The notes under the pieces are model-generated. The model saw nothing but the letters and a program-made list of their open reading frames with translations. It was not told the DNA's origin and did no database searches. Positions 1 to 64,000 of a DNA stretch of 64,000 nt are shown piece after piece (position 1 is the first letter of the stretch; every line of letters begins with the position of its first letter). Source of the DNA: Pseudomonadales bacterium (GTDB taxonomy: Bacteria; Pseudomonadota; Gammaproteobacteria; Pseudomonadales; UBA5862); assembly GCA_024234215.1 (NCBI GenBank), contig JACKOQ010000001.1, positions 335,753-399,752 on the forward strand, written 5' to 3'. Made by a program: the position numbers and the translations under genes.

Positions 1-426
1 TGCGCCTCGGTGCCGCCGGAGCCGGCCTGGATGTCGAGGTAGGCGTTGTGGCTGTCCATCTCGCCGCTGAACATGCGGCGAAACTCCATCCGCGCCAGCA
101 GCGTGCCGAGCTGGTCGAGATCCTGGCTGACTGCCGCCAGCGTCTCCTCGTCGTCCTCGCTGGCGGCCAGTTCGATCAGCTCTTCGTTGTCGGCGAGCCC
201 GTGGCTCAGCGCCTCGCAGTCGTTGACGATCTGCTCGAGTGTGGCGCGTTCGCGGCCGAGCGCCTGCGCCCGCTCCGGATTGTTCCAGACATCGGCCGCT
301 TCCAGCTCGCGGTTGACCTCGATCAGCCGATCGGCCTTCTCGGCATAGTCAAAGATACCTCCGGAGCGACTCGCCGCGCTCGCGGTAATCGGCAATGCGT
401 TGCAGCAGCGGATTGATTTCCAGCAT
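1..426 (-). CDS. prfB: peptide chain release factor 2, N-terminal part (3' end runs off the window); needs programmed +1 frameshift
   Basis: Not in the ORF track. Minus-strand ATG at 426 reads MLEINPLLQRIADYRERGESLRRYL, then in-frame TGA (351-349). The +1 frame continues DYAEKADRLIEVNRELEAADVWNNPERAQALGRERATLEQ...MEFRRMFSGEMDSHNAYLDIQAGSGGTEA to the window edge. Collinear with the E. coli RF2 N-terminus as I recall it. Confidence 0.9.
346..363 (-). promoter_or_regulatory. RF2 autoregulatory +1 frameshift site (SD-like GGAGG, then TAT CTT TGA C)
   Basis: Minus-strand sequence cGGAGGtatCTTTGAC. The internal Shine-Dalgarno-like element sits 3 nt before the slippery CTT-TGA-C, the canonical prfB architecture. 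Confidence 0.85.
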
Positions 427-514
427 CGTGGGTGTCCGTGAAAAAAATGGTGTGGCGCAGGCGCCGGGGGCGGCCATTCTACCCAATCAGTGGCCGCCGA
501 TGCAGTGCCGTGGC

Positions 515-1486
515 TCAGCCCGGCAGCTCCAGCACCACCTTGCCGAAGGTCTGGTTCGATTCGACCAGCGCAAAGGCCGCCTCGACCTCGCCGATCGGGT
601 AGCGGGCGTGGATGATCGGCCGCAATCGACCGGTCTCGAACAGCGGCCAGAGCCGCTCGCCCATGTCGCGCAGCAGCGCGGCCTTGGCCGCATTGCTGCG
701 GCTGCGCAGCGTCGAGCCGATCAGGCGAAAGCGCTTCACCAGCAGCAGCCCGAGGTTGAGCTCGCTGCTGGCGCCGCCCATCAGGCCGATCAGCAGCAGC
801 CGGCCATCCACCGCCATCACCTTCAGGTTGTCGGCGAGGTAACCGCCGCCGACCGGGTCGAGCACCACATCGACCCCCTGCGCTGTCCACGCCTTCACCG
901 CCGGCACGAAGCTGCCCTGCTGGCGCAGGTGGCCGGCCTCGGCGCCGAGCGCCAGGCACTGTTGCAATTTGTCCGCGCTGCCCAGCGTGACGAAGCAGGG
1001 GTTGCCGAACGCCCGGCAGAGCTGGATCGCCGCACTGCCGACGCCGCTGGCACCGGCATGCAGCAGCACCCGCTCGCCCGGCTGCAACGCCGCCTCATGG
1101 AACAGGTTGAGCCAGGCGGTGGCGAACACCTCCGGCAGCGCGGCGCCCTCGCTGAAGTCCAGCCCCTTCGGCAGCGGCAGCAGGTGGTCGGCCGGGCAGA
1201 CCACCTGTTCGGCATAGCCGCCACCGGCCAGCAGCGCGACCACCGCGTCACCGGGCTTCCAGCGTTCGACCTGAGCGCCGACCGCCTCGATCTCGCCGGC
1301 ACATTCGAGGCCGAGAATCTCGCTGGCCCCGGCTGGCGGCGGATAGAGGCCGATCCGTTGCATCAGGTCGGCGCGGTTGACCGCGGTGGCCCGCACCCGG
1401 ATGCGCACCTCGCCGGCGGCCGGTTCCGGGGTGGCGGTCTCGCGCCACTGCAGGCGCTGTGCGCTGTCGACCAGGATCGCTTTCAT
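515..1486 (-). CDS. NAD(P)H:quinone oxidoreductase, zinc-independent MDR family (Qor/PIG3-like)
   Basis: ORF 515..1498. MKAILV... start at 1486 preferred because GGAGA lies upstream. Rossmann motif HAGASGVGSAAIQL and MDR-like GLECAGEIEAVG. Confidence 0.85.
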   Translation of the reverse strand: MKAILVDSAQRLQWRETATPEPAAGEVRIRVRATAVNRADLMQRIGLYPPPAGASEILGLECAGEIEAVGAQVERWKPGDAVVALLAGGGYAEQVVCPADHLLPLPKGLDFSEGAALPEVFATAWLNLFHEAALQPGERVLLHAGASGVGSAAIQLCRAFGNPCFVTLGSADKLQQCLALGAEAGHLRQQGSFVPAVKAWTAQGVDVVLDPVGGGYLADNLKVMAVDGRLLLIGLMGGASSELNLGLLLVKRFRLIGSTLRSRSNAAKAALLRDMGERLWPLFETGRLRPIIHARYPIGEVEAAFALVESNQTFGKVVLELPG

Positions 1487-1507
1487 CATCTTCTCCATTA
1501 TCGGGTG

Positions 1508-2371
1508 TCAGCGCTCGCTGTGGTGGCGAATCAGCCCCTCCTGGGCGGTCGAGGCCACCAGCACGCCGTCGCTGCGGTAGATGTGGCCGAGGCAGAAGCC
1601 GCGGCCGTTGCTGGCGCTGGGGCTCTCCTGTACATAGAGCAGCCACTCATCGGCGCGAAAGGGCCGATGGAACCACATCGCATGGTCGAGGCTGGCGGCC
1701 TGCAGCCGCGGATTGTCGATCGAGATCGCATGGGGCAGCAGCGCCGTGCCGAGCAAGCCGCGGTCCGAGGCGTAGGCCAAGATGCATTGATGCAGAATCA
1801 GCGCATCGGGCAGCGGCGCCACCGCCCGCATCCACACCCGGTGCTGGGGCGGGTGGGCCTCATGCCGCCGGCTGTTGCTGTGGTCGACATGGCGGAACTC
1901 GATCGGCCACTGAAAATAGTCGGGATGGCGGTAGTTCTGCGGATCCTGCTGATAGAGCAGCGCCAGTTGCTCCTCCTCGGTGACGAACAGCTCCGGCGGC
2001 GCGGTTTCGACCATCTGCGCCTGATGGTCGAGGCCGGGTTCGGCGCGCTGGAACGAGGCCGACAGGTTGAAGATCGGCTTGCCCTGCTGGATCGCCACCA
2101 CCCGGCGCGAGGTGAAGCTGCCACCATCGCGGCTGCGCTCCACCTCGTACAGAATCGGCCGCTTCGGGTCGCCCGGCCGCAGAAAGTAGGCATGCATCGA
2201 GTGCAGCAGCCGCTCATCGACCGTGCGGCCCGCCGCCACCAGCGCCTGCCCCAGCACCTGGCCGCCAAACACCCGGTTGCGCTCGCCGGCCGGGCTGAGG
2301 CCGCGGAACAGATGGGTGTCGAGCGGCTCCAGATCGAGCAGCTCCAGCAGTTGGTCGATGCGCGCTTGCAT
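1508..2371 (-). CDS. tesB: acyl-CoA thioesterase II
   Basis: ORF 1508..2461 trimmed to MQARIDQLLELLDLEPLDTHLFRGLSPAGERNRVFGGQVLGQAL..., a typical TesB double hot-dog N-terminus. Confidence 0.85.
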   Translation of the reverse strand: MQARIDQLLELLDLEPLDTHLFRGLSPAGERNRVFGGQVLGQALVAAGRTVDERLLHSMHAYFLRPGDPKRPILYEVERSRDGGSFTSRRVVAIQQGKPIFNLSASFQRAEPGLDHQAQMVETAPPELFVTEEEQLALLYQQDPQNYRHPDYFQWPIEFRHVDHSNSRRHEAHPPQHRVWMRAVAPLPDALILHQCILAYASDRGLLGTALLPHAISIDNPRLQAASLDHAMWFHRPFRADEWLLYVQESPSASNGRGFCLGHIYRSDGVLVASTAQEGLIRHHSER

Positions 2372-2579
2372 GGCGGGTGGGTACTCCGGCGTCAACAGGG
2401 TGGCGAGGGTGGATGGCACTGAATGGTAACTGATCGGCCGCCTGCGTGGCGAAACCATCAAATCCCAACAAAATCCATTCGTTGGGCGCGCTGTTGCAGA
2501 CAGGCTTGGAAGGTTTCGGCCTACTCAATACAATGGCCCGTCATCCAGAGGTCATCATTGCACGACAGGAGAAGGGCGC

Positions 2580-4493
2580 TTGGTCAGATTACCGGTGATC
2601 GTCGGGTTCGGTGGCATCAATCCGGCCGGTCGCAGCTCCTTCCACCATGGCTACCGCCGGCTGGTGCTCGATGTGCTCGATGAGACCAGTCGCAACGAAA
2701 CACTGGTCGACTTGGCGATGATGATGAATCTGGCCCGCTTCGAAGAGGGCCACTGGCGCGACCACGACGGCACGCCGCTGACGCCCTCGCAACTGGCGCA
2801 GCGCCACCGCGCGCAGATCGAGCGCCACACCCTGATCCGCCGCATCGAGCAGAGCCACTTCGATGTCGACGCGGTGCCGTTCAACCGCAAACTGACACTG
2901 CAACCGCTCGCTGGACCGCTCGAATTCGCGCTGCCAGTGCGACAGTTGCCGGAACCTTTGCCGCCCGGCTGGCAGGTGACGCCGATCGATCGACGGCAGG
3001 TCAAGGTCACCCTCACCGACGGTCTCGACCTGTTTCTGCCCGATCAGAAGAAGGCGCTGGTGTCGAGCGCCGGTCAGTTGCCGAGCGGTTTCGACCCCGG
3101 CGCGCTCTACCCGTCGCGCAACCACCCGCGCGCGCTGCAGATGGCGCTCTATGCCGCCTCCGACGCGATCGGCTCGCTCGGCATCGACTGGAACAGCCTG
3201 CTGAAGCGGGTGGCGCCCGACCAGATCGCCGTCTATGCCAGCAGCTCGATGGGTCAGCTCGATGACAACGGCACCGGCGGCATGTACAAGGCGCCCTACC
3301 TCGGCAAGCGCATCAGCTCCAAGCAGTTGCCGCTCGGCTTTGCCGAGATGCCGGCCGACTTCGTCAATGCCTATGTGTTGGGCAGCGTCGGCGCCACCGG
3401 CGGCGCGGTCGGCGCCTGTGCCACCTTCCTCTACAACCTGCGCAGCGGTGTCGAGGACATTCGCTCCGGGCGGCGGCGGGTGGTGCTGGTCGGTGCCACT
3501 GAGGCGGTGATCAACCCCGAGGCGATGGAGGGCTATGCCGCCATGGGGGCGCTGGCCGAGGATGCCGAATTGGTCGACCTCGACCGCAAACTGGGTCTGA
3601 CCGAACCGGACCACCGCCGCGCCTGCCGCCCTTTCAACTACAACTGCGGCTTCACGATGGGCGAATCGGCGCAGTTCCTGGTGCTGTTCGACGATGCGCT
3701 GGCGCTGGAGATGGGGGCGCAGATCCATGGCGCCGTGCCGATGGTCAGCGTCCATGCCGACGGCTTCAAGAAGTCGATCGCCGGTCCCGGTGTCGGCAAC
3801 TATCTGACGGTCGGCAAGGCGATGGCCACTGCCCGCGACCTGCTCGGCGAGGCAAAATTGCGGCATGGCAGCTACATGCATGCCCACGGCACCGGCACGC
3901 CGCAGAACCGCGTCACCGAATCGCGCATCTTCAATGAATTCGCCAAGCTGCATGGCATCGAGCAGTGGCCGGTCGCGGCGATCAAATGCTACCTCGGCCA
4001 CGCGCTCGGCGCGGCCGCCGGCGACCAGATCGCCACTGCACTCGGCGTCTGGCGCCATGGCTTCATTCCCGGCATCTTCACGCTCGATCAGATCGCCGAG
4101 GATGTCCATCACAGCCACCTGCGGCTGGAGCGCGACCACATCGAAATCGACCCGCGCCAGTTGCCGGCCGCCTTCATCAACGCCAAGGGCTTCGGTGGCA
4201 ACAATGCCACCGCGCTGCTGCTCTCACCACTGCAGACCGAGTCGATGCTGGCCCGGCGCCATGGCCGCGAGGCCATCGCCCGCTACTGGAGCGAGGCCGA
4301 GCCGGTGCGCGAACGGGCCGAGGCCCATGACCGCAGCGCGCTGCGCGGCGAGGTGCGCACCCGCTACCAGTTCGGCGAGGGGGTCTGCGAAGAGCGCGAT
4401 CTGCTGCTGTCGCCGGAGGCGCTGCTGCTGCCCGGCGACAGCCTGCCGATCGCGCTGCGCGAAGAGAACCCCTATCCGGACATCTCGGGTTGA
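2580..4493 (+). CDS. fabY: long (637 aa) beta-ketoacyl-ACP synthase, FabY-class KAS I/II-domain condensing enzyme
   Basis: TTG start with AGGAG about 10 nt upstream. N-terminus RLPVIVGFGGINPAGRSSFHHGYRR. Active-site Cys in VGACATFLYN and His-His context HAHGTGTPQNR / CYLGHALGAAAG. Length and N-terminus resemble P. aeruginosa FabY as I recall it. Confidence 0.75.
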   Translation: MVRLPVIVGFGGINPAGRSSFHHGYRRLVLDVLDETSRNETLVDLAMMMNLARFEEGHWRDHDGTPLTPSQLAQRHRAQIERHTLIRRIEQSHFDVDAVPFNRKLTLQPLAGPLEFALPVRQLPEPLPPGWQVTPIDRRQVKVTLTDGLDLFLPDQKKALVSSAGQLPSGFDPGALYPSRNHPRALQMALYAASDAIGSLGIDWNSLLKRVAPDQIAVYASSSMGQLDDNGTGGMYKAPYLGKRISSKQLPLGFAEMPADFVNAYVLGSVGATGGAVGACATFLYNLRSGVEDIRSGRRRVVLVGATEAVINPEAMEGYAAMGALAEDAELVDLDRKLGLTEPDHRRACRPFNYNCGFTMGESAQFLVLFDDALALEMGAQIHGAVPMVSVHADGFKKSIAGPGVGNYLTVGKAMATARDLLGEAKLRHGSYMHAHGTGTPQNRVTESRIFNEFAKLHGIEQWPVAAIKCYLGHALGAAAGDQIATALGVWRHGFIPGIFTLDQIAEDVHHSHLRLERDHIEIDPRQLPAAFINAKGFGGNNATALLLSPLQTESMLARRHGREAIARYWSEAEPVRERAEAHDRSALRGEVRTRYQFGEGVCEERDLLLSPEALLLPGDSLPIALREENPYPDISG

Positions 4494-4529
4494 GTCGAGT
4501 TGTCCGCTGCAACGGCGCTGATGAAAAGG

Positions 4530-4557
4530 TTGTTTTATGCACCTGTTGTGATATAAA
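4530..4557 (+). promoter_or_regulatory. putative sigma70 promoter with extended -10 (TTGTTT-16nt-TGaTATAAA) upstream of the DUF1302 gene
   Basis: TTGTTT at 4530-4535 and TGATATAAA at 4549-4557. The motif TGTGATATAA recurs at 7968-7977. Sequence-only prediction. Confidence 0.35.
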
Positions 4558-4671
4558 GCTCCAGCTTGCGCCTCGGACATTGTCCGGGTCGCAGAACAAT
4601 AACAGCGCAAAATGATTCGCGTGCACGCACGACCCTCTCGAACATCAATAACCAGATACGGAGTGGCTTCC

Positions 4672-6429
4672 ATGAAGACAACCCAACCGCCTCGCCTCGG
4701 GCGCACCCTGCTGGCCGCGACCATCGCCACGGCAGCCTTCGCCAGCCTGCCGCTGCAGGCGATCGAATATGAGTCGGGCGACACCAAGGTCAAGCTCGAC
4801 GCCACCTTCTCGGCCGGCGCCAGTTGGCGGGTCAGCGAGCGGGCCAACTACAACATCCGCTCAGCTGGTGAGACGCCGGTCTCCTACGGCAACTCCGGCA
4901 GCGGCAACGACTCCAACCTCAACTACGACAAGGGCGACATCTTCAGCAAGGTGGTCAAGGTGACGCCGGAGCTGGAGATCACCAACGGCAACTACGGTGG
5001 TTTCTTTCGCGCCAAGGCCTTCTATGACTTCAAGATGATGGATGGCGAGCTGCGCTACTATAAAGAGGGCATCAACAAGCATGGCCTCAATGACGTCGGC
5101 AGCAGCATCGATCTGCTCGACGCCTTCGTCTATGGCAACTTTGATCTGGGCGAACATCCGCTGACGGTGCGGGTGGGTCAGCAGGCGCTTGGCTGGGGTG
5201 AGGCGATCTTCGCCTCCGGCGGCATTGCCAGCATCAACCCGGTCGATGGCAACGCCGCCCGCCTGCCGGGTGCCGAGGTCAAGGAGATCATCCTGCCGAC
5301 CGGCATGATCTCGCTGAACTTCGGCTTCAGTGACAGCGTCTCGGCCGAAGGCTTCTACCGCCCCAACACCTTCTGGAAAGAGACCGTCCTGCCCTCCTGC
5401 GGCAGCTACTTTCTGCCGCGTGACATCACTGGCAGCTCTGGTCCCAACCTGAATGCCGCCAACAGCTGTACCCATTTGCGCATTGCCGGTCCGGCGGTGA
5501 CCACCAACGCCAATGGTGACATCGTCGGCTCCGACCTCTTTTCGACTGCCGTGTCTGCGGGCTACATTCCACGCGATCCTGACATCCATCCCGAGAAGGA
5601 TGAGTACGGCGTGGCGCTGCGTTTCGTCCTGCCGACCGAGTATGAGATGGCGCTGTTCTACACCATGACCAACGCCACGACCGGTAGCATCTATGGCCGG
5701 CCGGCCACTCCGTTCGGAACCGTGAACACCGGCTCCTACGGCTTCTACTTCCCGGAAGGGATCGAGAGCTATGGCATCAGCTTCAATGGCAACTCCTGGG
5801 GCAGCGCCTGGCAGGGTGAGCTGGTCTACCGGCCCAACAATCCGCTCAACTTCTCTGAGCAGGCGATGATATTGTCCAACCTGCGCTACAACGGCGGGTT
5901 GACCAATACCAAGCTGATGACCGGCCTGCTGCCCAATGGCGTGCCAACGCTCAACATGACCGAAGAGGCCGAAACCTGGCAGGCCACTACGGCGATGACC
6001 CGCGTGCTCAATCCGAGCGCACTGTGGGACAGCGGCAGCCTGCTGGTCGAGGTGATCGGCAACTATGCCGCGCTCAACAACGATGTAGTGCAGGTCATCA
6101 CCCCGATGACGATGCGGCACTACGATGTCAACGAGTTTGCCTGGGGCTACCGCGCCCGTCTGGGGCTCAACTACTTCAACATCAGCCCGCTGGGGCTCAC
6201 GCTGGGGCCATCGATCCTCTGGAGCCACGACGTCAATGGCGTCAGCCGCAGCGGGGTCGGCCAGGGCATGAAGGAGGGCAACCAGTCGCTGACGCTCGGT
6301 CTTGAGACCAAGTACCTGACCAAGCACACGGTCACGGTCAGCTACACCAACTTCTTCCACAGCAAGGCCTACGCCGACAACCTGTCGGACCGTGACTTTG
6401 TCTCGTTGAACTATATCTACTCACTCTGA
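4672..6429 (+). CDS. DUF1302-family outer-membrane (beta-barrel-like) protein
   Basis: ORF 4612..6429 trimmed to MKTTQPPRLGRTLLAATIATAAFASLPLQA (signal peptide; GGAG upstream). IEYESGDTKVKLDATFSAGASWRV matches the DUF1302 N-terminal signature as I recall it. C-terminal aromatic end ...LNYIYSL. Confidence 0.8.
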   Translation: MKTTQPPRLGRTLLAATIATAAFASLPLQAIEYESGDTKVKLDATFSAGASWRVSERANYNIRSAGETPVSYGNSGSGNDSNLNYDKGDIFSKVVKVTPELEITNGNYGGFFRAKAFYDFKMMDGELRYYKEGINKHGLNDVGSSIDLLDAFVYGNFDLGEHPLTVRVGQQALGWGEAIFASGGIASINPVDGNAARLPGAEVKEIILPTGMISLNFGFSDSVSAEGFYRPNTFWKETVLPSCGSYFLPRDITGSSGPNLNAANSCTHLRIAGPAVTTNANGDIVGSDLFSTAVSAGYIPRDPDIHPEKDEYGVALRFVLPTEYEMALFYTMTNATTGSIYGRPATPFGTVNTGSYGFYFPEGIESYGISFNGNSWGSAWQGELVYRPNNPLNFSEQAMILSNLRYNGGLTNTKLMTGLLPNGVPTLNMTEEAETWQATTAMTRVLNPSALWDSGSLLVEVIGNYAALNNDVVQVITPMTMRHYDVNEFAWGYRARLGLNYFNISPLGLTLGPSILWSHDVNGVSRSGVGQGMKEGNQSLTLGLETKYLTKHTVTVSYTNFFHSKAYADNLSDRDFVSLNYIYSL

Positions 6430-6468
6430 TCAGCAGATGATTTGAACCAACGTCCCGAGGTGACCCTG

Positions 6469-7842
6469 ATGAATTTGACTGAAAAAATGACGCTGGCGAG
6501 CGGTCTGCTGCTCACGCTGGCCACCCCGAGTCTACTGGCCAAGGTGCCGGCGGAACAGGCGGCGCAACTGGGTGGCGACAAGCTGACCTATATTGGCGCC
6601 GAGAAGGCAGCCAATGCCGACGGCTCGATTCCGGTGTGGGATGGCGGTTTTCCGCAAAGCCGGATTCCGGCCAACTGGAAGCCGGGTGACGTCTACACCA
6701 ACCCCTGGCCGGAAGACAAGCCGCTGTTCACCATCACTGCGCAGAATGTCGGTCAGTACAAGGAGAAGCTGACACCGGGCCAACTGGCGATGTTCGAGAA
6801 GTACCCCTCGACCTACAAGATTCCGGTCTATGTGAGCCGGCGCACGGCGACGGTGCCGGATCGGGTCAAGGAGTCGATCAAATACAACGCCGCCAACGCC
6901 ACGCTGGCCAACCAGGGCAAGGGGGTGGCCAACTACAAGGAGGTGACCCCGTTCCCGATCACCAGCGATGGACTGGAGGCGATCTGGAACCACATCTTCC
7001 GCTGGCGTGGCGGCATCGGCGTGATCCAGAACGAGGCCGGCTTTGCGCCGCAGGTCGACGGCTCGGCCACCAAGGTGTCGCTGACGGTCAACTTCTGGTT
7101 CAACCCGGAGGCGGGCAAGGCGGGCAGCCAGTATGAGAACATCATCTTCATGTACACCTCCGAGGTGACGGCGCCATCACGGCTGGCCGGCAGCCCGGTG
7201 CTGCTGCACGAGAGCATCGACCAGTCGCGCGAGCCACGGCTGGTGTGGCGCTACAACGCCGGCCAGCGGCGGGTGGCGCGGGCGCCCGATGTCGGCTTCG
7301 ACAACCCGAGTGACGCGGCCGATGGGCTGCTGGCATCCGATCAGGTGGACATGTACAACGGCTCGCCGGAGCGCTACGACTGGAAGCTGCTGGGCAAGAA
7401 GGAGATCTACATCCCCTACAACAACTACGAGATGAACCAGCCGGCGGTGAAGTACAAGGATCTGCTGACGCCGGGCCACCTCAACCAGCAGTGGAGCCGT
7501 TATGAGCCGCACCGGGTGTGGGTGGTGGAGGCGAAGCTGAAGGCCGATCAGCGCCACATCTACAGCCGGCGGGTGATGTTCCTGGACGAGGACACTTGGC
7601 AGGTGGCCGAGCATGACATGTATGACGGCAAGGACCAGCTGTGGCGGGTGCAGGAGGGTTACCACACCCACTTCTGGGATGCCAGCACCGGCTGGGTGCA
7701 GGTCTACACCACCAACGACCTGAATGCCAAGCGTTACTATGCGCGTGGTTTCGTGAACGAAGAGAAGCCCTACGAGTTCACCACCAGGTTCAGCTTCGAG
7801 GACTTCACACCGGCGGCACTGCGGCGCAAAGGGGTGCGCTGA
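6469..7842 (+). CDS. DUF1329-family (LolA-like fold) periplasmic/outer-membrane protein, copy 1
   Basis: ATG 6469 with GAGGTG 6 nt upstream. Signal peptide MNLTEKMTLASGLLLTLATPSLLA. Motif YDWKLLGKKEIYIPYNNY is typical of DUF1329. 457 aa. Confidence 0.85.
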   Translation: MNLTEKMTLASGLLLTLATPSLLAKVPAEQAAQLGGDKLTYIGAEKAANADGSIPVWDGGFPQSRIPANWKPGDVYTNPWPEDKPLFTITAQNVGQYKEKLTPGQLAMFEKYPSTYKIPVYVSRRTATVPDRVKESIKYNAANATLANQGKGVANYKEVTPFPITSDGLEAIWNHIFRWRGGIGVIQNEAGFAPQVDGSATKVSLTVNFWFNPEAGKAGSQYENIIFMYTSEVTAPSRLAGSPVLLHESIDQSREPRLVWRYNAGQRRVARAPDVGFDNPSDAADGLLASDQVDMYNGSPERYDWKLLGKKEIYIPYNNYEMNQPAVKYKDLLTPGHLNQQWSRYEPHRVWVVEAKLKADQRHIYSRRVMFLDEDTWQVAEHDMYDGKDQLWRVQEGYHTHFWDASTGWVQVYTTNDLNAKRYYARGFVNEEKPYEFTTRFSFEDFTPAALRRKGVR

Positions 7843-7874
7843 ATCCAGAGCGATTCGGTTGCCTGATCTGAACG

Positions 7875-7904
7875 GGCCGGTCTCGCAGGAGACCGGCCTT
7901 TTTT
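7875..7904 (+). terminator. rho-independent terminator
   Basis: GGCCGGTCTC-gcag-GAGACCGGCC followed by TTTTTT. Confidence 0.85.
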
Positions 7905-7950
7905 GTGTGCGTCCGAATCTGATCTGGATGCGATCGGCAGCGAAAAGCTG

Positions 7951-7977
7951 TTGTCAACCCGGTTGATGTGATATAAG
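7951..7977 (+). promoter_or_regulatory. putative sigma70 promoter with extended -10 (TTGTCA-15nt-TGaTATAAG) upstream of DUF1329 copy 2
   Basis: TTGTCA at 7951-7956 and TGATATAAG at 7969-7977. Shares GTTG-TGTGATATAA and the downstream AACAATAACA box (7997-8006) with the 4.5-kb promoter region (box at 4595-4604). Confidence 0.35.
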
Positions 7978-8300
7978 AGCCGCTCTTCGGTGCCATAACA
8001 ATAACAAGAATCGGTCATGAAGAGAGCGACGATGCACGGCACAGGCTGTGCCACTCCGACAGCAGCGCTGTTCGGATCGATTTCCCAAACAGCACACCAC
8101 TGGTCCAGCCGGACGGGTTCGGCTCGTTCGTGCTGGTGCGTCAGCCATTTTGCAGTCAAGGGGGGCACAGCAGCATCCGGACAGCGCAGAGATCACTTCA
8201 GTTTGGGCAGAGCGTGCGCATCAGCGCGGGCCGATTCGCGTTTGACAGGAGCCATCATCCCGATGGCTCAGGGTGAACATGACACATTGAGGTAGAGACG

Positions 8301-9674
8301 ATGCATTTCAGCACGAAAATGACGCTGGCGAGCGGCCTGCTGCTCACGCTGGCCACCCCGACGCTGCTGGCCAAGGTGCCGGCGGAGCAGGCGGCGCAAC
8401 TGGGCGGCGACAAGCTGACCTATATTGGCGCCGAGAAGGCGGCCAATGCCGATGGCTCGATTCCGGCCTGGGATGGCGGTTTTCCGCAGAGCCGGATACC
8501 GGCCAACTGGAAGCCGGGCGATGTCTACACCAACCCCTGGCCGGAAGACAAGCCGCTGTTCACGATCACCGCGCAGAACGTCGCTCAGTACAAGGAGAAG
8601 CTGACGCCGGGCCAGCTGGCGATGTTCGAGAAGTACCCTGCGACCTACAAGATTCCGGTCTATGTGAGCCGGCGCACGGCGACGGTGCCGGATCGGGTCA
8701 AGGAGTCGATCAAATACAACGCCGCCAACGCCACGCTGGCCAACCAGGGCAAGGGGGTGGCCAACTACAAGGAGGTGACCCCGTTCCCGATCACCAGCGA
8801 TGGACTGGAGGCGATCTGGAACCACATCTTCCGCTGGCGTGGCGGCATCGGCGTGATCCAGAACGAGGCCGGCTTTGCGCCGCAGGTCGACGGCTCGGCC
8901 ACCAAGGTGTCGCTGACGGTCAACTTCTGGTTCAACCCGGAGGCGGGCAAGGCGGGCAGCCAGTATGAGAACATCATCTTCATGTACACCTCCGAGGTGA
9001 CGGCGCCATCACGGCTGGCCGGCAGCCCGGTGCTGCTGCACGAGAGCATCGACCAGTCGCGCGAGCCACGGCTGGTGTGGCGCTACAACGCCGGCCAGCG
9101 GCGGGTGGCGCGGGCGCCCGATGTCGGCTTCGACAACCCGAGTGACGCGGCCGATGGGCTGCTGGCATCCGATCAGGTGGACATGTACAACGGCTCGCCG
9201 GAGCGCTACGACTGGAAGCTGCTGGGCAAGAAGGAGATCTACATCCCCTACAACAACTACGAGATGAACCAGCCGGCGGTGAAGTACAAGGATCTGCTGA
9301 CGCCGGGCCACCTCAACCAGCAGTGGAGCCGTTATGAGCCGCACCGGGTGTGGGTGGTGGAGGCGAAGCTGAAGGCCGATCAGCGCCACATCTACAGCCG
9401 GCGGGTGATGTTCCTGGACGAGGACACTTGGCAGGTGGCCGAGCATGACATGTATGACGGCAAGGACCAGCTGTGGCGGGTGCAGGAGGGTTACCACACC
9501 CACTTCTGGGATGCCAGCACCGGCTGGGTGCAGGTCTACACCACCAACGACCTGAATGCCAAGCGTTACTATGCGCGTGGTTTCGTCAACGAAGAGAAGC
9601 CCTACGAGTTCACCACCAAGTTCAATTTCGAGGATTTCACGCCGGCGGCGCTGCGTCGCAAGGGAGTACGCTGA
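8301..9674 (+). CDS. DUF1329-family protein, copy 2 (tandem paralogue)
   Basis: ATG 8301 with GAGGTAGAG upstream. 457 aa. The two proteins differ by only a handful of residues and are identical from TYKIPVYVSRR through PYEFTT. Confidence 0.85.
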   Translation: MHFSTKMTLASGLLLTLATPTLLAKVPAEQAAQLGGDKLTYIGAEKAANADGSIPAWDGGFPQSRIPANWKPGDVYTNPWPEDKPLFTITAQNVAQYKEKLTPGQLAMFEKYPATYKIPVYVSRRTATVPDRVKESIKYNAANATLANQGKGVANYKEVTPFPITSDGLEAIWNHIFRWRGGIGVIQNEAGFAPQVDGSATKVSLTVNFWFNPEAGKAGSQYENIIFMYTSEVTAPSRLAGSPVLLHESIDQSREPRLVWRYNAGQRRVARAPDVGFDNPSDAADGLLASDQVDMYNGSPERYDWKLLGKKEIYIPYNNYEMNQPAVKYKDLLTPGHLNQQWSRYEPHRVWVVEAKLKADQRHIYSRRVMFLDEDTWQVAEHDMYDGKDQLWRVQEGYHTHFWDASTGWVQVYTTNDLNAKRYYARGFVNEEKPYEFTTKFNFEDFTPAALRRKGVR

Positions 9675-9706
9675 GTCTCGACTGATCCGGTTGCCGGGCA
9701 TGAACG

Positions 9707-9736
9707 GGCCGGTCTCGCAGGAGACCGGCCTTTTTT
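9707..9736 (+). terminator. rho-independent terminator (duplicate of 7875-7904)
   Basis: Same GGCCGGTCTC-gcag-GAGACCGGCC hairpin plus TTTTTT. Confidence 0.85.
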
Positions 9737-9760
9737 ATGCGCATGGGGCTCTTCGAAAAA

Positions 9761-11221
9761 TCAGGATGAGCAACTGATCTGCAACCGCTGACCCCATTCG
9801 GGTGGCGAACCGGCCCAGGCTTCATCGGCCGGATGTTCGTCATGCGGTTGGTGCAGCAGCCGGGCCAGCCGATCGATCAGGCTGAAGTCGCCCTGTTCCG
9901 CCTGGCGGATCGCCTGTTCGGCCAGGTAGTTGCGCAGCGTGTATTTGGGGTTGACCTGTCGCATGGCCGCGGCGCGTTCGGCGGGCTGGGTCTGCTCCTG
10001 TTGCAGCCGTCGTGTGTAGAGGCGGTGCCAGGCATCGAAGGCATCGGGCTGCGCGAAGAGGGCGCGGGCCTGCCGCCGACGCTGCTCGTTCTCCTCGCTG
10101 CTCAATGCCCGGAAACAGCGGCTGTAGTCGACATGCTGGGCATGCAGCAGGTTGAGCAGATCGAGCATGAGTTGGCGGTCATCCGCCTGTTCGGTCATCA
10201 ACCCGAGCTTGGTCCGCATTCTGCGCTCGAAGTGGTGCAGGTAGCGCCACTGGTACTGGTCGAGCGCCCGTTCGATCGCCTCGGCCTCGATCCATTCACT
10301 GAAGCAGAGCGCCAGTGCGCGCAGGTTCCACCAGCCGATGGCCGGTTGCTGATCGAAGGCGTAGCGGCCATGGTGGTCGGAGTGGTTGCAGATGTGGTCG
10401 AAGCGGTAGTGGTCCTGAAAGCCGTAGGGTCCGTAGTCGAGCGTTTCGCCGATGATCGACATGTTGTCGCTGTTCATCACGCCATGGGCAAAGCCGACCG
10501 CCTGCCACTCGGCAATCAGCCGCGCGGTGCGATCGATCACGTCGCACAGCAGTGTCAGCGGGGGCCAGGCGCTGTCGAGCGCGGCAGGAAAGTGGCGCTC
10601 GAGGGTGTAGTCGAGCAGTTGCTGCAGCGAGGCCTGGTCGCCGCTGTGGTGGAAGTACTCGAAATGGCCAAAGCGGATGTGGCTGCCGGCCAGTCGCAAC
10701 AGCGTGGCGCCCGGTTCGATCCGCTCGCGCCGCACCGGCAGGTCACTGCCGATGACACAGAGTGCGCGCGTGGTGGGGATGCCCAGACCGGTCATTGCGA
10801 TGCCGGCCAGGTATTCACGGATGCAGGAGCGCAACACCGCGCGACCATCGCCCATGCGCGAAAAGGGCGTCAGGCCGGCGCCCTTCAGATGCAGGTCGAT
10901 GCGCTCGCCATTGCGATTGCAGACCTCGCCGAGCAGCAGTCCGCGCCCATCGCCCAACCGCGGGCTGTAGCCGCCGAACTGATGGCCGGCATAGACCATC
11001 GCCAGCGGATCGGCGCCGGGCAGTGTACGCTGACCGCTGAAAATCTCCGCCCAATCGGTGGCCGCCAGCGTGGCAGGGTCGAGATCGATCAGCGCGGCGG
11101 CCGAGGCATCGACCGCGACCAGATAGGGATTGGGCAGCGGATCGGGCGGTTGCCGGTGGTGGAACTGTCCCGGCAGGCGGGCAAAGCTGTTGTCGAAATT
11201 GAGGTGCGGGGCGGGTTGCAT
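9761..11221 (-). CDS. selO: protein adenylyltransferase SelO (YdiU family)
   Basis: 486 aa. VYAGHQFGGYSPRLGDGRGLLLGEV and HGVMNSDNMSIIGETLDYGPYGF are typical SelO/YdiU pseudokinase motifs. Confidence 0.9.
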   Translation of the reverse strand: MQPAPHLNFDNSFARLPGQFHHRQPPDPLPNPYLVAVDASAAALIDLDPATLAATDWAEIFSGQRTLPGADPLAMVYAGHQFGGYSPRLGDGRGLLLGEVCNRNGERIDLHLKGAGLTPFSRMGDGRAVLRSCIREYLAGIAMTGLGIPTTRALCVIGSDLPVRRERIEPGATLLRLAGSHIRFGHFEYFHHSGDQASLQQLLDYTLERHFPAALDSAWPPLTLLCDVIDRTARLIAEWQAVGFAHGVMNSDNMSIIGETLDYGPYGFQDHYRFDHICNHSDHHGRYAFDQQPAIGWWNLRALALCFSEWIEAEAIERALDQYQWRYLHHFERRMRTKLGLMTEQADDRQLMLDLLNLLHAQHVDYSRCFRALSSEENEQRRRQARALFAQPDAFDAWHRLYTRRLQQEQTQPAERAAAMRQVNPKYTLRNYLAEQAIRQAEQGDFSLIDRLARLLHQPHDEHPADEAWAGSPPEWGQRLQISCSS

Positions 11222-11295
11222 TCCGGCTCTCCCGGTGCTGGAATCGGGGCTGAAGTCCGAGTATAACGCTTGGATATTGTCGGAGGGTATCGCAG

Positions 11296-11793
11296 ATGGT
11301 CAACCAAAGTGCGTTCGATTTTTCGGTGCGGAACATCGAGGGCGAACCGGTGGCGCTCGACTGTTATCGGGGCAAGGTGCTGTTGCTGGTCAATGTGGCC
11401 AGTCGCTGTGGTCTGACACCGCAGTACGCCGACCTCGAGGCGCTCTATGCGCAGTACCGTGACCGCGGGCTGGAGGTGCTGGGTTTTCCCTGCAATCAGT
11501 TCATGAACCAGGAGCCGGGCAGTGAAGCGGAGATTCAGCAGTTCTGCCAGACGCAGTACGGGGTGCAGTTTCCGCTCTTTGCCAAGATCGAGGTCAATGG
11601 CAGCGGCCGGCATCCGCTCTATCGGTGGCTGACCGCTGCCGCCCAGTCGCAGCCGGGTGACATTCAATGGAATTTCGAGAAATTTCTGATCGATCGCACC
11701 GGGCAGGTGGCTGCGCGCTTCGCGCCGCGGGTGTTGCCGCTGGATGCAACCCTGATCGAAGCCCTCGAGCGGACGCTTGCGACGACGCAGTGA
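11296..11793 (+). CDS. glutathione peroxidase (Cys-type)
   Basis: NVASRCGLTPQY, FPCNQF and WNFEKFL motifs. 165 aa. Confidence 0.9.
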   Translation: MVNQSAFDFSVRNIEGEPVALDCYRGKVLLLVNVASRCGLTPQYADLEALYAQYRDRGLEVLGFPCNQFMNQEPGSEAEIQQFCQTQYGVQFPLFAKIEVNGSGRHPLYRWLTAAAQSQPGDIQWNFEKFLIDRTGQVAARFAPRVLPLDATLIEALERTLATTQ

Positions 11794-12073
11794 GGCTGAT
11801 TCGCTCCGACGGCCGCGGTTGTCGCAGATCAAGGAAGTTTTCATTGCCGGCAGGTGATCTCGGTGTTCTCTTGAACAACCCAGAGGGCTTACGTACCATG
11901 CTGGCAGCAGTGCGGGACCGAACCACAGACCGATAACAACCCGACTGCGCTTGTGCCCGTCAGCCCGCTTCAGCCACACCCCGTTCTTGCGTGGTCCGCT
12001 GCGGCCAACCCCGCCGTCCTGTCTGTCTGGCGCGGGTTGACAGACAAAATCACAACAATACAGGGAGAACACC

Positions 12074-13261
12074 ATGCGTGAAGTCGTAATCGTGGACAGC
12101 GTCCGCACCGGCCTTGCCAAATCGTTTCGTGGCAGCTTCAACATGACGCGGCCTGATGTGATGCTCGCGCATTGCATCGATGCGCTGCTCGACCGCAATC
12201 CGGCGCTCGACCCCGCGCTGGTCGACGACAACATCGTGGGGGCTGCCAGCCACGATGGCTATCAGGGCATGAACATCGGCCGCACCTCGGTCATCCTGTC
12301 GAAATATCCGATCACGGTCTCTGGCCTGAGCCTGAACCGCTACTGCTCATCCGGCTTGCAGAGCATTGCCATCGCCGCCAACCAGATTGCCAGCGGTTTT
12401 GCCGATGTGATCACCGCCGGCGGTGTCGAGCAGGTCACCCTGACCCAGGGCAAGAGCAACAGCGAAGGGCTGCTGAACGAGCAGATCGCCAAGACCGCAC
12501 CGGGCATCTACATGCCGATGGGGCAGACCGCCGAAGTGGTCGCCAAGCGCTACAAGGTGAGCCGCGAGTCACAGGACGAGGTGGCCTACCAGAGCCAGGT
12601 TCGCACGGCCCGCGCCCAGAAAGAGGGGCTGTTCAAGGATGAGATCGTGCCGATGAAGGCCACCTACATGGAGGTCGACAAGGCCACTGGCGAGACCAGG
12701 CACATCGAAACCGTGGTGGACCGCGATGAGTGCAACCGCCCCTCGACCACGCTGGAAGGGCTGGCCGCGCTGAAGCCGGTCTTCGATCCGGAAAATGGCA
12801 CCGTGACCGCCGGCAACTCTTCGCAGCTCTCCGATGGCGCCTCGATGACGCTGGTGATGGCGGCCGACATGGCCGAAAAGCTGGGGCTGCAACCGCTGGC
12901 CTACTTCCGTGGCTTCACCGTTGCGGGCTGCAACCCAGACGAGATGGGCATCGGCCCGGTCTTCTCGGTGCCCAAGCTGCTGCAGCGTGCCAAGCTGAAG
13001 ATCGATCAGATCGACCTGATCGAACTGAACGAAGCCTTTGCCTCGCAGGTGGTCTACTGCCGCGATCAACTCGGCATCACGATGGATCAGCTCAATGTCA
13101 ACGGCGGTTCGATCAGCATCGGTCACCCCTACGGCATGACCGGTTCGCGTCTGACCGGCCATCTGTGCCGTGAGTTGAAGCGGCAGAAGAAGCGTTATGG
13201 CATGGTGACGATGTGCATCGGTGGCGGCATGGGCGCCAGCGGTCTGTTCGAAGCCTGCTGA
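12074..13261 (+). CDS. acetyl-CoA C-acyltransferase (thiolase)
   Basis: LNRYCSSGLQSI (active Cys), GHPYGMTGSR and CIGGGMGASGLFE. GGGAGA RBS upstream. Confidence 0.9.
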   Translation: MREVVIVDSVRTGLAKSFRGSFNMTRPDVMLAHCIDALLDRNPALDPALVDDNIVGAASHDGYQGMNIGRTSVILSKYPITVSGLSLNRYCSSGLQSIAIAANQIASGFADVITAGGVEQVTLTQGKSNSEGLLNEQIAKTAPGIYMPMGQTAEVVAKRYKVSRESQDEVAYQSQVRTARAQKEGLFKDEIVPMKATYMEVDKATGETRHIETVVDRDECNRPSTTLEGLAALKPVFDPENGTVTAGNSSQLSDGASMTLVMAADMAEKLGLQPLAYFRGFTVAGCNPDEMGIGPVFSVPKLLQRAKLKIDQIDLIELNEAFASQVVYCRDQLGITMDQLNVNGGSISIGHPYGMTGSRLTGHLCRELKRQKKRYGMVTMCIGGGMGASGLFEAC

Positions 13262-13385
13262 GTCGCCTCTGCGACAGTGGGATGCTGTGAAAACAGCAGT
13301 GGTCCGGGGAACCGGGCTGCTGCTGGGACAGCGCAAGAGTTTGACGGCGTTTTCTCTTCTTCCCTCTGCATGACGCGGTGTCGAA

Positions 13386-13415
13386 CCGGCACCGCGCCTG
13401 TTCGCCGGATTTTTT
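13386..13415 (+). terminator. possible rho-independent terminator downstream of the thiolase gene
   Basis: CCGGC-13nt-GCCGG followed by ATTTTTT. Short stem, about 125 nt after the stop. Confidence 0.3.
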
Positions 13416-13677
13416 CATTCAACGCCTGGATGTTTCCGGGCTGTCCGACCTGCCTGGTGTGTCGGTTTTTGAACAGGGCCGTTGCCTGCGAATGCGCATC
13501 AGCGCAGCGCAGGACGCAGAAAATCTGCGGGTGCAGAGGTCGGAATGGGCTGTTTCAGGCCGGTGCTCCAGCCCGAGCCCTGGCAGGTTCGATCAGAAAC
13601 ATCACTCGAATAAGGCGCGGGCGAGACCTAACGGCTGGTCCGGGTCGCCCGCCTTGATCAGAGAGCGCTGCCGGCCA

Positions 13678-14031
13678 TCAGTCTGCCATGTCCTTGAGCC
13701 GCTTGAGCGGCAGCACCTTGACGCTGGTCGAGGCCGGCTTGGCGGCCACATCCATGAATTCCCCCGGTTTGAATGGGTTGGGCACATTCTTGCGCGCCTT
13801 CTTGGCCGGCTTCTTGACCGCCTTGATCTTCAGCAGGCCGGGCAGCACGAATTCGCCGGCTCCTTTTTTGCCCAGGTGACGCTCGATCACCACCGCCAGT
13901 TCGTCGAGCACATCGCTGACCTGTTTGCGGGTCAGTGAGGTGTTTTCGGCGATGTCGGCCAGAATCTGGGTCTTGGTGTACTTTTCGGCAATCGGAGCGC
14001 TCTTGGTGGCGGGGGCTTTTTTTGTTGTCAT
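13678..14031 (-). CDS. HU-family DNA-binding protein with Lys-rich arm (117 aa)
   Basis: ORF 13678..14049 trimmed to MTTKKAP.... HU-like core TKTQILADIAENTSLTRKQVSDVLDELAVVIERHL...GEFVLPGLLKIKAVKKPAKKARKNVPNPFKPGE. Confidence 0.8.
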   Translation of the reverse strand: MTTKKAPATKSAPIAEKYTKTQILADIAENTSLTRKQVSDVLDELAVVIERHLGKKGAGEFVLPGLLKIKAVKKPAKKARKNVPNPFKPGEFMDVAAKPASTSVKVLPLKRLKDMAD

Positions 14032-14278
14032 GAGAGAATCCTGGGGCATAGGGGGATGAAATAAGTGGAGTCAGGCAATTGGTGGGGGTCGGGGCGAAGC
14101 AGCCAGTGGTGGCAGGCCCTGACCGAACCGCCCAAAACGCAGTGCGTTATAGCCTATCGATTGCGGTGCGTGCAAGCGGCACGCGGTCAAAAAAGCGTTT
14201 TTCATCACGTTGGCGGCGTCACTGCGATCTTCATCGCTGGCGGGACCATGATGCGGATGTCTCGATGCAAGACTCGGG

Positions 14279-14284
14279 TATAAT
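14279..14284 (+). promoter_or_regulatory. perfect TATAAT -10 box 72 nt upstream of the zinc-ribbon/aspS genes
   Basis: TATAAT at 14279-14284. No convincing -35 element. Confidence 0.2.
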
Positions 14285-14355
14285 TCCCACCCCTTGCGGA
14301 GTGGCCCGGTCTGTTGGGCCCGGTTCGATATCTGTCGAGAATCAGGAGCGACTCC

Positions 14356-14646
14356 ATGCCTATTTATGAGTACCGTTGCGAACGCTGCCAGCACAAGCTC
14401 GAAGCCATTCAGAAGATCAGTGACGAGCCGCTGGTCGATTGCCCGGCCTGCGGCCAGCCCGGACTGAAGAAATTGATCTCCGCCGCCGGCTTTCGCCTCA
14501 AGGGGGGCGGCTGGTATGAAACCGACTTCAAAAGCGGCAGCAAGAAAGGGTTGGCCGACAGTGCCGGCAGTGGCAGTGAGTCGACCTCTGGCGCCAGCAG
14601 CACCAGTGAAACCACCTCGTCGTCCAGTGCCTCTTCGGCCGAATAG
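14356..14646 (+). CDS. FmdB-family zinc-ribbon protein with Ser/Thr-rich tail
   Basis: MPIYEYRCERCQHKLEAIQKISDEPLVDCPACG (CxxC...CxxC). AGGAG RBS at 14344-14348. Confidence 0.85.
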   Translation: MPIYEYRCERCQHKLEAIQKISDEPLVDCPACGQPGLKKLISAAGFRLKGGGWYETDFKSGSKKGLADSAGSGSESTSGASSTSETTSSSSASSAE

Positions 14647-14694
14647 CGTCGCCCTTCATCGCCTTCCGTTTTCGTCTCAGGAACAATCATCATC

Positions 14695-16470
<1,776 letters not shown>

Positions 16471-16497
16471 CACAGCTTCAAGCGAGGCGCGATTGAC

Positions 16498-17244
16498 ATG
16501 GCAGGGCACAGCAAATGGGCCAACATCAAGCACCGCAAGGCGGCACAGGATGCCAGGCGCGGCAAGGTCTTCACCCGGCTGATTCGCGAGATCACCATCG
16601 CGGCCCGTCTGGGTGGCCCGCTGCCGGCGGACAATCCGCGGTTGCGCAGCGCGGTCGACAAGGCGCTCGGCAGCAACATGACCCGCGACACCATCGACCG
16701 CGCCATCCAGCGCGGTGCCGGTGCCGGTGATGAGCAGCAGCTCGACGAGGTCACCTATGAGGGCTATGGCCCCGGCGGGGTGGCGATCCTGGTCGAGGCG
16801 ATGACCGACAACCGCAACCGCACCGTGGCCGAGGTGCGCCATGCATTCGCCAAGCATGGCGGCAACCTCGGCACCGATGGCTCGGTGGCCTACCTGTTCA
16901 GCAAGAGTGGCCAGATCACCTTCGCGCCGGGCGCCGACGAGGAGAAGATTCTGGAGATCGCACTCGAGCATGGCGCCACCGACGTCATCAGCGAGGAGGA
17001 TGGCTCGATCGAAGTGCTGACGCCGCCACATGACCTGCTGACGGTCAAGGATGCGCTGGTGGCGGCTGGCTGCCGGCCCGACAGCAGCGAAGTGGTGATG
17101 CTGCCGGCGACCCAGGTCGAGGTCGAGGGTGAGGCGGGCGAGAAGGTGGCGCGCCTGCTGGAGCGGCTGGAGGATCTTGATGATGTGCAGAATGTCTTCA
17201 CCAATGCCAACCTCTCCGAGGCGCTGTTGGCCGGGCTGGAGTGA
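16498..17244 (+). CDS. yebC: YebC/PmpR-family transcriptional regulator
   Basis: [32 protein letters not shown], the hallmark N-terminus. Confidence 0.95.
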
Positions 17245-17286
17245 CGTGCCGACCTGCGCGCCTTCCATCCGTGGCGTATCTGTCCG

Positions 17287-17862
17287 ATGAAGGTGCTGCT
17301 CGGCATCGATCCGGGTTCGCGGGTGACCGGTTATGGGGTGATTCAGGCCGAGGCCGGGCGTGTCGACTACCTCGACAGCGGCTGCATCCGCATGAGCACG
17401 GTGACGATGCCGGTGCGACTGGGTGAGATCTTTACCGGCGTCACCACCCTGATCGACCGCTACCGGCCAGTTGAACTGGCCATCGAGCAGGTGTTCCTGG
17501 CGCGCAACGCCGATTCGGCGCTGAAGCTGGGACAGGCGCGCGGCGCCGCGATCGCGGCAGCGGTCAGCCGTGGTCTGCCGGTGGCGGAGTATTCGGCCCG
17601 ACAGATCAAGCAGGCGGTGGTGGGCAAGGGCGCGGCGGAGAAACAGCAGGTGCAGCACATGGTCAGGGAGCTGTTGCGGCTCGAACGGGCGCCGGCCAGC
17701 GATGCGGCCGATGCCCTGGCGGCGGCCATCTGCCATGCCCACACTCTGCAGAGCGGCGCGCTGCTGTTGCTGCAGTCGACTGACCGGTCGCGCCGCGCCC
17801 GGTCCCGGCGCGGCACGGCGCTGCTGGCAGTGCATCCGGCACGGCCGGAGAGCGATCGATGA
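17287..17862 (+). CDS. ruvC: crossover junction endodeoxyribonuclease RuvC
   Basis: [19 protein letters not shown]...[18 protein letters not shown] overlap with ruvA. Confidence 0.9.
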
Positions 17863-18482
17863 TTGGCCGAATCAGCGGCATCCTGCTCGAGCGTCATCCG
17901 GCCGGGTTGCTGGTCGACGTGCAGGGTCTGGGTTATGAGGTGAAGGTGCCGCTCAGTACACTGTTTGCGCTGCCGATCGTCGGTGAACGGGTCACATTGC
18001 ACACCCATCTGGCGAGCCGGGAGGATGGACAGACGCTCTATGGTTTTCTGACGCTGGCCGACCGCGAGCTGTTCCGCGAACTGATCAAGGTGACCGGCGT
18101 GGGCCCCAAGCTGGCCCTGACGATTCTCTCCGGCGTCTCGGCCGAGCAGTTCGTGCGCGCGGTGCGCGCGCAGGATGGCAGTGCGCTGGTGCGGCTGCCC
18201 GGCATCGGCAAGCGGACCGCCGAACGGCTGCTGCTGGAGCTGCGTGACCGCCTCGATGATTGGCAGGTGGCCGGCGCTGGCTCTGGCCCGAGCGACGCCG
18301 GAACTCGGTCGCCGGTGGTGGAGGTGTCGCCGATGCAGGAGGCAGAGCAGGCGCTGGTGGCGCTGGGCTACAAGCCGCAGGAGGCGGCGCGCGCGGTCAG
18401 CCGTGCCCAGCAGGAGGGTGATGAGCCCTCGACCAGCGAAGCGTTGATCCGTCGGGCACTGCGCTCGATGGTGGGAGGCTGA
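17859..18482 (+). CDS. ruvA: Holliday junction DNA helicase RuvA
   Basis: [11 protein letters not shown]...[13 protein letters not shown]. Confidence 0.95.
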
Positions 18483-18510
18483 GCATGGGGCAGGTCAACG
18501 GAGCAGGTCG

Positions 18511-19551
18511 ATGATCGAATCGGAGCGCATCGTGTCGGCGCAGCCCAAGGGGCGCGAGGAGGGCAGCGACCTGTCGATCCGCCCGGCCCGCCTCGGTGAC
18601 TACATCGGTCAGGCAGCGGTGCGCGAGCAGCTCGAGATCTTCATCGGCGCCGCCCGCGCCCGCGGCGAGGCGCTCGACCACACGCTGATCTTCGGTCCGC
18701 CCGGACTGGGCAAGACCACCCTGGCCAACATCATCGCCAACGAGATGGGGGTGGCGGTCAAGTCCACCTCCGGTCCGGTGCTGGAGCGGGCCGGCGATCT
18801 GGCCGCGCTGCTGACCAACCTCAACCGCGGTGATGTGCTCTTCATCGACGAGATCCATCGGTTGAGCCCGCTGGTCGAGGAGGTGCTCTATCCGGCGCTC
18901 GAAGATTTTCAGCTCGACATCATGATTGGCGAGGGGCCGGCGGCGCGCTCGATCAAGCTCGATCTGCCGCCCTTCACGCTGGTTGGCGCCACCACCCGCG
19001 CCGGATTGCTCACCTCGCCGCTGCGTGACCGCTTCGGCATCGTCCAGCGGCTGGAGTTCTATGACACCCCGGCGCTGGCGCTGATCGTCACCCGGGCGGC
19101 GGCGATTCTCGGCATCGCCATCGATCCGCAGGGCGCGACCGAGATCGCCTGCCGTGCCCGCGGCACGCCGCGCATCGCCAACCGTCTGCTGCGGCGGGTG
19201 CGCGATTTTGCCGAAGTGAAGGGTGATGGTCACATCACCCGCGAACTGGCCGATCGTGCCCTCAACATGCTGAGTGTCGACCAGTTGGGTTGTGACCCGA
19301 TCGACCGCCGTCTGCTGCTGACGCTGATCGACAAGTTCGGTGGTGGTCCGGCCGGCATCGACAGCCTGGCCGCCGCGATCGGCGAGGAGCGCGGCACCCT
19401 CGAGGATGTGGTCGAACCCTTTCTGATCCAGCAGGGCTTCATCATCCGCACCCCGCGCGGACGGGTGGTGACCCAGCAAGCCTATCTGCACTTCGGTCTG
19501 CAACCGCCGGCGGTCACCGGTGATGCCGGGCAAGGGGCACTGCCGTTGTGA
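18511..19551 (+). CDS. ruvB: Holliday junction DNA helicase RuvB
   Basis: Walker [12 protein letters not shown] and LFIDEIHRL. 346 aa. Confidence 0.95.
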
Positions 19552-19994
19552 GCAGCCAGCCGGAGCATCCCGCCGCAGTGCCCTTCAGCCTGGCGATCAG
19601 GGTCTACATCGAGGACACCGATGCCGGCGGCAGGGTCTATTATGTCAATTATCTCAAGTACATGGAGCGTGCCCGCAGCGAATGGCTGCGCCGGCTCGGT
19701 TTCGAGCAGCAGACATTGCGGGCGCAGAACCTGCTGTTCGTCGTCCACTCGCTCGAACTGCGCTATCACCATCCGGCCCGGCTCGACCAACTGCTGCAGG
19801 TCACCGCCGATCTGATCGAGACCGGCCGCGCCAGTCTGCTGTTTGCCCAGCAGGTGCTCGATGCCGCTTCCGGAGGCTGTCTCGCCAGCGGTCAGGTGCG
19901 AATCGCTGCGGTGGCGGCCGACAGTGGCAGGCCGCTGCCACTTCCTGAACCTCTGCGCCATGCGCTGGTCTCACCCCCATCCCTCTCCCCGTAA
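19548..19994 (+). CDS. ybgC: tol-pal-associated acyl-CoA thioesterase YbgC
   Basis: 4HBT fold motif [31 protein letters not shown]. Located upstream of tolQ. Confidence 0.85.
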
Positions 19995-20005
19995 GGATTT
20001 TCGTC

Positions 20006-20719
20006 GTGCCCGCTTCCAGTGAACTCTCGATCATCAGCCTGATCATCCATGCCACCCTGCCGGTGCAGGCGGTGATGCTGACGCTGTTCCTCGCCTCGTT
20101 CTTCTCCTGGGTCTTCATCATTCAGCGTGGCCGGGCGCTGGGGCGGGCGCGCAAGGAGATGGCGGCGTTCGAGGAGCAGTTCTGGTCGGGCATCGACCTT
20201 GGCAAGCTCTACCGTGACGGCAATGCCCGCGCCAACGATGGCCAGCTCTTCACCGGTCTGGAGCTGCTGTTCCGCGCCGGCTTCAAGGAGTTCTTCCGTC
20301 TGCGGCAGCAGGAGGGGGCCGATCCGGAAGCGGTGCTCGACGGGGTGCAGCGGGCGATGCGGGTGTCGCTGTCGAAGGAGCAGGAGAAGCTCGAAGCGCA
20401 ACTGCCGTTTCTGGCCACGGTCGGCTCCACCAGCCCCTATGTCGGCCTGCTCGGCACGGTCTGGGGCATCATGAACTCCTTCCGTGGTCTTTCCACCGTC
20501 CAGCAGGCGACCCTCGCCACCGTGGCCCCCGGCATCGCCGAGGCGCTGGTGGCCACCGCGATCGGCCTGTTTGCCGCGATCCCGGCCGTGGTGGCCTACA
20601 ACCGCTACTCGGCGATGGCCGAGGGGCTGATGGCCAACTACCAGACCTTCACCGAGGAGTTCTCCAACATCCTGCACCGCCAGCTCCACAGCCGTGGACC
20701 CAACCGTCTGGGAGAGTAG
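20006..20719 (+). CDS. tolQ: Tol-Pal system protein TolQ
   Basis: GTG start. MotA/TolQ/ExbB motif TVGSTSPYVGLLGTVWGIM. Confidence 0.9.
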   Translation: MPASSELSIISLIIHATLPVQAVMLTLFLASFFSWVFIIQRGRALGRARKEMAAFEEQFWSGIDLGKLYRDGNARANDGQLFTGLELLFRAGFKEFFRLRQQEGADPEAVLDGVQRAMRVSLSKEQEKLEAQLPFLATVGSTSPYVGLLGTVWGIMNSFRGLSTVQQATLATVAPGIAEALVATAIGLFAAIPAVVAYNRYSAMAEGLMANYQTFTEEFSNILHRQLHSRGPNRLGE

Positions 20720-20721
20720 TC

Positions 20722-21144
20722 ATGGCGCAACTTCGTGGCAAACGTGGTCCGATGGCGGAGATGAATGTCGTCCCCTACATCGACGTGATGCTGGTGCTGA
20801 TGGTGATCTTCATGGTGACGGCGCCGATGCTGACCCAGGGAGTGGTGGTCAACCTGCCGAGCGCCAGCACCGAACCGGTGCCCGAGCAGAAGGAGCCGAT
20901 CGTCGTCTCGGTTGATGCGACCGGCAGCTACTACATCGACTCCGCTGCCGATCCCAAACAGGCCGTCGACCTTGCGGCCGTGCAGGCGTTCGTTGGCAAG
21001 GTGGTGCAGCAGCGCCCCGATGTCGCCATCTATGTGCGCGGAGATCAGCAGGTCGATTACGGCAAGGTGGTCACGCTGATGGCCGCGTTGCAGGCGGTGG
21101 GCGCCAAGAGTGTGGGGCTGATCACCCAGCCTGCCGAAAAATAG
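20722..21144 (+). CDS. tolR: Tol-Pal system protein TolR
   Basis: MAEMNVVPYIDVMLVLMVIFMVTAP, an ExbD/TolR family signature. Confidence 0.9.
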   Translation: MAQLRGKRGPMAEMNVVPYIDVMLVLMVIFMVTAPMLTQGVVVNLPSASTEPVPEQKEPIVVSVDATGSYYIDSAADPKQAVDLAAVQAFVGKVVQQRPDVAIYVRGDQQVDYGKVVTLMAALQAVGAKSVGLITQPAEK

Positions 21145-21145
21145 C

Positions 21146-22144
21146 ATGGCGTCGACCTCCAGATCGCAGGAGTGGAGCCTCCCGGTCGCGGGCGCCGTGC
21201 TGTTGCACGTCGCCATCGCGCTGCTGCTGGCGCTGAACTGGCGCAGTGAACCGCGGGTGGTCGAGCAGCCGCGTGCGATTCAGGCCACGCTGATCACGCC
21301 GCAGCCGACCCGATCGGCGGCGACCGGTGGCCGTTCGGCGGCCCGCCCAACGCCGCCGGAGCCGGTCAGACCCGAGCCGCCGAAGCCGAAACCGGAACCC
21401 CCCAAGCCGCAGCCACCGCAGCCGCAACCCAAACCCGAGCCGCCGAAACCGGAACCCCCCAAACCCGAGCCCAAGCCCGAGCCGCCGAAGCCGCAGCCGA
21501 AGGCGGAGCTGCCGAAGCCGCCGCCCAAACCGGAGCCAGCGAAACCGCAACCGAAACCCGAACCGCCCAAGGCCGAGCCGGCGAAGCCACAATCCAAGCC
21601 CGAACCAGCCAAACCTCAACCCAAACCGGAGCCGCCCAAGCCGCAGCCGAAGCAGGAGTCTCCCAAGCCGGTCGCCAAACCGGACGCGGCACCCAAACCG
21701 GCCGACGAACGGCAGAAGGCGCTGGCCGATCTGGCCAATGCGCTGCGCAGCGAAGAGGCGAAGAATGCGCCGGCCACGGCGCCGGCGCCAGCGGCGGCAC
21801 CGGGCAAGGTGGATCAGCCAGCGGCCGGCAGCAGTGCCGATGCCAAGGTCGACGACAAGGAGATAGCCAAGTACAAGGCATTGATCACGCAAGAGATTCA
21901 GCAGAACTGGAGCCGTCCGCCGGGCACCCGGCCCGACATGAAGGTCGAGCTGGAGATTCGCCTCGGCCCCGGTGGTGAACTGCTGACTGCCCGCGTGGTC
22001 CAATCGAGCGGCAGTGAGGCATTCGATCGATCGGCCTTGCAGGCGGTCAACAGAATCAATACCTTTCCGGTGCCCGAAGAGCCGCGGCTGTTCGAACACT
22101 TTCGCACCCTCAACCTCGTCTTCAAGCCAGAGGATCTCCCTTGA
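21146..22144 (+). CDS. tolA: Tol-Pal system protein TolA
   Basis: N-terminal TM helix, a long Pro/Lys/Glu repeat domain, and C-terminal TolA domain ...[24 protein letters not shown]. Confidence 0.9.
21352..21700 (+). repeat. low-complexity coding repeat (KPEPP/KPQP units) in the TolA linker domain
   Basis: Repeated ccgaagccg/aaaccggaacc units encoding [44 protein letters not shown].... Confidence 0.8.
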
Positions 22145-23478
22145 GTCGCATGACCTGCCTTCTTTCGTCCGCGCCCGCCGCGTTGCGCCGCCGGTGGCGG
22201 CCATTCGGACTGCTGGCGCTGCTGTTGAGCCTCCTCGGCTGGTCACGGCTGGGTGTCGCCAACCTGACCATCGAGATCACCTCGGGTGTCGACAATCCGA
22301 TCAAGGTGGCGATCGTGCCGTTTCGCGGTGCAGAAGGGGTGGATGACGTGGCCGGCATCGTCTCCGGCGACCTGGAGCGAACCGGACAGTTCAGTGCGAT
22401 TGCCCGCAACAACATGCTGAGCACACCGCATGAGGAGCAGGAGGTGGTGATGCGCGACTGGCGCCTGCTCGGCGCCGACTATGTCGCCATCGGCCAGTTG
22501 CAGCGCACTGCCAATGGGCAGTCGGAGGTGCGCTATCTGCTCTTCAACACCGCCACCGGCGCCCGCCTGCTGGCCGAGACGCTGACCGGACGCAGCGACC
22601 AGACCCGCGCGCTGGCGCATCGGGTCAGCGACCGCATCTACGAGGCGATCACCGGCATTCCCGGCATCTTCTCCACCCAGATGATCTACATCACCGAGTC
22701 GCGCTCCGCCGGTGCGATGCGCTACCGGCTGTTCCTGGCCGATGCCGATGGCGAGCGGCCACAGGTGCTGCTCGATTCGCGGGAGCCGATTCTGTCGCCG
22801 GCCTGGGCACCCGATGGCGAGCGAATCGCCTACGTCTCTTTCGAGACCGGCCGACCCGCCATCTATGTGCAGAACGTGCGCAGCGGCCAGCGCGAGCAGG
22901 TGACCAATTTCTCCGGCCTCAACAGCGCGCCGGACTGGTCACCCGATGGTCGCCGGCTGGCCCTGGTGCTGTCGAAGGATGGCGATCCGGAGATCTACAT
23001 TCTCGATCTGGCGACCCGCAACCTGAAGCGGGTCACCAGCCACTTCGCCATCGACACCGAGCCGCGCTGGCTGCCCGATGGCGAATCGCTGATCTTCACT
23101 TCCAACCGCGGCGGCAAGCCGCAGATCTACCAGCTCGACCTCGATTCGCTGGCAGTGAAGCGGGTCACCTATGAAGGTGACTACAACGCCCGTGGCACCG
23201 TGACTGCCGATGGGCGCACGCTGGTGTTCGTCCACCGCAGCGGCGGCAACTTTCACATTGCCGCGCAGGACCTCAAGCGCGGCAATGTGCGCATCCTCTC
23301 CGACACCCGGCTCGATGAGTCACCCAGTGTTTCGCCCAATGGCACCATGGTGCTCTATGCGACTGAAACCCGCGGGCAGGGTATACTTGCCGCCGTGTCG
23401 ATCGATGGCCGGGTGCGGTTTCGCATTCCCGCCACCGAAGGTGACGTGCGCGAACCGGCCTGGTCGCCACTGCGCTGA
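22141..23478 (+). CDS. tolB: Tol-Pal system beta-propeller protein TolB
   Basis: TTG at 22141 overlaps the tolA stop (alternative ATG at 22150). Repeated PxWSPDG motifs ([27 protein letters not shown]). Confidence 0.9.
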
Positions 23479-23528
23479 TGCGGTCGTACCGATCTCAACC
23501 ACTTCGCAACACTCCAAGGGAGAATTTC

Positions 23529-24068
23529 ATGTCACTGTCTCGTCTGCTTACTCTCGCGCTGCTGATGGTCAGCCTGGTGGGCCTGGCTGGTTGCAGTTCC
23601 AAGGGCGACATCGATGAAACCGCGGCCGGTGGTGCGGCGGCTGGCATGGGTGGTCAGGGCGGCGCCTCCAGCTATGGGGCCGGCGCCGGGGGTGGCATCG
23701 GCGCTCACGGCGGCAGTGGCGGCATCCCCTCCTCGCCGGCCGAACTGGTCAAGGTGATCTACTTCGACTTCGACCAGGATGCGATCCGTGACGAGTACCG
23801 CGAGCAGGTGGTGGCCCACGCGCTCTATCTGAAGAACAACCCGCAGGCCAGCCTGACCATCGAGGGCCACTGTGACGAGCGCGGCACCCGCGAATACAAC
23901 CTGGCGCTCGGTGAGCGGCGGGCCAAGGCGGTGCGCAACTTCCTGCTGCTCGAAGGGGTGGCCTCGAACCAGATCGAAGTGGTCAGCTATGGCGAAGAGC
24001 GTGCCGAGAACCCGGAGCACTCCGAGGAAGCCTGGTCGCAGAACCGCCGCGCCCAGTTCCGCTACTGA
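23529..24068 (+). CDS. pal: peptidoglycan-associated lipoprotein Pal
   Basis: Trimmed to MSLSRLLTLALLMVSLVGLAGC (lipobox). OmpA-like domain YFDFDQDAIR...GHCDERGTREYNLALGERRA. AAGGGAGA RBS upstream. Confidence 0.9.
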   Translation: MSLSRLLTLALLMVSLVGLAGCSSKGDIDETAAGGAAAGMGGQGGASSYGAGAGGGIGAHGGSGGIPSSPAELVKVIYFDFDQDAIRDEYREQVVAHALYLKNNPQASLTIEGHCDERGTREYNLALGERRAKAVRNFLLLEGVASNQIEVVSYGEERAENPEHSEEAWSQNRRAQFRY

Positions 24069-24080
24069 TCGGGTGAGGCA

Positions 24081-24845
24081 GTGAGGTCGAAGTTCGGTGC
24101 TTTGGGGCTGCTGGCTGTCGTGATGGCGCTGCAGCCCCTTCCGCTCCTTGCGGCGGAAGCCCCGCCGGCGGCTGCTGCCAGCAGTGGCGGCGGCAGCGTC
24201 AGTTCGGAGCTGTTTCTCAAGCTTCAGCAGATGGAGCAGGAGATCCTCGAACTGCGTGGCCGCATCGAGGAGCAGAGCCACGACATCGAGCAGTTGAAGA
24301 CGCGGCAGAAAGAGCACTACCTCGACTTCGATCGACGCATCAATGAACTGAAGTCACCGGCTGCGGCTGCTCCGGCCGCGGCAGGTGAGACAGCTCCGGT
24401 TCAACCGGCGGCCGCCGCGCCCCAGCAGACCGCAGCGGCACCGGCAAGCACGCCGGCTGCGGCGGCGACCGGCAATGCCGAGGAGGCCTACAAGAGCGCC
24501 TATCAACTGGTCAAGGAGCGGCGCTTCGATGAGGCGCGCAGCAGCTTCGAGGCCTTTGTGCAGCGCTTTCCCAAGGGTGACTACACCGCCAATGCCTACT
24601 ACTGGCTGGGTGAGCTCTACCTGCTGAAATCGGACTGGGAGGCGGGCCGACGCTCGTTCACCAAGGTGATCGGCGACTATCCGCAACATCCCAAGACCCC
24701 CGATGCGATGTACAAGCTCGGCGTGGTCTACCACAAGATGGGGCAGAACGACCGCGCCAAGGAGATGTTGCAGAAGACCCGCACCATCTTCCCCGACAGT
24801 TCGGCGGCCAGGCTGGCCGAGATCTACCTGCGCGAAATCAAGTAG
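24081..24845 (+). CDS. cpoB: cell division coordinator CpoB (YbgF)
   Basis: Signal peptide, coiled-coil segment (LQQMEQEILELRGRIEEQSHDIEQLK) and C-terminal TPR-like YbgF domain (ANAYYWLGELYL, PDAMYKLGVVY). Confidence 0.85.
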   Translation: MRSKFGALGLLAVVMALQPLPLLAAEAPPAAAASSGGGSVSSELFLKLQQMEQEILELRGRIEEQSHDIEQLKTRQKEHYLDFDRRINELKSPAAAAPAAAGETAPVQPAAAAPQQTAAAPASTPAAAATGNAEEAYKSAYQLVKERRFDEARSSFEAFVQRFPKGDYTANAYYWLGELYLLKSDWEAGRRSFTKVIGDYPQHPKTPDAMYKLGVVYHKMGQNDRAKEMLQKTRTIFPDSSAARLAEIYLREIK

Positions 24846-24868
24846 CCGCGGAGCCCTCCGCACTCCAG

Positions 24869-25519
24869 ATGGCCAAGGCGCAACTGCGTATCACCGAGAT
24901 TTTTCTCTCGTTGCAGGGCGAGGGGCCCAGTGTCGGCTGGCCCACCACCTTCATCCGCCTGACCGGCTGCCCGCTGCGCTGCCACTACTGCGACACCAGT
25001 TATGCTTTCAGCGGCGGCAGCCTGCACTCACTCGACGAGATCATCGCCGCCACGGCCGGCCATGGTGCCCGCCATGTCTGCGTCACCGGTGGCGAACCGC
25101 TGGCGCAGCCGCGCTGTCTCGACCTGCTCGTGCGGCTCTGTGACCTGGGTTACCGGGTCTCGCTCGAAACCAGCGGTGCCATCGACCTCGATGGTGTCGA
25201 TGCGCGGGTGGTCAAGGTGATGGATCTGAAGACGCCCGGTTCGGGGGAGGTCGAGCGCAACCTCTGGCGCAACCTCGATCTGCTCAATCCGCATGACCAG
25301 ATCAAGCTGGTGCTGCGTGATCGCCGCGACTATGAGTGGGCCCGCTTCATGCTTGATCAGCATCGACTGCCCGAACGGGTCGAAGCGGTGCTGTTCTCGC
25401 CCTGTCAGGGGGAACTCGATCCGGCACGGCTGGCGCAGTGGATGCTCGATGACCGGCTGCCGGTCCGGTTCCAGTTGCAACTGCACAAGGTACTCTGGGG
25501 CGATCAGCCCGGACGTTGA
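24869..25519 (+). CDS. queE: 7-carboxy-7-deazaguanine synthase (radical SAM)
   Basis: [36 protein letters not shown] (Cx3Cx2C-like cluster). Confidence 0.9.
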
Positions 25520-25529
25520 GGGGATGAAC

Positions 25530-26213
25530 ATGGCAACCAGCAGCGAACGGCGCGCGGTGGTGCTGCTCTCCGGTGGGCTCGACTCCAGCACGGCGCTGGC
25601 GGCCACCCGTGTCGAGGGCTATCACTGCTACTCGATGGCGGTCGACTATGGCCAGCGTCACCAGGCCGAGCTGGAGGCAGCACAGCGGATCGCTCGGCAA
25701 CTGGGCGCGGTCGAACATCGGGTGATGAAGATCGATCTGGCCGGCATCGGTGGCTCGGCGCTGACCGACCGCAGCATCGCGGTGCCGGAACAGCCGAGCC
25801 CGGGCATTCCCGTCACCTATGTGCCCGCGCGCAATACCATTTTTCTGGCGCTGGCACTGGCCTGGGCGGAGGTGCTCGATGCCGATGCCATCGTCATCGG
25901 CGTCAATGCGGTCGACTACTCCGGCTATCCCGACTGCCGACCGGAGTTCATCGCCGCCTTTGCCGGCATGGCCAACCTCGCCACCCGTCGCGCGGTGCTG
26001 GGCCAGCGCATCGAACTGAAGACGCCGCTGATCGACCTGACCAAGGCGCAGATCGTGCAGTGGGGCGCGGCGCTGGGTGTCGACTACGCTCTGACGGTCT
26101 CCTGCTATCAGGCCGATCTGACCGGCGCAGCCTGTGGCCGCTGCGACAGTTGCCGGCTGCGCGCCAAGGGGTTCAGCGACGCCGGTCTGCCCGACCCGAC
26201 CCGCTACGCCTGA
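25530..26213 (+). CDS. queC: 7-cyano-7-deazaguanine synthase
   Basis: ORF 25293..26213 trimmed to [21 protein letters not shown] (PP-loop SGGxDS). C-terminal Zn cluster [20 protein letters not shown]. Alternative ATG at 25524. Confidence 0.9.
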
Positions 26214-26255
26214 ACCGGGCATTCAGGCGCTGGAACAGCGCTCCGGCCACACAGC

Positions 26256-26705
26256 TCATCCGCCTGCGCCGTCGGGCGCGAGATTTTCCGCGAAGTGAAA
26301 ACTGCGCTTCGACATCCCTTCGCGTTCGTAGAAACGGTGTGCGTCGACTCTGTGCAGGCCGGAGTCGAGGTGCAACTGCTGGCAACCCGCCTGGACCGCG
26401 AATGCCCGGAGCCATGACGGCAGCGTGGCGCCCAGCCCTTGGGAGCGGTGGTTGGGCAGGGTCACCAGGTCATCGACGTAGAGAAAACGGCCCCAAGCGA
26501 GGTTTTCACCGAGGCGAAAGCCCGCCACCGCCACGGCCATGCCGTCCTGTTCGACAAAGGCCAGGCGGTACCCCGAGGCCTGCTGGCGGCGAATCCGCGA
26601 AACAAAATCCGCCTCCGCGATCTGCGGGCGCAGTGTCTGCATGGCTGGATGGCAGCCGGCAATCTCCGCATCGGTTTCGGCAAGATGAATGTGCATCGCT
26701 GGCAT
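26256..26705 (-). CDS. GNAT-family N-acetyltransferase
   Basis: 149 aa. Acetyl-CoA motif A region VDDLVTLPNHRSQGLGATL. Confidence 0.75.
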   Translation of the reverse strand: MPAMHIHLAETDAEIAGCHPAMQTLRPQIAEADFVSRIRRQQASGYRLAFVEQDGMAVAVAGFRLGENLAWGRFLYVDDLVTLPNHRSQGLGATLPSWLRAFAVQAGCQQLHLDSGLHRVDAHRFYEREGMSKRSFHFAENLAPDGAGG

Positions 26706-26734
26706 CCCGAGGCTGAAGAGAAGCGCCGGCGGAG

Positions 26735-28654
26735 TCAGCGGAGCGCCGCCCGCCGCTGTTTCACGGTCCGATGCAGCAGCGCGAACAGCGTGATCAGCAG
26801 CGGCATCAGCAGGATGTTGAGAGCCTTGATCCAGGTGCCCAACTGCTCGATCTCCTGGTTGAGCTGATGCTGGACGGTGCGCAGCTCCTTGCGCAGCCGC
26901 AGCTTCTCCTGCTGGAACTGCTCGATGGTGGCCTCCTGCTCCGGTGTCAGCGTGGCGCTCTTCTGCTGTTCGCCTTCGCCATTGCGCTGGGCTTGCAGTG
27001 CCCCCAGCTTCTGCTCGGTCTCCTTCAGACTGGCCTGCAGCTGCTCCTGCTTCTCTCTGAAGTGGGCAGAGGCTTGCTGTTGCAGCGCGATGACCCGGGT
27101 GAAGGGGCGGTAGAACTGACCCCGGCCGCGGATGGCGATCAGGTCGGGGTTGCCGCTGAGGTTGTCCACCGCATTGGCGATAAGATCGCCGTTGTCGGCG
27201 AAGGGGGTGCCCACCTGCTGTCCCATGAAGTTCTGCACCCGCACCCAGAGCCGGTCGGTGAGCAGGTCGGTGTCGGCCACCACCAGGATGTTGCTGTCGC
27301 TCTGCGAGGCGGCGAGATGGGGCAGCAACGGCTTGGCTGCCGGAGCGGGTGGCTCAGCGGCTGCCTTGGGCGCATTGGCCGGCGGCTTGGGCTCGGCCGG
27401 CGGGCCAGCGGGGAAGGCGCTCTGCAACGGGCCGGTGATGCGCGCCGCCACCGTGTAGAGCTGGCCATCCGGTTCGAAGCCCTGATAGAGCAGCGATGGA
27501 TCGGTCAGTCCGAGCATCTTGTCGGCATCGATCAGCATGCTCTGCGAACTCGACTGCATCAGCGGGGTGAAGCGGGTGGTGGCCCCTTCGATCGGCTTCA
27601 GCACACCGGAGGAGGAGACCAGCACATACTCGAGCCGGCTCATGATGACGTCGCTGCTGTCGAAGCCACTCTTGTCGAGCGCCAGAATCGCCGGATGGCG
27701 CACCTGGCGGGCCTCTTCACCCACGGTGACGTTGATCGCATGGCCATCGTCGAGCAGCACCTTTTTGTCGACCATCTCGACGCCCCAGCTCTTCATCAGC
27801 GCCGGCAGGTTGGAGGCGGCGTCACCCAGTTCCATCATGCCCTGATTCATGCGCTCGGCATGGGGGTCGACGAAGAGGATCAGCTTGCCACCGCGCATCA
27901 GGTACTGGTCGATGGCGTACTCCAGCCGCGGCGGCAGTTGTTGCGGATGGATCAGCACCAGCAGGTCATAGAGCTTGGGGTCGAGTTCGCTGGTCTCGTT
28001 GCCCACCTGCTTGAACTCGAAGAGCTGCTCCAGCTGCGCGAAGGCCATCCACGGCGGCGTGGGCTGGCGGCGCAGCATGTCGATGCCGCCCAGCACGTCG
28101 ATGGCGCTGATCAGCCCCACCGTCGGCCGCTTGCCGCGGCTGACGGTGTAGATCATCCGGCTGATGTCATATTCCAGCAGGGGTTCGCGATCGGGGCTGA
28201 AGAAGGGGATGCGCTCGGTGGTGCCGTTCTCTCCCTTGGCGGCCAATCCCAGATAGATCTGCGGCCCGCCAGCCTGCAGCGGAATGGCGTTGATGCCGAG
28301 TTCGGCCGCCTTGTCCTCGGCCTCCGAGAAGGGCTCCGGATCGATCACCTCCAGCAGCAGTTTACCGTTGCTGGCCAGCCGATACTCATCGATCAGCTCG
28401 CGCACCCGCTTGGCGTAGGCGCGGATGAATGGATTCTCCTTGCTCTCCTTTTCGGAGAAGAACAGATAGAGGTGCACCGGCTTGTCGAGCGATTGCAGCA
28501 GCTTGCGGCTGCCGTCGGAGAGTGAGTAGAGCCGGTCCTGGGTCAGGTCGATGCGTGCTGCGGGCAGCAGCCGATCGATCAGCAGGGTGGCTGCACACAG
28601 CAGCGTCAGCAGCAGAATCAGCCCGGTTCTGGAGAAGAGTCTGGTGAATTTCAT
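26735..28654 (-). CDS. GldG-like auxiliary component of ABC-type transport system
   Basis: 639 aa with N- and C-terminal TM anchors, a large periplasmic region and a coiled-coil near the C-terminus. Located downstream of the ABC-2 permease and ATPase. Confidence 0.7.
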   Translation of the reverse strand: MKFTRLFSRTGLILLLTLLCAATLLIDRLLPAARIDLTQDRLYSLSDGSRKLLQSLDKPVHLYLFFSEKESKENPFIRAYAKRVRELIDEYRLASNGKLLLEVIDPEPFSEAEDKAAELGINAIPLQAGGPQIYLGLAAKGENGTTERIPFFSPDREPLLEYDISRMIYTVSRGKRPTVGLISAIDVLGGIDMLRRQPTPPWMAFAQLEQLFEFKQVGNETSELDPKLYDLLVLIHPQQLPPRLEYAIDQYLMRGGKLILFVDPHAERMNQGMMELGDAASNLPALMKSWGVEMVDKKVLLDDGHAINVTVGEEARQVRHPAILALDKSGFDSSDVIMSRLEYVLVSSSGVLKPIEGATTRFTPLMQSSSQSMLIDADKMLGLTDPSLLYQGFEPDGQLYTVAARITGPLQSAFPAGPPAEPKPPANAPKAAAEPPAPAAKPLLPHLAASQSDSNILVVADTDLLTDRLWVRVQNFMGQQVGTPFADNGDLIANAVDNLSGNPDLIAIRGRGQFYRPFTRVIALQQQASAHFREKQEQLQASLKETEQKLGALQAQRNGEGEQQKSATLTPEQEATIEQFQQEKLRLRKELRTVQHQLNQEIEQLGTWIKALNILLMPLLITLFALLHRTVKQRRAALR

Positions 28655-28668
28655 CGTGATGCTCCGGT

Positions 28669-29403
28669 TTACTGTGCCTTTTTCATGTCGATCACGATCG
28701 CGGTGGCGGTGAGCCAGCCGACGATCATCAGCACGAAAAACAGCAGGTCACGAAAATCGAGCACGCCGCGGCTGATCGCATTGAAGTGGGTCATGAAGCT
28801 CAGTGAGGCCACGGCATCCAGCAGCGGCTGACTGGCCCAGCCCTCGAAGAAGTTGAGCAGCAGCGGCAAACCGGCCACCACGTAGCAGAAGCAGATGACG
28901 ATGGTGAGAATGAAGGCGATCACCTGGTTGCTGGTGCAGGCCGACATGCAGGAGCCGATCGCCAGAAAGGCCCCGGCCATCAGCCAGCTGCCCAGATAGC
29001 TGGCGAGGATGATGCCATTGTCCGGGTCGCCGAGGTAGTTGACGGTGATCCAGATCGGAAAGGTGAGCAGCAGCGCCAGACCACTGAACAGCCAGGCGGC
29101 GAGGAACTTGCCCAGCACCGCCTCGTGCAGCCGGATCGGCAGCGTCAGCAGCAGCTCGATCGAGCCGGTCTTGCGCTCCTCGGCCCACAGCCGCATCGCC
29201 AGCGCCGGAATCAGAAAGAGGTAGAGCCAGGGATGAAAGTTGAAGAAATTGAGCAGATCGGCCTGACCCATCTCGTAGAGGTTGCCGACACTGAAGGCGA
29301 AGACGCTGGCCACCACCAGAAAGATCACGATGAAGATGTAGGCCAGCGGGGTGGCGAAGTAACTGGCCAGCTCGCGGCGCATGACAATGGTCGTGGCGGA
29401 CAT
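28669..29403 (-). CDS. ABC-2 type transporter permease (GldF-like)
   Basis: 244 aa with about 6 hydrophobic segments. TGATG overlap with the upstream ATPase gene. Confidence 0.8.
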   Translation of the reverse strand: MSATTIVMRRELASYFATPLAYIFIVIFLVVASVFAFSVGNLYEMGQADLLNFFNFHPWLYLFLIPALAMRLWAEERKTGSIELLLTLPIRLHEAVLGKFLAAWLFSGLALLLTFPIWITVNYLGDPDNGIILASYLGSWLMAGAFLAIGSCMSACTSNQVIAFILTIVICFCYVVAGLPLLLNFFEGWASQPLLDAVASLSFMTHFNAISRGVLDFRDLLFFVLMIVGWLTATAIVIDMKKAQ

Positions 29404-30326
29404 CAGGCGGCTTCTCCGGTGGTCAGTTGGCGGAACACATCGTTCAGTTCACCCTTCTCGACATAGATCTGGCTGATCGCCCAGCCTTCGCTGGCGATTC
29501 TCTGGTTGAGTGCTGGCAGAATCTCCTGCCCCGTGACCGGAATCAGCGTGTAGCGCTGGTTGACCTGATCCTCTTCCACCGCCTGCACGCCGGGCAGCAT
29601 GCGCAGCTTCTCACCGAGCGCCGGCTCGCGGCTCTCGACGGTCACCGCCCGGTGGTAGCGGGAGTGGGCCTCGAGCTGCGCCGGTGTCGCGTCGGTCAGC
29701 AGCCGGCCGTTGGCGATGACGATCACCCGGCTGCACAGCGCGGTCACCTCTTCGAGGATGTGGGTCGAGATGATGATGATCTTCTCTTTCGACAGCCCGC
29801 GGATCAGCTCGCGCACCTGATGCTTCTGATTGGGGTCGAGCCCATCGGTCGGCTCATCCAGAATCAGCACCCTGGGGTCATGGATCAGCGCCTGTGCCAA
29901 TCCGACCCGGCGCCGGAAGCCCTTCGACAGCGTCTCGATGCGTTTGCCCAGCACCGTTTCCAGATCGAGCGCGGCCACCACCCGATCGATCGCCTCGCTG
30001 CGCTGCTGTTTGGAGAAGCCGCGAATCTCGGCGATGAAGCGAAGAAACTCGGCAGCGGTCATGTCGCCATAGGCCGGCGCCCCCTCCGGCAGATAGCCGA
30101 TCAACCGCTTGGCGGCCAGCGGCGTGCGCCAGATGTCCTGATCGAAGATGGTCACGCTGCCCTCGGTCGGGGCCAGAAAGCCGGTGATGATCTTCATCGT
30201 GGTCGACTTGCCGGCACCATTGGGGCCGATGAAGCCGAGCACTTCGCCGCTCTTCAGCTCGAACGAGAGCCGATCGACGGCGACGAAGCCATCAAAGGAT
30301 TTGGTCAGGGAGGAGACACGGATCAT
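29403..30326 (-). CDS. ABC transporter ATP-binding protein (GldA-like)
   Basis: Walker A GPNGAGKST, signature LSKGFRRR, Walker B LILDEPT. Confidence 0.9.
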   Translation of the reverse strand: MIRVSSLTKSFDGFVAVDRLSFELKSGEVLGFIGPNGAGKSTTMKIITGFLAPTEGSVTIFDQDIWRTPLAAKRLIGYLPEGAPAYGDMTAAEFLRFIAEIRGFSKQQRSEAIDRVVAALDLETVLGKRIETLSKGFRRRVGLAQALIHDPRVLILDEPTDGLDPNQKHQVRELIRGLSKEKIIIISTHILEEVTALCSRVIVIANGRLLTDATPAQLEAHSRYHRAVTVESREPALGEKLRMLPGVQAVEEDQVNQRYTLIPVTGQEILPALNQRIASEGWAISQIYVEKGELNDVFRQLTTGEAA

Positions 30327-30658
30327 GGCCGAAACCTGTGGGGCATGTGATGCATGGAGAGCTGGCAGATGGCAGCGGAATCTTGTCGAACGATCAGAGG
30401 AGAAAAATGCAGTGGGGCGGGACTATAGGCAGCCCCCTGCGGCTTTGCAAGCGGGAGTGGCGGGCGGTTTTTTTGTCGGCATGGCCGTCGCATTGCCTGT
30501 CCGGCACAGAGGGTGCTTTACCGGGAGGTGAAGGCGGTTCCGCCCTTGCATTGTGCAAAGCGCGCAGCGCACAATGGCCCGCAAGCAATGCGGGCATGGA
30601 TGGGCCCTCTCAGCACCCGCCCCTGTTCGCGATTCACCTCATCGATCCGGGAAACGCC

Positions 30659-31279
30659 ATGAAGCTCTACCATTTTCGCCGTTCACCCTACTCCTCGCGC
30701 TGCCGCATGCTGATCAACTTCAAGGGGCTCGACATCGAACTGATCGAACCGCCGGAGGATTTTTCCAGCATCCATCCGGTGGCCAGAATTCCCTCGCTGC
30801 ACATCGACGCGCTGGTCATCCCCGAGGCCGAAGTGATCTGCGAATACCTCGAAGACCAGTTTCCCACCCCCTCGCTGCGGGCCGAAAACCCGGCCAAACG
30901 GGCGCTGGTGCGCACCATCAACCGCATCAACGACATCTACATACTCGCGCCGATGTTCGACCTGGCCCCCCATGTCGAGATGCAGAGCCGTGACCAGGCC
31001 GTGGTGGAGCAGAAGTTCGAAGAGCTGGTGCTGGGACTGGTGCGGCTCAACCACTTCATCGAGGGGCCGGATTACGCGGTCGGCAATACCCTGACGCTGG
31101 CCGATTGCGCGCTGGTGCCGACGCTCTATGTGATGACCCGCTACCTGCCGAGCTTCGATCGCGCCGATCAGCTCAAAAAACATCCGAAAATCAGCAGCTA
31201 CTGGGAGCGCATCCAGCACAACCCCAGGGCGGTGCCGATCATCGACGACCTGGCCGCCGCGATGCGCGATCGGTTGTGA
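30659..31279 (+). CDS. glutathione S-transferase family protein
   Basis: ORF 30338..31279 trimmed to MKLYHFRRSPYSSRCRMLINFKGLDIELIEP. Thioredoxin-like N-domain plus helical C-domain. Confidence 0.8.
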   Translation: MKLYHFRRSPYSSRCRMLINFKGLDIELIEPPEDFSSIHPVARIPSLHIDALVIPEAEVICEYLEDQFPTPSLRAENPAKRALVRTINRINDIYILAPMFDLAPHVEMQSRDQAVVEQKFEELVLGLVRLNHFIEGPDYAVGNTLTLADCALVPTLYVMTRYLPSFDRADQLKKHPKISSYWERIQHNPRAVPIIDDLAAAMRDRL

Positions 31280-31525
31280 GGGGTGGGTTTTTCTCCACTG
31301 CTCGAACTCCCATGAACGCAGAAGCGAGCAGGCGGCTCGGTGCATCTTGGGCAATGGGCGTATAGGTTGCGTTCCAGCCATCCTCCCGCATCACATCTTG
31401 CTGTTTTCCTGTCGAAGAAGCCAAGGACAATTCCACGGAGTTGTTTTTTGTTTTGTGCCATTTTTCTGTGTTTTCCCTGATATTGATTCGAATCGCAATT
31501 TTCTTTAGAAGGTGATCATCAAGCA

Positions 31526-33223
31526 ATGGATCTGTCATTTTTTGAAGGCCGAGACAAGAAAATCAAGGCGCTGGAGGCGAGCGACGATGCTGCCGGACTG
31601 GAATCGCCAAAAGGAGACTTGAAGAGCTTTCTGTTTTTTATTCTGGCCTATGCCGTTCTGCTACTCATATTTTGCAATTTCGTGTCGAGCGTTCCGATTG
31701 GAAATTACTGGTGGGATTATCTGGCGCTCAAAGGGATTGAAGTCCAGATGTTCGCAGGCAGTGCGAACATCCGCGAACTGTGGCTGCCCTTCATGCTTCC
31801 GATTTGGCTTCTCAAGGCTTCCAATCTGATTTCGGGATATGGCGTTGATTATTTTGTCGCGCATGTCTTGATCGGTGCGGCCACATTTGCGCTGACATAC
31901 CAGCCGGTTTTTTCTCGATTGCCGAAGCGTTTTGCAGTTTGCATCTACTTGCTGCTGCTTGTCTTCAGTGTCGTTCCGGTGGCTCTGGATTTTACTTTTT
32001 TTTCTTTCGCGGATGCCAATGCGGTTGCCTATCACGGTTTCTACAACCGTTACATGGATGTCATCTACTGCTTTCTTGTCCTGAGTTTTTGGGTCAAGAA
32101 AGAAAAAGAGTCGTTTTCTGTTGCAGTGTTCTGGAGTTTTGCCCTCGTCGTTGCCTTGCTGACCAAGCTTTCGTACTTTGTCGTTTTTCTGGCGCTGTTA
32201 TGGGCGAATGTGTTGAGTGAGCGTAGCCGTCCAGCGCTGGTCAGTTGCATTGTGGGTGCAGGCGCCGCAGCTGGACTCTATCTGCTCTGGCCGAACTATT
32301 TTGAAACGGTCTGGAATATTGTGCTGGTCAGGGGGCTTGCACCGCTTTTGAAGTGGGAGGTGCTTGCGGCGCTCGCAGGGGTTGCTGGAGTTCTGTTGTC
32401 GGTCTGCTTTTATCTGATGAAAAAAGAGATCAGGATTTTTCTGTTTGCATCATTGCCGCTCCTCTCCAGCATTGCTCTGAGCAGTGGGAATGTGGGGGAT
32501 TTGCAGCCGCTCAGGCTGGCATTTGCATTGGCGCTCCCGGTTTTTGTCTATCGGAGTGAGTTGCGCAGCAGCAAGTTGATCCTTGAGCGCGAGCGCAGTG
32601 CGAAAAAATCGATAAGATGGGGCATGAGCCTGTACTTTTCTGCTCTATTGGTGATTTCGTTGATGATGGTGAGGCCGGTTTTGGTGGTCATGAAAACTGC
32701 CATGATAACCGGCACAGCAATTTTTGCGCATGAAGCCGGATTGAGGTCTGAATTTGTTGAGTTCAGGAACATCAAGGGTTTTTTCTCGCATGCTTACTAT
32801 CTCCCTCAGTCTCTGCGCCATCTTTTGGACATGAGAGAATTTTCCGTATCAGAATATGGCAGCAATGGATGGCATAAGGCTGGCTTTTTTATTTTGTACG
32901 CGCGTGAAATGGATAAAACGCTCTCATATGTCAGTCAGTTCAGAAATGATAAAATATCGTGGTTCTCTTTTCCGGGTCTGGTCCCCCAGATTTATGGGGT
33001 GGGTCGAATTCCAGAAGGTGCATGGCCGTGGTATCTGTATGGTCATGAAATCAGTCGATCATATCATCCGGATTTTTTGGCAATCAATGCCGAAAGCAGG
33101 GTCGCCGTGGTGGATGAATGTTACTGGAGCGGGAAAGAGTTGCTGGAGAATTTTGGAGATGAGATCAGGATTAAATCCCGGATCATTTTCAAGAGTGCAT
33201 GCTTCACTGTTTATGGGGATTGA
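31526..33223 (+). CDS. polytopic membrane protein with C-terminal soluble domain; candidate GT-C-type glycosyltransferase (function unproven)
   Basis: 565 aa with 10 or more hydrophobic segments followed by a ~150-aa hydrophilic tail. Visibly lower G+C than the flanks. Convergent with the DPA-like operon. No motif that I can name. Confidence 0.6.
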   Translation: MDLSFFEGRDKKIKALEASDDAAGLESPKGDLKSFLFFILAYAVLLLIFCNFVSSVPIGNYWWDYLALKGIEVQMFAGSANIRELWLPFMLPIWLLKASNLISGYGVDYFVAHVLIGAATFALTYQPVFSRLPKRFAVCIYLLLLVFSVVPVALDFTFFSFADANAVAYHGFYNRYMDVIYCFLVLSFWVKKEKESFSVAVFWSFALVVALLTKLSYFVVFLALLWANVLSERSRPALVSCIVGAGAAAGLYLLWPNYFETVWNIVLVRGLAPLLKWEVLAALAGVAGVLLSVCFYLMKKEIRIFLFASLPLLSSIALSSGNVGDLQPLRLAFALALPVFVYRSELRSSKLILERERSAKKSIRWGMSLYFSALLVISLMMVRPVLVVMKTAMITGTAIFAHEAGLRSEFVEFRNIKGFFSHAYYLPQSLRHLLDMREFSVSEYGSNGWHKAGFFILYAREMDKTLSYVSQFRNDKISWFSFPGLVPQIYGVGRIPEGAWPWYLYGHEISRSYHPDFLAINAESRVAVVDECYWSGKELLENFGDEIRIKSRIIFKSACFTVYGD

Positions 33224-33636
33224 GTGTCAAGTCCCGCCTGATCATAAGGTCGCCCGTGGTGCGCAACGTGGCTTCAATGATTTTTGACAGGGGCGTTGAA
33301 TGTTTGAGCTGAAAGCGGCTGCGAAAGGAAAAGCATCTATCGCTCTGATTGTTTTGGTGGCTTTGTTTCTGAGGCTTGCCATCATGTTCCAGGGTTTGAC
33401 TTGTCTGGATCGAATGTTCTTGCTTGATGTGATTTGACGGGTAATTTAGGTGTTGAGGTGCCCCGGATCGAGATCTTGTCCGAACAGGTTGAGTCCAGAT
33501 CCCAGCGTGATTTTCTGCTGGAGAGAGATGCTGCTGGAGGAGGCAGCGTATTCGAATCCTGTTCAGCCTGGCGATGAAACGCAGAGGGTGCCTGTAGAAA
33601 AGCAGTCCGGTGTTGGTGAGTCATGAAGAAGGGCTC

Positions 33637-34050
33637 TCATGTGCCCTGTGTGCGGAAAACGTAGCGCTTGTCGAGATGGTATTTGGCCAAATAGCCAATG
33701 GCCAGACCAATGATGCCGCCCAGATAACGCATCTCTTTGGTTGCGAAGAGGTGATGGAAGGTGAACTCGAATCCCCAGAAAATCGCGGTGGTGGCCAAGC
33801 CCATGGCGGTGTAGAGCGCAAAAGTCTGGGAGTCATGGATTGCGTTGTGCGCGCGAAAGCGAAAGATGTAGCGTTTGTCGAGAAGATACTTTACGAAAAG
33901 TCCAGCTCCTGTGCCGACTGCAACGGAAATGAGCATGCCGAATGCTCCGTTGTAAAGGCGGATGGAGAGGTCTTGCGTGCCGATGTTCGTTGCGGTTGCC
34001 ATGCAGGCAAAAATGCCATACTTGAGCGCCAGTCTTGCGGAAGAGAGCAT
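33637..34050 (-). CDS. GtrA-family membrane protein
   Basis: 137 aa with 4 TM segments. KYGIFACMATATNIGTQDL...LFVKYLLDKRYIFR...YLAKYHLDKRYVFR (repeated GtrA-type K-Y-x-L-D/N-K-x-[WY]-[VI]-F motif). Confidence 0.8.
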   Translation of the reverse strand: MLSSARLALKYGIFACMATATNIGTQDLSIRLYNGAFGMLISVAVGTGAGLFVKYLLDKRYIFRFRAHNAIHDSQTFALYTAMGLATTAIFWGFEFTFHHLFATKEMRYLGGIIGLAIGYLAKYHLDKRYVFRTQGT

Positions 34051-34119
34051 TGAACGATTTTCGCTGATGGGGTGTCTTTTATGATGGGGCGGAGAAATAC
34101 AGAAAGCCGAATCCTCTTT

Positions 34120-34857
34120 TCACAGAGCAAGGCGTTTGAAGAGCCACTCCGGCAGATGAATGATGGCCAGCATGATGAAGCGCCAGAACCAGGGGGTGTA
34201 GAGAGTGTTTCTGCGCTTTTCGATCGCGCGCACGATGTCACTGCCGACCTGCTCCGGCGTCGCCAGCAGCAGTTGCGGCAGCGCCAGTCCTTGGGTCATC
34301 GGAGTGTCGACGAAACCGGGTTTGATGGTCAGCAGATGCACGCCACTGCGGTGCAGGCGGCCACGCAGCCCGCTGCAGAAGTCGGTGACGGCACCCTTGG
34401 CGGCGCCATACAGATAGTTGGAGGGGCGGCCACGGTCGCCCGCCACCGAGGAGATGACGGCGATGCAGCCAGTGCGCTGTGCTTCCATCTGATTGGCGAG
34501 TTCGGTGAGCAGCGCAATCACGCTCAGGCCATTGTTGGTGAACTCCTGCAGGGCCAGCCTGGCGTCCCGTTCGCAGGCCTGCTGATCCGGCAGCGTGCCG
34601 TGGGCAATGAGCGCGATGTCGATGCGCCCCAGCGCGGTCCGACAGGCCTCCAGCATGGCGGCATGTTGATCGAGCTGGGTCAGATCGAGCAGATGGGTGT
34701 GCACCGTGGCGCCGCGTGCGCTCAGGTCATCGGCCACCTGCTGCAATTTTGCGGCGGTGCGTCCCACCAGAAAGAGCGTTGCGCCTTGCCGTGCCCAGTG
34801 CCGGGCAGCGGCGGTGGCAATGGCCGAGGTCGCGCCGATGATCAGGATGTTTTGCAT
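34120..34857 (-). CDS. short-chain dehydrogenase/reductase, DprE2-like (polyprenyl-P-2-keto-pentose reductase candidate)
   Basis: IIGATSAIATAAA (TGxxxGxG-type NAD site), catalytic YGAAK. 245 aa. Operon context with a DprE1-like FAD enzyme. Confidence 0.75.
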   Translation of the reverse strand: MQNILIIGATSAIATAAARHWARQGATLFLVGRTAAKLQQVADDLSARGATVHTHLLDLTQLDQHAAMLEACRTALGRIDIALIAHGTLPDQQACERDARLALQEFTNNGLSVIALLTELANQMEAQRTGCIAVISSVAGDRGRPSNYLYGAAKGAVTDFCSGLRGRLHRSGVHLLTIKPGFVDTPMTQGLALPQLLLATPEQVGSDIVRAIEKRRNTLYTPWFWRFIMLAIIHLPEWLFKRLAL

Positions 34858-34897
34858 GAGGGGCTGCCGAGGTGGGTTTGATTTGCTCTGCCAAAAG

Positions 34898-36877
34898 TCA
34901 CGGTAAGGTTGACGGGACAGGCGGTATTTCCAGTGCCGTCAGCGTCAGACGGTAGTCACTGCGCCAGGAGAACGAATTGCTCCCTTTTCCTTGCTTTTCT
35001 GGATCTTTTTCGCAGAACGTCAGCGACTCGCCGCAGCGGGTGACGGCGCGGGAGGAGAGGATGCGGATGCGCTGGACCACTCTGGTGTCGTGCAGCGATG
35101 GCGGTTGACCATTCGCCAGTTGGGCGAACTCGGCGGTGGATTCGACGAGCGGTGACAGCACGAAGCCGGTCAGCGCCATGCTGGGGATGAAGCGATAGAC
35201 CCGCTTCTCGCCATGGCCGAGGTCGACCGAGAGGTAGAGCTGATCGGGCTTGAACAGCAGCATCGACAGTCGCCCGAGCAGCGTCGGCGCCAGCTCGATC
35301 TCGGCAAAGAGCATCTGCGCGGCAGAGGGGAGCGACACCCATTCGCCAAGGCGATGGCTCTGCTGCGTCAGCACGGTTTTTTGCGTCGTGGCCGGCGTGG
35401 TTCGTCTTTGCAGGTGGAGGTATTGGCGGTCGCTGCCCGTGATCTGGTAGTGCGACAGCAGCGTCGGCCAGCTCAGACCATCGTCCAGTGAGGGGAAGCG
35501 GCCATCGATGCTCTCGATGCGAAAGAAGATGTTGTCCGGCGCCGCTGCGCCGCGCAGATGCGCTTCATTCATCCGGGCGAGCAGCGGGGTGTAGGCCGAA
35601 TAGCTCTGCAGCACCGGACGTGGTGCCCAGTGGTTGCCCGAAGCGATCAGGTCAGTGAGGTCGAAGGGGTAGATATCGCTGCTGCCGGGGAGTCGGGGCA
35701 GGGGTGACTGGGTAGCGAGCTGTCTCATCCGCTCGGTGAATGCCTGTCGGATGTCGAGGGGATTGTTGTCCGTCACACCACGCAGCGCTGCCAGCGGGGT
35801 CTGTTCGATCGAGAGGCCGATGTATCGCAGATGCATGAACAGGCACATCAGCAAGGCGGTCACCACGATCGACCGCGGCAGCTTTGCGCTGTGGGTGGCC
35901 TGAATCGCCAGAATGGCCAGCACCGTTCCGGTGCTGATCGCCCCCGCATGGACGCGGTCATGCCGCACGAAACCGGCCTTGAAGGCGATGAACAGGAACA
36001 GCCCGACGGCCAGGGTGATGGCCAGCCGCTTCGGCAGCGCAGGGCCGGCTGAACGCAGGGTTGCAAGGATGATCCCGGCCGCCAGTCCGAGGTAGACCAC
36101 CACCTGCCAGAGCAGTCCGCGGTTGGACATCGCCTCGGCAAAACCGGAGATGATCGGCGACAGGGTGCGGAAGTAGTCGGGCAGCGCCGCCAGCGGTTGA
36201 CCGGCCAGCCCCCACAGCAGCAGCAGCGTCAGCAGCGGCAGCAGGATGAACAGCGCCGCACGCAGCCGCTCACCCTTCAGGCCATGCAGCAGCGCACCGA
36301 CCAGGCTGGCCATCACTGCCAGCGGCCAGAATGAGCCCTTGATGATCGGCAGCGCGCCGAGCAGGGCGATGGCGAGCAGATGGCCGGTCTCTTGGCCGAC
36401 AAAGCGCAGCCGGTCATCACTGCCGTGGGAGGCACTCTCCATGCAGGTCACCAGGGTCAGCAGCAGCGGGTAGGCGAAGAACAGCGCATCGCGCGAGTCG
36501 ACCAGCAGCAGAAAGCCGGCAAGGGTCCACAGCCAGCCGTTGTGCCGTCGGCGCAGGCAGCTCAGCAGCAGGGTGCCCTGTGCCAGCCCGAACAGCACGC
36601 CGAGCAGCAGGGCGGCCGGATAGGTTGCGGGGTGGTAGTGCTGGGTGTAGAGCGCGGCGTAGGGGCCAAAGGTGAAGACGATGTCGCGCCCGAACACCAG
36701 TCCCTGCGCCACCGCCTGGTTCATCGCCAGGCGCCAGGCGTCGTCCAGTTCAGTACCGGGCAACAGCGGCGCGAAGGGTGCAAAGGCCAGGAGGCTGGCG
36801 AGCAGCAGCAGAGCACCCAGCACGACAGGCCGGGTGGCCAGAAACTGTTTCCATCCAGAGCGCGACAGTCGACTCAC
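34898..36877 (-). CDS. large polytopic membrane protein with ~230-aa C-terminal soluble domain; candidate polyprenyl-P-sugar-dependent (GT-C-like) glycosyltransferase
   Basis: ORF 34898..37246 trimmed to GTG 36877, which overlaps the upstream stop as GTGA. About 12 hydrophobic segments. First periplasmic loop ELDDAWRLAMNQAVAQGLVFGRDIVFTFGPYAALY. Function is inferred from context only. Confidence 0.6.
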   Translation of the reverse strand: MSRLSRSGWKQFLATRPVVLGALLLLASLLAFAPFAPLLPGTELDDAWRLAMNQAVAQGLVFGRDIVFTFGPYAALYTQHYHPATYPAALLLGVLFGLAQGTLLLSCLRRRHNGWLWTLAGFLLLVDSRDALFFAYPLLLTLVTCMESASHGSDDRLRFVGQETGHLLAIALLGALPIIKGSFWPLAVMASLVGALLHGLKGERLRAALFILLPLLTLLLLWGLAGQPLAALPDYFRTLSPIISGFAEAMSNRGLLWQVVVYLGLAAGIILATLRSAGPALPKRLAITLAVGLFLFIAFKAGFVRHDRVHAGAISTGTVLAILAIQATHSAKLPRSIVVTALLMCLFMHLRYIGLSIEQTPLAALRGVTDNNPLDIRQAFTERMRQLATQSPLPRLPGSSDIYPFDLTDLIASGNHWAPRPVLQSYSAYTPLLARMNEAHLRGAAAPDNIFFRIESIDGRFPSLDDGLSWPTLLSHYQITGSDRQYLHLQRRTTPATTQKTVLTQQSHRLGEWVSLPSAAQMLFAEIELAPTLLGRLSMLLFKPDQLYLSVDLGHGEKRVYRFIPSMALTGFVLSPLVESTAEFAQLANGQPPSLHDTRVVQRIRILSSRAVTRCGESLTFCEKDPEKQGKGSNSFSWRSDYRLTLTALEIPPVPSTLP

Positions 36878-38193
36878 TGGTCGATGACCCGTTGCCAGAA
36901 CCGTGACAGGATCCGCGGATCGCGCAGCGCTTCGAGCTGCGTCCAGGCCGGGTAGGCAGCGCGGAAGTCGCTGCCGCTCATGTGGGCATCCTTGGCCGGG
37001 TAGAGCCGCCCGTGCGCTTCGCGGACGATGGCATCGAGCCGGGCAAACAGCCGCTGGGTGCGCTGACCCTGCTGCGGGAAGTCGAGCGCCAGGGTCACGC
37101 CTGGCATCGGGAACGAGAGCAGCCCGGGCGATGGCGCATCGCCGAAGCGCTTCAGCACGGCGAGAAAGGAGCCGTTCTGTGCGCTGGCGATGCTGTCGAG
37201 CAGCGCGCGGGTCGCCGCGGCCGCGTTGCCGGGCGGCAGCACGCACTGATACTGCTGAAAACCATGCGGACCGTAGATGCGGTTCCAGTTCAGGATGCGG
37301 TCGAGCGGGTAGAAGAAGGGCTCATGGCTGTTTCGGCTCTGGTGACGGTCCGCCCGGTGGAGCCGGTAGTAGGCGCTGTTGAACAGCCGCAGCGACAGGC
37401 GGTTGACCAGCGACAGCGGCGGCGTGACCGGGACCCTCAGCCGGGAGGGGCGGTGGCACGCCAGCGGGCCCGCTTCGGCATGGTCGGCCACGCTGTAGAC
37501 GCCACGTCCGGCGGTCTTGCCCCGTGACAGGCAGTCGATCCAGGAGACGGCGAACTCGTGCCGCTGATCCAGTTCGTTCGAGAGGGCAAAGAACTCATCG
37601 AGCGCGCCGAAGCGCACCGTGGTGACATCGAGCAGGCTGGAGCGGATCGGCAGCAGTTGCAGTTCGACCCAGTCGATCAGACCGGTCAGCCCCAGACCAC
37701 CGATGGTGGCGGCATAGAGTGCGCTGTTTTCGCTGGAGGAGCAGACCAGCTCGGCCCCATCGCTGCGCATCAGCCCGAAGCGGGGTACATGGCAGCCGAA
37801 GGTGCCGCGCCGATGGTGGTTCTTGCCATGGACGTCATTGGCCAGTGCGCCACCGAGCGTGACGAACTTGGTGCCCGGCGTGACCGGCACGAACCAGCCG
37901 CGCGGAATGGCGAGCTCCAGCAGCTCACCGAGTGTCATGCCCGCCTCGGCACGAATCAGCCCGCTCTGCCAATCCGCCGCAATGAAGCGGTCGAGCGGCC
38001 GCAGCGACAGCAACTGGTCGCTGGCGGCCAGGCAGCTGTCACCATAGGAGCGGCCATTGCCATAGGGGAGCAGGCTGCCATGTTTGGCGGCCACGGCCGC
38101 CAGGGTGGGCCGCACCGTTTCGCGCCAGGCACAGTGGTGCAGGGTCTGTGGATGGTGCGGGTAGCGTCCCCAGGAGTACCGCCCGGCACTCAT
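36874..38193 (-). CDS. FAD-binding (PCMH-type) oxidoreductase, DprE1-like
   Basis: 439 aa. N-terminal FAD_binding_4-like GNGRSYGDS...VTLGGALANDVHGKNHH. C-terminus LSFPMPGVTLALDFP...GRLYPAKD resembles M. tuberculosis DprE1 as I recall it. ATGA overlap with the upstream gene. Confidence 0.8.
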   Translation of the reverse strand: MSAGRYSWGRYPHHPQTLHHCAWRETVRPTLAAVAAKHGSLLPYGNGRSYGDSCLAASDQLLSLRPLDRFIAADWQSGLIRAEAGMTLGELLELAIPRGWFVPVTPGTKFVTLGGALANDVHGKNHHRRGTFGCHVPRFGLMRSDGAELVCSSSENSALYAATIGGLGLTGLIDWVELQLLPIRSSLLDVTTVRFGALDEFFALSNELDQRHEFAVSWIDCLSRGKTAGRGVYSVADHAEAGPLACHRPSRLRVPVTPPLSLVNRLSLRLFNSAYYRLHRADRHQSRNSHEPFFYPLDRILNWNRIYGPHGFQQYQCVLPPGNAAAATRALLDSIASAQNGSFLAVLKRFGDAPSPGLLSFPMPGVTLALDFPQQGQRTQRLFARLDAIVREAHGRLYPAKDAHMSGSDFRAAYPAWTQLEALRDPRILSRFWQRVIDQ

Positions 38194-39674
38194 GCAGCGA
38201 TCCAGAAGACCGCGGCGAAGAGGGCACCGACCAGCAGGCTGGTGCGATCCTTGATTGCAAACAGCACCGGATCCTCATGCATCTGGCCGCGGTGGGCGAG
38301 CATCCAGGTGCGGGTGACCCAGTAGAGCAGCAGCGGGCAGGCCAGCCAGATCAGCTGGGGATGCTGGTAGAGGGCTGCGGTCGTCTGATCCTGGGTGTAG
38401 AGCGCCAGCACCATCACCGAGAGATAGCCGGAGGCAGCGCCCAGTGCCGAGACCATCTCCAGATCGGCCGGGTAGTAGCCGCGCCCCGGGGTCAGTTCGC
38501 TCTTGCCCTTGAGGCGGGAGTCGCGCAGTTCGGTGTAGCGCTTGACCAGCGCCAGGCTGAGGAACAGGAACATCGAGAAGGCCAGCATCCAGAAGGTCAG
38601 CGTGACCCCGAAGGCGAAGGTGCCGGCGATGACCCGCAGCGTGTAGAGCGCGGCCAGCACGATGACATCGACCCCCATGTAGCGCTTCAGCAGCAGTGAG
38701 TAGGAGAGGGTCAGGCCGTAGTAGCAGAGCAGCGCCAGCACGAACTGCTGCGGCAGCAGCCAGGCCGCGCCGGCGAACGCGGTCAGCGTCAGCAGCGGAA
38801 ACAGCAGCAGCACCGACTTGATCGGGACCGCGCCGCTGGCCAGCGGACGATGGCGCTTGCGGTGGTGCTGGCGGTCATCCTGCAGATCGAGCAGGTCGTT
38901 GAGCAGATAGACGCTGGAAGCACAGAGACCAAACAGCACAAAGGCCAGCAGGCCATTCAGCAACATGGCGGCATCGCCGAGCTTGTGGGCGGCCAGCAGC
39001 GGGACGAACAGCAGTGCGTTCTTCGCCCACTGGTGCAGGCGCAACTGTTGGCTCCAGTCACGCCAGGGGTTGCCGGCTGTGCGCAGCACCTGCTCGACGT
39101 TGCCCTGCCGTCTGGCCGCGGCTTCGACACCGCGCTCCGGGTTGGCCAGGTGGGCGCGCTGGGCCGCCTCCCACACCTTCAGGTCATCGCGCGAGTTGCC
39201 GAGGTAGTCGAACCCCTGCTCGCCATGGTGTTGCACCAGCAGGTCACGCTTGTGGTGGGCCGACAGATTGACCTCGCCCTCGGTGGCCAGCACCTGCTCG
39301 AACAGGCCGAGGTGCTCCGCGATCGCCTCGGCATAGTGGCGGTGGCTGGCGGTCGCCAGAATCAGGCGGCGGCCAGCGGCGTGCTCCTGTTGCAGAAATT
39401 CGAGCACCTGCGGGTCGTAGGGCAGTGCGGCCACCTCGATCGGCGCCATGGCCGCCAGCCGCTGCTTGAGTGCGGCCTTGCCCTGCAGCAGCCAGAGCAG
39501 TGGCATGAAGGCTTGCAGCGGATGGTGGCGGGCGAATGCGCAGGCAGACTCGACCAGCAGGTCGGAGCGCAGCAGCGTGCCGTCGAGGTCGACCGCCAGC
39601 GGCGGCAGCGCCGGGGCGCTGCTGTCAGCGGCTGGATGGTGGTCTGTCTGGGCTTGCTGCTTGGCTGATTTCAT
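38190..39674 (-). CDS. HAD-phosphatase :: UbiA-family polyprenyl-phosphate phosphoribosyltransferase fusion (Rv3806c-like C-terminal domain)
   Basis: 494 aa. N-terminal HAD motif I AVDLDGTLL and later GNSRDD. C-terminal UbiA motifs NDLLDLQDDRQH and KRHRPLASG, with about 8 TM segments. GGAAGGAA RBS upstream. Confidence 0.8.
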   Translation of the reverse strand: MKSAKQQAQTDHHPAADSSAPALPPLAVDLDGTLLRSDLLVESACAFARHHPLQAFMPLLWLLQGKAALKQRLAAMAPIEVAALPYDPQVLEFLQQEHAAGRRLILATASHRHYAEAIAEHLGLFEQVLATEGEVNLSAHHKRDLLVQHHGEQGFDYLGNSRDDLKVWEAAQRAHLANPERGVEAAARRQGNVEQVLRTAGNPWRDWSQQLRLHQWAKNALLFVPLLAAHKLGDAAMLLNGLLAFVLFGLCASSVYLLNDLLDLQDDRQHHRKRHRPLASGAVPIKSVLLLFPLLTLTAFAGAAWLLPQQFVLALLCYYGLTLSYSLLLKRYMGVDVIVLAALYTLRVIAGTFAFGVTLTFWMLAFSMFLFLSLALVKRYTELRDSRLKGKSELTPGRGYYPADLEMVSALGAASGYLSVMVLALYTQDQTTAALYQHPQLIWLACPLLLYWVTRTWMLAHRGQMHEDPVLFAIKDRTSLLVGALFAAVFWIAA

Positions 39675-39855
39675 GGTGCAGAGTTCCTTCCTGTCCGATT
39701 TTCACTCTTCAACGTGCTCATGTCGTCACTGTCAGTTCAACGATTTGACCAAGCAGCGGGTGACGGGAAGCAGCGAAGCTTAACAATTCCGTGTAACGAT
39801 TTCATGCCAACAATCAGAAAAAGCATGATTTTCCGCCGGCGGAGGCGGTGGGTGA

Positions 39856-40593
39856 TCATCGCTGTGCGTCACCCGCTGGAGTGATCGACTCAAGCCTGGC
39901 CAGCGCAGCGGGCAGTTCACCCAGATGGTGAATGGTCGCGCTGGGGGGTGTGCCGCCGGGCCAGTCGCTGGCGGTGTGGTTGACCCAGATGGTGTGGATG
40001 CCGAGCCGCTGCGCCCCGTCGATGTCATGCTGGGGGTGGTCACCCACATGCACCATCTGCGCCGGACTGCATCGGATGGCGTCGAGCGCGGCCCGGAACA
40101 GCGCCGGGTCGGGCTTGCCGACCCCCAGCATCTCGGCACTGAAGCCGAAGTCGAAGTAGCGGTCGAGCCCCAGGCGGCGGATGTCGGCGTTGCCATTGGT
40201 GAGGGCGCCGAGGCGGTAACGCCGCGCCAGCAGTTCGAGCATCTCCAGCGCATCGGCGTGGTAACGCACCTGGTGGCGCGCCTGCAGGAACTGCTCGAAG
40301 GCGGCTTCGGTAATCTGCTGTGCGCGCTCGGCGTCGAGGCCCAGATCGCGCAGCGTCGTTGCGATGACCCGCCGCCGCAGCTCGCTGACCCGATGGATCA
40401 GCGCCGGCTCCGCCGCCAGCAGCAGCGCGCGCTGCTGGCGCAGGATGCCCGAGCGCAATGTGTCGCCGAGCGCGGGCAGTTGCTGTTGCAGAGCGCGCTG
40501 CATGGCCGCTTCGGCCTCGATCAGCACCGGCGTGCTCTCCCACAGGGTGTCGTCGAGGTCGAAGGTGACCAGCTTCAGCCGGGGCGGCGTCAT
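39856..40593 (-). CDS. yigB: HAD-IA family hydrolase (YigB-like)
   Basis: ORF 39856..40932 trimmed to MTPPRLKLVTFDLDDTLW (DxDxT). ...VGKPDPALF...HVGDHPQHDIDGA. ATGA overlap with the xerC stop. Synteny dapF-yigA-xerC-yigB as in E. coli. Confidence 0.8.
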   Translation of the reverse strand: MTPPRLKLVTFDLDDTLWESTPVLIEAEAAMQRALQQQLPALGDTLRSGILRQQRALLLAAEPALIHRVSELRRRVIATTLRDLGLDAERAQQITEAAFEQFLQARHQVRYHADALEMLELLARRYRLGALTNGNADIRRLGLDRYFDFGFSAEMLGVGKPDPALFRAALDAIRCSPAQMVHVGDHPQHDIDGAQRLGIHTIWVNHTASDWPGGTPPSATIHHLGELPAALARLESITPAGDAQR

Positions 40594-41492
40594 GGCACAC
40601 TCTTGCCGCGCCGTCGGGCGCGGGGGTGGGCGGCATCGTAGCTGGCGGCCAGATGCTGGAAATCGAGGTGGGTGTAGATCTGGGTGGTGCTGATGTCGCG
40701 GTGGCCGAGCAGCTCCTGCACCGCCCGCAGGTCGCCGCTCGACTCCAGCAGGTGGGTGGCGAAGGAGTGGCGCAGCCGGTGGGGGTGGAGCCGACTGGTC
40801 AGCCCCTGCTCGACGCCGCGCCTGTGCATCATCGCCTGGACGGTGCGCGGATGGATGCGCTGGCCGCGCCGGCTGATGAAGAGCGCCGGCTCGCGGTCGT
40901 CGGCCAACCGCGCTCCCCGCACGGTCAGCCACTGGCGCAATGCCGTTGCGGCGGCGCGGCCAAAGGGCACCAGCCGCTGCTTGCGTCCCTTGCCGGTGAC
41001 GGTCACCAGCCGTTCATTCAGATCGAGGTCGGCGCAGTTCAGGCTGGTCAGTTCGGCCAGCCGCAGGCCGGCGCCGTAGCAGAGTTCAAGCAGCGCGCGG
41101 TCGCGCCGGATCAGCCACGCCTCGCCCTTCAGTTCGACCAGTTGCACCGCCTCCTCGACCGGCAACGGACGCGGCAGCCGGGTCCGGCTGCCCGGCAGGC
41201 GCACGCCGAGCACCGGGTTGTCGCCGACCACCCCTTCGCGCAGCAGAAAGCGAAAGAAGCTGCGCAGTGCGGAAAGGGCGCGCTGGATCGACCGGCCGCC
41301 GAGGCCGTGGCGCCGCAGTTCGCTGGCGAACAGCCGGATCTGCGGCTGATCGATGTCGGCAAGCTGGAGCTGCCGCTCGCCGGCAAAGCGGGCGAAGCGC
41401 GTCAGCTCATGGCGGTAGGCCGCAAGGGTGTGGTTCGACAGCGCACGCTGCTGCTGCAGTTGGCGCAGGAAGTGGTCGATCTGCGCGTCCAT
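40590..41492 (-). CDS. xerC: tyrosine recombinase XerC
   Basis: HRLRHSFATHLLESSGDLRAVQELLGHRDISTTQIYTHL. 300 aa. Confidence 0.9.
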   Translation of the reverse strand: MDAQIDHFLRQLQQQRALSNHTLAAYRHELTRFARFAGERQLQLADIDQPQIRLFASELRRHGLGGRSIQRALSALRSFFRFLLREGVVGDNPVLGVRLPGSRTRLPRPLPVEEAVQLVELKGEAWLIRRDRALLELCYGAGLRLAELTSLNCADLDLNERLVTVTGKGRKQRLVPFGRAAATALRQWLTVRGARLADDREPALFISRRGQRIHPRTVQAMMHRRGVEQGLTSRLHPHRLRHSFATHLLESSGDLRAVQELLGHRDISTTQIYTHLDFQHLAASYDAAHPRARRRGKSVP

Positions 41493-41506
41493 CGGGGCGG
41501 CCCGCT

Positions 41507-42223
41507 TCAGGCGGCGCTCTTGAGCAGCCGCTCGATCACCCGGCCGATGACCTCGCCCAAGTGGCTGATGAACAGGGTGCCCATGCCGGCGCGGTAGTGG
41601 TCACGGTCGGCATGGCCCAGCGCCAGCACGGCCTGGACCGGACCGCGCTGGATCGGCAGCAGCACCGCAGAACCGACGCCGCTGCCCTCGCTGCCGAAGA
41701 GTGCCGCCAGCTCCTCGTCACGGAACAGGCCAAGACTGGCGCAGCGGTTGGCCAGCACCGCCTCGACGCGCCGCTCGGCCTCCGCGCTGGCCGGAGTGTG
41801 GAAGCCGAGCGCGGCGGCCGCCGTCCCCGGTGTCGCCACCAGCAGGCTGAGCGCGCAGTTGCCCAGCTCGCCGATCAGCGCACGGCGCAGCAGCAGATTG
41901 ATTTCGCTGCCATGCGCGGCGTCGAGCAGTTGCAGGCTGAGGGTCTGGGTCAGCGTGATCAGCCGGTCATTCTGTTCGGCGCGGCCCATCAGCAGTGCCA
42001 GCTCGTGACGCGTGCTCTGCAGCCGTTCGCGCAGGATGCCGAGCTGGCGCTCGACCAGCGAGATGGCGCCAGCTTGGGGAGAAGGAAAGTACATCTCGGC
42101 CAGCAGCGGTTCGTGGCGACCGAAGAAGTCGCGGTGCAGATGGAGGTAGGCGGCCACCTCTGCCTCGCTGGGGGCACTGGTCTCACCGTGGCTGTTGCCA
42201 CCGGCCTGTCCGGAAATTGTCAT
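41507..42223 (-). CDS. DUF484-family protein (YigA)
   Basis: [13 protein letters not shown]...[19 protein letters not shown] 42223 overlaps the dapF stop as ATGA (alternative ATG at 42235). Confidence 0.8.
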
Positions 42224-43050
42224 AGCTGAATCCAACCTTCGTAAACCCGTGTTGCCGGCCCGCTCATCCAGACATGCGCGCCATTGCCGGCCCAGCGGAT
42301 CAACAGCTCGCCACCGGTCAGTCTGACCGTGACCTGCCCATCGAGCTGCCCCCGGCGCATGCCGATCACCGCAGCGGCACAGGCGCCGGTCCCGCAGGCC
42401 AGCGTCTCGCCGGCACCGCGCTCATGGACCCGCAGCTTGATGGTGGTGCGATCGACGATCTGCATGAAGCCGACATTGACCCCCTTGGGAAAGCGCGGGT
42501 GGCTGCCGATGGCCGGACCCAGCGTGGTCACGGGCGCCCGTTCGACATCGTCGACCACCAGCACGGCATGGGGGTTGCCCATCGACACCGCGCCGATCTC
42601 GAGGGTCTGGCCGGCCACCTCGAGCGGATAGTGCAGCGCTTCGGCCTCAGCCTGGAACGGCAGCGCCTTGGGGCTGAAATCGGGCGCACCCATGTCGACG
42701 GTGACCGAACCGTCGCGCTCCAGCAGCAGTTCGAGCAGGCCGCCGCGCGTCTCGACGGTGATCCGCTCCTTCCACGACAGCCGCTGGTCGCGCACGAAGC
42801 GGGCAAAACAGCGGGCGCCGTTGCCGCACTGCTCCACCTCGCCGCCATCGGCATTGAAGATGCGGTACTTGAAGTCGATGCCGGGGTCGGTGGGGGGTTC
42901 GACCAGCAGCAGTTGATCGAAACCGACGCCAAAGTGGCGGTCGGCCAGTTGCCGGATCTGGGTCGGTGTCAGCACCGCCTGTTGGGTGACCAGGTCGACC
43001 ACCATGAAGTCGTTGCCGGCACCCTGCATCTTGGTGAATCGCAACCGCAT
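42220..43050 (-). CDS. dapF: diaminopimelate epimerase
   Basis: [19 protein letters not shown], the catalytic Cys pair CGNGARC and ACGTGACA. Confidence 0.95.
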
Positions 43051-43098
43051 CGGAATCCCTTGATCAGTGTCTGTTCCTGTGTCGGGAAAAGCGCCCGC

Positions 43099-44346
43099 TC
43101 AGGGCAGCAGCCGCTCGTCGGCGTAGAGGCTGGCCAGGGTCTCGCGCGGGCGGACCAGATGCATCTGGGTGCCACTCACCATCACCTCGGCAGGCCGACC
43201 CCGGCTGTTGTAATTGGAGGCCATGACGAAGCCATAGGCGCCTGCCGAGCGGATCGCCAGCAGGTCGCCCGCCTCGATGTCGAGCAGACGCGCCTTGGCG
43301 AGAAAATCACCGCTTTCGCAGACCGGGCCGACCACTTCGTACTCCACCGGCTCGCCGCCACGGCGGGTCACCTCGCAGACTGCCTGCCAGGCATTGTATA
43401 GAGTGGGTCGCAGCAAATCATTCATCGCCGCGTCGATGATCGCAAAGCGCTTGACGCTGCTTTGCTTGAGATATTCGACCCGGCTCAGCAGCAGACCGGC
43501 GTTGGCGACGATGGCGCGGCCCGGCTCCAGCACCAGTTCGAGCCCGGTTCCGGCCAGCCGCCGGCTGAGCGCGGTGATGTATTGGGCCGGTGTCGGTGGC
43601 GTCTCGTCGCGGTAGCGCACGCCGAGTCCGCCGCCCAGGTCGAGGTGCCTGATCTCGATGCCTTGGGCACGCAGCTGGTCGATCAGCTCGAGCATTCGTT
43701 CGAGCGCGACCAGAAAGGGCTCGATCTCGGTGAGCTGTGAGCCGATGTGGCAATCGACGCCGACCACCTCGAGATGGGGCGATGCGGCCGCGCGCCCGTA
43801 GAGCGCCAGCGCATCGGCGAATTCGATGCCGAACTTGTTCTCCTTGCGGCCAGTGGCGATGTAGGCATGGGTGCGGGCATCGACATCGGGATTGACCCGG
43901 ATCGAGATCGGCGCGCGCTGGCCATGTGCCCGGGCGACCGCTTCGAGGCGGTCGAGCTCCGGAATCGACTCGACATTGAAGCAGCGCACCCCCACCTCGA
44001 GCGCCCGTGCCATCTCGTCGGCGCGCTTGCCGACGCCGGAGAAGATCACCCGGGCCGGATCGCCGCCGGCCGCCAGCACCCGCTCCAGTTCGCCGACCGA
44101 GACGATGTCGAAGCCGGCGCCCAGCCGCGCCAGCAGGTTGAGCACCGCCAGATTGGAGTTGGCCTTGACCGCATAGCAGAGCAGATGGGGCTGGCCCTGC
44201 AGCGGCTGCTCGAAGGCCAGATAGTTCTGCTCGATGGCGGCGCGGGAGTAGACATAGCAGGGGGTGCCGAACTCGGCGGCAATCTGCTCGAGCGGCACAT
44301 CCTCGGCATGCAGCCGGCCCTGACGGTAACCGAAGGGGTCGATCAT
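43099..44346 (-). CDS. lysA: diaminopimelate decarboxylase
   Basis: 415 aa. YAVKANSNLAVLNLL (PLP Lys), HIGSQ and CESGDFL. Confidence 0.95.
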   Translation of the reverse strand: MIDPFGYRQGRLHAEDVPLEQIAAEFGTPCYVYSRAAIEQNYLAFEQPLQGQPHLLCYAVKANSNLAVLNLLARLGAGFDIVSVGELERVLAAGGDPARVIFSGVGKRADEMARALEVGVRCFNVESIPELDRLEAVARAHGQRAPISIRVNPDVDARTHAYIATGRKENKFGIEFADALALYGRAAASPHLEVVGVDCHIGSQLTEIEPFLVALERMLELIDQLRAQGIEIRHLDLGGGLGVRYRDETPPTPAQYITALSRRLAGTGLELVLEPGRAIVANAGLLLSRVEYLKQSSVKRFAIIDAAMNDLLRPTLYNAWQAVCEVTRRGGEPVEYEVVGPVCESGDFLAKARLLDIEAGDLLAIRSAGAYGFVMASNYNSRGRPAEVMVSGTQMHLVRPRETLASLYADERLLP

Positions 44347-44495
44347 GATGGATTCCGCAGCGGGGATGGCGGCGTGCTGGCTGCCGGCGCGGATTGATCG
44401 CCAGTCGGCGGCGGCAGATAGAGCGGCCCGCGCTGGCCACAGCCGGCCAGGCAGCAGAGGGTCACACAGAGCAGCAGGAGTCGTCGTGGCATCAT
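44343..44495 (-). CDS. lptM: small lipoprotein LptM (YifL family)
   Basis: MMPRRLLLLCVTLCCLAGCGQRGPLYLPPP (lipobox plus the GQ[KR]GPLY signature). ATGA overlap with the lysA start. Confidence 0.8.
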   Translation of the reverse strand: MMPRRLLLLCVTLCCLAGCGQRGPLYLPPPTGDQSAPAASTPPSPLRNPS

Positions 44496-44693
44496 CGGTT
44501 CCGGTCGCAACGGCAGGCCGGCAGTATAGCGGTCGGGGCCGGCCAAACCTACACAGCGGCGTGAGTTGAACTGGATTGCCGCTGAGCGTGCAAGCCGTTA
44601 CCGTAGGGGCTGGCTTGACAGGTGCGCCACGCGGGCGTCGTGTTTTGCATCCGCCAGCAGCACCACTGCGGAATTGATGCGTAGGGAAATCTC

Positions 44694-44879
44694 ATGTCGA
44701 ACGTGAAAGAGAAAATGGCGGAGGTCATCCAATCGCAGCCGGAGGATGCCACCTATGAAGAGATCATGCGCGAACTGCTGTTCGAGGGAATGGTGGAACG
44801 GGGTCTCGAAGACGCCCGTCACGGCAGAGTGATGACCCAGGATGAGCTGGAGCAACGGATTCGCACATGGCAGAAATAG
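44694..44879 (+). CDS. putative type II antitoxin (partner of ParE/RelE toxin)
   Basis: 61 aa, 13-nt overlap with the toxin gene. C-terminal RGLEDARHGRVMTQDELEQRI resembles the small antitoxins found next to ParE-type toxins. Family not firmly recognised. Confidence 0.6.
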   Translation: MSNVKEKMAEVIQSQPEDATYEEIMRELLFEGMVERGLEDARHGRVMTQDELEQRIRTWQK

Positions 44880-45169
44880 TCTGGACCGAGGAAGCCGGAC
44901 GTTGGCTTCGTGACATCCATGACTACATTGCAGTGGATAACCCGGTGGCGGCATCGAAAGTCATGGCGGGCATCATTGAGCGGGCACAAGTGCTGCGGCA
45001 CTTTCCCGAAATTGGCCACCGATATCGAGTCGAACCCGAAGGAGAGATCAGAATCCTGCTGTATGGCCATTATCGAATCGTCTATCTGCGGCGGCCATCG
45101 CCATCGCAACTGATCGACATTTTGGGTGTCTTTCACGGCGCATTGGATCTGGCAAGGTATCTACCATGA
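44867..45169 (+). CDS. type II toxin-antitoxin system RelE/ParE-family toxin
   Basis: 100 aa. IVWTEEAGRWLRDIHDYIAVDNPVAASKVMAGIIERAQVLRHFPEIGHRY...YRIVYLRR...IDILGVFHGALD, a typical ParE/RelE layout. Confidence 0.8.
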   Translation: MAEIVWTEEAGRWLRDIHDYIAVDNPVAASKVMAGIIERAQVLRHFPEIGHRYRVEPEGEIRILLYGHYRIVYLRRPSPSQLIDILGVFHGALDLARYLP

Positions 45170-45185
45170 GGGCCGGCGTGTTGTT

Positions 45186-45646
45186 GACGCGCACGAGACG
45201 CGCGATTCCGTATTTGCCGCCCTTGGCGTCAAGACCAAATATGGCGCATCGACCACCTGGATCGGCAAATTGCTTCCCCGTCTCAATGCGGAGCAGACGG
45301 GCGTGGGGTCGGCTTCTATTTCCGCAACGTGACCGAGCTGATTCTGTTCGGCGTGCGGGGCAAGGGTACCCGGACGCTCGCGCCGGGACGGCGACAGGTC
45401 AACTTTCTGGCCACGATGAAGCGCGAGCACAGCCGCAAGCCGGACGAGGCCTATGACATCATCGAAGCCTGCTCTCCTGGCCCCTGGCTCGAGATGTTCG
45501 CACGCGGCAGCCGCACGGGTTGGACCACCTGGGGCCAGCAGGCGGACGATTACTTTCCGACCTGGGAAACCTATGCCAACCACAGCCAGGTGGGCCGCGA
45601 CGAGACGAGCGCTCGGGCGACGGCCGATGGCGCAACGTCGCTGTAG
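45186..45646 (+). pseudogene. MT-A70-family N6-adenine DNA methyltransferase remnant (5'-truncated, frameshifted)
   Basis: The frame of ORF 45329..45646 extended upstream reads [82 protein letters not shown] (conserved C-terminal MT-A70 blocks). A possible upstream block (ALGVKTKYGASTTWIGK) lies in a different frame. No DPPW/Y catalytic motif is present in any frame. Confidence 0.7.
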
Positions 45647-45729
45647 GCCGCCGCAGGCAACGGTGCTGCGCACCGACATGCCTCGGCGTCGGCGATTTTC
45701 ATTTCGCGCCACCCGGCGAAACCTTCACC

Positions 45730-49830
<4,101 letters not shown>

Positions 49831-49842
49831 GCCGGCGGTTTC

Positions 49843-51192
49843 TCAGTGCGTCCCGTTGGCGGCGACGCCCTGCAGTTCGAGGTTGTGCTGCAACAGGTGG
49901 CGAATCTGCGCGGTGCTGTTTCGCTTCAGAAAGTAGACCGGGATGCCGGTCGCCTGCACCATCCGCAACAGCCGCTGATCCTCCACCTGCTCGCGCAGCG
50001 CCAGAATCAGGTTGGCACGCTCGACCCGCCGCACGGTGCGGGCATGCAGCCGCAGATCGCGCAGCACCCGCTCGATGAGGTCGCGGTCGACGCCGTAGGG
50101 GTAGATCATCAACGGATGGCCGCTGCTGACCAGCGGCGGGGTCTGACTGCTCGGCGTCAGCCGGCGTCGCCGCGGCAACAGCGACTGAACGACGCCAGAT
50201 TCGCCATCCGCTGGTTCGGCCGCCGCGTCGCCGCAATGCAGCACCGGCGGTGACTCGCCGCGCAGCAGTGCATCGACCGAGCCGTTGCTGTCGGCATGGA
50301 TCAGCAGTTCATCCTGGCTGATCAGCTCCACCACGCAGTCGAAGGTGGCGGGCCCCTTGCGCTCGAGAATGGTCTTCTGCGTGCCGCGCAGCCGTGCCAT
50401 CTCATCGCCCAGCGTCACCGTCTGCACCCCGCCGATCAGGTCGCAGAGGGTCGGATTGGCCAGCAGGTTGGCCAGCGTGTTGCCATGGGCGGTGCCGATC
50501 AGCTGCACGCCGCGCTCGGCGATCGTGCGTGCCGCCAGCACATCGGCGGCGGTGCCGATCTCATCGATGATGATCACCTCCGGCATGTGGTTCTCGACCG
50601 CCTCGACCATCACCGCATGCTGCTTCTCGGGGGTCGGCACCTGGATGCGCCGGGCGCAGCCGATGGCCGGATGCGGAATGTCGCCGTCGCCGCCGATCTC
50701 GTTGGAGGTGTCGACCACCATCACCCGCCGACCCAGCTCATCGGCGAGAAAGCGGGCCACTTCGCGCAGCCGGGTGGTCTTGCCGACGCCGGGGCGACCC
50801 AGCAGCAACAGGCTGGCGCCGCGTTCGACCAGGTCGCGCAGCGGGCCGATGGTGCCGATCACCGCCCGTCCCACCCGCAGCGTCAGGCCGACGATCTCAC
50901 CGCGGCGATTGCGCAGGGCCGACAGCCGGTGCAGCGTGCCCTCGATGCCGGCACGGTTGTCCTGGCCGAAGGGGCCGATCCGGCCGACGATCTGCTGCAA
51001 CTGGTCATGGCTGATCGGCTCGCTGCCGAGCATCACCGCACCATCGCGCAGTCGCGCCTGCGGCACCCGGCCCAGGTCGAGCACGATCTCCAGCAGTTGT
51101 TCGCGTGGCAGGAGGGAGAGGGCATGCTGCAATGGCAGTGGCAGCAGGGAGAAGAGCAGGCCGATGTCGTCGTGCGGATGAGCCGGGGTCAT
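49843..51192 (-). CDS. SpoIIIAA/Ycf45-like AAA ATPase
   Basis: 449 aa. Walker A GRPGVGKTTRLRE, Walker B IIIDEIGT, AHGNTLANLLANP. The C-terminal ~90 aa (LMIYPYGVDRD...GIPVYFLKRNSTAQI) resembles the Ycf45 tail as I recall it. Confidence 0.7.
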   Translation of the reverse strand: MTPAHPHDDIGLLFSLLPLPLQHALSLLPREQLLEIVLDLGRVPQARLRDGAVMLGSEPISHDQLQQIVGRIGPFGQDNRAGIEGTLHRLSALRNRRGEIVGLTLRVGRAVIGTIGPLRDLVERGASLLLLGRPGVGKTTRLREVARFLADELGRRVMVVDTSNEIGGDGDIPHPAIGCARRIQVPTPEKQHAVMVEAVENHMPEVIIIDEIGTAADVLAARTIAERGVQLIGTAHGNTLANLLANPTLCDLIGGVQTVTLGDEMARLRGTQKTILERKGPATFDCVVELISQDELLIHADSNGSVDALLRGESPPVLHCGDAAAEPADGESGVVQSLLPRRRRLTPSSQTPPLVSSGHPLMIYPYGVDRDLIERVLRDLRLHARTVRRVERANLILALREQVEDQRLLRMVQATGIPVYFLKRNSTAQIRHLLQHNLELQGVAANGTH

Positions 51193-51401
51193 GCGGGGAA
51201 CCTCGCGGACGCTGCCCGGATGTGGGCAGGCCGATCATACCGCAGAGTGGATGAATTGGATGACCGCATGGTCAAAATGGCACAGGGCGTGCCGAGGTCC
51301 GGGTTGAGACGGTGCTGACGGGTGGTCGAACGGGGTGTCCGCCCTCCATGGCGGAAACGGGAAGGGACGAAAAGAGGCCCGCGATGGCGGACGGCAGAGG
51401 T

Positions 51402-51728
51402 TCAGAGGTTGCTGTCGATGAAGGTGGTCAGTTCGGACTTCGACATCGCGCCGACCCGGGTTGCCTCGACCTGACCATTCTTGAACAGCATCAGTGTCGG
51501 GATGCCACGGACGCCATATTTGGCGGGCGTCATCTCGTTCTGGTCGATATCGACCTTGCACACCTTGACCCGGCCATCGTAGTCATCGGCCAGCTCATCC
51601 AGCACCGGGGCGATCATCCGGCAGGGGCCACACCAGGCTGCCCAGTAGTCGACCAGCACCGGTGTCGGGCTCTTCAGCACCTCTTGTTCGAAAGTCTCGT
51701 CGGACACATGGACGATGGCGTCGCTCAT
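51402..51728 (-). CDS. trxA: thioredoxin
   Basis: 108 aa. [13 protein letters not shown]. Confidence 0.95.
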
Positions 51729-51815
51729 GATTGGCTCTGCTCCGGAAAAAAGTGGGTTGGATGGTCACGGAAGGCGGGTTTCATTATGAAGGTTCGGTGA
51801 GTCTTTTCAACCAGA

Positions 51816-55471
<3,656 letters not shown>

Positions 55472-55548
55472 ACAGATCCGCAGCCGCGCGCCTGTCGAGT
55501 TGGGAAATTTGCAGTACAATTCGAGCATTACCATCAAGGAGACCTGCC

Positions 55549-55818
55549 ATGTCTAAGGGGCACTCGCTACAAGACCCTTACCTCAACGTGCTGCGCAAGG
55601 AGCGGATTCCGGTTTCGATCTATCTGGTCAACGGCATCAAGTTGCAGGGACAGATCGAATCCTTCGACCAGTTTGTCGTGCTGTTGAAGAACACCGTCAG
55701 CCAGATGGTCTACAAGCATGCCATCTCCACGGTGGTGCCGGCACGTCCGGTGCGGCTGCCGCCGGCCGGCAATGCCGACATGGAGGATGAGGAGCCCTAC
55801 GAAGGAGGCAACGAGTAA
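55549..55818 (+). CDS. hfq: RNA chaperone Hfq
   Basis: [64 protein letters not shown] plus an acidic tail. Confidence 0.95.
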
Positions 55819-57161
55819 TCGCCCCGATCGCTTCGCTTCAGTTCTTCGACCGTCCCGAGATCGGCCAGCGCGCCATCCTGGTTCAGCTCGACCTGCCCGG
55901 CGACAGCGCCGACCTGGACGAACTGCATGAACTGGCCCGCTCTGCCGGCCTCGAACCGGTGCTCCGCTTCCGCGCCAGTCGAGCCAAACCGGCCCCCGGC
56001 CACTTTCTCGGCAGCGGCAAGGTCGATGAACTGGCCGCCGCTGCCCTGCAGTTCGATGCCGGTATCGTTCTGTTCAACCATGAGCTTTCATCATCGCAGG
56101 AGCGCAACCTCGAACGCCGGCTCGGACTGCGGGTGCTCGACCGCACCGGGCTGATCCTGATCATTTTCGCGCTGCGCGCCCGCACCCATGAGGGGCAGTT
56201 GCAGGTCGAGCTGGCGCAGTTGCAGCACCTCTCCAGCCGGCTGGTGCGCGGCTGGAGTCACCTCGACCGGCAGAAAGGCGGCGTTGGTCTGCGCGGTGCC
56301 GGTGAGACCCAGCTCGAGCTCGACCAGCGGATGCTGCGGCAGCGCACGCAGCGGGTGGAGCAGCGGCTCGAAGCGGTGCGCAAGCGCCGTGCCGAGGGGC
56401 GGCGCGCCCGGCGCCGTGGCGAGATTCCGGTGCTGTCGCTGGTCGGCTATACCAACAGCGGCAAGTCGACCCTGTTCAACGCCCTCACCGGTGCCGACAC
56501 CTTCGCCGCCGACCAGCTCTTCGCCACGCTCGACTCCACATTGCGCCGCATCGAGTTGCCCCATCTGGGACCGGCGATCCTGGCCGACACCGTCGGTTTC
56601 ATCCGTCAGTTGCCGCACCAGTTGATCGAAGCCTTTCGCGCCACCCTCGAAGAGAGCCGCGAGGCCGACCTGCTGCTGCAGGTGATCGACTCTGCCGACG
56701 CCGACCAGCAGGAGCGCAGCCAGGAGGTCGAGGCGGTGCTGGCCGAGATCGGTGCCGACACTGTGCCGCGGCTGCGCATCTGCAACAAGATCGATCTGGT
56801 CGATGGCCTGTCGCCCCGTCTGGAGCGCGACAGCCAGGGGCGGCCGACGCGGGTCTGGCTCTCGGCCCGCAGCGGCGCCGGCCTCGATCTGCTGCGACAG
56901 GCGCTGGCCGAACTGCTGCAACCCGACTGGGTCGAGGAGGAGCTGCGACTGCCTCCCAGTCTCGGTCGCCTGCGCGCCCGGCTCTATGCACTGGGCGCGG
57001 TGTTTGGCGAAACCACCGACGAGAGCGGCATTTCGCGGGTCGCGGTTCGCTTCTCCGGTCAGGCGCTGAGCCGCCTGCTGGCGCGTGAGGGGATCGACCC
57101 GGCCGCGCTGGGGGGCTCACAGCGGCTGCGCCAGCTTGCGGCATCGCCTGCACCCCCCTAG
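55818..57161 (+). CDS. hflX: GTPase HflX (start codon uncertain/non-canonical)
   Basis: The track ORF starts at GTG 55959, but in-frame codons 55842-55958 encode the conserved N-terminus FFDRPEIGQRAILVQLDLPG...LHELARSAGLEPV. G motifs GYTNSGKST, DTVGF and NKID. No ATG/GTG/TTG/CTG lies between the in-frame stop (55788-55790) and the conserved region (55842); the first such codon is CTG 55875, inside it. ATC at 55818 sits 9 nt after GGAGG. Confidence 0.8.
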   Translation: MAPIASLQFFDRPEIGQRAILVQLDLPGDSADLDELHELARSAGLEPVLRFRASRAKPAPGHFLGSGKVDELAAAALQFDAGIVLFNHELSSSQERNLERRLGLRVLDRTGLILIIFALRARTHEGQLQVELAQLQHLSSRLVRGWSHLDRQKGGVGLRGAGETQLELDQRMLRQRTQRVEQRLEAVRKRRAEGRRARRRGEIPVLSLVGYTNSGKSTLFNALTGADTFAADQLFATLDSTLRRIELPHLGPAILADTVGFIRQLPHQLIEAFRATLEESREADLLLQVIDSADADQQERSQEVEAVLAEIGADTVPRLRICNKIDLVDGLSPRLERDSQGRPTRVWLSARSGAGLDLLRQALAELLQPDWVEEELRLPPSLGRLRARLYALGAVFGETTDESGISRVAVRFSGQALSRLLAREGIDPAALGGSQRLRQLAASPAPP

Positions 57162-57212
57162 AATCGCCGCTTTTCAACGCATTCTCTTCAAGAACGGTCA
57201 GGCGGAACAGCA

Positions 57213-58397
57213 ATGGCGTGGAACGAGCCCGGCGGCGGTGAGCCCAAGGATCCCTGGGGCAACAACCGTGGCAATCAGCATCAGGGGCCGCCTGATCTCG
57301 ACGAACTGCTGCGCAAGCTGGGCGCCACGCTCGGTGGCCTGCTGGGTGGCGGCGGCAAGGGCGGCGGCACCGCTCAGGGCGATGGCGGCAGCAGCATGGG
57401 TGGCCTGCTGCTGGGGCTGCTGGTTCTGTTGCTGTTCCTGCTGGGTTACAACGCGCTCTACACCATCAATCAGCAGGAGCGCGGCATCGTGCTGCGGTTC
57501 GGCCGTTACGAAAGCAGCGTCATGCCCGGCCTGCACTGGAAGATTCCGCTGATCGATGCGCTCTACAAGGTCAACGTGACCCGGGTGCGCGACCGCAACC
57601 ACCGCAGCCTGATGCTGACCGAAGATGAGAACATCGTCGACGTCAGCGTCACCGTGCAGTATGTGGTGAGTGATCCCAAGGATTTTCTGCTGCGGGTGCG
57701 TGATCCCGAGTCGGCGCTCGAAAACGCCACCGAGAGTGCGCTGCGCCATGTCGTCGGCACCTCCAAGATGGACCGGGTGATCTCCGAAGGGCGCGAGCAG
57801 ATCGGCATCGATGTGCACAGCAAGATGCAGGAGTACCTCAACCTCTATCAGAGCGGCATCCAGATCAGCAAGGTCAACATCGAGGAGGCCAAACCACCGA
57901 AGGAGGTGCAGGCCGCCTTCGATGACGTGATCAAGGCGCGCGAGGATGAAGCACGTTTCCGCAACGAGGCCGAGGCCTATGCCAACGGCATCGTGCCCGA
58001 GGCGCGCGGCTATGCGCAGCGGCAGATTCAGGAGGCCGAGGGTTACAAGGAGGGGGTGATCGCCCGTGCCCAGGGTGATGCGCTGCGCTTCCAGAGCATG
58101 GTGGCCGAGTATCAGAAAGCCCCCGAGCTGACCCGTCAGCGGCTCTACATCGATGCCATCGAGTCGGTGCTGGGCAACAGCAGCAAGGTGCTGATCGACC
58201 AGAGTGGCGGCAACAACATGATCTACCTGCCACTCGACCGGCTGGCTGGCGCGGCGACAACCTCCACCCTGCCGCCGGTTTCGACGACACCCGCCTTCAC
58301 CGCCGACAGCGGCGTTGACGTCGGCCGGCTCACCGACCGTGTCATCGAAGAGCTGCGCAACCGGCAGAACAGCAGCCGTTCAAGGGAGAGTCGCTAG
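57213..58397 (+). CDS. hflK: FtsH protease modulator HflK
   Basis: 394 aa. N-terminal Gly-rich region, TM segment and SPFH domain. Directly followed by hflC. Confidence 0.9.
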   Translation: MAWNEPGGGEPKDPWGNNRGNQHQGPPDLDELLRKLGATLGGLLGGGGKGGGTAQGDGGSSMGGLLLGLLVLLLFLLGYNALYTINQQERGIVLRFGRYESSVMPGLHWKIPLIDALYKVNVTRVRDRNHRSLMLTEDENIVDVSVTVQYVVSDPKDFLLRVRDPESALENATESALRHVVGTSKMDRVISEGREQIGIDVHSKMQEYLNLYQSGIQISKVNIEEAKPPKEVQAAFDDVIKAREDEARFRNEAEAYANGIVPEARGYAQRQIQEAEGYKEGVIARAQGDALRFQSMVAEYQKAPELTRQRLYIDAIESVLGNSSKVLIDQSGGNNMIYLPLDRLAGAATTSTLPPVSTTPAFTADSGVDVGRLTDRVIEELRNRQNSSRSRESR

Positions 58398-59282
58398 ATG
58401 GGCAATCGATCTATGTTGGCCCTGCTGCTGGGCGCACTGCTCACCTTGGCGGGTTACCAGGCCCTCTACACCGTCAGCGAGACCGAGCGCGCGGTGCTGC
58501 TCGAATTCGGCCGCGTGGTGCAGGCCGACATCCAGCCCGGGCTGCACCTGAAGAAGCCCTTCATCAATGAGGTGAAGAAGTTCGACGCCCGCACCACCGC
58601 CATCGATGCCCAGCCCCAGCGCTTCTTCACGCTGGAGAAAAAGGCGCTGATCATCGACTCCTATGTGATGTATCGCATCGCCGATGTGCAGACCTACTAC
58701 ACCGCCACCTCGGGCGACGAGTCCCAGGCCGCCCGCCTGCTGGCGCAGCGGGTCAACAACGGCCTGCGTGACCAGGTCGGCGAGCGCGCCATGCATGATG
58801 TGGTCAGCAGCGAACGAGAACAGCTGATGAAGGATCTGATCGTCAAGCTCGGCAACATCATCCGTGGCGAGCTGGGCATCGAACTGGTCGACATCCGCAT
58901 CAAGCGCATCGACCTGCCCGAGGATGTCAGCAGCTCGGTCTACGACCGGATGAAGAGTGAGCGCGAGCGGCTGGCGCGTGAGTACCGCTCGCGTGGCAAG
59001 GAGCAGGCCGAGATGCTGCGGGCCCAGGCCGACCGCGAGAAAGCGGTCATCTCGGCCAATGCCTACCGTGATGCCGAGAAGTTGCGCGGCGAGGGTGACG
59101 CCGTCGCCTCTGCCACCTATGCCGCCGTCTACAAGGTCGATCCGGAGTTCTACGGCTTCTACCGCAGCATCAATGCCTACAGCAAGAGCTTCAGCGACCG
59201 CAAGGATCTGCTGGTGCTCTCGCCGACCAGCGATTTCTTCAAATACTTCAAGGAGCGCGAAGGCGCTCCGCGGGCGCGCTGA
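58398..59282 (+). CDS. hflC: FtsH protease modulator HflC
   Basis: 294 aa with an SPFH/band-7 domain. Start abuts the hflK stop. Confidence 0.9.
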   Translation: MGNRSMLALLLGALLTLAGYQALYTVSETERAVLLEFGRVVQADIQPGLHLKKPFINEVKKFDARTTAIDAQPQRFFTLEKKALIIDSYVMYRIADVQTYYTATSGDESQAARLLAQRVNNGLRDQVGERAMHDVVSSEREQLMKDLIVKLGNIIRGELGIELVDIRIKRIDLPEDVSSSVYDRMKSERERLAREYRSRGKEQAEMLRAQADREKAVISANAYRDAEKLRGEGDAVASATYAAVYKVDPEFYGFYRSINAYSKSFSDRKDLLVLSPTSDFFKYFKEREGAPRAR

Positions 59283-59314
59283 ACGCCGTTGCCTGACGTT
59301 TTGTCGCGCTACGG

Positions 59315-59527
59315 TTGGGCAGCGGGGTGACCGGCGTCGGATGGCATGAACTGCTGGTCGCTCTCTGTCTGCTGCTGGTGCTGGAGGGGATACTCCCCTT
59401 TGTCGCGCCCGAACAGTGGCGCGGACTGCTCCAGCAGATCGCCCGGCTCGACCGGCGCGCCATCCGCCTGCTGGGCCTCGGCAGCATGCTGACCGGAGCC
59501 GGGCTGCTCCATCTGATCAACCACTGA
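59315..59527 (+). CDS. DUF2065-family small membrane protein (YjeT-like)
   Basis: WHELLVALCLLLVLEGILPFVAPEQWRGLLQQIARLDRRAIRLLGLGSMLTGAGLLHLI. Start is TTG 59315 or GTG 59327. Conserved position after hflC. Confidence 0.75.
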   Translation: MGSGVTGVGWHELLVALCLLLVLEGILPFVAPEQWRGLLQQIARLDRRAIRLLGLGSMLTGAGLLHLINH

Positions 59528-59579
59528 CACCGGTCGCGGGTGTGGCAGGCGCCACGGTCGCGGCCCGAGAGCCAACGCC

Positions 59580-62110
<2,531 letters not shown>

Positions 62111-62225
62111 GCGCAGCCAGAGACAGGGTGGGCAAAGGCCGTCAGGCCGCGGCCACGCGCTGGTTCTTCCCCGCTCCTTGGTAGTGATTTTTGCACCGAG
62201 CGACCAGCGCGGATGAGCTCCAATG

Positions 62226-62262
62226 AAAAACCCGCCGCCGGCACGCCGGCGACGGGTTTTTT
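62226..62262. terminator. bidirectional rho-independent terminator between convergent purA and the aldehyde dehydrogenase gene
   Basis: AAAAA-CCCGCCGCCGG-cacg-CCGGCGACGGG-TTTTTT (10 bp paired, one mismatch). A second perfect 11-bp hairpin, GCTCCAGACCG-gtttg-CGGTCTGGAGC, lies at 62270-62296. Confidence 0.65.
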
Positions 62263-62303
62263 GACTGCCGCTCCAGACCGGTTTGCGGTCTGGAGCGCGC
62301 GAC

Positions 62304-63743
62304 TCAGCTGGCCGCAGCGGCCGGCGGCATCTGCACCGATTTGATCTCGAGGTACTCTTCGAGACCGAACTCGCCCAGTTCGCGGCCGTTGCCCGACTGC
62401 TTGTAGCCGCCGAACGGCGCCATCAGGTTCATGCCGCCACCATTGATGGAGACCTGGCCGGTGCGCAGTTGCTTGGCAACGCGCAGCGCGCGGTTGGGGT
62501 CGGAAGACCAGACCGAGCCGGAGAGGCCATAGACGGTGTCGTTGGCGATGCGGATGGCATCGGCCTCATCCTTGTAGGTGAGGATGCTGAGCACCGGTCC
62601 GAAGATCTCTTCTTGGGCGATGGTCATGCTGTTCTTCACATCGGCGAAGATGGTCGGCTTGACGAAGGCGCCGCCTTCGAAACCCGCTGGCTCTTCGAGG
62701 CCGCCGGTGACTAGGGTGGCACCCTCTTCGATCCCCTTGCGGATGTATTTGCGGACCGTGTTGGCCTGCTGCAGCGAGGAGAGCGGCCCCATGTGGAAGC
62801 CCTCTTTGGAAGGGTCATCCTGGGTGATCGATTCGGCGGTGGCCTTGGCGATGGCGATGACTTCGTCCTTGCGGCTTTCGGGGACCAGCATGCGGGTCAG
62901 CGCGGCGCAGGTCTGGCCGCAGTTCATCATCACGCCGCGCACACCCGCGGCGACGGCGGTGTTGAGGTCGGCATCGTCGAGGATGATGTTGGCCGATTTG
63001 CCACCCAGCTCCTGCGCGACGCGCTTGACGGTGTTGGCGGCGGATTTGGCGACGCTGATGCCGGCTTCGGTCGAGCCGGTGATGGAGACCATGTCGACGT
63101 CGGGGTGTGCGGCCAGCCCTTCACCGACCACGCCACCAGGGCCGCTGACCAGGTTGAAGACGCCGGGCGGCAGACCGACTTCGTTGATCAGTTCGGCGAA
63201 GATGAAGGCGTTGAGCGGGGTTTCGCGGCTCGGCTTCAGCACCATGGTGCAGCCGGCGGCCAGCGCGGGGGCGGCCTTGGCGACGATCAGGTAGAGCGGG
63301 TAGTTCCACGGGGTGATGAAGCCGCAGACGCCGATCGGCTCACGCACGACCGTCGAGTTGTTGATCTGCTTTTCGAACTTGTAGCTGCGCAGCAGGGCGG
63401 GGAAGCTGTTGAGGGTGCCGATGGCCATGCCGACCTGGATCATCTCGGCCTGGCTGATCGGCATGCCCAGCTCCTGGGAGATCACCGAGCTGAGCTCCTT
63501 GGCGCGCTTGGACATGGCGCCGACCAGTTTCTCGAGGTACTGGGCGCGCTCTTCGGTGCTGGTGGCCGCCCAGGCCGGAAAGGCGGCCTTGGCGGCCTGC
63601 ACGGCGCGGTCGACATCCTGCAGGTCACCCTGCGGCACGCTACCGATGACTTCGTTGTTGAAGGGGTTGGTGACTTGACTGCTCCCCTTGCCATGGGGTG
63701 CGACCCACTCACCGTTGATATAGAGCTTGTCGTAGTTTCTCAT
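62304..63743 (-). CDS. NAD(P)-dependent aldehyde dehydrogenase
   Basis: Trimmed to [14 protein letters not shown].... [10 protein letters not shown] (catalytic Glu) and [13 protein letters not shown] (catalytic Cys). Confidence 0.9.
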
Positions 63744-63890
63744 GATCGACCTTTGGTTATTTTCAGAAGTTGAGAGGGGGCTGCACCCTGGCGAACCCGG
63801 TGCGGGGCCGAAAACTCCGCCATTCAAACAGGCGTCCGGCAAGTTTGCCCAAGACGCCTCGGCAGCGCAAGCGTGTGGCCTTTTACTCTG

Positions 63891-64000
63891 TTACTGCGGG
63901 GGCTGCCGGATTGGACCGCGACCGAACAGGTTGCGCCATGTTCGAGGGAGCTGCTTTTGATCCGCCGTGCCACGGAACAGGAACTGCCGCAGGCAGCGCT
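63891..64000 (-). CDS. 3' end of an unidentified CDS running off the window edge
   Basis: The minus-strand frame reads ...RCLRQFLFRGTADQKQLPRTWRNLFGRGPIRQPPQ* with strong G/C third-position bias. Too short to assign a product. Confidence 0.3.
   Translation of the reverse strand, partial: RCLRQFLFRGTADQKQLPRTWRNLFGRGPIRQPPQ

Follow-up and report, generated by a model that had tools for sequence, protein, structure and literature searches.

Architecture of the locus

The window, by which we mean the whole 64-kb stretch of DNA analysed, comes from an uncultured Pseudomonadales bacterium and carries five co-directional ORFs on its minus strand (39674..33637), designated here g1 to g5 in order of transcription (Table 1). 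An earlier note on this DNA, made from the letters and ORF translations, had described them as a closely packed operon, and its coordinates, overlaps, spacings and every motif that it quoted were confirmed. The g1 stop and g2 start overlap at 38190-38193 (TCAT on the plus strand, ATGA in the coding sense), as do the g2 stop and g3 start at 36874-36877 (TCAC on the plus strand, GTGA in the coding sense); these 4-nt overlaps suggest translational coupling from g1 through g3. Gaps of 40 nt and 69 nt separate g3 from g4 and g4 from g5, respectively. The motifs DLDGTL, NDLLDLQDD, KRHRPLASG, LSFPMPGVTLALDFP, GRLYPAKD, GATSAIA and YGAAK are all present in the translations. The intergenic region 5' of g1 is presumably the promoter region of the operon; it was searched for a sigma-70 consensus and an Rfam element, and neither was found in it.

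The operon is flanked by housekeeping genes, as the earlier note had recognized, but that reading of the flanks missed a low-GC polytopic ORF (orf565) on the plus strand between a GST gene and g5. The 64-kb window holds no O-antigen, core or pilin genes.

Table 1. Positions and properties of the operon genes, their domains and adjoining features
Feature	Position	Strand	Size or composition	Description
g1	38190-39674	-	494 aa	HAD + UbiA fusion
g1 N-terminal domain	~residues 22-195			HAD phosphoribose-5-phosphatase-type domain (DLDGTL), Pfam HAD
g1 C-terminal domain	~residues 200-494			UbiA-type DPPRS-like domain, Pfam UbiA
g2	36874-38193	-	439 aa	DprE1-like FAD oxidase
g3	34898-36877	-	659 aa from GTG start	polytopic membrane protein
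g4	34120-34857	-	245 aa	DprE2-like SDR
g5	33637-34050	-	137 aa	GtrA family
upstream intergenic region	39675..39855	-	181 nt, GC 0.51, AT-richer	5' of g1
orf565	31526-33223	+	565 aa, GC 0.48, GC3 0.56	polytopic, soluble C-terminal domain, convergent with g5
swapped segment	31290..34119			orf565 + g5; blastn breakpoints versus L004 and L085

Probable enzymes for a lipid-linked pentofuranose

The g1 product scores 669 bits against the NCBIfam model PRK08238 (cut-off 351) and, judged by its sequence, would be a bifunctional polyprenyl-phosphate phosphoribosyltransferase and HAD phosphatase. Its UbiA domain matches the NCBIfam models for decaprenyl-phosphate phosphoribosyltransferase (DPPRS) at 160, 145 and 112 bits, under the model cut-offs, as against ~30 bits for the ubiA and cyoE (heme O synthase) models, and in the PDB it matches only the Rv3806c entries 8j8j and 8j8k (E 2.2e-27), with NDxxDxxxD aligned. 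The domain is Rv3806c-like, as the earlier note proposed, and does not group with quinone or heme prenyltransferases. That note had also listed Rv3807c in the mycobacterial enzyme set; the HAD domain of g1 is an analogue rather than a homologue of Rv3807c. The HAD-UbiA fusion is also present on 86 plasmids.

The g2 product (Pfam FAD_binding_4) aligns over its full length (residues 8-419) with the DprE1 structures of M. tuberculosis (Mtb), its best solved relatives (E 3.6e-64; next family, 6e-6), and scores 334 bits against the NCBIfam DprE1 model (cut-off 500), the next model reaching 43 bits. It retains the residues at the positions of Mtb H132, K134, Q334/Q336 and K418 and carries Ala at that of Cys387, features of a putative DprE1-like, FAD-dependent polyprenyl-phospho-ribofuranose 2'-oxidase. 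The g4 product (Pfam adh_short) finds its best PDB match in DprE2 (21gq_C, E 2.5e-27, full length; next SDR, 1.5e-15); among NCBIfam models it scores highest against PRK07102 (345 bits; cut-off 267), with the DprE2 model second of 210 (173 bits; cut-off 250). It is presumed to be the DprE2-like SDR whose 2'-keto reduction finishes the ribo-to-arabino epimerization. Neither protein thus belongs to an unrelated FAD or SDR subfamily, and both assignments of the earlier note are borne out. Since g2, g4 and the UbiA domain of g1 fall under the NCBIfam equivalog cut-offs (DprE1, DprE2 and DPPRS, respectively), we infer, and do not regard as certified, that their chemistry is identical.

Membership of g5 in the GtrA family, also proposed previously, is established by matches to Pfam GtrA_DPMS_TM and NCBIfam gtrA_1 (184 bits). 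It may serve the lipid-linked sugar as a flippase or as a hub, although even for P. paraeruginosa and Mtb there is dispute over whether GtrA acts as a flippase (bioRxiv 2020.04.19.049825).

g3, a candidate arabinofuranosyltransferase

The g3 product has ~12-13 TM helices and, by hydropathy and charge, a predicted cytoplasmic N-terminus. Its first periplasmic loop bears the motif ELDDAW, in which D45 is at least 90% conserved, and a 265-aa, conserved, alpha/beta periplasmic domain forms the C-terminus; no other part of the protein is as conserved as this domain, and it stands alone in Leptospira plasmid proteins. The GTG start is supported because relatives of 659-662 aa start at the same position. 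An alternative ORF of 782 aa would add 123 N-terminal residues, an extension not seen in the longer relatives (~790 aa), whose extra length lies mainly C-terminally, with a few starting 9-31 residues earlier.

No sequence match to g3 was found in Pfam, NCBIfam or the PDB. Its AlphaFold2 model is confident (pLDDT 90, pTM 0.90), and Foldseek searches of the PDB with it returned GT-C enzymes at the top, namely AglB (prob 1.0, E 2e-3) and AftA (prob 0.92), with AftB at rank 37; these GT-C matches are weak, with TM of only ~0.3, but they are the sole coherent fold matches, and no WaaL, Wzy or transporter appeared among the top ones. The g3 product is a candidate GT-C-type arabinofuranosyltransferase.

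Gene neighborhoods point the same way. A survey of gene order, as suggested in the earlier note, covered 80 genomes from many phyla, each with a g3 relative, and sought UbiA, DprE1 and DprE2 homologues within 10 kb. All three lay within that distance in 30 genomes, and 23 of these 30 shared one fixed co-directional order, UbiA-DprE1-DprE2-g3; linkage on this scale indicates that the grouping is not due to chance. The order places g3 in the aftA position of the Mtb arrangement dprE1-dprE2-aftA (bioRxiv 2020.04.19.049825). At 6 of the 80 loci only one or two of the three genes were within reach, and at 44, many of them in Legionella, there was none, 14 of these 44 lying on contigs of <15 kb. In another relative, g3 is found alongside GtrA, GT2 and PMT-type GT-C genes. 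Most related cassettes hold two additional redox enzymes, showing that the sugar is further modified there, and the R. tumorigenes cassette adjoins pse genes. The transferase, described as undefined in the earlier note, has in g3 an obvious candidate, whose model is GT-C-like and whose linkage to the genes for the donor is conserved. Nor is the gene set rare, as that note had implied: HAD-UbiA occurs on 86 plasmids, and the g3 family has ~9,600 representatives.

A swapped segment at the distal end

The end of the locus beyond g4 is variable. At the same site, a relative ~90% identical at the nucleotide level (L004) carries a different cassette, made up of an NAD-epimerase, an FAD-oxidoreductase, a different GtrA and a methyltransferase; no remnants of this alternative cassette were found in the swapped segment, across which GC3 falls. 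The g5 and orf565 genes were swapped into the locus. Compositionally foreign (GC3 0.66), g5 shows no relationship to the GtrA in the close relative's cassette but shares 72-79% identity with GtrAs from UbiA | GtrA-DprE1-DprE2 clusters in Comamonadaceae and Nitrosomonas. Searches with orf565 yielded only 7 relatives, all lacking a Pfam match; the distant ones reside in LPS-core loci, where waaA, an msbA-like gene and GT4/GT2/GT25 genes accompany them. The motif NYWWDY..KG.E.Q, after TM1, is invariant. The AlphaFold model of orf565 is poor (pLDDT 57), and its top Foldseek matches, again GT-C enzymes, are non-significant. Nearly all other cassettes lack the ORF, and no linkage to donor genes is seen among its relatives. 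It is possibly a second, acceptor-specific transferase, and whether it belongs to the system is uncertain.

Relation to known systems

The operon represents a variation on both the three-component pentofuranose systems and the DPA pathway of mycobacteria and P. paraeruginosa. The earlier note had confined comparable Gram-negative gene sets to pilin and Nod-factor systems; however, Kelly et al. 2024 described three-component pentofuranose systems as widespread in Gram-negative bacteria, those that add Araf having DprE1/E2 homologues (PMC11127046). In the C. youngae O1/O2 system (ORF15, ORF14 and ORF12), ORF15 is a characterized enzyme with the architecture of g1, an N-terminal HAD phosphoribose phosphatase joined to a UbiA-type polyprenyl-P phosphoribosyltransferase, and the logic is alike: PRPP is converted to a lipid-linked pentofuranose, which, after cytoplasmic epimerization and export, serves a polytopic GT-C that has a periplasmic domain at its C-terminus (PMC11127046). 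The exporter, however, is of the GtrA family here and an ORF14-type transporter in Citrobacter, and the present operon lies among housekeeping genes rather than in an O-antigen locus. Moreover, no tie between g3 and GT136 could be established; the membrane part of g3 spans ~390 aa versus ~500, and its motifs and conserved residues look different.

Homology to the Mtb pathway is clear for the g1 UbiA domain (Rv3806c), g2 (DprE1, Rv3790) and g4 (DprE2, Rv3791), and that pathway likewise has a GtrA-family protein, Rv3789. In Mtb, aftA (Rv3792) follows DprE1-DprE2, as the g3 family does in most related cassettes, and AftA is a top fold match to g3. The phosphatase is a HAD domain here and the PAP2-type Rv3807c in Mtb, the carrier is presumably undecaprenyl here and decaprenyl in Mtb, Cys387 of Mtb DprE1 is replaced by Ala, and the battery of Mtb transferases (EmbCAB, AftB-D) contrasts with one or two here, with no Emb or AftB-D homologues. 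P. paraeruginosa PA7/Pa5196 possesses a Gram-negative DPPRS-GtrA-DprE1-DprE2 set (PSPA7_6245-6251, acting with TfpW) on a genomic island unlinked to the acceptor gene, and clusters with the PA7 layout contain GtrAs of the same subfamily as g5. In PA7 the phosphatase is a separate PAP2-like protein and the DPPRS is unfused, whereas g1 is a HAD-UbiA fusion. Among other Gram-negative bacteria, Azorhizobium caulinodans uses DprE1-like (NoeC) enzymes, encoded by noeC and downstream genes, for Nod-factor D-arabinosylation; there the context is one of nod genes, lacking here, and the acceptor a lipochitooligosaccharide.

A proposed periplasmic arabinofuranosylation pathway

Taken together, the operon probably encodes a self-contained periplasmic arabinofuranosylation system in which a lipid-linked Araf donor is made, exported and transferred to an envelope acceptor. 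The HAD domain of g1 would strip the 5-phosphate from the phosphoribosylated lipid; g2 would oxidize C2' and g4 then reduce it, yielding cytoplasmic polyprenyl-P-D-arabinofuranose; this lipid-linked sugar would be moved or handed over with the help of g5; and g3, with its GT-C-like polytopic part and conserved periplasmic domain, would place Araf on the acceptor. Prototype biochemistry is published for a PPPRS with a HAD domain and a GT-C (PMC11127046), and for DprE1/DprE2/GtrA in pilin Araf glycosylation (bioRxiv 2020.04.19.049825). The DPA-like pathway put forward in the earlier note is upheld at the level of its enzyme assignments. What the sequences show is the homologies, the linkage of the genes and the variability of the site; the chemistry, the lipid carrier, the acceptor and a transferase function for g3 are inferred.

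It is unlikely, though conceivable, that g3 is not the glycosyltransferase and acts instead on the acceptor as a polymerase, ligase, scaffold or hydrolase, the Araf transferase being orf565 or an unlinked GT-C. The weak structural likeness of g3 to GT-C enzymes, the solitary occurrence of its C-terminal domain in Leptospira and the many relatives distant from donor genes would fit such a role, as would the acidic nature of the invariant orf565 motif and the arrival of orf565 with g5; yet GT-C enzymes are the only coherent fold matches of g3, a conserved Asp lies in its first periplasmic loop, its position after DprE2 in 23 genomes is aftA-like, and orf565 lacks comparable linkage to donor genes. 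Alternatively, the operon might supply the donor solely for O-arabinosylation of type IV pilin by a TfpW encoded beside pilA elsewhere, g3 being dispensable. The absence of a nearby pilin gene, which the earlier note had used as an argument, is uninformative here, as the PA7 cluster is itself unlinked to pilA-tfpW. That cluster includes two hypothetical genes, PSPA7_6250/6251, unneeded for pilin glycosylation, as g3 would be in such a scenario (PMC12369383; bioRxiv 2020.04.19.049825); the subfamily of g5 also accords with the idea. The donor genes, however, are tightly and widely linked to g3, also in phyla and at loci where no pilin gene is close by, and TfpW (646 aa, 11 TM helices, ArnT-like, with a C-terminal TPR domain) differs from g3, whose C-terminal domain is beta-rich and which has no TPR or PMT_2 match. 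With no pilin-type N-terminal motif in the 64-kb window either, we regard a pilin-only function as quite improbable.

Very improbable, in our estimation, is a non-Araf product of the DprE1/DprE2-like pair, such as a 2-keto sugar or other epimer, with transfer of a different pentofuranose. The sub-threshold scores of g2 and g4 leave room for it, as do the sugar-modifying redox enzymes of related cassettes and the acceptance of more than one pentofuranose by the Citrobacter-system GT-C (PMC11127046). Against it, g2 retains the aligned DprE1 positions, the K418 equivalent included, the P. paraeruginosa homologues, which are about as distant, do produce D-Araf (bioRxiv 2020.04.19.049825), and the window contains none of these additional redox enzymes, having instead the GtrA subfamily of plain UbiA-GtrA-DprE1-DprE2 sets. 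A role in quinone, heme or secondary-metabolite prenylation unrelated to glycans, to which the public annotations of g1 ('UbiA family prenyltransferase' or '4-hydroxybenzoate polyprenyltransferase') would lead, is effectively refuted by the NCBIfam and PDB scores of g1, its fusion to a HAD phosphatase and its linkage to DprE1, DprE2 and GtrA homologues.

Within the favored arabinofuranosylation pathway, our best guess for the acceptor is not pilin but LPS or some other polysaccharide of the envelope, as hinted at by the orf565 relatives in LPS-core loci, the R. tumorigenes cassette beside pse genes and a pattern of swapping like that of surface-antigen loci. The pathway itself is already known in Gram-negative bacteria; the candidate transferase g3 is a member of a very large family that has been named by nobody.

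Proposed donor pathway encoded by the operon

The five minus-strand genes described in the earlier note are present in the window with the ATGA and GTGA overlaps it reported, its gaps measure 40 and 69 nt, and all of its quoted motifs are found in the translations. The genes code for a HAD-UbiA fusion (g1), a DprE1-like oxidoreductase (g2), a polytopic candidate transferase (g3), a DprE2-like SDR (g4), and a GtrA protein (g5). The pathway proposed there, of the Rv3806c/DprE1/DprE2/GtrA type and leading to polyprenyl-phospho-arabinofuranose (DPA), is supported by the sequence matches of g1, g2, g4, and g5. In the source MAG annotation, g1 is a 'UbiA family prenyltransferase' and g2 a 'FAD-binding oxidoreductase', with nothing more specific.

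Features of the operon and the segments compared at the site
Feature	Position	Strand	Description
g1	38190-39674	minus	ORF, 494 aa
g2	36874-38193	minus	ORF, 439 aa
g3	34898-36877	minus	ORF, 659 aa, GTG start
g4	34120-34857	minus	ORF, 245 aa
g5	33637-34050	minus	ORF, 137 aa
orf565	31526-33223	+	low-GC polytopic ORF, 565 aa
Compared segments	L004 7960-14520 vs window 31290-34897		clean cassette swap

By Pfam, g1 is a single protein with a HAD domain at residues 28-136 and a UbiA domain at residues 226-471, and over its full length it matches NCBIfam PRK08238 with 669 bits, over the cut-off. The NCBIfam decaprenyl-phosphate phosphoribosyltransferase (DPPRS) models give its UbiA part 160 bits, below the DPPRS equivalog cut-off of 207 bits, and the ubiA and heme O synthase (cyoE) models give ~30. 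Its only solved relatives in a phmmer search of the PDB are the M. tuberculosis (Mtb) Rv3806c structures 8j8j and 8j8k (E 2.2e-27), and its Asp-rich motif, NDxxDxxxD, aligns with Rv3806c. Searches with Pfam and NCBIfam for an Rv3807c-type phosphatase found no PAP2 or DUF212 gene here. The HAD domain fused to g1 is unrelated to Rv3807c, a PAP2 enzyme, and by analogy may assume the role of 5-phosphate phosphatase. ORF15 of Citrobacter youngae joins an N-terminal phosphoribose phosphatase to a C-terminal polyprenyl phosphoribose synthase, as shown biochemically (Kelly et al. 2024, PMC11127046), and g1 has the domain arrangement described for it. HAD-UbiA fusions are carried by 86 plasmids or chromids; on one of these, from Rhizobium leguminosarum, two genes for hypothetical membrane proteins come after a UbiA-GtrA-FAD-SDR series.

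The epimerization pair is as readily recognized. Matching Mtb DprE1 end to end over residues 8-419 (E 3.6e-64; next family 6e-6), g2 keeps the residues at the DprE1 H132, K134, Q334/Q336, and K418 positions. At the position of Cys387, the benzothiazinone-binding cysteine of Mtb DprE1, g2 has an Ala (VTLALDFP vs WNICVDFP), so that inhibitors binding DprE1 covalently are predicted to have no effect on it. The top PDB match of g4 is DprE2, at E 2.5e-27 vs 1.5e-15 for the next SDR, twelve orders of magnitude apart. The NCBIfam scores are 334 bits for g2 against the DprE1 model (cut-off 500) and 173 bits for g4 against the DprE2 model (cut-off 250; rank 2 of 210 SDR models); since all three DPA-type scores lie under their equivalog cut-offs, the proteins are homologs outside the actinobacterial orthologue groups. 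Judged from these sequence relationships, the chemistry of g1, g2, and g4 would be identical to that of the mycobacterial DPA enzymes. The only small membrane protein of the set is g5, of the GtrA family (Pfam, NCBIfam).

The housekeeping flanks noted earlier are borne out by the gene content on both sides: one carries ruvAB, tolQRAB-pal-cpoB, queE/queC, a GldG-like ABC transporter, and a GST, the other a yigB-like HAD gene, xerC, a DUF484 gene, dapF, lysA, lhr, hemB, hflXKC, and purA. Within the intergenic regions a consensus scan found no promoter-like site, terminator-like structures did not exceed their count in shuffled sequence, and Rfam gave no match. The yigB-like HAD gene has a predicted start at 40593, going by the 245-aa gene call at L004, a close relative's locus, and would overlap the xerC stop by 4 nt (40590-40593); if this start is correct, translation of xerC and of the HAD gene, which as a pair lie immediately upstream of the island, would be coupled. 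Elsewhere in the window, and unrelated to the operon, are a DUF1302 gene and after it two DUF1329 paralogues (4612-9674, + strand), with a beta-ketoacyl-synthase-like ORF upstream (2580-4493) and, just downstream, a minus-strand gene for a SelO adenylyltransferase (9761-11221).

The g3 family

No match to g3 was found in Pfam, NCBIfam, or PDB sequences, even with a 34-sequence profile, which retrieved nothing meaningful from the PDB; when 34 members of the family and 10 longer, fusion-like ones were scanned with Pfam, no informative domain appeared. The family is nonetheless vast, with at least 841 clusters at 90% identity and 9,642 representatives at 50% identity at E <= 1e-3 (5,213 at E <= 1e-30). 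At least 579 species-representative genomes, spread over many phyla, encode a relative, among them genomes of Legionella, Paraburkholderia, and Pseudomonas. The AlphaFold2 model of g3, for which 34 sequences were used (pLDDT 90, pTM 0.90), places ~13 membrane helices in residues 6-390 and, after them, a 265-aa alpha/beta domain with the best-conserved motifs of the family. The first 17 residues include 4 K/R and no D/E, so the N-terminus is probably cytoplasmic; the first extracytoplasmic loop is acidic (ELDDAW), and its D45 is at least 90% conserved among 34 diverse sequences. The GTG start is supported by the lengths of the closest relatives, 659-662 aa, and by the mainly C-terminal location of the extra length in the ~790-aa relatives, a few of which begin 9-31 residues earlier. 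A 782-aa ORF was considered as the real g3 and rejected, the added length of the longer homologs being C-terminal.

Four Leptospira plasmids, pGui1 and three others, gave tblastn matches to the C-terminal domain only (residues ~398-578), which in L. interrogans pGui1 (L093 5674-6741) falls within a 355-aa hypothetical protein. Restricted as these matches are to the periplasmic C-terminal domain, the domain may occur alone.

Linkage of the family to the donor genes was assessed at 80 genome loci with a g3 relative, counting neighbors within 10 kb. UbiA-, DprE1-, and DprE2-like genes all lie within this distance at 30 of the 80 loci. The HAD-domain match adjoins the UbiA-domain match in 28 of these 30 complete loci, and in 23 the UbiA, DprE1, DprE2, and g3 genes are co-directional and in this order, with g3 in the position after DprE1-DprE2 that aftA occupies in Mtb. 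The order of the window, with g3 between DprE1 and DprE2, recurs among the surveyed loci only in Halopseudomonas salina. One or two donor genes accompany g3 at 6 loci, and none of the three at 44, many of them from Legionella and 14 on contigs of <15 kb. In most g3-linked cassettes there are also genes for an NAD-dependent epimerase and a DAO-type FAD oxidoreductase, together with a GtrA from another subfamily; a methyltransferase or additional polytopic proteins occur in some. The two extra redox enzymes are encoded, for example, in P. citronellolis (L040 6411-16400), on a B. stagnalis plasmid (L088), and on an R. tumorigenes plasmid (L092). At a Porticoccaceae locus, one polytopic protein of the cassette meets the Pfam PMT (GT-C) threshold. 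The g3 family is thus very large and unannotated, is probably of GT-C type, and is tied to the arabinofuranose donor pathway.

Cassette variation at the site

At L004 (~90% nucleotide identity), the island sits at the equivalent site, flanked by the yigB-like HAD and GST genes, and its g3 and SDR genes are separated by a second g3 paralogue (779 aa). Window positions 31290-34119, which hold g5 and orf565, correspond at L004 to four other genes downstream of the SDR gene, coding for an NAD-epimerase, a DAO-type FAD oxidoreductase, a GtrA unlike g5, and a methyltransferase. The other close relative, L085 (95% identical), has the layout of the window. No remnants of the alternative cassette were found in the window. 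GC3 is host-like in g1-g4 (0.79-0.87) and not in g5 (0.66) or orf565 (0.56).

The g5 protein and the GtrA found in the extended cassettes are unrelated. With 72-79% identity, g5 resembles GtrAs from Comamonadaceae and Nitrosomonas that are encoded in DUF212(PAP2-like)-UbiA / GtrA-DprE1-DprE2 clusters; the MAG loci L094/L095 (7087-12114) and L096 (4784-9700) from these groups have the order DUF212(PAP2-like)-UbiA / GtrA-DprE1-like, with a GtrA up to 76% identical to g5. In the Comamonadaceae loci, the DprE1-like gene is followed by a DprE2-like SDR gene and then by a gene for a ~520-aa membrane protein of no known family, and the same layout as in these g5-type clusters is reported for PSPA7_6245-6249 of P. 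paraeruginosa. Among the loci examined, one GtrA subfamily accompanies extra-redox cassettes and the other plain DPA sets. We infer that the swap in the window may have changed the donor to plain polyprenyl-P-Araf.

Convergent with g5 is orf565 (GC 0.48), a polytopic ORF missing from the earlier inventory of the locus. Among 5.8 billion proteins it has 7 relatives only, and it matches no family; the motif NYWWDY..KG.E.Q, which directly follows the first membrane helix, does not vary, and the more distant relatives are encoded in LPS-core loci that also contain waaA, an msbA-like gene, GT4/GT2/GT25 genes, and ugd. The structure model is poor (pLDDT 57), and its top matches, GT-C-like and not significant (E 0.24), thus give no more than a hint. 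With hhalign, no relation was detected between g3 and orf565, the 519-aa R. leguminosarum protein, or a 517-aa Comamonadaceae protein, nor between orf565 and either the latter or two membrane proteins of the Porticoccaceae locus (L091). On this thin evidence, orf565 may be a second, acceptor-specific transferase, and such a role would be a hint that the acceptor is LPS.

Comparison with known pentofuranose systems

Pentofuranose glycosylation systems are known in Gram-negative bacteria (Kelly et al. 2024, PMC11127046), which renders outdated the earlier statement that comparable gene sets there serve only pilin and Nod-factor modification; the exotic framing of the locus is not supported. These three-component systems share their working logic with the window system, as do the mycobacterial and P. 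paraeruginosa DPA pathways. The differences lie in the parts: the exporter is of the ORF14 (ArnE/F-like) type in the systems of Kelly et al. (2024), whereas the window has GtrA, as in Mtb and P. paraeruginosa PA7; the mycobacterial phosphatase is a PAP2 protein, and that of the window a HAD domain; and the window system lies outside any recognizable glycan locus.

Two described transferases invite comparison with g3. The GT136 enzyme ORF12, the C. youngae GT-C, has a ~500-aa membrane part with D31/E34/Y35, H106, and R349, against ~390 aa with D45, D130, K300, and H310 in g3; in this comparison by description only, the published features do not obviously correspond. The PA7 pilin transferase TfpW consists of an ArnT-like membrane domain and a C-terminal TPR domain and is encoded directly downstream of pilA. 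The C-terminal domain of g3 is, by contrast, beta-rich in the model, its gene is not adjacent to pilA, and no TPR or PMT_2 Pfam match occurs in 34 members of its family. The candidate transferase g3 is in these respects unlike TfpW, and its family is undescribed. No pilin motif was found in the 64-kb window. The earlier argument from the lack of a nearby pilin gene fails, because the PA7 D-Araf cluster (PSPA7_6245-6251) is also unlinked to pilA.

Implications

D-arabinofuranose glycans are usually seen as a mycobacterial hallmark, and their synthesis as a drug-target pathway (DprE1, ethambutol). A complete donor-plus-transferase cassette, with g3 as the candidate transferase, is nevertheless common in Gram-negative bacteria, where the annotation of its genes goes no further than UbiA prenyltransferase, FAD-binding oxidoreductase, SDR, and hypothetical protein. 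For the window itself, the outcome is an improved annotation and no new principle. A wider reading, tentative and in our estimate somewhat short of an even chance, is that g3 founds an unrecognized GT-C family of polyprenyl-P-pentofuranose transferases, that its strongly conserved periplasmic domain points to a conserved, not-yet-seen acceptor, that cryptic decoration of the Gram-negative envelope with Araf or a related pentofuranose is widespread, and that cassette swaps between close strains, such as the one that separates the window from L004, change the added sugar. The g3 family offers glycobiologists a concrete candidate transferase family, culturable carriers exist in which the missing glycan can be sought, and a closely related strain pair (~90% nucleotide identity here) differs in its cassette at this site. 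Such carriers, with related cassettes, are P. citronellolis LMG 18378, Halopseudomonas salina, Paraburkholderia phytofirmans, and Legionella gratiana, all of which encode the additional epimerase and FAD oxidoreductase missing from the window. The main interest lies in the link of this family to the Araf donor pathway and in the natural cassette swap at the site. Should LPS or some other surface polymer prove to be the acceptor, phage and antibody recognition would be affected, and cross-reactivity with anti-lipoarabinomannan reagents would be possible.
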